A stretch of 64,000 nt of DNA from Macrostomum lignano (GCA_002269645.1 NIVC01001111.1:292586-356585); one strand, 5' to 3'; numbered from the stretch's first letter, positions 1-64,000 are shown. Translations and numbers: made by a program. The notes: a model not told the origin generated them from the letters alone.

Positions 1-3000
1 CTGCTGGCCGACCTGTGCGCAAACAGCGGCTCCATTGCGATGTCCGAGGAGCACCGGCTGGCTCCGGAGCACTTGCTGGTCACCGGGCAGTGCTTGAAGA
101 AGGAGGACAGCTGGTAAGCGACATTCGCTAGGTGGGGGGGGGGGGGCAGGCAGCTCAGCGGTGTAACCTCTGACCTTCGCACCACTGACCCTGGTTCGAT
201 TCCGTGCGAGGCCAAATTCATTTGGAACTGAATTTTGCGGCTTGTGCACGAAAAGGTGGGTTAGGGTTGTCGTACGATTCACACCTATGAGGGCCAACCC
301 TCAAAGCACAGAGAGTGTACATGCCTGTTTCTTAGAAATTTAGGGAGGCTGTACACCCTGCGTGAGCGTTTTCACGATTTTATATTGCATTTTCAAACTT
401 TTTTTAACTCTTGATAATGTTGAGCTATCTTGTCTACTTACTGTCAGTAGCATCACGTAGTGCTTGTTATATCTATTTCAATGTTGGGCTGGCTCTGATG
501 GCGAGCCAAGTTGATTCTATATATTTTCTCTCCTTGCCTCTTAGCACGTCAGGCTTTAGGTCAGGGCCATAGATATACTTACGGTATTATCATCTACACC
601 AGTGCTATCATCGAATTTCTGACCAGATGCTTACGGCCACTGCATGCCAATGGTAATTGTGACGCATTACTAATGACGGCCCTGATTCCAAAACAGAGTA
701 CTCCAATTTGTTCACTAATTGTTCACCTGAGTCCGATTAACACTGCAAGTGAGCTTGATAAATCCCCAAAATTGAGCTTGATAAATCCCAAAAATTGAGC
801 TTGATAAATCCCATACATTGAGCTTGATAAATCCCCAAAATTGAGCTTGATAAATCCCAAAAATTGAGCTTGATAAATCCCATACATTGAGCTTGATAAA
901 TCCCCAAAATTGAGCTTGATAAATCCCAAAAATTGAGCTTGATAAATCCCATACATTGAGCTTGATAAACCCCAAACATTGGGCTTGATAAACCCCAAAC
1001 ATCGAACTTGATAAACCCAAACATTGATATTGATAAATCCAACAATTGAGCTTGATGAACACCAAATATTAAGCTTAATAAACCCCAAACTTAAGTTTGA
1101 TAAACCCCAAACATTGAGCTTGATAAGCCCTAACCATTGAGCCTGATAAACCCCACAATTGAGCTTGATAAACCCAAAAATTGAGCTTGATAAGCCCCAC
1201 ACTTAAGTTTGATAAACCCCACACATTGGGCTTAATAAACCCCAAACATTGAGCTTGATAAGCCCTAACCATTGAGCTTGATATGCCCCACAATTGAGCT
1301 TGATAAGCCCCACAATTGAGCTTGATATGCCCCACAATTGAGCTTGATAAGCCCCACAATTGAGCTTGATAAGCCCCACAATTGAGCTTGATAAGCCCCA
1401 CAATTGAGCTTGATAAACCCCAACAGGCTGGAGTTCCGCCTGAAGCTGTTACTGCAGGAGCCGCTGCGCAGAATTCACCTCCTGATCGAGCCGCAGTACC
1501 GAACCGACAAGAACTCCTGGGACGTGGCCAAACTAGCCAGCGGCAACCTGTTCCAGGTGGAGTCCGAGTTCGAATTCCTGGCGCTGCGAGTCCGCCAAGC
1601 CGCCATCCAGCGGGCCGAGGAGGCGCCGGACGCGTACCGGCTGAAGTTCGACCTGCACGTGATTGCCCTGATTTTCGAGCCGGCCAGCCCGCTGCTGCAG
1701 CGCATCGAGGGCTCCAACCCGGTGCCGGATTTCACCCGACGTGGCGGCAACGGCGAGAACTGCTGCAACAGTCTCGAGCTGGTGGTGGAGGACAGGAAGC
1801 TGTACGCCCTGCCAGAGTGCCTGAGCTGCCAGTCGGAGTACTTCCGCACTAAGATTGCCGACAGTCGCGACGCTTCTATTCGGCTGATGGGCAAGCGCTA
1901 CGAGGACGTGCAGCTGTTCCTGAGCCTGCTGTACCCGGGCAGCAAGTCTCGCCTGTCTGTGGAGGCGGCGCCCGCCATGCTAGCGATGGCCGATGAGTTC
2001 AAGGTTTGTGTTTATCACCTCTAAGCAGAGTTGCCCCTGGTTAATATGCTCCTTAATAGGCTTGTGTTTTTCGTAATTGCGGCCACGATGATAACTCGGT
2101 GATAGTTCGGTGATAGTTAACTCTGTGATAGTTTGGTGGTAGTTTGGTGAAAGTTTGGTGATAGTTTGGTGGTAGTTTGGTGGTAGTTTGGTGAAAGTTT
2201 GGTGAAAGTTTGGTGATAGTTTGGTGGTAGTTTGGTGATAGTTTGGTGGTAGTTTGGTGAAAGTTTGGTGAAAGTTTGGTGATAGTTTGGTGGTAGTTTG
2301 GTGATAGTTTGGTGGTAGTTTGGTGGTAGTTTGGTGGTAGTTTGGTAGTAGTTTGGTGATAGTTTGGTGGCAGTTTGGTAGTAGTTTGGTGATAGTTTGG
2401 TGGTAGTTTGGTGATAGTTTGGTGGTTGTTTGGTGGTAGTTTGGTGAAAGTTTGGTGATAGTTTGGTGATAGTTTGGTGATAATTTGTTGGTAGTTTGGT
2501 GGTAGTTTGGTAGTAGTTTGGTGATAGTTTGGTGGTAGTTTGGTGAAAGTTTGGTGATAGTTTGGTGATAGTTTGGTGATAATTTGGTGGTAGTTTGGTG
2601 AAAGTTAGCTCGCAGGAAGCACTTTAGGCAATGCCGCAAATAGAGGCGACAGTTGACCAGCGAGGAGAAAGCAAGCAGTCTGGCCCATTCTGCTGACGCG
2701 CACTCACACAGATACACGCTCATGTTCACCCACACTGGGTGTACAACGACCCTGACTTTCTGATTGTCAGGCATTCTAAAACTGAGTGCCTTGGGGGGTG
2801 GCCCTCATGGAATCTTTTGTACACAAGCCGCAAATAAATCTGGCCGCAAATGGAATCAAACCTGGGTGCTTTGGAGCGAGATACGGACTGTTGACCGCTG
2901 AGCTGCTCGCCCGGTAGGCACGGGGTGCAAATGGTCAGTTAAGGTCAGCTCCAGTTCATCTGATGGGACAGTGTTAGCAACACCGAGGTTTCAAGTTGAG

Positions 3001-3606
3001 ATTCCCGCAGAGTTAGCACTGTACAAGCTGTTCGGTTTGCAGAATAATGTTGGAATGATGAATTATTATAGAATGGCTCTCCGAGTCGACTCTGACAGTG
3101 GCCAGAACCGCATTTACAAATATTAGTTCATGCCTTGAGGTGTTCTTAGGTACGGATCGGAGAGAGACAACCATATACTTGTAAGAACAATGTTTTTACT
3201 CAAGACTCCCTAATGAGCAGATGCCTTCATGTTGAAGACGACTCGGTGGCAAAGTCTTATAAAACCTACCGTTTAAGCAGTCATTTCTGAATTAACTGTG
3301 GGTGACTCAGAGAATAAATAAGCTCAAACGCGTTCGTGTATTGCCGACCGACAACAGGTGCCGAACCTCAAGGCCACGGCTGAGCGCGTCCTGGTTGCCG
3401 GGATGCGCGCCGGCCGGATGTCGCCAGTGCGCGGCTTCCTGCTGGCCAGACGGCACACCAGCCGCCAGATGGAGGACTGCGCCACGCCGCTGTTCGCCAG
3501 AATGCCGCTGGCCGATCTAGACAAGGACGCGGCCTTCGCTGAGCTGCCCGACTGCGACAGAAGCCTACTGCTGTTGAAGAAGGTCCAGCTGATGGAGGGC
3601 AAGTGA
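1..3606 (+). CDS. BTB/POZ-domain protein, 5' end outside window; exons <1-113, 1427-2003, 3358-3606
   Basis: Phase-consistent GT-AG joins (TG|GTAAG at 114 to CAG|G at 1427 gives W; AAG|GT 2004 to CAG|GTG 3358). Exon 2 carries a BTB-like segment LELVVEDRKLYALPECLSCQSEYF...GKRYEDVQLFLSLLYP...MLAMADEFK; stop TGA 3604-3606. Confidence 0.8.
146..370 (+). mobile_element. SINE family A copy (tRNA-like head + hairpin body)
   Basis: A-box-like GGCAGCTCAGCGG, B-box GGTTCGATTCC, then family core GAGGGCCAACCC..GTGTACATGCC..CTGTACAC shared with other copies. Confidence 0.75.
751..1422. repeat. ~21-22 bp minisatellite (TTGAGCTTGATAAA(T/C)CCC...) in BTB intron 1
   Basis: About 30 visible tandem units; last unit runs into the CAG acceptor at 1424-1426. 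Confidence 0.95.
2098..2606. repeat. 12-bp minisatellite (GATAGTTTGGTG and variants) in BTB intron 2
   Basis: Direct inspection; produces the spurious (TITKLSPNYHQ)n minus-strand ORF. Confidence 0.95.
2695..2915 (-). mobile_element. SINE family A copy
   Basis: Reverse complement gives GCAGCTCAGCGG...GGTTTGATTCC head and core with CCTGAC/GTCAGG hairpin. Confidence 0.7.
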
Positions 3607-3948
3607 AAACTAATCAAGCTTCTCTTGTGACTGAGAAATTTTATTCGCTGCTGTCTCATTTTCCCGCCATAGCATTGCTTGTTTTCGATTTATTTTCCTC
3701 GTTTGTAGTTAACGCCAAGACTATTTGAATGCTGGGCACCGTTTGAGCAACCTGACTATCCCTGATGATGAGAATGGCTGGGTACCCTAATCAAGGATGT
3801 GCGTGTCCTGATGCAGGTGTAAAATCTAGAAAAATTAGACGGGAAAGCGGTAATTTTATAACCTTCTTCAGTAAAATTTCATACAGTAATACGAGTACTT
3901 CAATTTTTATGGTAAAATATTTTGCGTAAGAATAATCTCGTTGGAAAA

Positions 3949-4308
3949 GGGGGGCCGTAGCCCAGCGGTAGCGCAGCTGCTCTGGTGTGCCAGCGACCCA
4001 GGCTCGATTCCAAGTGCAGTCACATTAATTTGGGGCTGAATTGGAATCTCGGCTTGGCTCTGCTCGTGCAATTAACGGCCTTGAGAGCCAACCCCCCAAG
4101 GCGCAGTGAAGTGTACATGCCTAACGATAAATAAAGTTAGGGCCGCTGTACACTCCTGTGTGAGTGTGTGCCTGCGTACGTATCCGCGCGCTTGTATGCC
4201 TGCTCAGGGGAGTCGGCGGAATGGGCAGTAATGCCTCTCGCCGGTTGTGTGCCAATGTCGCTTATAGTGCGCCAGGGTGCACACAACCCCCCTGCCTCTA
4301 ATAAAAAA
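3949..4308 (+). mobile_element. SINE family A full-length copy with TSD
   Basis: GGGGCCGTAGCCCAGCGG A-box, GGCTCGATTCC B-box, hairpin core, AATAAAAAAAA tail; flanked by AATCTC(G/A)TTGGAAA at 3934-3947 and 4309-4322. Confidence 0.9.
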
Positions 4309-5133
4309 AATCTCATTGGAAACGTTCCTATAGTTTGAAATCCTGGCAAAATGGCGGGATGGGTGTCAAATTACACCCCAAAAGGTTAAAAAATGCATCA
4401 CAAGCATCCTTCTATCCATTCCCTACTAGTACCGACTGATTTACAGTTGTCCCTTTTTGTCACTTTTCTGCTTTATAGATGTTTTCATGGTGTGGTGTTG
4501 GCCCTACGCGTAGAAAGTACGCTCGTACCATGAGTCATGCTCTCATATATTTATATGAATACATCAGCCGATATCTATAACGAAAGACTCTTCAAATTAT
4601 TTACTCTTTAAAAAATAATTTTTAGTCTGTACTAAAATTGAAGCTTTTTACGCTTTTGAGAAACTGCAAATAAGCTGGTCTTAGCAATCAAATAAAACAA
4701 ATTTATAAACTTCTACACTATTTAAAGGATACTGTTTTCATCGACAGTTTAGAAAGCCGTGCTTTTGATTCGATTCATTAGTTAATTTTTTCACATGCCC
4801 GTTGGTTCAGCCCCGGTAGAGAGTCCCGGAGGAAAAGACTTCGAATATAACAATGCCCATTTTAGGAACTGGAGACAGCAAGTGGTTGACAGTTTGACTA
4901 GTAGTGTTAACACTGTTTTGCAAAGTTTTGCACTGATTTCAGTTTCGACTTTTAATTCTTGGAATTATTCGCCAAACAGGTTTCTGAGAAGATACACTCA
5001 TGAATGAACTAGTATCAGACCGATGCTTTAAAATAACTTCATTTGATGATAGAAAAAATACATCGTTAGACGCTTTCCAGCGAATCAATCAGTGAGGAAT
5101 GACAGTGTCTATCGAAGAACGTTACATTGCAGT

Positions 5134-6549
5134 CTACGAATCGGACTTCGTCATTAAGCTTACGCGGCTCTGTCGAAGAACGGCCTCCATGTTTAGCCGG
5201 CGATGTAGATCGTTGTCGATGCGGACGACACTGTCCGCCGAGACAGCCACGCTACAGACTCCGCCAGCTGCTTCAACATCGTCGAAAGCAATGACTAACG
5301 AAGTCGGAGAGCGCTGCAGAACTCTAGCCGTAAGGTAGGGACCGCTGACTGTTTTTCTCTTGTTCATCGACACCGGAGCCAACACCCAGTCGCCTAGCCG
5401 GATGCTCCGCCTCAGTCCATCGTCCAGGCAGATCAAGTCGGGCAGCGGCACGAAGCGGTAAGTGTAGACGGCGAATCCATCTGGCGCCTCAACCGGACCG
5501 AACTCCACTCGATAGATCGGTGAAACGTTGGTCTAAATAGATATAGTAGACGCACTGGTATCACGTATGAGGCATAGTTACAACGCCAAGATGTGAGCTA
5601 AAGCATGAAATCAAACCTGATCACAGCTGCTACAGTCGCGCACAATGCCTCCGTAAAACTGGCCATCCGACTGACGTCTGGCAAGGACCCGCTGTCCAAT
5701 AAGTGTACCAACAGCAGCACTTTGAGAAGGTGCCAACGATGGTGACGGTGGACGTGGCCGCGATCGTCGCGAGGTTTGAAACTTGATCCAGGATTGCGCG
5801 TTGAGCAAAGGGTCGCCGGACAGTGCAGCAGTGACTGGATACCGGCTCGGCAGACTATGGCTGCCGCCGCGTGCAGGTGACCAGGCGTGCGACACGCGTA
5901 GCACCGGGCCCACACGGTTGAGGCCGTCTCTGCCAACGCTGCTGATGCCGATTCTGGAAATGGTGAGCGAGCCAGCGGTGGCGACCGCCAGCCGGTTAAA
6001 AAACTCTGTCAGGCCCGCCTGGACTGGAACACCAGTCAACTCTGGACACACGCAGTGGATTCGGCATTTGGACTGACGACTGGCGCTCACAAAAGCAGCC
6101 AATTCGGCTTGTTGACCACCTTCCGGAAGGCCGTCCATTACAAGGCAGGCAGCGTCGCAGCCGTCGGCAGATAGAACGGCAGATAGAGCCGCCCTAGCGC
6201 CGCGGGAATCGCCCCGACAGCCGCATAAGCGAAGCCATCTGATTGCCGCATCCGCATCCGATTCATCTTCATCAAAAGCGTCAACTCCAGCTTCGCACCG
6301 TCTATTCAGCATCGTACACCATCGGTCGACCCGACCGGCCCCGAATCGAAGGAGAAAGCAGCGTCGACCAGTGCGCGTCAGCTGACTAAAAGCTTCTGCA
6401 AGCTCGTCCAGCAAGGGCTCGAACTTGGCGTGCATGCTGCCCGATGTGTCAATGGCGAACGCAATGCCCAATGTGGAGTCGGCTAGCGCGACATCAAAGA
6501 TCGTCGGTATCTTTTCTTCCTTACCATCTGTTCCTTGCAGAGCGCTCAT
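5134..6549 (-). CDS. vWA-domain + DUF4537 (Tudor-like) protein, VWA3B/C11orf16-like; exons 6549-5617 and 5532-5134 (~443 aa)
   Basis: MIDAS motif IAFAIDTSGSM; IGQRVLARRQSDGQFYGGIV and IRLGDWVLAP resemble the DUF4537 repeats of VWA3B/C11orf16; phase-0 intron CAG|GTTTGA ... TTTAG|ACC. Confidence 0.8.
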
Positions 6550-7740
6550 TGCTAACGTATAAGCCTATAGCTAAGCGTTGTCTTCAATTGTGGAAGCCCT
6601 GACTTCTGCGCTAGCCACTTTTGTTTAGTCCTTACGAATTAATTATTAACAGTATCGGAGCACGATTTGACTGAGAACAAACTAGAGAATAATACTGTAT
6701 GCATTCAACTGAGGCAGGTTATCGGCTACTGTTGTTTTAGTTTCTATGAGTTTTGTGACCAGATCGATCCGTGTGCACTGAGCCGAGCATCACACAAATC
6801 AGAACAACAGAACAGAACAGAACAACATCTCAAATTCACTATCTAGTTAGTGGCAGGAGCTGCGCGGATCCACAACAACGGCACAATGCGGGCTGTCTGT
6901 CTCTCCCTCTCAGCCTCATCTCCCTCGTCAAGCTCTGAGTTTTCGATTTAATTTTTTAGATTCTACATTCTCATTTTGCTTCCATTGTTTGGTCGACTCT
7001 CTCTCTCTCTCTCCTCGCTCTCGCACCCTCCTAGTATGTTCTACTATAACCACAGGCTTTTTTCCCAGGCAGACCAGCTCCTCTACCAAGTCGCCTTGAG
7101 GACTAAAGAATTGCCCCCCCCCCACTCTGGAGTGAGCACCGGCTACAGTTCACCACTCTCTTCCCTTCATTCTACAAGCGCATTCTCCCAATTTACCCTC
7201 GACGTTACCCCCTGGAGCATTGATTTTAGGCCCTGCTCAGACTGGCCAATGCCTGTGCTAGTAACGGCAAGCGTGCAGTCAACAAAAGAGGACTGACTCG
7301 CTTCTTCCCTCGCGACGCGTGTAGTAGAGAGAGAGAGATTTAGTCGGAAACCGAAGGGTTAGAAACTGTTTGCAGAGAATAAAACTGTGTCCGTACATTT
7401 ACCAGCCTGATCAATGCCGGCTGCTGGTTCGGCATTTGTTCTACCTGGCGCGACTGGCATTCACACAAATCCCAAACTGAAAGCAAATGAGTACAAATTT
7501 GCGTATGCCTGTCCTCTTCCTATTAAATCCATAGCAAAAAACCGAACAATAAAACCACCAGCGATTCGCTGAGGCTCAATAACAAATATCCGAGATACTC
7601 GTCAGCTATAGACAAATTTTAAGCTGCAGATAGGGCCGTTTTAGTTAGATAAACATCTTTCCAACCTTTAGTTCGGCTGAATTGACGATAGGCACCTCCT
7701 GACGGTTGCTGCAAAGGTGAGTGTGTGACTATTGAACAAG

Positions 7741-7880
7741 TCAGTTCATGAGTGATTCGGTTCATGAGTGATTCAGTTCATGAGTGATTCAGTTCATGAG
7801 TAATTCAGTTCATGAGTAATTCAGTTCATGAGTAATTCAGTTCATGAGTGATTCAGTTCATGAGTAATTCAGTTCATGAG
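7741..7880. repeat. 16-bp minisatellite (TTCATGAGTGATTCAG), left part, split by LTR element
   Basis: About 9 units ending at the LTR start; array resumes at 12335. Confidence 0.95.
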
Positions 7881-8076
7881 TGTAGTGTACGCCCCTCTAC
7901 GCCTGTAGGCTTGTATGTGACTATAGCTTGAGTTCTCTCGACCAACGTGCGCTAGCTCTGCCCCACCCCCCTTAACCATTGCATAACGTGGTAGCCGCAC
8001 GTCGGCAGTGACTATATATTAACTCAAATATATGGTCCACGAGACCACTTTATATTTCGCGCACAAGCGCACTACA
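7881..8076 (+). repeat. 5' LTR (196 bp)
   Basis: TG...CA termini; base-by-base match to 12139-12334. Confidence 0.97.
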
Positions 8077-11000
8077 ATGGCGTCGCAAGTCAGTTTACAG
8101 ACCCCCAGCAAATTGGACTTGCGCACGGACCCAAATGCAGCTCATACAAAATGGAAAAAATGGTCAGCCCAGTTTCAACTGTTTGCCGTCGCCTCTGGAA
8201 TAGACGACAAGAAAAGACTACGGCAGCTGCTGTTGTATTCGGCCGGCGAGGACCTGCAGACGATCGCCGCGGGCCTCACCGATGAGGCCGAGGGCAAAGA
8301 TATCGACACGCTCGTGGCCGCCTTGGACAGGCATTTCAACCGCAATCTGAACCTACCGTTCACTCGCTATCAATTCAGGCTCTGCACGCAACGGTCTGGC
8401 GAGCCCACGGACGAGTGGCTTCAGCGTCTCCAAGAAGCCGCCGACTGCTGTGGCTTCGAGGGTCTCAGAGACTCTCTGATTCGAGACCAGCTGATCGCTG
8501 GCTGCAGTTCCGAGCAGCTCCGCCGGAAACTGTTGGCAATGGACAATGTGGACCTGAAGCAGGCGCTCCGGGTGGCCAGGGCCATGGAGGCGGCGGAAGC
8601 CCAGGCGAGCGTCATGGAGGCCAACGAGGCGTCCGTGCAGCGGCTCCGTCGGCAGGAGGCCAGTGGGGCGTCCAACAACCGTCGACAGCCACAGACCACG
8701 CAGTCCCCCGGCGGCAAGCAGCTCAAGTGCATCAGGTGCGGAGCCCCGGGCCACCGCACATGCAACGCAGCTGAAGGCAAGACGTGCCGCCGCTGCGGCA
8801 AACGAAACCACCTGGCAAGAGCCTGCCTGTCCGCACTAAAGGGAGACGTCCGCGTCTTGCAGGCCGACAGCGATAGCTCAGAGGTGGAGGATGGCGTCTT
8901 TTGCCTGACCGTTGCAGCCACCGGCACTGCGGCAGTCGGCGCCAAGACAACAGTGCTCGTCGGTTCAACGCAGCTGCCGGTTCTGGTGGACAGCGGCGCC
9001 GACTGCAATATCCTCACTGAGCGGGCCTGGCGCACGCTGCCGGGACCCCCGCGGCTGCAACCGAATCGCACTAAAGTCTTCGCCTACCGCTCATCCAAAC
9101 CGCTCAGCACCCTGGGAGCATGCAGTCTGCAGGTGTCAGCCGGGCAGGACAGCCAGGCGGTCCGCTTCATTGTCATCCCGGGCGACGGCACGAACATCTT
9201 GGGGCGCGAGGCATCAACCTTGCTGCGCCTTCTGAGCCTGGGTCCCCAGGTCAACGTAGTTGCGTCTTCCGAGACGGATGATCCAGCTATCCGGGCTGTG
9301 GTCGAGCGATTTCCGGAGCTCTTCAAGGGTCTTGGCAAGGTCAAAGACGTCTCGGTACAGATTAACATCAAGTCCGACGCCAGGCCTGTCTGCCACCCGC
9401 CATCTCGAGTCCCAGTGCACCTCCGGGAGGCGCTGGACCGCGAGCTAGACGAGCAGGAGCAGCTCGGCATCATCCAGCCCGTCGAAGGTCCAACGCCGTG
9501 GGTCAGCCGCATCGTCGTGGTGCCGAAGGAGGACGGCAAGAGTGTGCGAATCACACAGGATCTTCGGGACGTAAACAAAGCGGCACTGAGGGAGCGGCAC
9601 CAGATCCCGACCTTCGAAGAGGCCACAAGCGACATGGCGGGGTCGACGGTCTTCTCCAAACTCGACATCTTCAAGGCGTTTCATCAAATTGAGATCAGCG
9701 AGGACAGCCGCAGGTTCTTTGTGTTTTCTACGCCCCGAGGAATGCGTCGGCTGACCCGCCTAAGCATGGGCTTTGCCTCTGCCTCGGAGATACTCCAACG
9801 CGTAATGCAGCGAGTGCTGGCGGGACTGACCGGCGTAAAGTGGATCCACGATGACATCATAATCCACAGTCAGGACCTGGAGTCTCACCAGGCACACGTG
9901 GCTGCCTGTCTGGCTAGACTGCGAGAGCACGGCATCACCCTGAACGCCAGCAAGTGCCACTGGGGCATCAGCAAGGCCAAATTCATGGCCATGACGCTGT
10001 CGAAGTATGGAATTCAGCCGTCAGAAGAAAAGATCGCAGCGCTGCAGGCCTTCAAGGACCCCCAGTCGGTCAAGGAGGTCCGGTCATTCTTGGGGTTGGC
10101 AAACCACCTCGAGAAGTTCATTCCGCAGTTGGCAGCCAAGGCGGAGCCCCTCAGGCGGCTGGTACGAAAGGGCCAGGAATTCGTCTGGGACAGCGAGCAG
10201 CAGCAGGCCTTCCAGGCCGTCAAAGACGGCATCTCCGAGAGCTCCACTCTGGCCTTCTTTGACAAGCAGCTGCCGACTGAGCTGGTGGTCGACGCATCGC
10301 CCGTCGGTGTCGGTGCCATCCTGCAGCAGCGACATTCCGGCGGCCTGACTCGCCCGGTGGCCTACGCGAGCCGAACCCTCAGCGACGTCGAGCGGCGGTA
10401 CAGTCAGATCGAGCGCGAGGCCCTGGGCGTCAAGTTCGGTTGCCTGAAGTTCGCGTTCTACCTTGAGGGCTGCCCGCACTTTGATGTCTACACTGACCAC
10501 AAGCCGCTGCTCGGCATCTACAGGGCGGACTCTAGGCCGCCGCCCCGGCTCGAGCGTATTGTGCTGCAGACCCAGCACTTCTCGTTTACGCTGCACTACC
10601 GCAAGGGCGAGGACAATCCGGCAGATCCCCTCAGTCGCAACCCGCTGCCGAGCGCATCGCCCGGCAAAGGCGAGGCCGCAGAGACTCGACTGCTCAACGC
10701 TGTTGTCCAGGCAGCCACGCCGAAGGGCCTGACAGTCGACAAGGTCCAGGCTGCAACCGAGTCGGACCCGACCCTGACGGCCGTCATGCAGGCGCTGGCA
10801 ACCGGGAACTGGAGCTGTGGTGCGACAGCGCCAGCGCACAGCTTCCGGTCTCTGAAAGACGAACTCAGCGTCCACGCAGGCCTGCTGCTCCGAGGCAGTA
10901 GAATTGTCATCCCAGCAGAACTGCAGCAGTTGACCATCGGCCTGGCGCATCAGGGTCACCTGGGCCAGAAAAAAACGTGCGATCGACTTCAACGCAAGGT

Positions 11001-12021
11001 CTGGTGGCCCGGCATGACCAAACAGGTGGAAGCCGTCGTCTCCCGCTGCCGCCCGTGCCAGGCGGCCCGGCCTGATGGGGCCACCAAGCCGCCGCCGATG
11101 CAGCCGACGCCTCTTCCGTCGGGGCCTTGGCAATCGCTAAGCGTGGATGTCTGCGGGCCATTCCCGACCGGCGAGAACATTGTCGTGCTGGTTGACTACT
11201 TCAGCCGGTACCCGGATGTCTACGTGGTGCGAAGCCTCACCAGCTCCAGCGTCATCACCTGCGCCATGGCCTCGTTCAGCCGCTTTGGTGTGCCGCAGCA
11301 GATCACCACGGACAACGCCACGTATTTCACGAGTGACGAGTTCAGAGAGTTTCTCGATGGCCTCGGAGTTCAGCATCGCCGCGTCACCCCGCTCTACCCG
11401 GCAGCGAATGGCGAAGTAGAGCGCTTCAACCGCAGCCTCAACAAGGCCGTCAACGCCGCCACAGCCGAAGGCAAAGACTGGCGCCGGGCCATCCACGAGT
11501 GGCTTCTCGGCTACCGCAACTCCGTGCACCGCGGCACCGACCGCTCGCCCAACGACCTCTTGTTCAACAGGGCCGTCGGCGACGTCTTGCCTACCATCTC
11601 GACGAAGCAGCGCGGCAGCCGCGAGCGGCAACTCCAGAGCCACGACCGCAGCTACAAGCAGGCGATGCGGCAGACAGCCGACACGCGACGAGCGGCTGGG
11701 CCGCACGGCATTCAGGCGGGAGTCCGCGTGCTGCTCAAGAATCGCGGCAAAGCCAAGTTGAGGTGTCCGTTTGATCCACGCCCCTGGATCGTTAAAGCGG
11801 TAAACGGCAGCGCCCTGACTCTGGAACGTGACGGGGCCGTCTTGCGACGGCACGTGACCGAGACGAAGCGGCTGCGCGAGTGCCCCTGGGAGCCCGAAGT
11901 ACTGGATGCCGGCGAGACAGCCGAGACTCCGCCCACCACGCTTGGAGGCGCGAACGAGGGAGCCATTGCGCAGAGGCCCCATCCCAGGAAGGCTAAGCGG
12001 CAAATTTGTTACAAACTATAA
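8077..12021 (+). CDS. Gag-Pol polyprotein (~1314 aa from the ATG at 8077)
   Basis: Tandem zinc knuckles CIRCGAPGHRTC / CRRCGKRNHLARAC; protease LVDSGA; RT WIHDDIII; RNase H LVVDASPVG; integrase HQGH..CRPC and D(VC)-D(NA)-E(RFN) triad; no stops or frameshifts. Confidence 0.97.
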   Translation: MASQVSLQTPSKLDLRTDPNAAHTKWKKWSAQFQLFAVASGIDDKKRLRQLLLYSAGEDLQTIAAGLTDEAEGKDIDTLVAALDRHFNRNLNLPFTRYQFRLCTQRSGEPTDEWLQRLQEAADCCGFEGLRDSLIRDQLIAGCSSEQLRRKLLAMDNVDLKQALRVARAMEAAEAQASVMEANEASVQRLRRQEASGASNNRRQPQTTQSPGGKQLKCIRCGAPGHRTCNAAEGKTCRRCGKRNHLARACLSALKGDVRVLQADSDSSEVEDGVFCLTVAATGTAAVGAKTTVLVGSTQLPVLVDSGADCNILTERAWRTLPGPPRLQPNRTKVFAYRSSKPLSTLGACSLQVSAGQDSQAVRFIVIPGDGTNILGREASTLLRLLSLGPQVNVVASSETDDPAIRAVVERFPELFKGLGKVKDVSVQINIKSDARPVCHPPSRVPVHLREALDRELDEQEQLGIIQPVEGPTPWVSRIVVVPKEDGKSVRITQDLRDVNKAALRERHQIPTFEEATSDMAGSTVFSKLDIFKAFHQIEISEDSRRFFVFSTPRGMRRLTRLSMGFASASEILQRVMQRVLAGLTGVKWIHDDIIIHSQDLESHQAHVAACLARLREHGITLNASKCHWGISKAKFMAMTLSKYGIQPSEEKIAALQAFKDPQSVKEVRSFLGLANHLEKFIPQLAAKAEPLRRLVRKGQEFVWDSEQQQAFQAVKDGISESSTLAFFDKQLPTELVVDASPVGVGAILQQRHSGGLTRPVAYASRTLSDVERRYSQIEREALGVKFGCLKFAFYLEGCPHFDVYTDHKPLLGIYRADSRPPPRLERIVLQTQHFSFTLHYRKGEDNPADPLSRNPLPSASPGKGEAAETRLLNAVVQAATPKGLTVDKVQAATESDPTLTAVMQALATGNWSCGATAPAHSFRSLKDELSVHAGLLLRGSRIVIPAELQQLTIGLAHQGHLGQKKTCDRLQRKVWWPGMTKQVEAVVSRCRPCQAARPDGATKPPPMQPTPLPSGPWQSLSVDVCGPFPTGENIVVLVDYFSRYPDVYVVRSLTSSSVITCAMASFSRFGVPQQITTDNATYFTSDEFREFLDGLGVQHRRVTPLYPAANGEVERFNRSLNKAVNAATAEGKDWRRAIHEWLLGYRNSVHRGTDRSPNDLLFNRAVGDVLPTISTKQRGSRERQLQSHDRSYKQAMRQTADTRRAAGPHGIQAGVRVLLKNRGKAKLRCPFDPRPWIVKAVNGSALTLERDGAVLRRHVTETKRLRECPWEPEVLDAGETAETPPTTLGGANEGAIAQRPHPRKAKRQICYKL
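8078..8092 (+). promoter_or_regulatory. Primer-binding site (TGGCGTCGCAAG...)
   Basis: TGG-initiated sequence 1 nt after the 5' LTR; cognate tRNA not identified. Confidence 0.6.
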
Positions 12022-12128
12022 GTTGGAGCGCAAGCAAACTTTTTGTTCATTGCTTTATTACCGTTGCTTCATTTTGTTACAATTCGTTCAACTCTAACGT
12101 ATCGAAATGCGGCCTCAACCCTCTGCTT

Positions 12129-12138
12129 GGGGGAGAGG
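12129..12138 (+). promoter_or_regulatory. Polypurine tract GGGGGAGAGG
   Basis: Purine run immediately upstream of the 3' LTR. Confidence 0.85.
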
Positions 12139-12334
12139 TGTAGTGTACGCCCCTCTACGCCTGTAGGCTTGTATGTGACTATAGCTTGAGTTCTCTCGAC
12201 CAACGTGCGCTAGCTCTGCCCCACCCCCCTTAACCATTGCATAACGTGGTAGCCGCACGTCGGCAGTGACTATATATTAACTCAAATATATGGTCCACGA
12301 GACCACTTTATATTTCGCGCACAAGCGCACTACA
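12139..12334 (+). repeat. 3' LTR (196 bp)
   Basis: Matches 7881-8076. Confidence 0.97.
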
Positions 12335-12445
12335 ATGAGTGATTCAGTTCATTAGTGATTCAGTTCATGAGTGATTCAGTTCATGAGTGATTCGGTTCAT
12401 GAGTGATTCAGCTCATTAATGATTCAGTTCCTGAGTGATTCAAGT
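12335..12445. repeat. 16-bp minisatellite, right part
   Basis: Same TTCATGAGTGATTCAG unit resumes after the 3' LTR. Confidence 0.95.
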
Positions 12446-12501
12446 GAAGTTTCTAAATACTCTGCAAACTGAATACCCAGAACGTACTCAACACCCGGAA
12501 G

Positions 12502-14359
12502 ATGTCTGCCGGAAGCGCTCGTCGACCCGGAGGCAGTGGCAACAGCGACGAGCTGACCGAAGATCAGATCGGCGAATTCCGGGAAGCATTCTCGCTATTT
12601 GACAAGGACGGAGACGGCGCCATCACCAACAAGGAGCTGGCTGTTGTGATGCGGGCGCTCGGTCAGCAGCCGACGCCAGATGAGCTCAAGGTTACTGGTG
12701 AAAACATCAATTCTTTTTTGCATAGTCTTCTGCAACAAATCAATCTTCACCTGACACTCAGGAGATGATCAAGGAAGTTGACCAGGACGGCTCCGGCAGC
12801 ATCGAGTTCGACGAGTTCCTGGAGATGATGAAGAAGCAGATGCGCAACGCCGACTCCGAGGACGAGCTGCGGCGGGCGTTTCGCCTGTTCGACGCCGACG
12901 GAGACGGATTTCTGAGCCCCGCTGAGCTGCGCCAAGTCATGCTGAACCTGGGGGAGCGGCTCACCAAGGAGGAGGTGAAACCCCGCTGGCTGCTACACTT
13001 GCTAATCGTTACCGAGAAAAGCGGTTTTCATGTTTTTGGCACCTTGTTGACAATATCTCACCTTCTGGACTTCCGAATTGCAAATTAAGTCAACATGTGT
13101 TTTTTTCAAAAAGTTCTTTCACGTGTTTATAAAGCTATTTTTTAAAAATGCTACTAGAGACCCGAAAGCAAGCAACTTATTGGAGAATTTATAGTTACTG
13201 GCTGCATCTCTCTCTGCGACGTCACCGTGGACTTACCTGTGCTGCCTTCCACTACGTGAGGGCTGTCCTGCAGTCGGAGGCCCTGCCTGACCCACAGAGG
13301 GCGGCGTTGTTCCAGGCGGTGATCGAGACCGGTCCTGCTGTACAACGCCGAGATCTGGACACTGACGGAATCGCTCGAACAGCAGGTCGATGTGGTGCAC
13401 GCTGGCCTTCAAGATCGGCTACGAGCGAGTCACCAATGCGGCACCGGCCTGTTCCGTCCCAGCGAACTGTTGCAACGTGGGCGACTCCAGCTGTCAGTCC
13501 ATATTATCCGAGCCGAGACGTACTGCTCACAGCCGGTGCAGGAGGTGCTGCTGCTGACGGCACCCTACCCGCAGGGGCAGGCGCGCACTCGGCGTTTCGT
13601 CGAATGCCTGCTGGCTGATGCCGGCGCCCCGGACAACTGCCGGCGGTGCGGCCTACGTTCGCGCCCAGGCCTTAAAACGCGCCCTGTGACATTGTCCCAC
13701 GCTTGACTGGCTGAAAATGTATTTTGTTGCTAGTTCTTGGATTTTCCTCGACCGAGTTTGCGGCTAAATCGGAATCTCGGCTTGGCTCTGCTTGTGCAAT
13801 TAACGCCCTTGAGGGCCAACCCCCAAGGCACAGTGAAGTGTACATGCCGAACGATAATATAAAGTTAGGGCCGCTGTGCACTCCTGTGTGAGTGTGTGCC
13901 TGTGCTTATGACTTGTGTGCCTGCTCAGGGGCGTCGGCGGAAGGGCAGTACTCGTAATGCCTCTCGCCGGTCGTGCGACAATGTCACTTAAAAAGTGCAC
14001 ACAGCCCCTGCCTCTAATAAAGAATTACATCAACTTGTGTAATAAAAATTGAACCAAACGCACACATGCTTGATTTGCAATGCGGAACTTCAGAAGGTGA
14101 GGTTTGTGTCAGTTAAGTGCTAAAAGAGCGGAAACTTCCCAACTTTCTAATGAATTTCGCAGAGTAAACGTGTAGCGTCATTCTACTTTGGCTGTCAGTG
14201 AGAAATCTTTTGATCGTTCAATGAATAGCCAATTTGCAGGTGGACGCCATGATTGAAGAGGCGGACACGGACCGAGACGGACAGGTCAGCTACGAGGAGT
14301 TCGCCCGGATCATGGGCTACGGAGACGACGGCGAGGCGGAGGGCGAGAATTTCTCTTAG
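12502..14359 (+). CDS. Calmodulin-like 4-EF-hand protein (~173 aa); exons 12502-12690, 12762-12974, 14240-14359
   Basis: EF loops [48 protein letters not shown]; all introns phase 0 GT-AG; acceptor CCCAG at 12479-12480 upstream of the ATG. Confidence 0.93.
13205..13710 (+). mobile_element. RTE-clade non-LTR retrotransposon, degenerate 3' fragment in calmodulin-like intron
   Basis: Frameshifted translation [35 protein letters not shown] resembles the RTE post-RT motif (LLYG-ETWT). Confidence 0.72.
13750..14022 (+). mobile_element. SINE family A copy (head degraded)
   Basis: GGAATCTCGGCTTGGCTCTGC..GAGGGCCAACCCCCAAGGC..CCCCTGCCTCTAATAAA colinear with 3949-4308. Confidence 0.85.
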
Positions 14360-15093
14360 AATTACAGCTTCTTTAGTTAACTGGAGAGTTCATTTGTTTA
14401 TTATGAATTCTAGTAACTTAATATATTAGTGTTTCGTAATAGGTATTATATATCTAGGATTCCATAGAGATCTAACTTGGATTGAGTAAAGATTCAATCA
14501 AACTGTATATCAGGGGCGTCGCCACCGGGGGGGGGGGCAGGGGGCATGCCCCCTCAGTAAAAGCTATAAGGGGACATGCCAATGATTTTGCTTCCCCTGG
14601 CCCCACCTTGTGACCCATTATGGAAACCAATTCTTTTGCTTCAGGGCGCCTAAATATAGCGCCTTTGGCGCCAGAATGAGTGTCTGGGCGCCAAAATGAG
14701 TGCTAACAACACGGATTCCTAAAATAATGTAGGAGTTTAGTCTTTTAGAATTCTTGGCTTTATCTCCGACCATAAAAACCATGGCGACACCTTTTCTTTA
14801 AGACTCATTGTAATTTAGTTTACCCCTTTGAGTCTTCTCAAAAACAATAGGTTAGCAGTCAAACTGTTAACCGATTTGTAAGACTATATAAAAACTTTAC
14901 AGTTGATATATTACGCTCTTACTACATGTACTTTTATAAACAAATAAACGAAAATAAGTAAACTATGCATAAAAGTACCCCGTAAGCTGCTCATATTATT
15001 TATACGAGCGTAATTTTCGAGTCACTTTATTAAGCCTATAATTTCTACGCAAAACAGAGTAATTATTCTTTTTCACTTTTCCGCAACACCGTT

Positions 15094-15453
15094 TTTTTTA
15101 TTAAAGGCAGGGGGTTGTGTGCACCCTGGCGCACTTTAAGCGACATAGGCACACAACCGGCGAGAGGCATTACTGCCCATTCCGCCGACTCCCCTGAGCA
15201 GGCATACAAGCGCGCGGATACGTACGCAGACACACACTCACACAGGAGTGTACAGCGGCCCTAACTTTATATTATCGTTAGGCATGTACACTTCACTGCG
15301 CCTTGGGGGGTTGGCTCTCAAGGCCGTTAATTGCACGAGCAGAGCCAAGCCGAGATTCCAATTCAGCCCCAAATTAATGTGACTGCACTTGGAATCGAGC
15401 CTGGGTCGCTGGCACACCAGAGCAGCTGCGCTACCGCTGGGCTACGGCCCCCC
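15094..15453 (-). mobile_element. SINE family A full-length copy with 16-bp TSD
   Basis: Near-identical reverse complement of 3949-4308; TSD TTTCCGCAACACCGTT at 15078-15093 and 15454-15469. Confidence 0.92.
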
Positions 15454-15724
15454 TTTCCGCAACACCGTTATAGATCTCGAAATCTCGTTGTACGAGTAGA
15501 AAAAAAAACTTCTGTTCAGAATAAACATGAAACACAAGTACAAGAGAAAAAATTCTGGGAAATCTGAAATTCAGTATTGACTTTGCTCATTATTTTTCAG
15601 TCTCGTTGACTATCGAATGACTGACTCCGGCGCTGGGAACCCCGGGACGCCGGTTTTTTCATCGCTAACTCGACACTGAAAGCTCAAATTTCAGCAACCC
15701 GGTCAATCCGATGTCAAAAACGCA

Positions 15725-15925
15725 GACCATTTTTTTTGTTGTGCAATCGTGCCCGCCCTCCTGCCCCGCCCCAACAACCCTTCCAGTCTGCCCAACCCTC
15801 CAATCAATAATCAATGCGTACGCCGAGCAAGCCACCTCGCACCACCTGCCCCTACCGTACCGTACATTAGTTCTTAAAGTACTTAGTATTCAAGTACTCG
15901 TAGGTCAGATAAAAAATATAGAATA
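15725..15925. repeat. Dispersed repeat, copy 1 (inverted homolog at 24120-24330)
   Basis: Shared blocks TGCAATCGTGCCC, AATCAATGCGTACGC, ACCGTAC..GTTCTTAA in opposite orientation to 24120-24330. Confidence 0.6.
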
Positions 15926-15932
15926 AAGGGCA

Positions 15933-16400
15933 TGTCAACTTAAGCTCATGATGTCGGGTCCCTAATTATCCCCATGCTTGTTCTCCCCTATCCGGCTATC
16001 CCAAGTCCAATATGCTCGTTTTCGTCGTTTTTTGCCAAACCCAGCTTCCGTTAATCCTAGTGTCACCGTGAGCAGAATGACGTAGCATTTGTGTACATAG
16101 GTTACTGGGGCTCCAATTTATGAGATTAAGCTAAGTTGACAGGTCCTTTGCTGTCTAGTGGGCAGCCGCGGTCTTGAGTCCTCTTGGTCCTATCTTTGGC
16201 TACTTCAAAACAAACTTCTTGTCTACCATAACAAGTGTGGACTGCATCGGCTTTGCACGGAAGCTCGCCAGTTCTTTTCTGACATTTTTACTGCTTCTCT
16301 TTAGGGCGCGGGACGGGAGCTCTATCTGGGGACCTGGGGCTCGCAGTTACCCAACAGGGTTCAGCTGTAGGCGTCGCTCCGAAGGACGGGGCTCACAACA
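15933..16400 (-). mobile_element. LTR-like dispersed repeat (solo-LTR candidate)
   Basis: Minus strand starts TGTTGTGAGCCCC; homologous to 22872-23170 (GCTCCGAAGG, GGACGGGAGC, CAAGCATGGGGA blocks). No TSD found. Confidence 0.4.
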
Positions 16401-16520
16401 TTATGGTGATTAAAAGTCACACACATCGGACACAACTTTTTTCTTTTAAAGACTTTCTTACGAGAGTAAATCGTAATATCAATCAGGCTTCAGATATTCG
16501 TAGCGCAGAAGTCCTCAGCA

Positions 16521-17744
16521 TTATTGGCTCAGCCGCTCTGCACTCCCAAGCTGCTTGTCTTCATCGCCTCGCACCAGCCGCCTCCTCGTGACGACAACCC
16601 GGCTTCGCCTGGCCTCCGTCAGGATTCGCTGATTCTCCGCCGTCCTGCACGTTGTTGGATGCTGACTTCTGAAATCAACCGAGGCCGCTTCGTCATCAAC
16701 GTCGACATCGTCGTCACCGTCGTCTTCGTCGTTGTTTCCGCCGACTTCGTCGAGAAGGCCACGGTGGCGGCGGCTGTTCACTGAGCGCAGGTGCGGCTGA
16801 CCGGCGGCGCGCCGACCGTCCAGCAGCTGGTAAATGCTGGTGAGAGCGCGGTCCACTTGCTGCTTGCGCACCGCCTTGTAATCATGTGGAATAGGCAAGA
16901 GTTAGTGCTGTTTCACTTGCTTCCCAGCTACTCAAAGTAGTTTTTGGTAGTAAATAGTTACCGGCATATTTTCAGAAGGGCACATAGGTGCAACGTCTTC
17001 GGTGACACTGTTGCACAGCTGAGGCAATTCTCCCCATTTCAATGACTCCTGAGCACATTCAAGCGCCAAGAATTACGCAGACACGCACTCACACACACGC
17101 TCACACAGGGTGTACAGCGGCCCTGACTTTCTAATCTTCATGCATGTACACTCTCTGTGCCTTGGGGATTGGCCCTCATGGGGGCCACACGTTGCAACGG
17201 TCAAGCAACCCAGTGCTCACCTGTTCCTTCTCCCGTCTCCGACTGTCGCTCCTTCGCCGCTCGAAGTCGAACACCGGCTCACTCGGTCCTCTTAGCTGTC
17301 CGTTGCTCATCTGGGTGATGAAAATCGGCGACTGCTGCGGCGTCTCATCGACCGGCGCCAGAGGACTTTTCCTCGATGCTGCCGACGTGGAGGAAGCCGA
17401 CGCCAGGCCGCCAGACGTTGATGGCATATCGTCGAACAGGTCGCGAGCCAGGCGATGCAACGCTGAGTTCAGGCGGGACGGCAAACCCAACGGGTTGGTG
17501 GCCGGGTTTGCGATGTACGGCTTGGTGGTGAGCGAGCGATTCGGCGCTGAGGGCTGCGTGAGTTTTTAGATTTAAGCCAGGAAAAACTGCTGTGTTTACT
17601 GCGAAATGCTCACTGTGGTTTTGTGCAATTGCGGTTGAGGCACGTGCAGGTACGGCTGCTTCACATGCCGGTTAGTACACAAGTTAGTACTCATTAGCTG
17701 TTATTTTTATTTGACTTTTTCACTTTTTGAAAGTTTATTTCAGC

Positions 17745-17784
<40 letters not shown>

Positions 17785-19464
17785 TAATTAATAATAATAA
17801 TTGATTACATCTGCCCCAATTGGGCCAGATGTGCAACCGACAGCTCAGCCGCATTGCACGCAAGGACGACTAAAGTAACGTATACTTAAGTAGTCTTTGA
17901 TTGCACGGCGCATCTGAAGGCTGCGTACGGCTGTTCAGTCCAAGGACTGCAGGGGGTCGCCACACACCCTCAATTACCCCAGCTAATGCTGGTACCCATT
18001 TTACAGCTGGGTGAACTGAAGCAATGCAGAGTTAAGTGTCTTGCTCAAGGATGCAAATTGTTCCAGTGGAATCGGGAATCGAACCCCCGACCTTCAAGTC
18101 GTGAGTCCGACGCTCTAATCACTGGGCTCAAACCCCCCTTAGTTACGGTGATAACTGTTTAGGCATGGTTTTATTAATCTCATCCCATTCACATTGAGTG
18201 GCTACAGTCAGCCGTTGAAAGCAACTCGAGTCAAGCATTAACCGCATCGAAAACACCGCACAGCATTTGTTTCAGTTTTGCTCACCGCTGATCCACTTTG
18301 CAGCGCCCGGCTCTGCAGCTCGGCCACTTGGGCCCAGTCGGCCGTCAACTTTTCTGTGTCGCCTCGGCTCAGGCGGGGACAGGGGCACAGGGTCGGCCGG
18401 AACTGGACCTTAGATCGAACCGCCTCCTCCCAGGGGTTGCGTTTGCGTTTCTTCACGGCTTGAAACACGCTCAGCGTGACGAATTCCGGCGCCTTAGACT
18501 GGCGCGCCTCCAGCGGGCGCATGAACCTGCAAAGCAGCGCCAAATTTACGATTCATTTACAACATAAAGAGTCTATAAGCTTTCAGAAGTTATGCGGAAA
18601 CTTTCCCTGAATGCAATCTTCCCATCTTCTGATTGAATTAACTAATATTATATTATTTTCAATACTGGGGTAGGGAATCAAAGGTTTTTGCTCTATTTCG
18701 ATTTTCCCTATAGCTGATGCTAGTGATGCTTTTCACATTTCGTAGGTCAATTCGAGGTGCTTCCTTGTGATTTTTGATCGTTAAATTCTACTTGTGTTCA
18801 GGGTTGTACAGCGGTCTTTATTTCCAATCGTCAGGCATGTACACTCTCTGTACCTTGGAGGCTGGCCTTCATGGGTTTGGATCTCACGGCATCCCCTCGG
18901 CCAATTTTTGCGCAAAAGCTCCAAACGAATGCGGCCGCGCACGGAATCGAACCAGGGGTCGTGGCGCGCGAGAGTCATTCGTGTTTACCGCACTCTGCCT
19001 CCCTCGGTAACAATATTGCTTTCCCTCACTAACACACTCACACAGTCCCATGGCGTTGTGTTTGGTTGTAGACTGATAGAAATCTATCTGAAGCATCCTA
19101 TCCATACCTACGAGTGAGCACGGCACCAAAGGCCTTACCTGGGCAAGCTCATGTCAATAAAGTCCGGATACTGCTCGGCACTGGGCAGTCTCTCCAGCAG
19201 CAGAGTCGGCTCCCGGATTGCCTGATCGCGCAGCGCCACAAAGCGCTTCTTCTCCTGGTCCCGGTGAGCCGCCACCTGCCCCTGCTGCTTTGCTAACGCC
19301 AACTGTCGCCTCTCCAATCTGGTGCCCTCGCGCACATTCACCTTTAGTAGGCATTCGCCGAACGCCGTGTCCTTCTGATTGTAGGCTAAGTCGATGCCGC
19401 GGTCCAGAATCAGCCGTCTGCGCCTATTGAAGTCCCGTTCTTGCGCTCTACGCCTGGCTGCCAT
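16521..19464 (-). CDS. Uncharacterised protein (~417 aa); exons 19464-19139, 18526-18286, 17553-17221, 16874-16521
   Basis: Four GC-rich open segments join with consistent phases (AG|GTAAGG to GCAG|G; GCG|GTGAGC to GCAG|CCC; CAG|GTGAGC to ACAAG|GCG); no recognised domain. Confidence 0.68.
17075..17192 (-). mobile_element. SINE family A partial copy
   Basis: Reverse complement CATGAGGGCCAATCCCCAAGGCACAGAGAGTGTACATGC...CTGTACACCCTGTGTGAG. Confidence 0.75.
17745..18130 (-). mobile_element. tRNA-derived SINE with Meta/CORE-type central domain and (TTA)n tail
   Basis: Minus strand: GGGGGTTCGATTCCC B-box, CCTTGAGCAAGACACTTAACTCT...CAGTTCACCCAGCTGTAAAATGGGTACC, ending in the (TAA)n run at 17745-17800; homologous to 51239-51548. 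Confidence 0.8.
18795..19005 (-). mobile_element. SINE family A copy
   Basis: Reverse complement has CCTGGTTCGATTCCGTGCG B-box and core GAAGGCCAGCCTCCAAGG..GTGTACATGCCTGACG. Confidence 0.75.
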
Positions 19465-20532
19465 TATTTTAGTTGTGAGGCAGCAACTGCTAAGTCTAGC
19501 GAGTCTCGGGTACAAATTTTTACTTGAAATTCCTTCGTCTGCGTTCCAGTATGAGCTCAGCACTTGCTTGCTTCCCTCCAGTTTCTCTCCAGCTTCCCCT
19601 GCTTACTTTACCATTTATATAGCCACGTCTGTCAAGTTAGGGTCCCGTCTGCTTTCTTAGCATAACATTAGCCAGTTGACATATAGCAAGTCACTGTGCT
19701 CAAGGCCCCGTCGTCTCCCCCAAAGCAAACTCATCACTCAATAGCAGCTGCGCACACTCTCTCGATCTTACTACACCTACATCTTCAGAAGAGCAAAATG
19801 AAGCTAGATGCTCTACAAGAGCTGACCGTTACACAATGCACTGGGGGGGGGGTCGGATTGTGACTTGGGAATTTTAACTTTATTGTACTTCTTGAGAGGT
19901 GCGGGAAATTGCAGTCATGGCAAAGAGGAAGCCTACCTCTATGCCGGGGTGTGCAGTTCTCCAGACACTGTGGCTAAAGATAAAGTGCGTCAACCAAGGA
20001 GAGAATACCGCAAAGGCATTTATCAAGCTTATTTTTAATTAAAAATTTTCTGTCACAATGTTGCTTGAAAGGATTGTCTAGAATTCTTTTAAATCATACG
20101 TCCAAAAATGACCCCTATATAGCTTTTGCTTAATACCTGAAGTCTGAAATACTGTCTATTGAGCTACAATATATACGATCTATAACTGCTGTCAAACGAT
20201 CAGACTCGTGTCTATACATTTTTCCTGGAAATACAATGTACATGTACGAGTGTCCGTCCTGCCGTAGTGTGTGCTGCAGTGGTACCTGTTCTATATAACA
20301 GCTGACTACATGAGTCCATCGTTGATTTTCTGGAAGCAAACACGTTATCGACTCATACCCTATACAAATGATGAGTGCATGGCCACTGTCATATGTCAGC
20401 CAGATGTATGAATGCACTGGATAAAAAACTATTTTAGTAAGTGAATGAAAAATATAAATTTTGTGGGAATATAGTTAGTTATCTTTGGTAGAATCTAAAG
20501 AGGATGTGAACTTTAAAGTGAAGAGTTCGCTT

Positions 20533-21244
20533 GTGGTCCAGAGTGAGGCCCAGGCAGCGGACCTGCTTCTCCATGGAAATATTCTTCCCATAGAGGGTGA
20601 GGGGCTTAATGGTCCAGAGCATGCCTTCGACCGCGAGATGTTCGCAGTTTGTTGGTAAACATGACCGCTGTGGTTTTCGACTCTGAGAGTCTAAGGCCAC
20701 ATTGGTTTGCCCAACGCTCCGCTCGTCCCAGAAAGCCCTGCAGAAGGTGCGGCCGTCCCCTGCCCCTCTCCTCTCCTGCGTAGAGCCCTCCTCAGGCTCA
20801 ACCGCAGAGACCTCAGAGCAGTCAGCATGGCCCTCTCCGGGCATGGCTGCTTCTCTCGCCACCGCTTCCTTCAGGGCCAAGTACCCGAGGAGCGGTGCCC
20901 CTTCTGCCGCTCAGGCAGTGAAAACGCCGAGCATTTCATCTGCCACTGCCCGGTTTTCACCAGCGCCAGGCTCACTCACCTCGGGCAAAACCCGGTTCTC
21001 TCCGACGTTTGCAGGCCCGAGAGCATCCCGCTGCTCGCCCGGTACCTCAGGGACACGGGACGAGCTGAGTTCTTCCCCACCGCCGGTGAGGAGGACCGCG
21101 CTGCAGGCGAGACCGACGGGTCCCCCTGAGCGACATCACTTCAACGGAAGTCATTGGTCGCCAGGGGCTAGCGGAATGGGCGGTCTCCTCCGCCTCCTCG
21201 CTGCATCCGCCGGACGCCCCCTGCAGCTAAGTCAAGTAAGTCAA
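20533..21244 (+). mobile_element. 5'-truncated, 5'-inverted non-LTR retrotransposon (R1/LOA/I-like) with 13-bp TSD
   Basis: TSD GAAGAGTTCGCTT at 20520-20532 and 21245-21257; ~20700-21129 (+) encodes MALSGHG...[18 protein letters not shown] zinc knuckle; 20533-~20698 (-) encodes RT end [15 protein letters not shown] / LTLYGKNISMEKQVRCLGLTLDH; AAGTC-type tail. Confidence 0.85.
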
Positions 21245-21264
21245 GAAGAGTTCGCTTTAGCACA

Positions 21265-21342
21265 CTAGACAGAGAGACGGAAAGAGAGAGAGAAAGAGAG
21301 AGAGGGAGAGAGAGAGAGAGGGAGAGAGAGAGAGAGAGAGAG
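21265..21342. repeat. (GA)n microsatellite
   Basis: Direct inspection. Confidence 0.9.
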
Positions 21343-21479
21343 ACCTATTCTTTGTCAGGCAGGTCTGTAGAGCTCGTTTCCTCAATGTAGTCTTCCTCCG
21401 GAGTTGTCTTCTTGACTTCTAATAAAGTCGGCCGAATATGAGAGCACTTTAATGACGTAACAATTCAATCCGTCGACGT

Positions 21480-21615
21480 CAATATATTCTTCGAGTGCAG
21501 AAGAAATCCAATATATTCTTCGAGTGCAGAAGAAATCCAATATATTCATCGAGTGCAGAAGAAATCCAATATATTCTTCGAGTGCAGAAGAAATCCAATA
21601 TATTCATCGAGTGCA
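21480..21615. repeat. 29-bp tandem repeat, ~4.5 units (AATATATTCTTCGAGTGCAGAAGAAATCC)
   Basis: Direct inspection. Confidence 0.92.
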
Positions 21616-21840
21616 TAAATCTCATCTTTTCGCCATAGAAGGTAACATAATTCATCTTCTCGATATAAATAGTAACATGATTCATTTCTTCTCTATAAAT
21701 AGTAACATGATTCATAGTTTAAGTTTTGCTGCGTATGTGTGCGTTGATCTACTGACAGTAGCATTCTATGAATAAACCTCTACGTACAAGAGTCAAAATG
21801 ATCGAGAAGCCCGAAACATTCGGTCCCGATTTCTCTACGC

Positions 21841-22705
21841 TAGGGGTGCTCGGGTTTCCATTTTTTCGGGTTCGGAGTAGAACTCAAACCCGAAGCTATA
21901 ACCCCGAACCCCGAACCCGACCCGAACACCCTACCCGAACCCGAACCCGACCCGGACCCAAAATCCAATCCGACCCGACCTCGAAATTCTACCCGAAAAA
22001 ACATCAATACTCAACCAGAATCAAAATAGCTGCACTATTTTTCGTATTTTTAAGCGCGCTTGAAAAGTAACACTGCAGTATCATGTCGAGACACTGCAAA
22101 AGGGTTATATTATCTGCTTTTCTTCAAGGGCTCCAAGTTCTCTAACGTCCAAGGCTTCATCACACCATAAGTCATAACCTGAATCAAAAACTGTTTCAAA
22201 GGAATAAAGGCGAGAAAAAACAAGTTTTCTATTTTTTTCGACTCCATTCTATTCAACGAAAACTTTTTTCTCCAAAGATGGTATCGTATCGGTTCGTACC
22301 GGCTTTACATTTTATTTAGCACTGCCTCTCTTTGACTCTCTCACTCACTAATAGTGACAGGCTCTACATACCATAATACCAATATGGTCTTCTCTTGCTT
22401 GGAGAAGGCCATAATATTATAAATTCATTTTTTTTCTAAACGGATTCTTGACGAAGCCTTAATTTGTCATTTGTGTAAATTGTTGCGCATTATAAGGTAA
22501 GGTAGCATACTAGAATGATATTTATAACGATTTAAAAAACTAAACATACGCGAAAAAACCTGGAAATACTCAGTTTACGCTTGATTTCGTTTCAACTCGT
22601 AAAAATATAAAAAACCCGAAAACCCTGAACCTGTACCAAAACCCGACCAGAACCCCGAACCCGACCCGAATGCCTACCCCGAACCGCGAACCCCGAACAC
22701 CCCTA
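21841..22705. mobile_element. Non-autonomous DNA transposon (hAT-like MITE)
   Basis: 14-bp TIR TAGGGGTG(C/T)TCGGG at both ends, clustered CCCGAA subterminal repeats at both ends, flanking TCTACGC on both sides (imperfect 7-8 bp TSD). Confidence 0.7.
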
Positions 22706-22871
22706 CGTCTACGCCAATCTCTTCATTTGGAGCCAAAATAGCTCCCGTGCCTAAAACCGAACACTTTCGAATTTGGGGATCTCTATGAGGAGAAATGGGA
22801 TAAATGGGGTTTTATTATAAGTCGACTCGCGCACGTTTAGTGACGTGATCTCAATTACAGCTGTGATCTTA

Positions 22872-23170
22872 TGTTGTGAGCCCCGAGCCCCTTCGGAGCG
22901 AGCCTAACCATGTCGGAAGCTGCGACCCCCAGGTCCCCAGTCCAGCTGGGCTCCCGTCCTGCGCCATAGGGAGAAGCAGGAAAAGAACAGTGATGGGTTC
23001 GGCCTTTTTAAGCCTGTAGCTTCGGGCCTCAGAACTCAGAAATGAATCTCTAAGAGCTCTGGCCTCTCACTCCTGTCAGATGGTCAGCCCCATGGTAGCT
23101 ATGATTGTGGGTGAGCAGCTAGGTCCTATAGCTAAGAGAAGACAGCGAGAGACAAGCATGGGGAATTTGA
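22872..23170 (+). mobile_element. LTR-like dispersed repeat, copy 2
   Basis: Starts TGTTGTGAGCCCCG; diverged homolog of 15933-16400; 3' end undefined. Confidence 0.4.
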
Positions 23171-24119
23171 AAGGTAGAAATTAGCTAACCGGCAGGCTAA
23201 CTAACCCGCTGCCACCAGTCCGTGCTGCCCATGGGCTACGGTCTGCGATGCTTCACGCCTGCCCCTATCTTCAGCAGGTTAAGGCTGGTGGAAGGTCTGC
23301 ACCCTCTATTTGCCGCTGGCAGGCGCAGAACCCCCCTCCCAACGCTGTCGCGCAAGTCGACCCAGGGGTACCCGTCCCCGCGTGTGTTCAAGGCAGACCC
23401 CAAAACCCACCCCAACCAGGTGGCCTCCAGACCCCAGGGGAGTTGATAGGTGTGGTCATAAATCATGAACAAAACCGAATAAAAGTCACTTGTCTAGACA
23501 TCCTGGCGCCAAAAGTGACTGCAGAAAACCCATAACTCAAAGGAGCAGGCAATAGAGCGAGTGGGAAGGAGGCTGGAAAGACCTCTTTGACCCAGACAGG
23601 CTGGAGCCAAAAGTGACAGCTATACCGCAATAAATCACTAAAAATAGTGAAAAAGTCACAAATCGGGGGGTCAGACTGAGATAAAAACATTCCTTCCAGA
23701 CTTAGTGTCGCCTGTCTAGACTGTTAGAGGTCAATCCGCATCATACCCAGACTGCCTTGACCTTCAACCAAGCGTACGTAAACACCCAAAAATAGAATCC
23801 TAAAGGAAATACATTAAGTCCCTAACACACACTAATTAATAGTAATGTCATAAAATAACATAGGACTCAGCCTAGATGAGAGAATAGAGAGAAAATCCTA
23901 AGCTAGCCTACTGACAGTAGGGGAAAAAGCGCATCGGAGCTAAATGTGCGGTTTTAAGATTGAAAAAAGGTGCGCCCTCATCAGCAGTTACTCAAGAACT
24001 TAGCCGATGCAGTTCGCCGTGCACTTTTTATATGGTAGACGAAGTTTTGTTCAATAGCCAACGTGGAGGCGGACCAAACGCGAGCAAGGGGGGTGCCCAC
24101 CAGACAGCGACTTCATTAC

Positions 24120-24330
24120 AGTATTCTTAATTTAATTGTCCTACGCGTACATAAATTTTAAATAAATTAAGAACAACTGTACGGTATGGGGGGACGGGGT
24201 GAGGTGCAAGGTGGCGTGATCAGCGACAGCGTACGCATTGATTTTGGATAGAGAAAAATAGAGGGTGGGGCAGCGTGAAAGGCTTGGGGTGGGGCACGAG
24301 GGCAAAAGGGGGCACGATTGCATAACAGTT
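24120..24330. repeat. Dispersed repeat, copy 2 (inverted homolog of 15725-15925)
   Basis: Reverse complement shares blocks with 15725-15925. Confidence 0.6.
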
Positions 24331-24921
24331 AAGGCTCGTTCACAACGCCATCAAATAGGGCCAAATTTCGTGTGACCACATAACTTGTACATAAAATTTG
24401 ATTCCTTTGTACTTAGGTCGTGTGTGGCTCATTTGATGACAATGCGAATGTGCTCATTTGATAAAATTTACGGCAGAAATGCCATATATAACAAAAGCAT
24501 TTTTCTGACGAAATGTCGGATTAAGAACCATTTTTGATTCAATAAATTTCCTGTAAATAAGAACTTTAAGATTTTTGGCAAAGTTTCAAATATAGGCATG
24601 GAAAATCTTAAAATATCAGCTGATCTGCTCTCTACCCCCACTCAGCGCGCAAAACAACTCATCTCATCTGGCTAGCTGCGTGACGAAGATGGATTTGATT
24701 GACTGACCATTATTGAAATAAACCTAAAAGGACTGAATTGATGTTATAAATTTCCAATATCTATTACTAAACAAAATTACCTGTACGCCTAATAATCAGA
24801 AAAAATATATTCTGCATAAACTGCATAATACTAAGATTAAGTGTCTAATTTCTTGTAGATTTTTAATTTATCTGACTGAAGAATTATTGACACTTGACAA
24901 CAAACAAGTCAAAATTTTCAA

Positions 24922-27900
24922 ATGTCTTTGACTGGAGCTGATACTTCAACTGGTAAGATTTTATTAAACTTTACCACTGTCTCTCTATAAACTACTTGCT
25001 TTAGTTTTTTAAGGTGTTACCTTTTTTATAGGGCCTAAATTACCCTAAATATAAATTATGATTTGAATATAAAAGTATTAAAGTAGGCCTAGGCCTGTTT
25101 TCGCTTTAGGCCTACCTTTTGTTTATAATTATTAAATATGATTTGGATATAAAAGTGTATAAAAGTATAAAAAGACATAAAACTTTTGAAGTGAAAAAAA
25201 TCTAACTTTCTAGTGAGGTGCATGTAAAACCATGAATTATTAGGCCTAACTCTTTAAAAGTTGACTGTGGTTGCTCTATTGCTTAGGAAAAGAAAGTTGC
25301 TCTGTTCTTCTATTCTAATTCTAAAGTTTTAATATTGATTTAATAGGCTTTTTGGACTATTTAAATGCTAAGAATAGGGGCTAACTTAAACAATGGGAAA
25401 ATAAATTAACAGATGATTCTACACAATAGCTAGCTTGTGATATATGGGATTATTTTTATTTAGAATGAAAATTGATTGCAGAATTCAAAGTAAATAACTA
25501 ATAATAGTCTGTCAATAAGATTTTAAATGTTCTTTATTTTGATAATATGATTATCAAACATGATAGAGTACCTACATTAATAGTATTCCAAAATGGGGCT
25601 TATGAACAAAAATTGATTGAATAATAAAAAAAGTTATGAAGATTTTAGTGATAAGTTTTGTATATATTTTTTAATAGAAAAATATATTGAAAAGTAAAAC
25701 TATGTTCTAATGTAATGCATATAACTTAATGATTTTAGTGCAAATATATTGGTTTGGTGTTATTTGAAAGATAAATTTGTTTTCTACAAGATATATTAAA
25801 AAAGTTCTAGGACTTGGGCTCATAGAAACTTAGATCAATTGGAATCAAATCTGGCTCCTTCAAAGTACTTTTGCCTAAGCCAAATGCACTTGTCCATTCT
25901 TCTGCACCAGGCCTCCATGTAGCCCTAGAAGGCTTCTTTGGGAATACTTTGCAATTTTGTCATTGTGACCCTTCTAATGGTATGAACATTAGTAAATTAA
26001 ATACCTTTGAGGTGATCGTAGGTGATCATAAAAATATATATGATGAGTTTATCATATTCTAATAGAATGCCTAAATATATAAAATTTTATTATAGCTCAG
26101 TTAGTTAAGCATAGGTTAGCTAGCTAGTCCCTAGACACTTTAGTAACAAGATGTTTTGGTGTAATAAGCTTTTCAATGACATTTCTAAAATAAAATTGTA
26201 GCATATAGGGTCTATTGATTAATAATAGGCCTATATTTGCAAAGTCAAGCTAATTAAAAGAGGATAATACCCTTAATTTTAATATTCATTGTCTTTATTA
26301 ATTTTTAGTACATTGATTGGTTTTGTTATTATATTAAAATCAGATTTCATATTGTTTCAAGTTTAAAGAAAAAAGTTGTTATTGAAGTGTCTTGTTACTA
26401 AAATGTCTAACTATTATGCAAGCATAATAATTATAGTCTTTATTCAAGAATCAGGCAAATCAGTAGGGGCCTAAGAATTTACAACAAAATATTTACTTTC
26501 AATTAAGGTTTTAAAAATATTTATTCTAAGGAAATTTATGCAATTATATCTTTGGTATTGAGTTAAATCGAATTTTTAATAAGAGATATTATAGACATTT
26601 AGAATATTCACTCAACACTATTTTTGTAACTTATATTCATGTAGATGTCGCCACATCTGCCACCTGGATAGAGGTACAGTTTGCTGCTGACCCTAACCCA
26701 CAAGCAACTGGAGCTGGTGGCTCCCAGGCTATGGAGAAGCTGTTGATAGATGCCCAAAGAGAGAGTGGCCAATCCTCACTGGCCCAGTCTGGCAGTGCCA
26801 GTCCGGCTATAGCTGGAAGTGGCAGTCACAGCCCAGCAGTTCTGGCTGTAAGTAGCACTCATGTTACTGTTTTTAACTATTGTTTCTATTTTCATCTTTT
26901 TAATATGGTGTTGGTGTATGGTCTTTCCTCGTGATCAAATCGTGAATAGGAAAATTCCTCAAAAATCTCACTAAGAATTTCCCTTCAATTTCCTATTGAG
27001 AATCTCCCCTCGAATCCCCATTGAGAATCTCCATTGAGAATCCCCATTGAGAATCTCCATTGAGAATCCCCATTGAGAACCTCCCCTCGAATCCCCAATC
27101 CCCATTGAGAATCTCCATTGAGAATCCCCATTGAGAATCTCCATTGAGAATCCCCATTCAGAACCTCCTCTCGAATCCCCAATCCCCATTGAGAATCTCC
27201 CCTCGAATCCCCATTGAGAATCTCCCTTCGAATTCCCATTCGAAATCTCACCTCGAATCTCCATTGAGAATCCTCATTGAGAATCTCCCCTCGAATCCCC
27301 ATTGAGAATCCCTATTCAAGATCTTCCCCAATCCTCCATTGAGAATCTGGCTCCTTGAATCTCTATTGTTATTATCTCACCATAAATCCCTATTAGGAAT
27401 TTTCCTTCAAATCCTGATTGAGAATCCCTTACAGCCCCCTGTCAATCCCGCATCTCCACAGGCCGGTGCGCAACTGCAGAGCAGCGGCGGTGCCGGCGAC
27501 TGGCAGCGCGACTGGCCCACCAGATTTGTCGTGTGAGTTTTTTGTGTAGAAATTTTTAATTTTTACAATTGCATCGTGCTACTATAAGTAGCTCAAATCG
27601 TGATATAAATGAGCGGTATTTTTTCAGCTCCCAGACGGCAGGCTCGCGCCAATTTCAAATCTGGCGCTTTCTCAGCCTGCGCAAGACTCGCCTGGTTCGC
27701 GACGGCTCTGTGCTACTGGGCTGGATCAGCCATGCCGCCTCCTTCCTGCTGGGTGCCACCTCGTGAGTTCTTTGTCTCAGTGTCATTGTAATCCCAGCTC
27801 CTGTGTCATTGAAATCCCAGCAGGATTATCCCAGTGTCATTGCAATCCCAGCAGGATTATCTCAGTGTTATTGCAATCCCAGCAGGATTATCCCAGTATC

Positions 27901-28409
27901 ATTGCAATCCTAGCAGGATTATCTCAGTGCCATTGCAATCCCAGCAGGATTATCTCAGTGTCATTGCAATCCCAGCAGGATTATCTCAGTGCCAATTGCA
28001 ATCCCAGATATTATCTCAGTGTCATTGCAATCCCAGCAGGATTATCTCAGTGTCATTGCAATCCCAGCAGGATTATCTCAGTATCATTGCAATCCCAGCA
28101 GGATTATCTCAGTGCCAATTGCAATCCCAGATATTATCTCAGTGTCATTGCAATCCCAGCAGGATTATCTCAGTGTCATTGCAATCCCAGCAGGATTATC
28201 TCAGTATCATTGCAATCCCAGCAGGATTATCTCAGTGTCATTGCAATCCCAGCAGGATTATCTCAGTGGGTTCGGGTGATTTAAAGGGCTAGAATGCTTG
28301 CATCAATCAACCGCGCGGATTTCCACCCTCTCAAACTCTTAGAATGTACATCATTTGTCGCGTCTTCGCCGGTGGCCAGCGCGAGCAGCGGGTTGTGCAC
28401 TATCGCTGA
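24922..28409 (+). CDS. BNIP3: BNIP3/NIX-family mitophagy receptor homolog; exons 24922-24952, 26645-26847, 27462-27532, 27628-27762, 28343-28409
   Basis: LIR-like TWIEV (cf. SWVEL), MEKLLIDAQRESGQSS (cf. NIX MEKILLDAQHESGQSS), DWQRDWPTR (cf. DWxxDWSSR), LSLRKT and C-terminal TM ISHAASFLLGATSMYIICRV; all joins phase-consistent. Confidence 0.85.
26995..27310. repeat. Compound ~14-15 bp minisatellite (CCCCATTGAGAATCT) in BNIP3 intron 2
   Basis: Direct inspection. Confidence 0.9.
27778..28266. repeat. 31-bp minisatellite (GTGTCATTGCAATCCCAGCAGGATTATCTCA), ~16 units, BNIP3 intron 4
   Basis: Starts ~15 nt after the donor at 27763. Confidence 0.95.
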
Positions 28410-29861
28410 TCAAGCTTCGTACAAATTCACAGCCGAGCCTCTGTCTTGGCTACCCCATACAAGTGTTTGCCCATTCACTGAAACCGCTTATGATTAATAT
28501 TTGATTGATTGATTTATTGTATCCAAATCCGTTTGCTTGAGAAAAATATAACTATACTCGTTCCGTTCATAAATAGATATGTTTTGTTTGATTTGAGATT
28601 TTTTAATAGGTACAAGATAGCACCGGGGCGGCACTCGGTAGGAGTAGATTAAAAATACTTGGACTCAGCCCAGCTAACTCCAGTAGTGTTTCATTCAACT
28701 GCATTTCGTGGGGAGATATTTTTTATATAAAATTCGCTGTCAAATTAGAGAACATATAGTTTGATGACTGTTATTGTAAGCTAAGAGTGCCGATCACATC
28801 TGCTATGCAATTCTGCTTTTGTGTTTATTGTATATTTATTAAAACAAATAAACTATAATAGAGTGCATATCATTTGCGTGTGAGAATACTATATGTTAAA
28901 TATGTTCATATTTTATTGATTTTTTGTCTAATTTTTTACATTGTCAGGTTTCAGGCCCTGCCGAAAGGAATATACATAATGTACTTTGTTTCCATAATTG
29001 AAGCATTTTATTATTATGTTAATCCAGGAGCAAGTTAGTTGTGTCTTCACTCGATCAACACGGAGTCAAGAGCATTGCACCCTTGTACATTAAATCGCCA
29101 AGTTTTAATTCGCCGCAAATGCATGTACACTGCAATATTGCAGGGCGTACATGTACCGCTGCCAGAGCAATGGTCTGGTTAGCCGTTCGCCTGCCGGCCG
29201 GGGAATTCATGACTCATGCCTGGGCCGAGCCATATCAACCGTATGAGTTTGCTAAGGGGGGGGTTGGGGTTGATGGCGAACAGAGAGAAACCACTCACTC
29301 TCGACCTGTGGTTGGGTGGTGGGCTTGTGCGCGTGTCGGGGTAGGGCGGAGGGTAGCTCGGGTCGAATGCCGCTGCTGCGGTACCGCGAATTGCGGGAGA
29401 TAGAGAGAGAAGGCGGGGTGGGGTGAAAGGCAGCACGCTTGCAGCTTTTCGAAAGCGAAGAACAGAAGAGGAGAGAGATCGCTCACGCCAGGTTCACATC
29501 GGAACACTTGTGCCCTTTGAGGTCTTTCAAGTCATAGAATAGCAGCACGACAGTATTAAACAAACTGGTGAGCAGGCAACCTCTTCTGGAATTGAGACGG
29601 AAGAAAAGAACAAGAAAATGACAGTCTAAGTGCCTTCAACTGATTAGTTGAAAGTCTGAGCATGCACCAGCAGCCGAGCCTTGGCGAATCGTTTCGCCGA
29701 CGGCTTCGCGACAATCTTTGCTCGTGCTCCTGTTCGACCGCGGAGACGCCCGTGAGTATTTAGTGTCACGTGATGTCACGCTGCACCTTTGCAGTTGGGT
29801 TCGCTGTTTAAGTGCGAGAGTACTTGTGACAATTGTCATATTCAGCCATGCAGCCATTTTC

Positions 29862-30380
29862 AGGCTAATTGGGTAGCCATTTTCAGGCTAGTTGTGTAGC
29901 CACTTTCAGACTAATTGTGTAGCCACTTTCAGGCTAATTGGGTAGCCATTTTCAGGCTAATTGAGTAGCCATTTTCAGGCTAATTGTGTAGCCATTTTCA
30001 GGCTAATCGGGTAATAATTTTCAGGCTAATTGGGTAGCCATTTTCAGGCTAATTGGATAGCCATTTTCAGGCTAATTGTGTAGCCATTTTCAGGCTAATC
30101 GGGTAATAATTTTCAGGCTAATTGGGTAGCCATTTTCAGGCTAATTGGATAGCCATTTTCAGGCTAATTGTGTAGCCATTTTCAGGCTAATTGGGCAATC
30201 ATTTTCAGGCTAATTGGGTAGCCACTTTCAGGCTAATTGTGTAGCCACTTTCAGGCTAATTTGGTAGCCTCTTTCAGGCTAATTGGTTAGCCACTTTCAG
30301 GCTAATTTGGTAGCCTCTTTCAGGCTAATTGGTTAGCCACTTTCCGACTAATTTGGTAGCTACATGTATTTTCAGGCTAA
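29862..30380. repeat. 23-bp minisatellite (GGTAGCCATTTTCAGGCTAATTG), ~22 units
   Basis: Direct inspection. Confidence 0.95.
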
Positions 30381-31294
30381 TAAATGGGTCTAATTTAGGC
30401 TTATTAGTTTGTTTATTGCTAATTAAGTGGATTTTTTAGGTTAACTAGTTGGAAAATTTTTAAACTTCATGTACAGTATGTATAGTCAGAACGGCATCTT
30501 GTGTTTAAAGCTAATTAGGTTTTGACTAATTAGGTTGAACACTTTAGAACTTTTATGTCGCATATGTTTTTAACACGAATGATTATTAATATTAGCATTA
30601 TTCCAATTAAAAGGAGAGAAAACCAAAGCATAATAATGATATTCTCTGTATCTGCCGCACTATAACCCCTAGCTGCTACATTGTACTCGAAAAACGCCGT
30701 TTGCAAAGACAGCATTTTTATCTTAAAAGAACTGAAATTGTACCGCAAAACGAGCCTGTTGAGATTTGAGTTCAAGTGTGTGTGTTTGTGTGTGTGTGTG
30801 TGCACTCTGGCAGCAATTAGTGCTGCTAGATAGCATTCTGGGAGTTCTTCCTCTATCTATATTGAGCAAATAAAACTTTTAGTGCTTATTCCATTTTTAA
30901 CCTGGGATGGTAGGGCTGGGATGTCTGCTGCTGGTTATATTCGCACAGCTATCGCATTCCATCTCGAAGTTGAATGAAGCTTGAATAAATGCATTGCAAA
31001 CTGCAGATAGGTTGCAGGGCGGTTTCCAGTATGCAAAGAAATTTGCTTATAGAATATTTATGTTTCCATGCATAATTAAAGAAGCAGCCTTTAGAGTTGG
31101 GATATATATTTCCCATAAGGATATTCAGCACTCCCTTAGCTTGGTGGATTTGTGAAAAAAATTATCCACCCAAACTCTCAACAGGTGTATTTTGGGATGA
31201 GCAAGCAGCGCGTGAAGCATGGAGAGAACTGGGTGAGATTAAAGGTTGGTGTTGACAGACAGGCGTTGCTATGATGGACAGGTTTTTAGGGGAA

Positions 31295-32207
31295 ACAGCC
31301 AGAGACAGACAGGCAATGATGGACAGGTTTTTAGTTAAACAGCTAGTGACAGACAGGCAATGATGGACAGGTTTTTAGTTAAACAGCTAGTGACAGACAG
31401 GCAATGATGGACAGGTTTTTAGTTAAACAGCTAGTGACAGACAGGCAATGATGGACAGGTTTTTAGTTAAACAGCTAGTGACAGACAGGCAATGATGGAC
31501 AGGTTTGTAGTTAAACAGCTAGTGACAGACAGGCAATGATGGACAGGTTTTTAGTTAAACAGCTAGTGACAGACAGGCAATGATGGACAGGTTTTTTAGT
31601 TAAACAGCTAGTGACAGACAGGCAATGATGGACAGGTTTTTAGTTAAACAGCTAGTGACAGACAGGCAATGATGGACAGGTTTTTAGTTAAACAGCTAGT
31701 GACAGACAGGCAATGATGGACAGGTTTTTAGTTAAACAGCTAGTGACAGACAGGCAATGATGGACAGGTTTTTTAGTTAAACAGCTAGTGACAGACAGGC
31801 AATGATGGACAGGTTTTTAGTTAAACAGCTAGTGACAGACAGGCAATGATAGACAGGTTTTTAGTTAAACAGCTAGTGACAGACAGGCAATGATAGACAG
31901 GTTTTTAGTTAAACAGCTAGTGACAGACAGGCAATGATAGACAGGTTTTTTAGTTAAACAGCTAGTGACAGACAGGCAATGATGGACAGGTTTTTAGTTA
32001 AACAGCTAGTGACAGACAGGCAATGATGGACAGGTTTTTAGTTAAACAGCTAGTGACAGACAGGCAATGATGGACAGGTTTTTAGTTAAACAGCTAGTGA
32101 CAGACAGGCAATGATGGACAGGTTTGTAGTTAAACAGCTAGTGACAGACAGGCAATGATGGACAGGTTTTTAGTTAAACAGCTAGTGACAGACAGGCAAT
32201 GATGGAC
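31295..32207. repeat. 44-bp minisatellite (GACAGACAGGCAATGATGGACAGGTTTTTAGTTAAACAGCTAGT), ~20 units
   Basis: Highly homogeneous tandem units. Confidence 0.97.
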
Positions 32208-32576
32208 TCATCTACGTGCGTATTAAGGTTTCGTGCTTTCTTTAATTAATAATTACTTTTCTGAATTTTACTAATGCGCAGTTTGGCGTCACTTATAATC
32301 TTCCATTGCTGTCTGTTTCCTTCACGGCATCTGCGAAAGCAAGGATTAGCAAGAGATTCTATTTACTTTCTGGAATTTTCTAAATATAAATTATGCAGAC
32401 TATACATCATACACGGTTATTAATACACTGAGCGACAAAATATAGCATGTTGTACGCTCGTAGCTTTCATAACTGCAAAAGCCATCTTGAATCAGAGTAA
32501 TTTCAATTGGAATTTCCTCTTTCCCTGCTAAATCTACTGGCAGTAAATTCAGAAGTTACCCGCCTGCCTGCCTGCC

Positions 32577-33618
<1,042 letters not shown>

Positions 33619-34042
33619 GCTAGCTAGCTCTGCACTCAATCCATACAGCCTGCCGACCTCTGATTGGCCAACGCCTCCCATTGGATTCGGTTTGCCTTTA
33701 AAGTCCCCTCACTGATGCTTTACTTCTGCGTGCGTTTCCCGGGCTCAAAGTTGTTCAGAACTCGTTTATCAGAGACCTCTGATAGCATCAGGCGGCAATT
33801 TGAGTCGAGCTGTACTCTCATCATTTATCTGTCAGCCAATCAGAACATGACTTGTCTGTGGGCCTGCGCTGTTGATTTGGGTGGTGGCGGCCCCGGTGGA
33901 AGCGGCGACGGCGGCGTCGTCGGGACGGTGACGGAGCAGCAGGGGACTCTGGCGAAGCAGTCGGACTTCGCCAAAGCCTCGGCGACTTGCGTGAGCTCTG
34001 ATATCTACCGCTGTGGCTGCCGGCTGCTGAGTTTTTCAGGAG

Positions 34043-34232
34043 CATGGTGCTCACTCATGGTGCTCACTCATGGTGCTCACTCATGGTGCTCACTCATGGT
34101 GCTCACTCATGGTGCTCACTCATGGTGCTCACTCATGGTGCTCACTCATGGTGCTCACTCATGGTGCTCACTCATGGTGCTCACTCATGGTGCTCACTCA
34201 TGGTGCTCACTCATGGTGCTCACTCATGGTGC
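34043..34232. repeat. 13-bp minisatellite (CATGGTGCTCACT), ~14 units
   Basis: Direct inspection; directly precedes a headless SINE-A body. Confidence 0.95.
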
Positions 34233-34244
34233 TTTGGCCCAAGG

Positions 34245-34430
34245 GCGATTCACAGGCATGAGGGCCAGCCTCCAAGGCGCAGAGAGTGTACATGCCTGAC
34301 GATTAGAAATTCAAAGGGGCGCTGTACACCCTGTGTGAGCGTGTGCATGAGTGCAGTGTCTGCGCACAGTATTGGCGCGCTTGCATGTGCTCAGGAGTCA
34401 GCTGTATAGGCAGAATGTCGCCGGGTGTCC
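34245..34430 (+). mobile_element. SINE family A body without tRNA head
   Basis: CGATTCACAGGCATGAGGGCCAGCCTCCAAGGCGCAGAGAGTGTACATGCCTGACG...CTGTACACCCTGTGTGAG. Confidence 0.8.
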
Positions 34431-36269
34431 GCAGCCTTCTTGCAGTTATTATTAATATTATTTGGCTGCCCTGAGGGTATCTCTTTGATTTATCTACAGT
34501 TTATCTAACACTGGCATTTAACAGTCAGAGGGCATTTGAACACAGAATCTGATGGCTCAATTTGTTCCCTCAGTCTAGAAAGCCCCCCCGCACTGGCGCC
34601 TCTCATATTGGAAAGCTTTGTGCGGAAAATAGAAAGAGAATTTGAATTAGAATCGGGTGCGGAGCGGACGCAGCGAAGGACTCAGCTGAGTAGACTCTCC
34701 AGGCTTAAGAAAAACACCAAAGAAAAGGAACTGACTTGAAGAGGAGAGTAGTACGAGTGGGTTCGACGTGGCTTCCATAAAGTCCTGAATTTGTAAGCCC
34801 CGCGCTCTGCGGCATGGATAGCTAGACCAGTGCTGGAGAATTCCCTGTTTGGAATGGCGGTCCCGCCTTCTCCGCCCCCGTCCCCAATCGGTCATGAATA
34901 ATGAAGGCCGCGGCGGCTGCCTGCGGGACGGAAATTGAAAAAAAACCCTGGGCCACCCGTGTGCCAACGGACTTCACCGGGAACCAAAGCCAGCCACCTC
35001 GGGATGATCTCAACCTGGAGCGCAGGCATCTGCGCGGAGGCCTGCGGCCGAATTGCGTGCGCGCCATGCAGGTCGGGTAGACCCGACCGCTGCTCCCCTC
35101 TTGAAAGTTGAGAGAGAGAGAGAGAGGAAGAGAGAGTGCTAGAGTAAAAAACTGGCCCACACACAAAGGCTTAGAGACTTCGCCATGGAATGAATGGTAG
35201 GGAGGGAGAGGGGCCACTGACCAATAGATGGCGCCCGCGTGCTCATGAGGGTGTGTGTGTGTGATCGACTGCCGGAGAAAAGTGAATCTTCCTTTTAGGC
35301 TCCCAGTAGGGCCTGGCACGCAACTTGAGGCTTCTCATCTGCTGCCTATCCCTCATTATTTTCGTTCTTCTCTCTTTGCCTGTCTCCTTAGGCATGGTGG
35401 GAAGCGGCAGGTTATTGCATCGCAGATTGTTCTCTTCCGACAGAGGACCCAGGCTCGATTCCTAGTTTTCAGGTTAGCTCTCTCTGGTCGGGTTTCATGA
35501 GACACTTGATACTGCGTGGTGAGGTCCTGCTTTGGGCCGAGGTAAAGGCGGGGGGCATTCACAGATTCTCAACACCGGAGAGGCAGAATGGGCATTCCTC
35601 GCTACGCATTTTGCCCTGGAGTTGGCGATGTCTGGCAAAACAGACATGACCCGAGAGCGCCATTGTCACCGCCCTGATGTCCCTGCGGTTGCGGCAGGGC
35701 CTTGCTGAGAGCGGGGGAAGGACAGCGGACTGTTAGACCAACTCTCCTTGTGCTTAGAAGCCACCCACTGGTTGATCCGAGTGGTTGACAACGGCTGAGG
35801 GGGGTGGGGCTATGAGCAAGTCAAGGCTGCTGTGTAAGCGTGTACCTGCGGGGGACAATGCTACAAGTAGGCTATCCATATTATTGCAATAACCGGGCAC
35901 CTGATCGGCTGGCCTGACTGCCGTCCTTCTTGCTCGCATTCTCCGCCTTCCCTACGCCCAGCGAAAATTGCTTATCGTGTCGCATTACCGTTACTTACCG
36001 GCCCTCCCTATGCCTTCTCCTATCCGGGTAAAGAATTTCATTGCATTCAGCGAGGCGGGAGTCTAAGTCCCCCATCCCCAGTCTCCTCATCTTCGGCTGG
36101 AAGCTGGAAAGCGACTCTGCTGATCCGTAGGCGGCGGTCTAAAGTGCACCGCCGCTCTTGGGTAGCCGAGTTAATAATTGACACGCCTCTTCGTGTTAAT
36201 TTTGCCCGACCACAGCAGTTAGTTGCAGTGAATTAAGGAATGCCTTACGGTCTGCATTGCTGACTACCT

Positions 36270-37040
36270 GCTCCCTTCCTCCCCTCCCTTTTTCTATTTC
36301 CTTCCTCTCCTTCCTTCTTTTCCTCCCTTCCTCCCCTCCCTTTTTCTATTTCCTTCCTCTCCTTCCTTCTTTTCCTCCCTTCTTCTCCTCCCTTCTTCTA
36401 CTTCCTTCTTTTCCTCCCTTTTTCTCCTCCCTTCCTCTCCTCCCTTCTTCTCCTCCCTTCTTCTCCTCCCTTCCTCTCCTCCCTTCTTCTCCTCCCTTCC
36501 ATCTTTTCCTCCCTTCTTCTCCTCCCTTCCTATACTCCCTTCTTCTCATCCCTTCATTCTTTTCCTCCCTTCTTCTCCTCCCTTCCTCTCCTCCATTCTT
36601 CTCCTCCCTTCCTCTCCTCCCTTTCTCTCCTCCCTTCCTCTCCTCCCTTTCTCTCCTTCCTTCCTCTCCTCCCTTCCTCTCCTCCCTTCCTCTCCTTCCT
36701 TCCTCTCCTCCCTTCTTCTCCTCCCTTCTTCTCTTCCCTTCCTCTCCTCCCTTCCTCTCCTCCCTTCCTCTCCTTCCTTCCTCTCCTCCCTTCTTCTCCT
36801 CCCTTCTTCTCTTCCCTTCTCCTCCTCCCTTCCTCTCCTCCCTTCCTCTCCTTCCTTCCTCTCCTCCCTTCTTCTCCTCCCTTCTTCTCTTCCCTTCTCC
36901 TCCTCCCTTCCTCTCCTCCCTTCCTCTCCTTCCTTCCTCTCCTCCCTTCTTCTCCTCCCTTTTTCTCCTTCCTTTTTCTCCTCCCTTCTTCTCCTCCCTT
37001 CTTCTCCTCCCTTCCTCTCCTCCCTTCCCCCCATCCCTTC
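36270..37040. repeat. Polypyrimidine/polypurine low-complexity tract (CTT/CCT)n
   Basis: Almost exclusively C/T on + strand for ~770 bp. Confidence 0.95.
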
Positions 37041-37614
37041 CTCAGAGATTTGAAGGAACAGGACACCTTAAAGCCATTTTCTTGTTTCAAACCTCACAAC
37101 TTTGAGGTTTCAATTCAAGCCGCTCAATCAACAACAGTCCAAAGGCCCTTAACGATCCTTCAGCTGTCAAAGCCAGCCCAGAAGACGCAAAGTGCAACGG
37201 AGCTGACTAAAATCCCTGCAGAGCGATGGAGAGCTGGGAGCAACACGGGCGGCAAAGGACTTTTGTTCCCCGTGAGCCGCCACCAGGTCATCCCCACTTC
37301 CTGACCGCCAGTGCCGCCACTCTCCTTCCCGCCTTACTTCATTTTCGCCCCCGCCCCCTTTTCTCTTTCTAAAGTCTTAATTCACTTTGGCGCTGCTCCC
37401 CTGGGAGCCTTGAGATAAGTCTTGGCTTTGGCGATCAAGGAGTAAAGGAGGCTGGAATCCCTTTCCCTCCCTCCTGATCCCAGGTTGCCTGTGTAGAGAA
37501 TTCTATTCCCCACGCTTCGGCTGGGAAAGCGGTTTTTATGGATGCATTTCCGAATTTCCAGTTCGCATCTTTATCCGATCCCCACCCGAGCAGGCGGGGC
37601 CCGAGAAAACGGCA

Positions 37615-40407
<2,793 letters not shown>

Positions 40408-40479
40408 GAGGACCAACCCAACAGAATTCATGATCTAGAAGATTTCGCTCACTACATCGAACCCATAGACAACTGGAAG

Positions 40480-40640
40480 TAGAAGGAAGATACACTCGAT
40501 TTTCTTGACTGAATTTGTCTATGGCAAAACCCCATTCAGCGCTATGCTTTCTCTGGAGCATTCTAAATGCGTACTGGCGATGCGACTAATATGCGCTCTT
40601 TAGCGGCCTCCAGCCCATTTCTATGAAAGTCGAGTATAGC
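40480..40640 (+). repeat. Dispersed repeat shared with 49470-49620
   Basis: Common blocks GAGCAT.CTAAATGC, ACTGGCGATGCGAC, GGCCTCCAG, TTTCTATGAAA. Confidence 0.55.
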
Positions 40641-40999
40641 GTCCTTGTACTGCAGTTGCGTCCATGCACTTACCCAGGACAACGCGTTGCTATGGACGCC
40701 AGTTGCGCTTTCCAATTGTCTGCTTCTGTGTTCAATGTACACATTCACTGACTATAGAACTATCGGATTGCCTGAAAACTGTCAATCTGCATTCCAGGGA
40801 GACCGTCTGTCTAGCCTATACAGTGTAACACGCTATTCTATTTGTATTTTCTGCGTTCTTGTTTGAACTTGATGTGCACGACAAATACACTAAAGTTCTT
40901 TCAGCTAACTTGCTAAAGAGAGTTACTACTTTATTGTATTAGGAATTGTACACTCTTAAATCAACTAGCTGAGCTCAGTCTGCTTTTTTATAGATGCGG

Positions 41000-41720
41000 C
41001 TCTCCCCCCTCACAATGCCCCTCCCAGTCTCTGCCTCTCCCTCCCCCTCACAATGCCCCTCTCAGTCTCTGCCTCTCCCTCCCCTCACAATGCCCCTCTC
41101 AGGCCTCTCCCTCCCTCACAGTGCCCCTCAGTCTCTGCCTCTCCCTCCCCCTCACAATGCCCCTCTCAGTCTCTGCCTCTCCCTCCCCTCACAATGCCCC
41201 TCTCAGGCCTCTCCCTCCCTCACAGTGCCCCTCAGTCTCTGCCTCTCCCTCCCCCTCACAATGCCCCTCTCAGTCTCTGCCTCTCCCTCCCCTCACAATG
41301 CCCCTCTCAGGCCTCTCCCTCCCTCACAGTGCCCCTCAGTCTCTGCCTCTCCCTCCCCTCACAATGCCCCTCTCAGGCCTCTCCCTCCCTCACAGTGCCC
41401 CTCAGTCTCTGCCTCTCCCTCCCTCACAGTGCCCCTCAGTCTCTGCCTCTCCCTCCCCCTCACAATGCCCCTCTCAGTCTCTGCCTCTCCCTCCCCCTCA
41501 CAATGCCCCTCTCAGTCTCTGCCTCTCCCTCCCCTCACAATGCCCCTCTCAGGCCTCTCCCTCCCTCACAGTGCCCCTCAGTCTCTGCCTCTCCCTCCCC
41601 CTCACAATGCCCCTCTCAGTCTCTGCTCTCCCTCCCCCTCACAATGCCCCTCTCAGTCTCTGCCTCTCCCTCCCCCTCACAATGCCCCTCTCAGTCTGTC
41701 TCTCTCCCATCTCACAATGC
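41000..41720. repeat. ~37-bp C/T-rich minisatellite (CCTCACAATGCCCCTCTCAGTCTCTGCCTCTCCCTCC)
   Basis: Direct inspection. Confidence 0.95.
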
Positions 41721-42144
41721 CCTTCTTTGCCTTTGCATCTGCCATTACATCTATTCTTTTTATATCACATCGGATGCAAAAGTCTTTCTGTATTTATTCT
41801 AAAGCTTTCTACAAAGCGGACACACAGACAGACAGCTTTCACCCAAAACAAATCAATCTGACCTATTTGATGAGGAGCATCGTTAAACCTGTGAGAATCA
41901 ACCCAGTTAATGGCTGTCCTAGTATTTTGACGAGCCGCCTTCCTTTCATAATTAAATAATCTTCTTAATCTTAAATACTTCAACACGCTGAGGTGAAATG
42001 AAAAGCTTATTTTATCCATCTCCAGGACATCCCTGACATTCGGAATTAGCGATCCGGGGGTGAAGCAGACGGGTCATCCGCGGGACCTGGGATCCTAGGG
42101 ACTGCAAATGGTGGAGCCTTGATGCTCGTGGTTTGTTGAGTACA

Positions 42145-42830
42145 GCCTGTCTGCTGGTCTGGCTGCCTGTCTTTGACTGCCTGTCTTTGGCTGCCTGTCT
42201 TTGGCTGCCTGTCTTTGGCTGCCTGTCTTTATCCGCCTGTTTTTTGGCTGCCTGTCTTTGGCTGCCTGTCTTTGGCTGCCTGTCTTTGGCTGCCTGTCTT
42301 TGGCTGCCTGTCTTCGGCTGCCTGTCTTTGGCTGCCTGTCTTTGGCTGCCTGTCTTTGGCTGCCTGTCTTTGACTGCCTGTCTTTGGCTGCCTGTCTTTG
42401 GCTGCCTGTCTTTGGCTGCCTGTCTTTGGCTGCCTGTCTTTGGCTGCCTGTCTTTGGCTGCCTGTCTTTGGCTGCCTGTCTTTGGCTGCCTGTCTTTATC
42501 CGCCTGTCTTTGGCTGCCTGTCTTTGGCTGCCTGTCTTTGGCTGCCTGTCTTTGGCTGCCTGTCTTTGGCTGCCTGTCTTTGGCTTCCTGTCTTTGGCTG
42601 CCTGTCTTTGGCTTCCTGTCTTTGGCTGCCTGTCTTTGGCTGCCTGTCTTTGGCTGCCTGTCTTTGACTGCCTGTCTTGACTATCTGTCAGTCTGGCTGC
42701 CTGTCTTGACTATCTGTCAGTCTGGCTGCCTGTCTTGACTATCTGTCGGTCAGGCTGGCTGCCTGTCTTTGACTATCTGCCGGTCTGGCTGCCTGTCTTT
42801 TGCTGCCTGTCTTTGGCTGCCTGTCTTTCT
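42145..42830. repeat. 14-bp minisatellite (TTTGGCTGCCTGTC)
   Basis: Direct inspection. Confidence 0.95.
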
Positions 42831-43728
42831 GCCTTTACCTTTCTGTAATCTGTATATCATAGTAGTATCTGTCAGCCTTTCTGTCTTAGTGCCTGTCTGT
42901 CTAATTCAATGCTTGTCTGTTGGCGTGCCTCAACGTCAAAATTAGCTATAGATGAGTAATTAAGCACCTGGACGTCCGTGCTCGACGGAGAGCAAACTGG
43001 AACTCGGCAAATTTACTTCGATTCAAATGAGAGAAACAGAAATGTTAATCTACAGTTCTGCAGAGACAGAAGTCGAAGACAGCCAGCTTCTTAATTTAGT
43101 TCGCAGGGCAGCTGGCTGTCGCACGCGATCTCGCTGCATGGTTACAGGCGGGGACAGCATGTCAGCAAGCGAAGGGTTTCCATTGGCTGATGGCTTTTCA
43201 GATAAAATACATAAGCTACTCTCTGCAGCCGAGCGCAGAGATTCCGGCCAACTGAATCTTTCAATATTGTTTAGCATAGCAGGCGCTGCTCGAGTTTCCA
43301 AAATCGGATTGTCCAGCATTCCTCAGCTCTCTCGCGGCGTCCCGGTGAGTTAAAGCGCGACTCTGGACACCGTGGGAACCTAGCGCGGTTCTGTTTAGAG
43401 TTTGCTAAATGTATACAGAGTTAATGAGATACCGGCTCCTAAACAGGACTCCACCAATGCCGCCCACATGACCTGCCGTTGACTGTGTGTTTTCCAAGCA
43501 AGTCGGTGGGTAAGACAAGTGGTTCAGCTTTAGCGCGGCTTCTTGGGAAACTGTAAAGTCTGACGCAAACTGTTCTGTGTGCATTCAGATTCTTCTTATT
43601 TTATGCAGGCTGCACTAAAGAATATGCAGCTGTTGTTAGTCCTGTGGCTTGGTTGCAGTTTCTAGCGAAAAATACTGTCATTTTTTTTCACAGCAAGATG
43701 ACGATCCAGCTGCCGGACGAATGCAGCA

Positions 43729-43729
<1 letters not shown>

Positions 43730-43763
<34 letters not shown>

Positions 43764-43975
43764 TCCCTTTCTCTCTCTCTCTCTCTCTCCCTCTCTCTCT
43801 CTCCCTCTCCCTTTCTCTCTCTCTGTGCCAGTCAGACTGCTGTTACGAGTATTAAAGATTTAAGGAGATTCTATGATGCGCATCAGTTGGATAGAGATAA
43901 TTTAGATATAGATGAGTTGGATAGACATCAGTTGGATGGAGATCAGGTGGATAGACATCAGTTGGATAGAGATCA
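43730..43975. repeat. (CT)n microsatellite followed by short 15-bp repeat (GTTGGATAGACATCA)
   Basis: Direct inspection. Confidence 0.85.
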
Positions 43976-44948
43976 GCTTTCCAGTTGGTTAGACAAAAAT
44001 TGCATACAGAATTCACAAGTTGTCAAGTTCAACTCAGCAGCATTAAGAATTCCATTGTCACTGTCTCAATTAGTCCCGAATGTGCCTGGGCAGGCGGATG
44101 AGAGGAGCTCGGTCGGAGCAAGAGCTGCCGCTCCATAATCGGATTAATCCGCTGCTTCAGTCAAAAGCTGGCGCAGCAAAAGTAAATGCTTGAGAGCCCC
44201 CCTGACAGCTCTTGCTTTCTCCGCATTCTAGCGTGCCATCACCTGCTAATTCTCGTGCGCCCCTCAAAGGCAAAAAGTCCTCTTAGAAACTCTAAACCCC
44301 TGACTGATGGGACAATTTTCCCGCTTTCCCTCTTCACATCTCTTCCCATCGGCTCCGTGATTTGCCCACCAAACCCCCCGGGCCCCCCTCGGAGCATAAT
44401 TAAAGAAACCTACAAAGTAAATTGAGCCACCGTTTTGCCAGTTAGCGCGATATGGAAACCTGCTGAAAGAGAGAGAGAGGCTGAGAGAGAGTCAGGCAGA
44501 CAGACAAGACTTCAAATACTCTGATTGTATGCCGAAGATTGCCTACGCTTGTAATTCCTTTTCAAAAAAATATGTGATGGCAAGCAATCAGCCAGTTAAC
44601 CAACTGTCTACTGAAGGCTTTCCGAAGGTGAATGAATTGCTACAGTTCTCGGCCAGACAGAATTCTGCAGCTCCAGCATCCCTCAGCGTCTCCTATAGAC
44701 TAAAGAAAGAAACACAAGAAACGAAAGAAACGAAAAAAAGAAACGCAAGAAAAGCAAGCCGTGGATCCGATGCGCATCGAGAATTTCTTTTGCGCAAGTC
44801 TGAAACTTTGAAGAAACTTCACTGATATTACGCGTATCCTGCTTAATGCGCCTACGAGAAGATGTACGAGTGTAACATGACAAATGGTCCAACTTATGAA
44901 TTTATATAATTTCATCCGCGACAGGCTAACAACGCCCAGCAACTCAGG

Positions 44949-47900
44949 ATGATGGCGAACTTGCTGCTGTACACTTTGCTGCATCTGCTGGCGCTGCCGG
45001 TGCCTCCAGTTGCATCTCGCACTTCTATGCTGACTGGCGCATACCGCATCGGTATTGCTGAGGAGCTGCCAGTTAATTCCATTGTGGCCAGTTTAAAGAC
45101 TTACTTCGAGTCTCGCGGCAACTCTACAGCTGGCGGCCGGTTCAGCCTGATTCAACTGGACGGGCAGCAGTCCGCGTTCCGGGTGGACGAGCGCTCCGGC
45201 GATATCCGGACTGTGGAGCGGATCGACCGGGAGAAACTGGCGTGCAATAAGGGGGAGAAAGTGGCTTGCGTGTAAGGCCGCGTGACTGGGCCGTTTGTCT
45301 AGCCAATCTGCCTCTGTGTCTAGCCAATCTGCCTCTGTGTCTAGCCAATCTGCCTCTGTGTCTAGCCAATCTGCCTCTGTGTCTAGCCAATCTGCCTCTG
45401 TGTCTAGCCAATCTGCCTCTGTGTCTAGCCAATCTGCCTCTGTGTCTAGCCAATCTGCCTCTGTGTCTAGCCAATCTGCCTCTGTGTCTAGCCAATCTGC
45501 CTCTGTGTCTAGCCAATCTGCCTCTGTGTCTAGCCAATCTGCCTCTGTGTCTAGCCAATCTGCCTCTGTGTCTAGCCAATCTGCCTCTGTGTCTAGCCAA
45601 TCTGCCTCTGTGTCTAGCCAATCTGCCTCTGTGTCTAGCCAAACTGCCTCTGTGTCTAGCCAATCTGCCTCTGTGTCTAGCCAAACTGCCTCTGTGTCTA
45701 GCCAATCTGCCTCTGTGTCTAGCCAATCTGCCTCTGTGTCTAGCCAAACTGCCTCTGTGTCTAGCCAATCTGCCTCTGTGTCTAGCCAAACTGCCTCTGT
45801 GTCTAGCCAATCTGCCTCTGTGTCTAGCCAATCTGCCTCTGTGTCTAGCCAATCTGCCTCTGTGTCTAGCCAATCTGCCTCTGTGTCTAGCCAATGTTCT
45901 GTGTCTAATCAAGCTGCCTTTCTCTGTCAAGCCAGTCTGCCGCATGACCCGCTGTCTTGCCAATTTTTCAGACAGTCTACCCAATCTACCAACTCTGACT
46001 AGACAGTCTGCGACACAGTCTACCCAACCTGCTATATTGTCTCGCCAATATATCACTGTTTGTCCATTAAGTCTGCTAATTTATTTTGCAAATCGTTCTC
46101 TTCGATCTGCTTCCGTTCATCTTTTAAGTCAGCCTCCCCTCTCCAAAATCCCCAGCTTCCACTTCCTGGCCTACCTAAACAACCGCATCGGTGTCAATAC
46201 GTTCATCGAAATCTTCGACATCAACGACTGCGCCCCAGTCTGGAACGAAAGCGTCGTTCAGCTGCATTTCCGCGACGGCGACCCGGCCGGCGTGGCCGTG
46301 AAAGTCGCAGCAGCCTCGGACGACGACTGCGGCCGGAACGGCAGCCTCATCTACAAGCTGGACAACCGGGGCGCCGCCTTCTCCCTGAGGAATCGAAATG
46401 GACAGCTCGAGCTGGAGACCAACAGGCTCATCGACAGGGAAGAGTGCGAGTCCTACAGCATGACCCTGTACGCTACGGACGGCGGCGAGCCGCCCCTCTC
46501 CGGCTCCGTGCAGCTGCTTGTCCTGGTCGCCGATATCAACGATCACTCGCCGCAGTTCGCCGGCAGCCTGCTCTCGCCGCCGCGCCCGGTGTACGAAGAC
46601 GAACCGGTCGGGTCGGTTGTCCTGCGGCTGAACGCGACGGACCGGGACTCCGGCGCCAACGGCAAGGTGCTGTTCGAGTTCGCCAGCGTGACAGGCGAAG
46701 GTCAAGAGCTGGCGATGCAGCATTTCAGTGTGGAACCGGATGGTGACGTCATCATCAAGGAGAAGCTGGACTACGATACGATGGCGAAGAAGTACTTTAT
46801 CTTCGAGGTGAGTGCTCTGTGCTCTGAAGGGGATCAGAGGAAAGGGATGTAGAGGAAGGCGGATGTAGATGAAGGCGGAAGTAGAGGGAAGGCGGAAGTA
46901 GAGGAAAGGCGGAAGTAGAGGAAAGACGGATGTAGAGGAAGGCGGATGTTTCTGGCATTTGAGTGCGTAGCAACAGTTGAGCATAGATTAGAATCCCGTC
47001 TTCGCCATCCCACTGCGCAGGTAATCGCCCGAGACGACGCTGAAGGCGCTGAGAATCGCTTGAGTTCCACGGCCACAGTCAGCATTGCGGTGAATGACAG
47101 ACGGGACGAGCCGCCGGTAGTGCAGGTGTGCTTCCTGCCTAACAGTTGCGGTCAGTCGCCTTCGGCCTACCGAGTCAAAGAGGCTCAACCGCCGGGCTCT
47201 GCTGTAGCGCTGGTGCTGGTGAGAGATCCCGATGCCGGGGATCGAGTCAGCTGCTCGGTGGAAGCTGAGCCGAGCTCGATGCCATCCAAGCTGCAGTTTC
47301 CCTTCGTTCTGCTGGAGACACCTGGGGGCGGCGGGGTCGGAAGAGATGCGGAGGTAAGCTCAGAATGATCAGTGCTCACTGCTCAGAGTGATCAGTGCTC
47401 ACTGCTCAGAGTGATCAGTGCTCACTGCTCAGAGTGATCAGTGCTCACTGCTCAGAGTGATCAGTGCTCACTGCTCAGAGTGATCAGTGCTCACTGCTCA
47501 GAGTGATCAGTGCTCACTGCTCAGAGTGATCAGTGCTCACTGCTCAGAGTGATCAGTGCTCACTGCTCAGAGTGATCAGTGCTCACTGCTCAGAGTGATC
47601 AGTGCTCACTGCTCAGAGTGATCAGTGCTCACTGCTCAGAGTGATCAGTGCTCACTGCTCAGAGTGCCTGGAGTACCCTCTTCTAACAGACAAATCTCAC
47701 AAGCCACTATGCCTGCAGTGTGATTTCAATCAAAATTTGCGTTACATTTCAAAGAAATACTCTTACGAGTACACAATAGACAAAAGGGGATTTTGATGTT
47801 CACTAGACATTAATCCCTTTTGCTTCTCACGCAAAAAGAGTGTTTTTATCGGCTGGATCGGTCTTAAGCCTGTAAGATTGCCATCTTTCTTTCGTATTTA

Positions 47901-50900
47901 AATTTCCTCTTTCAATTTCTGCGTGAGTGTCCTTGAGATATTTCCAGGTGTTACGTTCCCATAAATTAAAAATCGCAAAGAGTCGCTTTCAGCCCTTTGT
48001 CTCCCGACTACTTCATATGGGTTAGGCGGATTTATAATCATTCCATTTCAAACGGCCTGTGCGCGCGCACTTTCCCAACGCAGCAGTCATCCCCCATCTG
48101 GATCTTCGACCTCGTCACTAACCGGACCCTGGACCGGGAGAGCGAGTCGGTGCTCTGCTTCCGCATTGCCTGCCGCGACACCAGCGGACGCGTCGCCCAT
48201 AAAACTTGCTGCGCCAAGGTCGAGGACGTCAACGACTCGCCGCCGGTGCCCGTTGAGTCGCCGATCTCCGTCTGGGCGCCTGAAGGTGACATTGCGATGC
48301 GACCGCTGCTGACTCGCCTTAACAAGTACATCAGGGATGCCGACGAAGGTGAGGCGTTTCGGATTCGCTGTCGGCTTTTTCGTGTGCTCAGAGAGTCGCC
48401 TAAAACTTATTTTGCCTGATCTTAAAACTTATTTTACTCGGAGTACATCTATACTCCCCAAGCATGTCAAGTATGGAAGGCGGATGTAGAGGAAGGCGGA
48501 TGTAGTGGAAGGCGGATGTAGAGGAAGGCGGATGTAGAGGAAGGCGGATGTAGAGGAAGGCGGATGTAGAGGAAGGCGAATGTAGAGGAAGGCGGATGTA
48601 GAGGAAGGCGGATGTAGAGGAAGGCGGACGTAGAGGAAGGCGGATGTAGAGGAAGGCGAATGTAGAGGAAGGCGAATGTAGAGGAAGGCGGATGTAGAGG
48701 AAGGCGGATGTAGAGGAAGGCGGATGTAGAGGAAGGCGAATGTAGAGGAAGGCGGATGTAGAGGAAGGCGAATGTAGAGGAAGGCGGATGTAGAGGAAGG
48801 CGGATGTAGAGGAAGGCGGATGTAGAGGAAGGCGAATGTAGAGAAAGGCGAATGTAGAGGAAGGCGGATGTAGAGGAATGCGGATGTAAAGGTGTTACGT
48901 TTAATTGGTTCCCCGCCAATTCATCACACTTCTAAATTTTGAGGGGGGGATCTTATTCAGACTAAAGGCTTCTCAGTGGCCCTTGTAATTACTGGATCGC
49001 ACAAGTATACGGAGCTACCGGACATTTCCCCTCCGGCGATTCCGGTTTCATCACCACGTCGATCAACGGCCTGCAAGACGTGGAAGGCCCGCAACCAGCG
49101 GTTCCAGCGGGTGGCAGCTACCTACCAGCACGCCTGGCTGGAGGTGCCCGTGGAGAACGCAGATCACCCACTGCTCACCTACCTGCACGGTTTTACCTAT
49201 GCCTACCGCGGCCTGAACCAACTGCTGAACCAATTGAACCATCTTCCGTGCACCGAATCCAAAATTCACCGGAATCAAGCCTGGAGATTAAGGCGACGAG
49301 TGTCGGACGCGATACGAGCGATCTTATTGACATCATGGCTTGATGGACTGAGCTGAAATGCGTCCAACGGCAGGAAGTTAGGATACTGAGAATCAGCTGA
49401 GGCCTCTGAGGCCTACTGGACGATTCTTAGGGCGGCTTAAACAGTCCTTACTAAAAATCATTGGGTGCTTTAAGAAAGTTCTATGCAGATCCTCTAGAGA
49501 ACGCATAGAGCTAAATGGGATTTCGCCCCAAGAAGCTTCTCCAGAGCATACTAAATGCACTGGCGATGCGACAAACATTCGGCCTTACCGGCCTCCAGAT
49601 TATTTCTATGAAAACCGAGCGAAGCATCTCTCTACTTCAGTTGGCCAAAATGTTAATCTTCATCTCAATTAAAAAAACTTCCTAGGCGTTAACGCAAAGC
49701 TGGCCTTCCAATTGGATCCCAACGACATAGCAGCAGCTGCCATCGTCAGCTTAGACATCGACACTGGACGGCTGACTCCGCGGATTGTCTTCGACCGGGA
49801 GCGACAGGATGCGTATAACTTCGCCGTGGTGGTCAAAGATCGCGGACAGCCGCCGCTCAGCACCAGCATCAGCGTCTGGCTGCGCGTGTCCGACGTCAAC
49901 GACAACACGCCGGTGTTTCTCAAGCCTGAGTACGTCTTCAACATCAGCGAGAATTGCCAGCCGCGCAGCTCCGTCGGCAGAGTTGAAGCGCTCGACGCCG
50001 ACTCGGTCCAGACAGGCAATGGCCGAGTACTGTATCGGCTGGCACCAGCCGAGAGCTCCGGTCGGGTCGCCGATGTCGACGCTTTCAGCGTGGATAGGGA
50101 CAGCGGCGAGATTTTGACGGCGTGAGTTTTCGGGACAGAGAATCTCATTCTGCCCTCGGCCTGTCGAGTTGAGTGGCTGTGCGAAAAGACATCCATCCGC
50201 TCTTTGGATTCTTCTATCCGCTGTCATTCACCCGCTGCTACATTTTGACCTTTTATATCCGCCTATTTGTATCCTCCCTCTACCACCTGCCCTCAACCAC
50301 CTGACCTCCACTACCCGCATCCATCGCCCCACCCCGCAGAGCCAATCTGGACAGGGAGACCCAGGCCGAATACTCATTTCACGTATTGGCTATCGACCAG
50401 CCAGCAATGGAAAGTGAGGCCAGCCTGACGGCCACCTGCTTAGTCCGAGTCCTGCTCGCCGACGTCAACGACAACGCGCCCCGGCTGGTGACCTCGCCGC
50501 CGCACTACCCGGCGGTGTTCCACCTGCGCCAGCGCGAGCCCGGCGTCCGAGTTGGCCGCGTCCGCGCCGAGGACGCCGACAACATTCAAGCCGACGCCTC
50601 GGCCGGCCTCGAATACGAGCTGGTGAACTCGGTGGAGCTCGGCCATCGGTTCAGCGTGGACCGCGCCTCCGGCCTGGTGCTGGTTGGCCAGTCGCTGCGC
50701 CGCGACACCGGTCAGGAGTTTCAGTTGCGTGTGCGCGCCTGTGACACCCGGCAGCTGCCGCGCCGCTGCTCCGCCGCCGGGCTCTACCGCGTTATCGTGG
50801 AGACCGACGACGTTGCTGTCGTCGGAGTCGGAAATTGGAGAAGCATCTCAGAGAGCGGCATCCGAAATCATCCGCAAGCTCAGCCGCCGTCGCACGTTGG

Positions 50901-52959
50901 TGGCGGAGGCTTCGGCAGCGTTGGAGCCAGCGAGACGGTGATCGCCTGCCTGTCGGCCATGCTGCTGTTGCTGGGCGCCGCAGTGGTGATCATCGTCTGC
51001 GTGCTGGTCAGGCGCAGGCCCGAGCACAAATGCCGGCGGTCATCAGACGTTGTTGAAGATGTCTTGGCGCCTGGAGCGGCTTTGGCAGCGGCATCGCTGT
51101 GTGATGGGGCTTCCTCACTGGATGCCGGGCAGTTTGGTGAGTGTCCAGGGCCTGATGGTGAGTGTCCAGGGCATGATGATGAGTGTCCAGGGCCTGATGG
51201 TAAGTGTCCAGGGCGTGATAGTGAGTGTCCATGTCGACGGATTGTAGCCTAGTGGTTAGATCGTCGGACTCACGACTGAAAGACTGAAAGGTCGGGGGTT
51301 CGATTCTCGACCCACTCGGAACAATTGAGCAAGACACTTAACTCTACATTGCTTCAGTTCACCCATCTGTAAAATGGGTGCCAGCATTAGCTGGGGTAAT
51401 TGAGGGTGTGTGGCGACCCCCCAGTCCTTGGACTGAACAGCCGTACGCAGCCTTCAGATGCGCCGCGCAATAGCTGCGGTTGAGCTGTCGGTTGCACGTC
51501 TGCCCATTAGGACAGGTGTAGTCCATTAGTACCATTAATTATTATTATGGCATGATGGTGAGTGTCCAGGGCATGTAAGGCATGTACACTCTCTGTGCCT
51601 TGGAGGTTGGCCCGCATGGGTTTGGATCTCATGAAAATCCCCAAGTAAATGTGGAATCGAACCAGACGCGTCTACCGCTGAGCTGCTTTGCCCCCCCCCC
51701 CCCCCAGTTCATGGCACGACGGCGCGTGTCCATGGATGATAAGAACTCAGAACATGCTTATGGGAGCAGAAAAATGGTGACGAAAACATTGCAGAGATGA
51801 ACTCGATCAGCACCAAGATGATACCTGCGTTTCCTTACGATCGCGCAGTTACGGAAAGCTACCAGGACTACCCGGACTGGGCGGAGGTGATTTTCCTGCC
51901 TGTTGTTTTCATATTATTACAGCACTCAGACAAATAGTTTGCCCATTTCTTATCCCTGCAGGACGATTTCGATACCTCCAAGTCCAACGGCATGCGCCTA
52001 AAATTACCTGGTACTGCAGTTTATACAGCTCACAGACGAGCCACAACTGACAGAAATGCGGGCAGTAGGTACTACACCACTAGTCCTGCTATTGGTGAGA
52101 CTGGAATTTTAATAACACATTTATATGTGGTGCTTAAATATAATTTCTATCAGACGTCATTCCAACAATAAGTAGTCACAGCTTGACTCCCATGTGAGTG
52201 ATGTACGACTACATGGTTTATGATTCCTGCCTGACAGCTTGAGTCCCCTTAAGCTACTCAATTTACTTGTAAGGTTGTATTGTCGCAAAACAAACATTCT
52301 GCCTGCCAATAGAGTGCTATTTTTAGAGTAACAGTCTGACGAGATCATTGCGTGATTCTCCCTGACTCACTTCCTCTTCTCTAATTTGCACGCTCTATCA
52401 TTGACATAGCTTCTTTCGGCTAGCAAGTTTCAAATTATGTTTTCTTCGTCAGCCTAAGGAAGCAACTACTAGCGCCACTCGTAGTTTGTTGTTGATAGGG
52501 CAGTGAATATCGACTTTAGCAAGTGTTCAATACGCTGTGTACTTTAATACTGTGAAGCTCTTGTAAGTAAGATTGAGTGAGAGAATTTACTACTTGCAAG
52601 TAGTTTAATGTAGGAAGAAGGCATAAAAAACTTTCTCTTTCTCAAAATTTTAACCGCGACGCTCTGCCTGCCCAGCAGGCTCGAATTCCGAGTACCAGTC
52701 GCTGGACGCGCCCAGGCTCCGTTTCCCCTGGCAACCAATGGGCAGTGCCGAGGCCCCGGCCCGGCTGCTGCACCTCGGCGGACTTCGCGCAAATCCCGAA
52801 CTGGCCGACTCTGGCGCCGCTGCAGCCTCCGCAACGCTACCAAGGAATTTCCGTCGCCGAGCTGACCACAACGACCAGGTGGACAAAACTGCCTCTGTTT
52901 ACTTCCGGCTGGCCCGCCGAAGGCCGCTCTGTCCCTTCAATGAGGCCAGCTTTGTATGA
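44949..52959 (+). CDS. Protocadherin with 7 cadherin repeats, TM and cytoplasmic tail; exons 44949-45271, 46156-46807, 47021-47353, 48084/7-48348, 49686-50121, 50340-51136, 51795-51886, 51962-52064, 52676/9-52959
   Basis: Signal peptide; IDRE/LDRE/LDYD motifs and linkers DINDCAP, DINDHSP, DRRDEPP, DVNDSPP, DVNDNTP, DVNDNAP; TM VIACLSAMLLLLGAAVVIIVCVLV; phase-consistent joins (last three exons less certain). Confidence 0.92.
45296..45895. repeat. 21-bp minisatellite (GTGTCTAGCCAATCTGCCTCT), ~28 units, protocadherin intron 1
   Basis: Starts ~24 nt after the donor at 45272. Confidence 0.97.
46845..46946. repeat. 16-bp repeat (GGATGTAGAGGAAGGC), short array in protocadherin intron 2
   Basis: Same unit as 48472-48888. 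Confidence 0.88.
47358..47665. repeat. 23-bp minisatellite (GCTCAGAGTGATCAGTGCTCACT), ~13 units, protocadherin intron 3
   Basis: Starts 4 nt after the donor GT at 47354. Confidence 0.97.
48472..48888. repeat. 16-bp minisatellite (GGATGTAGAGGAAGGC), ~26 units, protocadherin intron 4
   Basis: Direct inspection. Confidence 0.97.
49060..49260 (+). mobile_element. Possible transposase C-terminal fragment (MULE-like) in protocadherin intron 4
   Basis: GC-rich coding-like stretch RNQRFQRVAATY...HPLLTYLHGFTYAY, resembling the L-x-YL-x-G C-terminal motif of invertebrate MULE transposases; no catalytic core visible. Confidence 0.3.
51137..51230 (+). repeat. 21-bp tandem repeat whose unit begins with the splice donor (GTGAGTGTCCAGGGCCTGATG)
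   Basis: Units at 51137, 51158, 51179, 51200, 51221; remnant at ~51550-51577. Confidence 0.93.
51239..51548 (+). mobile_element. Meta/CORE-type tRNA-derived SINE
   Basis: GGATTGTAGCCTAGTGGTTAG A-box, GGTTCGATTCTC B-box, TTGAGCAAGACACTTAACTCT..CTGTAAAATGGG domain, (TTA)n tail; homologous to 17745-18130. Confidence 0.82.
51578..51700 (-). mobile_element. SINE family A partial copy
   Basis: Reverse complement has GCAGCTCAGCGG head, GGTTCGATTCC B-box and core up to GTGTACATGCC. Confidence 0.72.
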
Positions 52960-52995
52960 TACCCGCCTCGTGCTGGTGTTCTCAGAATTAGGGTA

Positions 52996-53330
52996 CAACC
53001 CCACAGTCCTACCCCTGCCCAACCCCACAGTCCTACCCCTGCCCAACCCCACAGTCCTACCCCTGCCCAACCCCACAGTCCTACCCCTGCCCAACCCCAC
53101 AGTCCTACCCCTGCCCAACCCCACAGTCCTACCCCTGCCCAACCCCACAGTCCTACCCCTGCCCAACCCCACAGTCCTACCCCTGCCCAACCCCACAGTC
53201 CTACCCCTGCCCAACCCCACAGTCCTACCCCTGCCCAACCCCACAGTCCTACCCCTGCCCAACCCCACAGTCCTACCCCTGCCCAACCCCACAGTCCTAC
53301 CCCTGCCCAACCACACAGTCCTACCTAACC
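52996..53330. repeat. 24-bp C-rich minisatellite (AACCCCACAGTCCTACCCCTGCCC), ~13 units
   Basis: Starts ~35 nt after the protocadherin stop codon. Confidence 0.96.
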
Positions 53331-55735
53331 CCACCCACCCCACATTAAAACTCCTAACCGCTGAAAATATCAAAGCAAACTCACTTTTCTCTCACTCGCA
53401 CTATAAACCCTCATTAAGTCAAAAACCACTTCCATTCCAACGGAAAAAGTTTTTAATTACATGTAGTCGTACCTTTTAGCGAGGGAAATCCAATATGCAG
53501 AATTCGATCGAGCTCAAATATTGCTTTAATTACACTACAAACGTTTAAACCTGCATTGAGCAGATCCCAAATTGTTGATGAATTGTTACTTTAAAACCAC
53601 TGGGACCAAAACCTTATGTACTTGTACCGCATTCGCAATAATATTGCTGCTAAACCATGTTCCATTATGGCCGTGAACTTGAATTGATTCATAAATTTGT
53701 TGTTTGAAATTCGGCCCCATAGTTTCATTAGCACTCCTAAATTACATGGAGTAGTGTTACACTCCTTTTGTTAGACTAGACAAGTTTGGCTAGTCCAAAA
53801 ATTGCACAAAAAATGTCTATAATTCCCATCTATTGTGTCCAGTTTTTTCAAATTTAACAATCTTCTTTGGCATTCGAATCCCGCCTTCATAAAAATCGCT
53901 TCGGTGAATTGAAATTCTTAAAGACTGACCTCAATTCTTACTACTCGAGATGTTCTACATGTACAATAGTTATTTAAACTTTTAACCTTTGTTTACATAA
54001 ATTATAACCTACCTCCAAGCAGTGTCAGTCCTTAACCCCATTTGTTGGTTTAATTTTATAAACATAAAATTAAAATGCGGAGCTTATGTACGTGCTTTTT
54101 GTGCATCGATCTGCTTTTATTGATTTTCATCCTGTTATTACGTAGTTTAGGAAAGGATCGTGGCTTTCAAATATTTTTGACGGTACATTACTTGCTTCAA
54201 TCAATTTGAATTTCTTTACTACAAACTGGCTCTTTACTCATAAAATAATTTTTCTTGGATACTGTCGAGGATTAACCTTTAGACTCTTTTTATTGAGAAA
54301 AAATCGATGGACAATCAAACTAACAAGCAAATATCGTTACATTCAAATTTTTGAACCCGACCTTAATAACTTTAATTTTAGCGTGTACACTGTACGAGCG
54401 AATACACGAGGTGATCAATGCGTAGCAAAAATGAATATTTTCGTTGTCAATGTCATCCTTGGTATAAAAAAGTTAACTAACTTGACATGTTAATTTCTTT
54501 CAAATCCGCAGGAAAAAAACTAGCCATTGTCGACTTACATTTAAGAGCTGATATTCTGGACGCAAGTTGGAGGTATAAATTTTAAACAGCACGTCTATTT
54601 CATATCACTGTACACTACGAGCGTACGTAAATACACGTAGAATTGGCATTTGGTAGCCAGTATCCATGAAATACATGAGGGTACGTTTTGACGACGTTTG
54701 AAAAAGAGGGTTTGCATATTAGATACCTTTTTTCTGAAGCAATTACTGAATAGAATTTGATAATTGATTTTCGCGCATTCATGATTCAACTAATGTTGTT
54801 TTTTCTTAAAATTGTTTCCAATCTAATGTCCAATTGTTTAAAATTCACGTGATGCCTTAATCATAAGTCTCTGTACAAGACAAAAGCCTTAAAGTCTAAA
54901 AAATTAATATAATTCGTTGATTTTGTATTTCTACGATTTGTACTATAATTTATAATGTTCTTAGTCATAATTTTTCTAAAATCGATCGCGCACACATGCA
55001 CACACATACCGACAAACCATTTTTATTGAATGATAGATGAGATCAAATTTCGGAAGTATTTTTAATGCAATCAAATGTGCAGTAATTTAATGCTTTAAAT
55101 TACATTGTCAATATGCAGTGTGACTTTTTCGGTCGAAATTCAGTAACTGAAATTTCAATAATCATATATTTATATAAATTTAGCCGGCAGGCGGCAGCTA
55201 CATGTAGTATGCATTATATTGAAAATGTTGTTTTCTTTCGCAGGTTGCCACGATAATAAAAAACGGTTTAAACAAAGTATACAGAAAAAAATTAAGAACA
55301 GCTTAAGCTAAGGACGACTTTATGCATTTTTATTTTGTATAATTAGTAATAAAGTTTCTGACGCTTGCATATAATGCTACGGACACTGACGCGTTGGCTT
55401 CAATGCTTCCTTTTATATTTCGCGTCTTTTTGAAATTTATTTGAAATAAAAAAATGATTTTTAAACAATACAATACATAACGAATCGGTGTCCACTGATC
55501 GTCCTTGGTTATTCAGTTGTACCTAGTAAGCACTGCGTATTGATCTAAGCCATCAGATCGGATCGGCTCTAGACTATAGCAGAACCTCTGAAGTGTCTCA
55601 TTGGTTGGGTTAGATTGCATTAGCTACAGCCTACAATGCTTGATTTACGTTTCCAATTTATAAGTCTATGACGCAATATGTTTTATATTTAACTTGAAAA
55701 CCGTACTGAGTTACAGCCGATGTACCATTTTAAGC

Positions 55736-58700
55736 ATGGAAACATTACGTAGAATTTTTGGGCTTCGAAAGGAAACCAGTCCTTCAGATATCAAAAAGAG
55801 TGGCATTGAATGTATTGTTCAATGTCTAGACGAAGGAAAAGCAACTATTAATTTACCTGTAAGTCATTTTCTTTGATACATGGCCCTATTAAAGTTATGT
55901 TGAATTCCATATGTGGTTCTTAGCTTTTTGAGTCAGTAGCCGAGCTGTTTTTTCTACTTTAGATATTTTAGACATTTGAATGATTGTGTCCTAGAAATAT
56001 AATAAATTATTTATTATATTTAATTTCCAACATTAGAATTAAAATTATAATTTGATAAAAAATCAAGGCTAGTTAATATAGTTTTCCTGTGGTATAAGTT
56101 AAATATAGGTAAATTAAGGACATTAGCCTAAATTTTAAAATGAAGAGATATATTTTATTAAAGTAGTAGGAAAAACTATTTTTAGATAATTTATACTTCA
56201 TTTAAAAATAATTATAAAATAAAATTCTTCAAATATACAAGGTATACTTCCATGTGTTCTATAGCAACTAATGAGTTTTAAGTATTATGAATTGTTTTAT
56301 TATTTTATTAGAGTATCTATTATAACTTTCATCTTTTTGACAGAAAACATGCCTTGCCAGTGAGCTCTATGATAGAGTCTACAAAGAGCTAGACTTCCAA
56401 TGTGAACATGACTATTTTGCTTTGCAATTCACGGACTTTCATGGCATCAGGCATTGGCTAGATCCAACTAAAGAGTTACGGCGCCAGATTAATAAGCGAA
56501 TGCGTGAGTTTTGCTTCTTGACTTACCTTATCTATTGCTAATAATATAGCAAATTGTAATTTAAACATTTTATTACCTAAACCAGAATATATACTAGCTA
56601 TATGAATGTGGAAAGGCAAAATAATTCAAAACTAAATAGTTTTGACCTAGTTTTTGATTGCCTATGACCAAAGCTATCCTTGACCCAAATTGTCCATGAC
56701 CCAAACTTTCCATGACCCAAACTATCCATGACCAAAACTATCCATGACCTAAACTATCCATGACTAAAACTATCCATGACCCACCCAAACTTTCCATGAC
56801 CAAAGCTATCCATGATCCAAATTGTCCATGACCCAAACTGTCTTTGACCCAAACTATCCATGACCCACCCAAACAGTCCATGACCGAAACTGTCCATGAC
56901 CCAAACTTTCCATGACACAAACTATCCATGACCAAAACTGTCCATGACCCAAACTATCCATGACCCAAACAGTCCATGACCCAAACTATTCATGACCCAA
57001 ACTGTCCATGACCCAAACTTTCCATGACCCAAACTATCCATGACCAAAACTATCCATGACCCACCCAAACTTTCCATGACCAAAGCTGTCCATGACCCAA
57101 ACTTTCCATGACCAAAGCTGTCCATGATCCAAATTGTCCATGACCCAAACTGTCCATGACCCAAACTATCCATGACCGAAACAGTCCATGACCCAAACTG
57201 TCCATGACCCAAACCAGTCCTATCAAAATGGGGCATCAAAGGGCAATCAAAGTAATATTTGCATAAGTTACCACACTGTTTTAGCTGGTCCTCCGTTCAC
57301 ATTCCGCTTTCTGGTAAAGTTCTATTCTAGCAGCCGGACAACTATTTGAAAGAAGAGCTGACTCGGTGAGATAATGTGTATAAATTGTATAAATAAATAT
57401 CTAGTTACATTTTGTCACTCATGGACATTGTATATTAAAAACCTGCCGACTTTTCCCCAGCTACTTGTTTGTCCTGCAACTGCGTTCGGATATTCGAGAT
57501 GGCCGGCTTGTTTGCCGAGACGAGGCCAAGGCGGCCGAACTAGCGGCTCTGGTTATACAAGGTGAGGCCCTGCTGCCAGGGTATAGTAGCTGGGAGTGCT
57601 TGAGTGGAGGACTGAAGTGTTTTTGGGTTGGTAAAAGTACTCTTTAAGGATTATTATTATTAGCAAAAGTACACTGAATTTTTTATTTAGCAAGAGTTTA
57701 TTTAAGTGCTGCGCGTCAGTAAAATTATACCGAAAGCCTAGATAATTAAATAAAGTACACTGAAGGTCTGAAGGATTAGCAAAAGTACACTGAAAGTCTG
57801 GAGGCTTAGCAAAAGTACACTGAAAGTCTGGAGGATTAGAAAAAGTACACCGAAAGTCTGGAGGCTTAAGCAAAAGTACACTGAAAGTCTGGAGGATTAG
57901 CAAAAGTACACTGAAAGTCTGGAGGTTTATTTAAAGTACATTGAAATTCTGATGGATTAGAAAAGTACACTGAAAGTCTGGAGGCTTAGCAAAAGTACAC
58001 TGAAAGTCAGGAGGTTTATTTAAAGTACATTGAAAGTCTGATGGATTAGAAAAGTACACTGAAAGTCTGGAGGTTTATTTAAAGTACATTGAAAGTCTGA
58101 TGGATTAGAAAAGTACACTGAAAGTCTGGAGGCTTATTTAAAGTACATTGAAAGTCTGATGGATTAGAAAAGTACACTGAAAGTCTGGAGGCTTAGCTAC
58201 GAGTAAAATACAATAAGAGACGCCGGCTACCAAAAGTACTCTAAAGATCTGGGGGTAGCATATAAGTAACACTAAAAGTGTACGGGAGCTAGCAAAAGTA
58301 CGAGTACACCAGAGAATCGGGGGTACATCAGTAACCAAATGTAATCCAATTTAAGTCTAATGTAACCAAATGTAACCAAGCGCTGCTTAACCAATCCCAA
58401 ATGTAAGAAATAACCTTTCCGCTCCCATTCGCAGCGGAAGAGGACGACTACGACCCCCTGAGACACACGCCCGGCTTCGTGTCTCAGTTCAAATTCCTGC
58501 CAGACCGACAACAGACAGAAGCGTTCGAGCTGCGAGTGCTGGACGAGTACAGGAAGCTGGCGTGAGTGGCTCTTTGCCTTATCAGCTGTTTGTACATATC
58601 TGAAATTGGTTCTGTTTATTTACTGTCTTCAAATCTGTTTTTAGTAACAGAAACCTATCGCCGGCCCTGTGCGAGCGGATGTACCTGAGTAAAGTGAAGA

Positions 58701-61700
58701 ACTGGGAGAACTATGGAGTCGATATGCACACTGTTTCGGTTAGTAACTCATTGCTCACTACATTGTTTATTTCGTTTTAATTCGTTTGTTTTATAGTTAC
58801 ATTTTTATCAGTGAGTTATGGGCTATTCCACAATTTAGTCATGAACTGTTCCATAATTGAGTCATGAACTTTTCCATAATTGAGTCATGGACTGTTCCAT
58901 AATTGAGTCATGAACTGTTCCATAATTGAGTCATGAACTTTTCCATAGTTGAGTCATTAACTGCTCCATAATTGAGTCATTAACTGCTCCATAATTGAGT
59001 CATGAACTGTTCCATAATTGAGCCATGAACTGTTCCATAATTGAGTCATTGACTTCCATAATTGAGTCATTGACTGTTCCATAATTGAGTCCTGGGGTGT
59101 TCCATAATTGAGTCATGAACTTTTCCATAATTGAGTCATGGACTGTTCCATAATTGAGTCATGAACTGTTCCATAATTGAGTCATGAACTGTTCCATAAT
59201 TGAGTCATTAACTGTTCCATAATTGAGTCATGAACTTTTCCATAATTGAGTCATTAACTGCTCCATAATTGAGTCATTAACTGCTCCATAATTGAGTCAT
59301 GAACTTTTCCATAATTGAGTCATGAACTGTTCCATAATTGAGTCATTGACTGTTCCATAATTGAGTCCTGGGGTGTTCCATAATTGAGTCCTGGGGTGTT
59401 CCATAATTGAGTCATGAACTTTTCCATAATTGAGTCATGGACTGTTCCATAATTGAGTCATGAACTGTTCCATAATTGAGTCATGAACTGTTCCATAATT
59501 GAGTCATGAACTGTTCCATAATTGAGTCATGAACTTTTCCATAATTGAGTCATTAACTGCTCCATAATTGAGTCATTAACTGCTCCATAATTGAGTCATG
59601 AACTGTTCCATAATTGAGTCATGAACTGTTCCATAATTGAGTCATTGACTGTTCCATAATTGAGTCCTGGGGTGTTCCATAATTGAGTCATGGACTGTTC
59701 CATAATTGAGTCCTAGGGTGTTCCATAATTGAGTGATGAACTGTTCCATAGTTGAGTCATGGATTGTTTTATTAACCAACCTGTGTGTTTTATGAGCGAA
59801 TTTCCAGTGAGCCGACACTTTCCTGGAAAATGCCGGTCTAAAGTGTAACCCTAACCCAACTTTATAGCACGTAAAGCGCAATTGCTGCAAAAATTCAGTA
59901 ACGAGTTAAAAAAACCAGGCCTTTCTCAGAACTGTCTAACCGTCTTATATTTTGCGTACATCTGTCTGTCTGCCAGCTGCTAATCTCTTATCTCTGTTGG
60001 CAAAAGGTGTCTCTTTTTTGTAGAATAAAAAAACTAACACTGATACGTTTGCACACGCGCTCTCCTTGGACGAAAGCAGTGCAGTCAGTTTTATTTCGGT
60101 CGTTTGTCCCCTCACGAATTCTGTTCTTGTTTGTGTCGTAATTTTTCGGCAGTTGTGTAAAAGCAGTTTCAACGGGCTTCTTCTGGCCTCTTCTGAATCT
60201 GTTAATACTGTAAAAGGCATGAAATAAACTCGTAATTCTACGAAGTCTTACTTCGTAAAGGATTGTAGCTTAGAGAGGGGGTTGTAGCCTAGTGAGGGGA
60301 TTGTAGCCTAGTGAGGGGTTGTAGCCTAGTGAGGGGTTGTAGCCTAGTGAGTGGGTTGTAGCCTAGTGAGGGGGTTGTAGCCTAGTGAGGGGTTGTAGCC
60401 TAGTGAGGGGGTTGTAGCCTAGTGAGGGGGTTGTAGCCTAGTGAGGGGTTGTAGCTAGTGAGGGGTTGTAGCCTAGTGAGGGGTTGTAGCCTAGTGAGGG
60501 GTTGTAGCCTAGTGAGGGGTTGTAGCCTAGTGAGGGGTTGTAGCCTAGTGAGAGGGTTGTAGCCTAGTGAGGGGTTGTAGCCTAGTGAGGGGTTGTAGCC
60601 TAGTGAGGGGTTGTAGCCTAGTGAGGGGTTGTAGCCTAGTGAGAGGGTTGTAGCCTAGTGAGGGGTTGTAGCCTAGTGAGAGGGTTGTAGCCTAGTGAGG
60701 GGTTGTAGCCTAGTGAGGGGGTTGTAGCCTAGTGAGAGGGTTGTAGCCTAGTGAGGGGTTGTAGCCTAGTGAGAGGGTTGTAGCCTAGTGAGGGGTTGTA
60801 GCCTAGTGAGGGGTTGTAGCCTAGTGAGGGGTTGTAGCCTAGTGAGGGGTTGTAGCCTAGTGAGGGGTTGTAGCCTAGTGAGGGGTTGTAGCCTAGTGAG
60901 GGGTTGTAGCCTAGTGAGGGGTTGTAGCCTAGTGAGGGGTTGTAGCCTAGTGAGGGGGTTGTAGCCTAGTGAGAGGGTTGTAGCCTAGTGAGGGGTTGTA
61001 GCCTAGTGAGGGGGTTGTAGCCTAGTGAGAGGGTTGTAGCCTAGTGAGGGGGTTGTAGCCTAGTGAGAGGGTTGTAGCCTAGTGAGGGGTTGTAGCCTAG
61101 TGAGAGGGTTGTAGCCTAGTGAGAGGGTTGTAGCCTAGTGAGGGGTTGTAGCCTAGTGAGAGGGTTGTAGCCTAGTGAGGGGTTGTAGCCTAGTGAGGGG
61201 TTGTAGCCTAGTGAGGGGTTGTTGTAGCCTAGTGAGGGGTTGTAGCCTTGTAGCCTAGTGAGGGGTTGTAGCCTAGTGAGGGGTTGTAGCCTAGTGAGAG
61301 GGTTGGGTTGTAGCCTAGTGAGGGGTTGTAGCCTAGTGAGGGGTTGTAGCCTAGTGAGGGGTTGTAGCCTAGTGAGGGGTTGTAGCCTAGTGAGGGGTTG
61401 TAGGGTTGTAGCCTAGTGAGGGGGTTGTAGCCTAGTGAGGGGGTTGTAGCCTAGTGAGAGGTTTGTAGCCTAGTGAGAGGGTTGTAGCCTAGTGAGGGAG
61501 TTGTAGCCTAGTGAGAGGTTGTAGCTAGTGAGGGGTTGTAGCCTAGTGAGGGGGTTGTAGCCTAGTGAGGGGTTGTAGCCTAGTGAGGGTTGTAGCCTAG
61601 TGAGAGGGTTGTAGCCTAGTGAGGGGTGTAGCCTAGTGAGGGGGTTGTAGCCTAGTGAGGGGTTGTAGCCTAGTGAGGGTTGTAGCCTAGTGAGGGGTTG

Positions 61701-63436
61701 TAGCCTAGTGAGGGGTTGTAGCCTAGTGAGAGGGTTGTAGCTTAGTGAGGGGTTGTAGCCTAGTGAGGGGTTGTAGCTAGTGAGGGGTTGTAGCCTAGTG
61801 AGGGTTGTAGCCTAGTGAGAGGGTTGTAGCCTAGTGAGGGGGTTGTAGCCTAGTGAGGGGGTTGTAGCCTAGTGAGAGGTTGTCGGGGGGGGTTGTCGTG
61901 CGATTCACAGGCATGAGGGCCAACCCAAAGGCACAGAGATGTACATGCCTTACGATTAGAAAGTCAGGGCTGCTATACACACTGTGTAAGCATGTGTATC
62001 AGTGCGTGCTTGTGTACAGTATTGGCGCGCTTGTACGTTCTCAGGAGTCAGCGGAACGGGCAGAATTGCTGTCCCAGAATTGGGCCTCCTGAGATTACTG
62101 TTCCGGGTATATTATTCCTTATCTGATCCCATATCGATCCTCATTATCTGATCCCTATCGATCCCCATTATTTGATCCCATATCGATCCTCATTATCTGA
62201 TCCCCTATCGATCCCCATTATTTGATCCCATATCGATCCACATTATCTGATCCCATATCGATTTCTATTTTATTAATTTGTGATCCTTAAATCTAAGTTA
62301 TATGAATTATGGTATCTGTGTATTGAGGCAGCTCTATCATTCAGCCACAAAATGTCCGAATCAACAGGGCAAGGACGGTCGCACTTATCACCTGGCCTCA
62401 CACCTGCCGGCATTTTGGTTTACGATAGGCAAGAAAAAATGGACTATTCTTCTGGTGAGCAGACAATTTGCAATGCTTTTTAATGCACTTTTACGCCAAA
62501 TTAATTAATTTTTAGTCCTTCTTGTTAAACCTTTATTCAATATTTTTATTTGCTCCGCTTCTAGGCCGCGGATTATCAAGATCGATTTCAATCGGAGTAA
62601 ACTGAAAATTGTGGTCACCGAGGACGACAATCAGGTTGGATTTCGCTTTCAGTTTGACATTCCTCAGGATTATGGCTTACTGTTCGAAGAATCTTCTTTG
62701 AAGCATTTATTATTTGCTCTAATCCTCATTTGAGGTATTTAATCCCCTCAAATCCTCATTTGAGGCATTTAATTCATTGTAATCCTCATTTGAAGCATTT
62801 AATCATCTCTCTAATCCTCATTTTTAGGCATTTAATCCCCTCTAATCCTCATTTGAGGCATTAAATCCCCCTAATCCTCATTTGAGGCATTTAATTCATT
62901 GTAATCCTCATTTGAAGCATTTAATCATCTCTCTAATCCTCATTTTTAGGCATTTAATCTCCTCTAATCCTCGATCTAAGCATTTAATTCCTGCCATTCC
63001 TCAGTTAAAGCATTTAATCCCCCCTATCCCTAATATCAGTAAGCGTCTCCCACCCGCAGGGAGCCCAGCAAGATCACGTGTTTGTATTCAACCTGGCCGA
63101 CACGCAGTCCTGCAAGCACCTGTGGCGCTGCGCTGTTGAGCACCATTCGTTCTTTCGCCTAGTTGAGACCCGGGCGCCGCCAACCAAAGCCAAGCAGCTG
63201 CTGCGAATGCGGTCCAGGTTCTACCACAGCTTCCGCACCGAGTCCGGCCTGGTCAGGGAGCGCCAGTTCGGCACCAGCCAGCGCCGGTCGGCCAGATTCG
63301 AACGGCGACCGTCGACGCGGCACAGCACCAGGCCCAGCTTTGCCAGGGCCGACGCTGAGAGGCGATTCGCCAGGGCGCAGGAGCGGCAGGAGGCCAAGTT
63401 GGCCACGCTGGAGCGGGTCAAGGCCGAGGAGGACGG
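55736..63436 (+). CDS. EPB41L5: FERM + FERM-adjacent protein, EPB41L5/Yurt-like, 3' end outside window, with three 1-nt frameshifts; exons 55736-55858, 56344-56503, 57285-57365, 57461-57561, 58435-58561, 58651-58738, 62368-62454, 62565-62634, 63060-63436
   Basis: HDYFALQF..HWLDPTK, GPPFTFRFLVKFYS, YLFVLQL, YGVDMH, PRIIKIDF..VVTEDD, SCKHLWRCAVEHHSFFRL and FA-domain SRF..FERRPS match the EPB41L5/EPB41L4B/Yurt subfamily. Confidence 0.9.
56665..57215. repeat. ~16-17 bp minisatellite (CCATGACCCAAACTGT) in FERM intron 2
   Basis: Direct inspection. Confidence 0.95.
57750..58195. repeat. ~30-bp minisatellite (AAAAGTACACTGAAAGTCTGGAGGATTAGC) in FERM intron 4
   Basis: Direct inspection. Confidence 0.94.
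58845..59755. repeat. 23-bp minisatellite (CCATAATTGAGTCATGAACTGTT), ~40 units, FERM intron 6
   Basis: Direct inspection. Confidence 0.97.
60258..61880. repeat. 18-19 bp minisatellite (GGGGTTGTAGCCTAGTGA), roughly 85 units, FERM intron 6
   Basis: Direct inspection; unit matches the SINE head at 51239-51254. Confidence 0.97.
61885..62090 (+). mobile_element. SINE family A body without tRNA head
   Basis: GGGTTGTCGTGCGATTCACAGGCATGAGGGCCAACCC..GTACATGCC..GTCAGGGCTGCTATACAC; colinear with 265-365 and 34245-34430. Confidence 0.82.
62112..62262. repeat. ~22-bp repeat (GATCCCATATCGATCCTCATTATCT-like)
   Basis: Direct inspection. Confidence 0.88.
62718..63000. repeat. ~30-bp repeat (AATCCTCATTTGAGGCATTTAATC..) in FERM intron 8
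   Basis: Direct inspection. Confidence 0.88.
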
Positions 63437-63459
63437 GTGAGCGGCGGCGGGGAGAGGGT

Positions 63460-64000
63460 GAAGCTGACGGGGTGACTGGATGACAGGGTGAAGCTGACAG
63501 GATGACAGGGTGAAGCTGACAAGATGACAGGGTGAAGCTGACAGGATGACAGGGTGAAGCTGACGGGGTGACTGGATGACAGGGTGAAGCTGACAGGATG
63601 ACAGGGTGAAGCTGTCAGGATGACAGGGTGAAGCTGACAGGATGACAGGGTGAAGCTGACAGGATGACAGGGTGAAGCTGGCGGGGTGACTGGATGACAG
63701 GGTGAAGCTGACAGGATGACAGGGTGAAGCTGGCGGGGTGACTGGATGACAGGGTGAAGCTGACAGGATGACAGGGTGAAGCTGACAGGATGACAGGGTG
63801 AAGCTGACAGGATGACAGGGTGAAGCTGACGGGTGACAGAGTGAAGCTGGCGGGGTGACTGATGACAGGGTGAAGCTGACAGGATGACAGGGTGAAGCTG
63901 ACAGGATGACAGGGTGAAGCTGACAGGATGACAGGGTGAAGCTGACAGGATGACAGGGTGAAGCTGACAGGATGACAGGGTGGAGCTGACAGGATGACAG
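63460..64000. repeat. 22-bp minisatellite (GACAGGGTGAAGCTGACAGGAT) in FERM intron 9, runs off window
   Basis: Starts ~20 nt after the donor at 63437. Confidence 0.96.

What the first reader, a model, noticed from the sequence alone, without database searches (positions are those of the whole stretch)
60258..62090. ~1.6-kb minisatellite made of a SINE Pol III A-box, fused to the body of a different SINE
Seen: the unit GGGGTTGTAGCCTAGTGA contains GGATTGTAGCCTAGTG (60298-60313), identical to the 5' head of the Meta-type SINE at 51239-51254, which is the tRNA A-box region (consensus TRGCNNAGYGG). The array ends and runs straight into a headless family-A SINE body, joined around a shared GGTTGT. 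Inference: a SINE 5' end seeded a tandem expansion, for example by repeated template jumping/slippage during reverse transcription or later replication slippage, giving ~85 A-boxes and no B-box inside an intron. This would be a concrete route from retroposon promoter to satellite, and possibly a TFIIIC/Pol III decoy or insulator-like element.
Basis: partly seen in the sequence, partly recalled or inferred. Interest (0 to 1): 0.72.

Follow-up and report, generated by a model that had tools for sequence, protein, structure and literature searches.

The report
Intronic minisatellite seeded by SINE head
An 88-copy, 18-base tandem repeat in an intron was most likely seeded by the first 18 bases of a tRNA-like mobile element (SINE) and then grew by ordinary DNA slippage; it is a neat but single example of a known process, and nothing suggests it has a function.

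Summary
At 60260-61885 there are 88 head-to-tail units of 18-19 nt (GGGGTTGTAGCCTAGTGA). They run straight into a headless family-A SINE body (about 61886-62118). One unit variant (60298-60313) is 16/16 identical to the 5' end of the SINE at 51239. The consensus 13-mer occurs nowhere else in the window.

Match, position, side and orientation together make chance very unlikely, so the unit derives from a tRNA-like SINE head (tRNA positions 1-18).

- No unit has a full A-box; 83 units match 10 of 11 positions.
- The "Meta-type" label is untested.
- "A different SINE" is unproven, because the body's own subfamily head is unknown.

The array lies in an intron of a FERM-domain gene, in a window that is 24% minisatellite. 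A second headless body of the same subfamily (34234) abuts an unrelated 13-nt array.

Shared unit variants in interspersed blocks show growth by DNA slippage or unequal exchange. Reverse-transcriptase jumping as the seeding step stays possible but untested.

A Pol III or TFIIIC role is not supported: there is no B-box and the A-box is imperfect. No copies outside the window could be reached.

Verdict: a short-unit variant of the known SINE-derived tandem repeats, of modest interest.

The parts
60260..61877 (+). Minisatellite of 88 units of 18-19 nt, consensus GGGGTTGTAGCCTAGTGA. This corresponds to tRNA-like positions 1-18: the acceptor-stem 5' strand plus an A-box lacking its last G.
   Evidence: TRF; unit census and unit order; A-box count. 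The only two GGATTG units, which are the SINE-like state, are units 1 and 3 at the 5' edge.
61878..61892 (+). Junction: GGTTGTCG followed by a run of G (GGGGGGG). It is a local duplicate of the body's first bases (GGTTGTCG .. G-run .. TTGTCG). GGTTGT is shared by array unit and body.
   Evidence: Sequence; alignment with the full-length copy at 148-400, which reads GGGTTAGGGTTGTCGTACGATTCAC.
61893..62118 (+). Headless family-A SINE body (conserved core CATGAGGGCCAAC..GGCACAGAGA..GTACATGCCT) with a short AT-rich end. It has the same orientation as the array and the host gene.
   Evidence: blastn to nine other copies, 72-83% identity; multiple alignments. No B-box and no target-site duplication found.
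62119..62262 (+). Second, unrelated array (25 nt x 5.8) directly after the SINE's AT-rich end.
   Evidence: TRF; sequence.
51239..51548 (+). Reference SINE whose first 16 nt equal an array unit. It has a full A-box (TAGCCTAGTGG), a near B-box (GGTTCGATTCT) and an (ATT)n tail, and it is inserted in a 21-nt array.
   Evidence: Sequence; blastn to a second copy; A-box scan. Neither ARAGORN nor the Rfam tRNA model recognises it.
17746..18138 (-). Second copy of the same SINE family, with head GGGGGGTTTGAGCCCAGTGATTAGAG. It shares the G run and the AGTGA with the array unit.
   Evidence: blastn 87%; sequence.
34043..34463 (+). Parallel case: a perfect 13-nt array (CATGGTGCTCACT x 14.7, 34043-34233) abutting a second headless family-A body of the same subfamily (34234-34463). 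GGTGCT is shared at the junction. This unit is not SINE-like.
   Evidence: TRF; sequence; 83% to the body after the 18-nt array; best outside match of the unit is only 11 nt.
56341..56500 (+). Exon encoding a FERM N-terminal domain. With the exon at 63078 it places the array in an intron.
   Evidence: Pfam FERM_N, E = 1.5e-08.
63078..63170 (+). Exon encoding the end of the FERM C-terminal domain.
   Evidence: Pfam FERM_C, E = 1.8e-07.

Best explanation
This is a neutral intronic minisatellite. Its founding unit was the 5'-terminal 18 nt of a tRNA-derived SINE head, lying directly in front of a SINE body that begins with GGGTTGT.

That arrangement put two copies of GG(G)TTGT 18 nt apart. Slipped-strand mispairing between them made the first duplication. 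Replication slippage and unequal exchange then expanded and partly homogenised the array to 88 units. This genome expands short duplications very readily.

The array is not a working Pol III element.

Shown: the array, the head identity, the junction, the variant pattern, the absence of a B-box and the intron position.

Inferred: the order of events, and how 18 nt of head came to lie next to the body. That step could have been an internal deletion in a SINE with such a head, or one template switch of the LINE reverse transcriptase onto the 5' end of a SINE RNA or a fragment of it.
For: - Match to the SINE head: the 13-mer occurs only at the 5' terminus of the SINE at 51242. blastn-short gives E = 0.029 for the consensus unit and 5.7e-4 for the GGATTG variant, and these are the best hits in the masked window.
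- Phase: the array starts with SINE base 1 (GGATTG). The only two GGATTG units are units 1 and 3, at the least homogenised edge.
- Position: the array lies on the 5' side of, and in the same orientation as, a headless SINE body with 0 nt between them. By my arithmetic, chance adjacency of that kind for one given array is about 0.001.
- Microhomology: GGTTGT is shared at the junction, and the body start is itself locally duplicated. The parallel 13-nt array shares GGTGCT with its body.
- DNA-level turnover: the GAGAGGG variant (one substitution from GAGGGGG) is present in 15 scattered units, with AB and CB alternations. The centre of the array is homogeneous and the edges are heterogeneous.
- General propensity: 24% of the window is tandem arrays with unrelated units.
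- Precedent: SINE-derived tandem repeats whose terminal unit continues into the SINE are described in squamates (PMC10702118).
Against: - Only one locus and one reference SINE copy carry this exact head. The second copy of that family differs (16/19 by eye).
- A 13-nt best match somewhere else in the window is not rare in itself (3 of 30 arrays).
- No target-site duplication bounds array plus body, so a single insertion cannot be demonstrated.
- About 100 nt of head between tRNA position 18 and the body start are missing, and their loss is unexplained.
- The array has no hairpin potential that would favour slippage (z = +0.6).
Confidence: 0.55

Rival explanations
1. Own-head version. The locus was one ordinary SINE of the body's own subfamily, whose native head happened to begin GGGGTTGTAGCCTAGTG. 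Its first 18 nt expanded and the rest of the head was lost. No second SINE family is involved.
For: - SINE families swap and share modules (PMC4824008).
- The body subfamily (61893, 34234, 17180) shows no head in any of its three copies, so its native head is unknown.
- Its (ATT)-rich tail resembles that of the 51239 family.
- Family-A heads are already 14/20 like the unit (by eye).
Against: - It requires an extra deletion of about 100 nt of head.
- All seven family-A copies with heads have GCTCAGCGG or GCCCAGCGG A-boxes, not GCCTAGTG.
- The second headless copy has an array that is unrelated to any head.
Confidence: 0.2
2. Array made at insertion by reverse transcriptase. The LINE enzyme copied a headless SINE RNA to its 5' end. 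It then jumped many times onto the 5' end of a SINE RNA, or onto an 18-nt 5' fragment of one, adding a few untemplated G each time. The array would then be concatenated cDNA.
For: - The unit equals tRNA positions 1-18 exactly and the array starts in phase with SINE base 1.
- Unit length varies mainly in the G run (46 units with 4 G, 13 with 5, 3 with 3).
- SINE copies in the window start with G runs of 2 to 15.
- Two of the three headless bodies have an array exactly at the 5' end.
- Template jumping by non-LTR reverse transcriptases, and tandem cDNA made by an RT on a short template, are established in other systems (for example PMC12039810 and papers on the R2 retrotransposon, listed).
Against: - Shared variant units in interspersed blocks need DNA-level duplication anyway.
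- The G run is also the natural tRNA acceptor stem and is prone to slippage.
- 88 consecutive jumps have no precedent in genomic insertions that I know of.
- The 13-nt array at 34043 is 100% identical and hairpin-forming, which fits recent slippage better.
- No target-site duplication was found.
Confidence: 0.07
3. Chance. The unit merely resembles an A-box, and the array lies next to a SINE body because arrays and SINEs are both dense here.
For: - Arrays cover 24% of the window.
- At least one SINE end within 5 bp of some array edge is expected in 28% of random shifts.
- 13-nt best matches elsewhere occur for 3 of 30 arrays.
Against: - The match falls on the first 16 nt of a SINE. By my arithmetic, the chance that any array matches any head this well is about 0.002.
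- In addition, the same array abuts the 5' end of a headless body in the same orientation (about 0.001).
- The edge units carry the SINE-specific GGATTG.
Confidence: 0.03
4. Functional element. The A-box array recruits TFIIIC or Pol III and acts as a decoy, an insulator or a source of small RNA.
For: - 83 near-A-boxes lie in 1.6 kb on the sense strand of a gene.
- tRNA genes and TFIIIC sites can insulate (established knowledge).
Against: - There is no B-box. TFIIIC binding and the known extra-TFIIIC sites depend on the B-box, and A-box contact is weak and B-box-dependent (established knowledge).
- 0 of 88 units have the full A-box.
- No TTTT terminator occurs before 62268.
- The array is one of about 40 unrelated arrays here.
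- G-quadruplex propensity is low (G4Hunter-type score 0.82, loops of 14 nt).
Confidence: 0.03

Closest known systems
SINE-derived satellites (sSat) of squamate reptiles (Vassetzky, Kosushkin & Ryskov 2023, PMC10702118)
   Same: Tandem arrays whose unit is a portion of a tRNA-derived SINE. A terminal unit continues into SINE sequence up to the SINE terminus. Locus-specific subvariants alternate, and long arrays are more homogeneous.
   Different: - sSat units are 67-215 nt and contiguous with the flanking SINE part. Here the unit is only 18 nt, the extreme 5' end.
- About 100 nt of head are missing before the body.
- The body may belong to another family.
- Only one locus is known, and no subtelomeric context is known.
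tRNA-related tandem repeats of amphibians (newt PolIII/TAN, Xenopus satellite 1/OAX, Rana/polIII), as summarised in PMC10702118
   Same: Tandem repeats that carry tRNA-like promoter sequence.
   Different: Those units are 200-740 nt and contain a whole tRNA-like region, with a B-box in most cases. Some are transcribed by Pol III in vitro. Here there is only a truncated, imperfect A-box.
Minisatellite birth by slipped-strand mispairing at non-contiguous short direct repeats, and repeats spawned at retroposon ends such as Alu tails (my own knowledge, not checked here)
   Same: A short direct repeat (GGTTGT) brackets the founding unit. The array lies at the end of a retroposon. Variant repeats are interspersed.
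   Different: The known retroposon-associated cases are mostly at 3' tails. Here the array is at the 5' end and the unit is promoter sequence.
Composite or promoter-array retroposons: SVA (5' CCCTCT hexamer array, SINE-derived parts, VNTR) and the mouse L1 5' monomer arrays (my own knowledge)
   Same: Architecture: a short tandem array at the 5' end, a SINE-derived body and a repeat at the 3' end. In L1 the repeated unit is promoter sequence.
   Different: Those arrays are inherited from master copies and are the same in all copies. Here two copies of one subfamily carry unrelated arrays, which argues for local birth. There is no evidence that this composite is mobile.
Chimeric SINEs and retrocopies made by template switching (for example BivaMD-SINE1, PMC4824008; passerine SINEs, PMC5729268)
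   Same: A join of parts from two RNAs at a short homology is a recognised way to get a head next to a foreign body.
   Different: Known chimeras join whole modules. An 18-nt 5' piece has not been described, to my knowledge.

Membership tests
Minisatellite | Head-to-tail copies of a 10-100-bp unit, tens of copies, with interspersed variant units | tested here: met
   88 units of 18-19 nt, 91% matches, three main variants interspersed
SINE-derived satellite (sSat) | Repeat unit homologous to a portion of a SINE present in the same genome | tested here: met
   16/16 (variant unit) and 13/13 plus the flanking GG (consensus) to the 5' end of the SINE at 51239. This is the best hit in the window, E = 5.7e-4 and 0.029. 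It rests on one SINE copy.
SINE-derived satellite (sSat) | A terminal unit continues colinearly into the same SINE up to its terminus | tested here: not met
   The array runs into a SINE body, but about 100 nt of head are skipped and the body belongs to family A, whose seven copies with heads have other A-boxes
SINE-derived satellite (sSat) | Many loci per genome with the same unit | not testable with these tools
   No other sequence of this organism was reachable. There is one locus in the 64-kb window.
tRNA-derived SINE (the element after the array) | 5' head with Pol III A and B boxes | tested here: not met
   No B-box in 60000-62400. The body starts about 110 nt into the family consensus.
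tRNA-derived SINE (the element after the array) | Family-specific core shared with dispersed copies that have their own flanks and target-site duplications | tested here: met
   Nine other copies at 72-83% identity. Two full copies have 14-15-nt target-site duplications and A-rich tails. No target-site duplication was found for this copy.
MetaSINE superfamily (label given to the SINE at 51239) | 66-bp Meta-domain after the tRNA-derived head | not tested
   The domain sequence is not in the held text of PMC4824008. From memory, the core (..CTTCAGTTCACCCATCTGTAAAATGGG..) looks like the CORE/MIR domain instead; this is a lead only.
Pol III type-2 promoter / TFIIIC site (tRNA gene, extra-TFIIIC site, insulator) | B-box GGTTCGANNCC | tested here: not met
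   None, even with a loose pattern, in 60000-62400
Pol III type-2 promoter / TFIIIC site (tRNA gene, extra-TFIIIC site, insulator) | A-box TRGCNNAGYGG | tested here: not met
   0 of 88 units match fully; 83 match 10 of 11
G-quadruplex-forming minisatellite | Four or more G runs with short loops and a high G4 propensity score | tested here: not met
   GGGG runs are separated by 14-nt loops; G4Hunter-type mean score 0.82, below the usual 1.2-1.5

The most novel reading that the evidence does not exclude
Minisatellites in this genome can be born during retroposition. When the LINE reverse transcriptase reaches the 5' end of a headless SINE RNA, it jumps one or more times onto the 5' end of a tRNA-like SINE RNA, or onto an 18-nt 5' fragment of one. 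The 5' junction then receives concatenated promoter pieces, which later grow. This would link small tRNA-like RNAs, template jumping and minisatellite genesis. It would also explain why two of the three headless bodies here carry an array exactly at their 5' end.
Probability: 0.07. Interest if true: 0.7.

Novelty: new variant of a known kind. Interest (0 to 1): 0.28.

Why it matters
If the reading is right, the locus is a clean, datable example of how a retroposon end becomes a tandem repeat. The founding piece can be named (tRNA-like positions 1-18). The microhomology that allowed the first slip is visible (GGTTGT). The least homogenised edge units still carry the SINE-specific base.

It extends the recently described SINE-derived satellites from units of 67-215 nt in reptiles to an 18-nt promoter fragment in an invertebrate-like genome. 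It also points to an unusually array-prone genome in which such births could be counted.

It does not appear to matter for Pol III biology or for the host gene.

Tried and rejected
**Searches outside the window that found nothing**
- Exact-pattern scans for the array dimer, the SINE core and the SINE head in metagenome, prokaryote-genome and viral collections all returned 0 hits.
- A protein search with the open frame of the SINE core (six copies aligned) returned 0 hits at E <= 10.
- A look-up of a 312-aa window ORF to obtain more of the genome found nothing on record.

**Identifying the organism**
- An STK38 kinase exon gave only 72-76% identity to cuttlefish, paddlefish and scallop proteins, so no close relative was found.

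**Checks on the SINE head**
- The Rfam tRNA model and ARAGORN do not recognise it. "tRNA-derived" therefore rests on the A and B boxes alone.

**Models tested and not supported**
- Target-site duplication around array plus body: none, with a local score below the shuffle mean.
- Nested insertion (family-A copy inserted into a pre-existing copy of the 51239 family): rejected, because no remainder of that SINE lies up- or downstream.
- Hairpin-driven slippage for the 18-nt array: no structure, z = +0.6.

**Weak results**
- General enrichment of SINE ends at array edges is only weak (P about 0.03-0.04 at 12-20 bp).
- Literature searches for the sequence strings found nothing relevant.
Full report
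**1. What is there**

Tandem Repeats Finder reports one array at 60263-61883 with period 18, 89 copies and 91% matches. Read directly, the array starts at 60260 with GGATTGTAGC, 2 nt after a perfect 8-bp hairpin (TACGAAGT-ctt-ACTTCGTA, 60239-60257).

Splitting at GTAGC gives 88 units:
- 41 units of 18 nt (GTAGCCTAGTGAGGGGTT);
- 15 units of 19 nt with GAGAGGG;
- 13 units of 19 nt with GAGGGGG;
- 14 rarer types covering the other 18 units.

The variants are interspersed as AB and CB alternations. Units 12-50 are nearly pure, while the first five units and the last third are heterogeneous.

The array ends as ..GTAGCCTAGTGAGA | GGTTGTCG | GGGGGGG | TTGTCGTGCGATTCACAGGCATGAGGGCC...

**2. The neighbours**

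The sequence from about 61886 to 62118 matches nine other places in the window at 72-83% identity. These places share a core, CATGAGGGCCAAC..AAGGCACAGAGAGTGTACATGCCT..GCTGTACACCCTGTGTGAGCGTGTG.

Seven of the nine copies have a 5' head with an A-box and a B-box behind a G run. Two full copies have A-rich tails and target-site duplications of 14 and 15 nt. Family A is therefore a genuine tRNA-type SINE.

The copy after the array lacks the head. It begins about 110 nt into the consensus, at GGGTTGTCGTGCG, which the full copy at 148-400 reads as GGGTTAGGGTTGTCGTACG.

The SINE at 51239-51548 belongs to a different family:
- it has a second copy at 18138-17746 on the minus strand (87%);
- it has a full A-box (TAGCCTAGTGG, 11/11), a near B-box and an (ATT)n tail;
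- neither ARAGORN nor the Rfam tRNA model recognises it.

From memory, its core resembles the CORE/MIR domain. That is a lead, not a result.

**3. Is the head identity more than chance?**

- 60298-60313 equals 51239-51254, 16/16.
- The consensus 13-mer TTGTAGCCTAGTG occurs outside the array only at 51242. With up to one mismatch, 0.08 matches are expected.
- With the array masked, the SINE head is the best hit of the unit in the window: E = 0.029 for the consensus and 5.7e-4 for the GGATTG variant.

Taken alone this is modest. Three of 30 arrays have a 13-nt best match somewhere else in the window. Three further facts change the picture:
- The match falls on the first 16 nt of a SINE. By my arithmetic, any array matching any of about 8 heads that well has a chance of about 0.002.
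- The same array abuts the 5' end of a headless SINE body with no spacer and in the same orientation (about 0.001).
- The only two units with the SINE-specific GGATTG are units 1 and 3, at the edge where homogenisation is weakest.

With four G, the unit equals tRNA positions 1-18: the acceptor-stem strand GGGGTTG, then T8 and the A-box up to the D-loop. The second copy of the family (GGGGGGTTTGAGCCCAGTGATTAG) shares the G run and the AGTGA. I conclude that the unit descends from a tRNA-like SINE 5' end.

**4. Corrections**

- No unit has the complete A-box TRGCNNAGYGG. 83 units have 10 of 11 positions, with the last G replaced by A.
- There is no B-box in 60000-62400, even by a loose pattern.
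- There is no T4 run before 62268.
- The locus is intronic. A FERM_N exon lies at 56341-56500 (E = 1.5e-8) and a FERM_C exon at 63078 (E = 1.8e-7), both on the + strand, the same strand as array and SINE.

**5. Context**

- About 24% of the window is tandem array, in roughly 40 arrays with nearly all units unrelated. This genome plainly expands short duplications with ease.
- Proximity of SINE ends to array edges is only weakly enriched overall (P about 0.03-0.04). One SINE end within 5 bp of some array edge is expected in 28% of random shifts.
- One parallel case is striking. The closest relative of the body (34234-34463, 83% identity) is also headless, starts within about 10 nt of the same consensus position, and is preceded by a perfect 13-nt array (CATGGTGCTCACT x 14.7). 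That array's last partial unit shares GGTGCT with the body start. The 13-nt unit is not SINE-like, with a best outside match of 11 nt.
- The third member of the subfamily (17180-17024, minus strand) is headless too.

**6. Most likely history**

Shown:
- a head-derived unit;
- a body that begins with the same GGTTGT as the unit;
- a local duplicate of the body start at the junction;
- variant units that can only have spread by duplication. GAGAGGG is one substitution from GAGGGGG and is present in 15 scattered units.

Inferred:
- The founding sequence was head(1-18) directly followed by GGGTTGTCG...
- Its two GG(G)TTGT copies 18 nt apart mispaired and made the first duplicate.
- Slippage and unequal exchange did the rest.

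How 18 nt of head came to lie next to the body is open. Three routes were considered:
- An internal deletion in a SINE that had such a head (the own-head version).
- A single template switch of the LINE reverse transcriptase from the 5' end of the body RNA onto a SINE 5' end or a 5' fragment. Template switching is the accepted origin of chimeric SINEs (PMC4824008; PMC5729268).
- A nested insertion. This is rejected, because no remainder of the 51239-type SINE lies on either side.

No target-site duplication bounds the composite.

**7. Reverse-transcriptase concatenation**

The idea that the whole array was made at insertion cannot be excluded.
- For it: the phase of the array, the G-run length variation (46 units with 4 G, 13 with 5, 3 with 3), and the variable G runs at the SINE 5' ends (2 to 15).
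- Against it: the G run is also the natural acceptor stem and prone to slippage, and the block structure needs DNA-level turnover anyway.
- The 18-nt array has no hairpin potential (z = +0.6). The 13-nt array has strong potential (z = -4 to -6).

**8. Function**

A TFIIIC/Pol III decoy or insulator is not supported. TFIIIC is anchored by the B-box, and the known extra-TFIIIC sites are B-box sites (established knowledge). This array has no B-box and only imperfect A-boxes. G-quadruplex propensity is low (score 0.82, 14-nt loops). The array is one of many unrelated arrays in the same introns.

**9. Comparison with known cases**

The closest described class is the SINE-derived satellites of squamates (PMC10702118). 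Those are arrays of a SINE portion whose terminal unit runs on into the SINE, with alternating subvariants.

This locus differs in several ways:
- its unit is 18 nt, against 67-215 nt;
- it uses only the extreme 5' end;
- it skips about 100 nt before the body;
- it may join two families;
- it is known from one locus only.

It is therefore a short-unit variant of a known kind, not a new kind.

**10. Limits**

No other sequence of this organism could be reached. The organism itself is unidentified; the best match of an STK38 kinase exon is 72-76%, to cuttlefish, paddlefish and scallop proteins.

Noticed in passing
34043-34463: A perfect 13-nt array (CATGGTGCTCACT x 14.7, 100% identity, strong hairpin potential) directly abuts a second headless family-A SINE body of the same subfamily. 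The junction shares GGTGCT. An 8-nt repeat TGGCTGCC lies 21 nt upstream of the array and again right after the SINE tail (a possible target-site duplication).
   Followed up: partly
51135-51231 and 51549-51575: A 21-nt array whose unit contains a strong 5' splice site (ATG|GTGAGT) begins exactly at the end of the last cadherin exon. 21 nt is 7 codons and the frame stays open through the array, so alternative donors would add ECPGPDG-like heptads. A SINE (51239-51548) is inserted in this array, and a 3'-truncated family-A copy (51576-51690, minus strand) abuts it.
   Followed up: partly
47355-47666: A 23-nt array (99% identical copies) starts 4 nt after an exon/intron border (GCGGAG|GTAAGC). 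This is another array sitting at an intron start.
   Followed up: no
whole window: About 24% of the 64 kb is tandem arrays, roughly 40 arrays with periods of 11-44 nt and mostly unrelated units. Many lie in introns of the cadherin, NDR-kinase and FERM genes. This is an unusually array-prone genome.
   Followed up: partly
148, 2920(-), 3949, 15444(-), 18138(-), 51239, 51690(-), 61886: SINE copies begin with G runs of very different length (2, 3, 6, 6, 6, 8, 13, 15), including copies of one head type. This could be homopolymer slippage or untemplated addition at the 5' end during retroposition.
   Followed up: no
2098-2920 (minus strand): A family-A SINE with a head whose 3' end runs into a 46-copy 11-nt array (AAACTATCACC)n, as if the tail had become a minisatellite.
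   Followed up: no
7741-12442: A gypsy-like retroelement with an intact 1329-aa gag-pol reading frame (8032-12021). It is flanked on both sides by the same 16-nt tandem array (7741-7882 and 12335-12442), presumably inside its long terminal repeats.
   Followed up: no
60239-60257: A perfect 8-bp inverted repeat with a 3-nt loop (TACGAAGT ctt ACTTCGTA) ends 2 nt before the first array unit.
   Followed up: no
17024-17245 (minus strand): The third headless family-A body starts immediately after what looks like an exon end with a splice donor (..GGAACAG|GTGAGCACTGGGTTGC..). The donor may lie at or in the SINE's 5' edge.
   Followed up: no
21903-21996 and 22640-22698: Short arrays of (CCCGAA)n-like hexamers and 18-mers, reminiscent of a telomere-type repeat but interstitial.
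   Followed up: no
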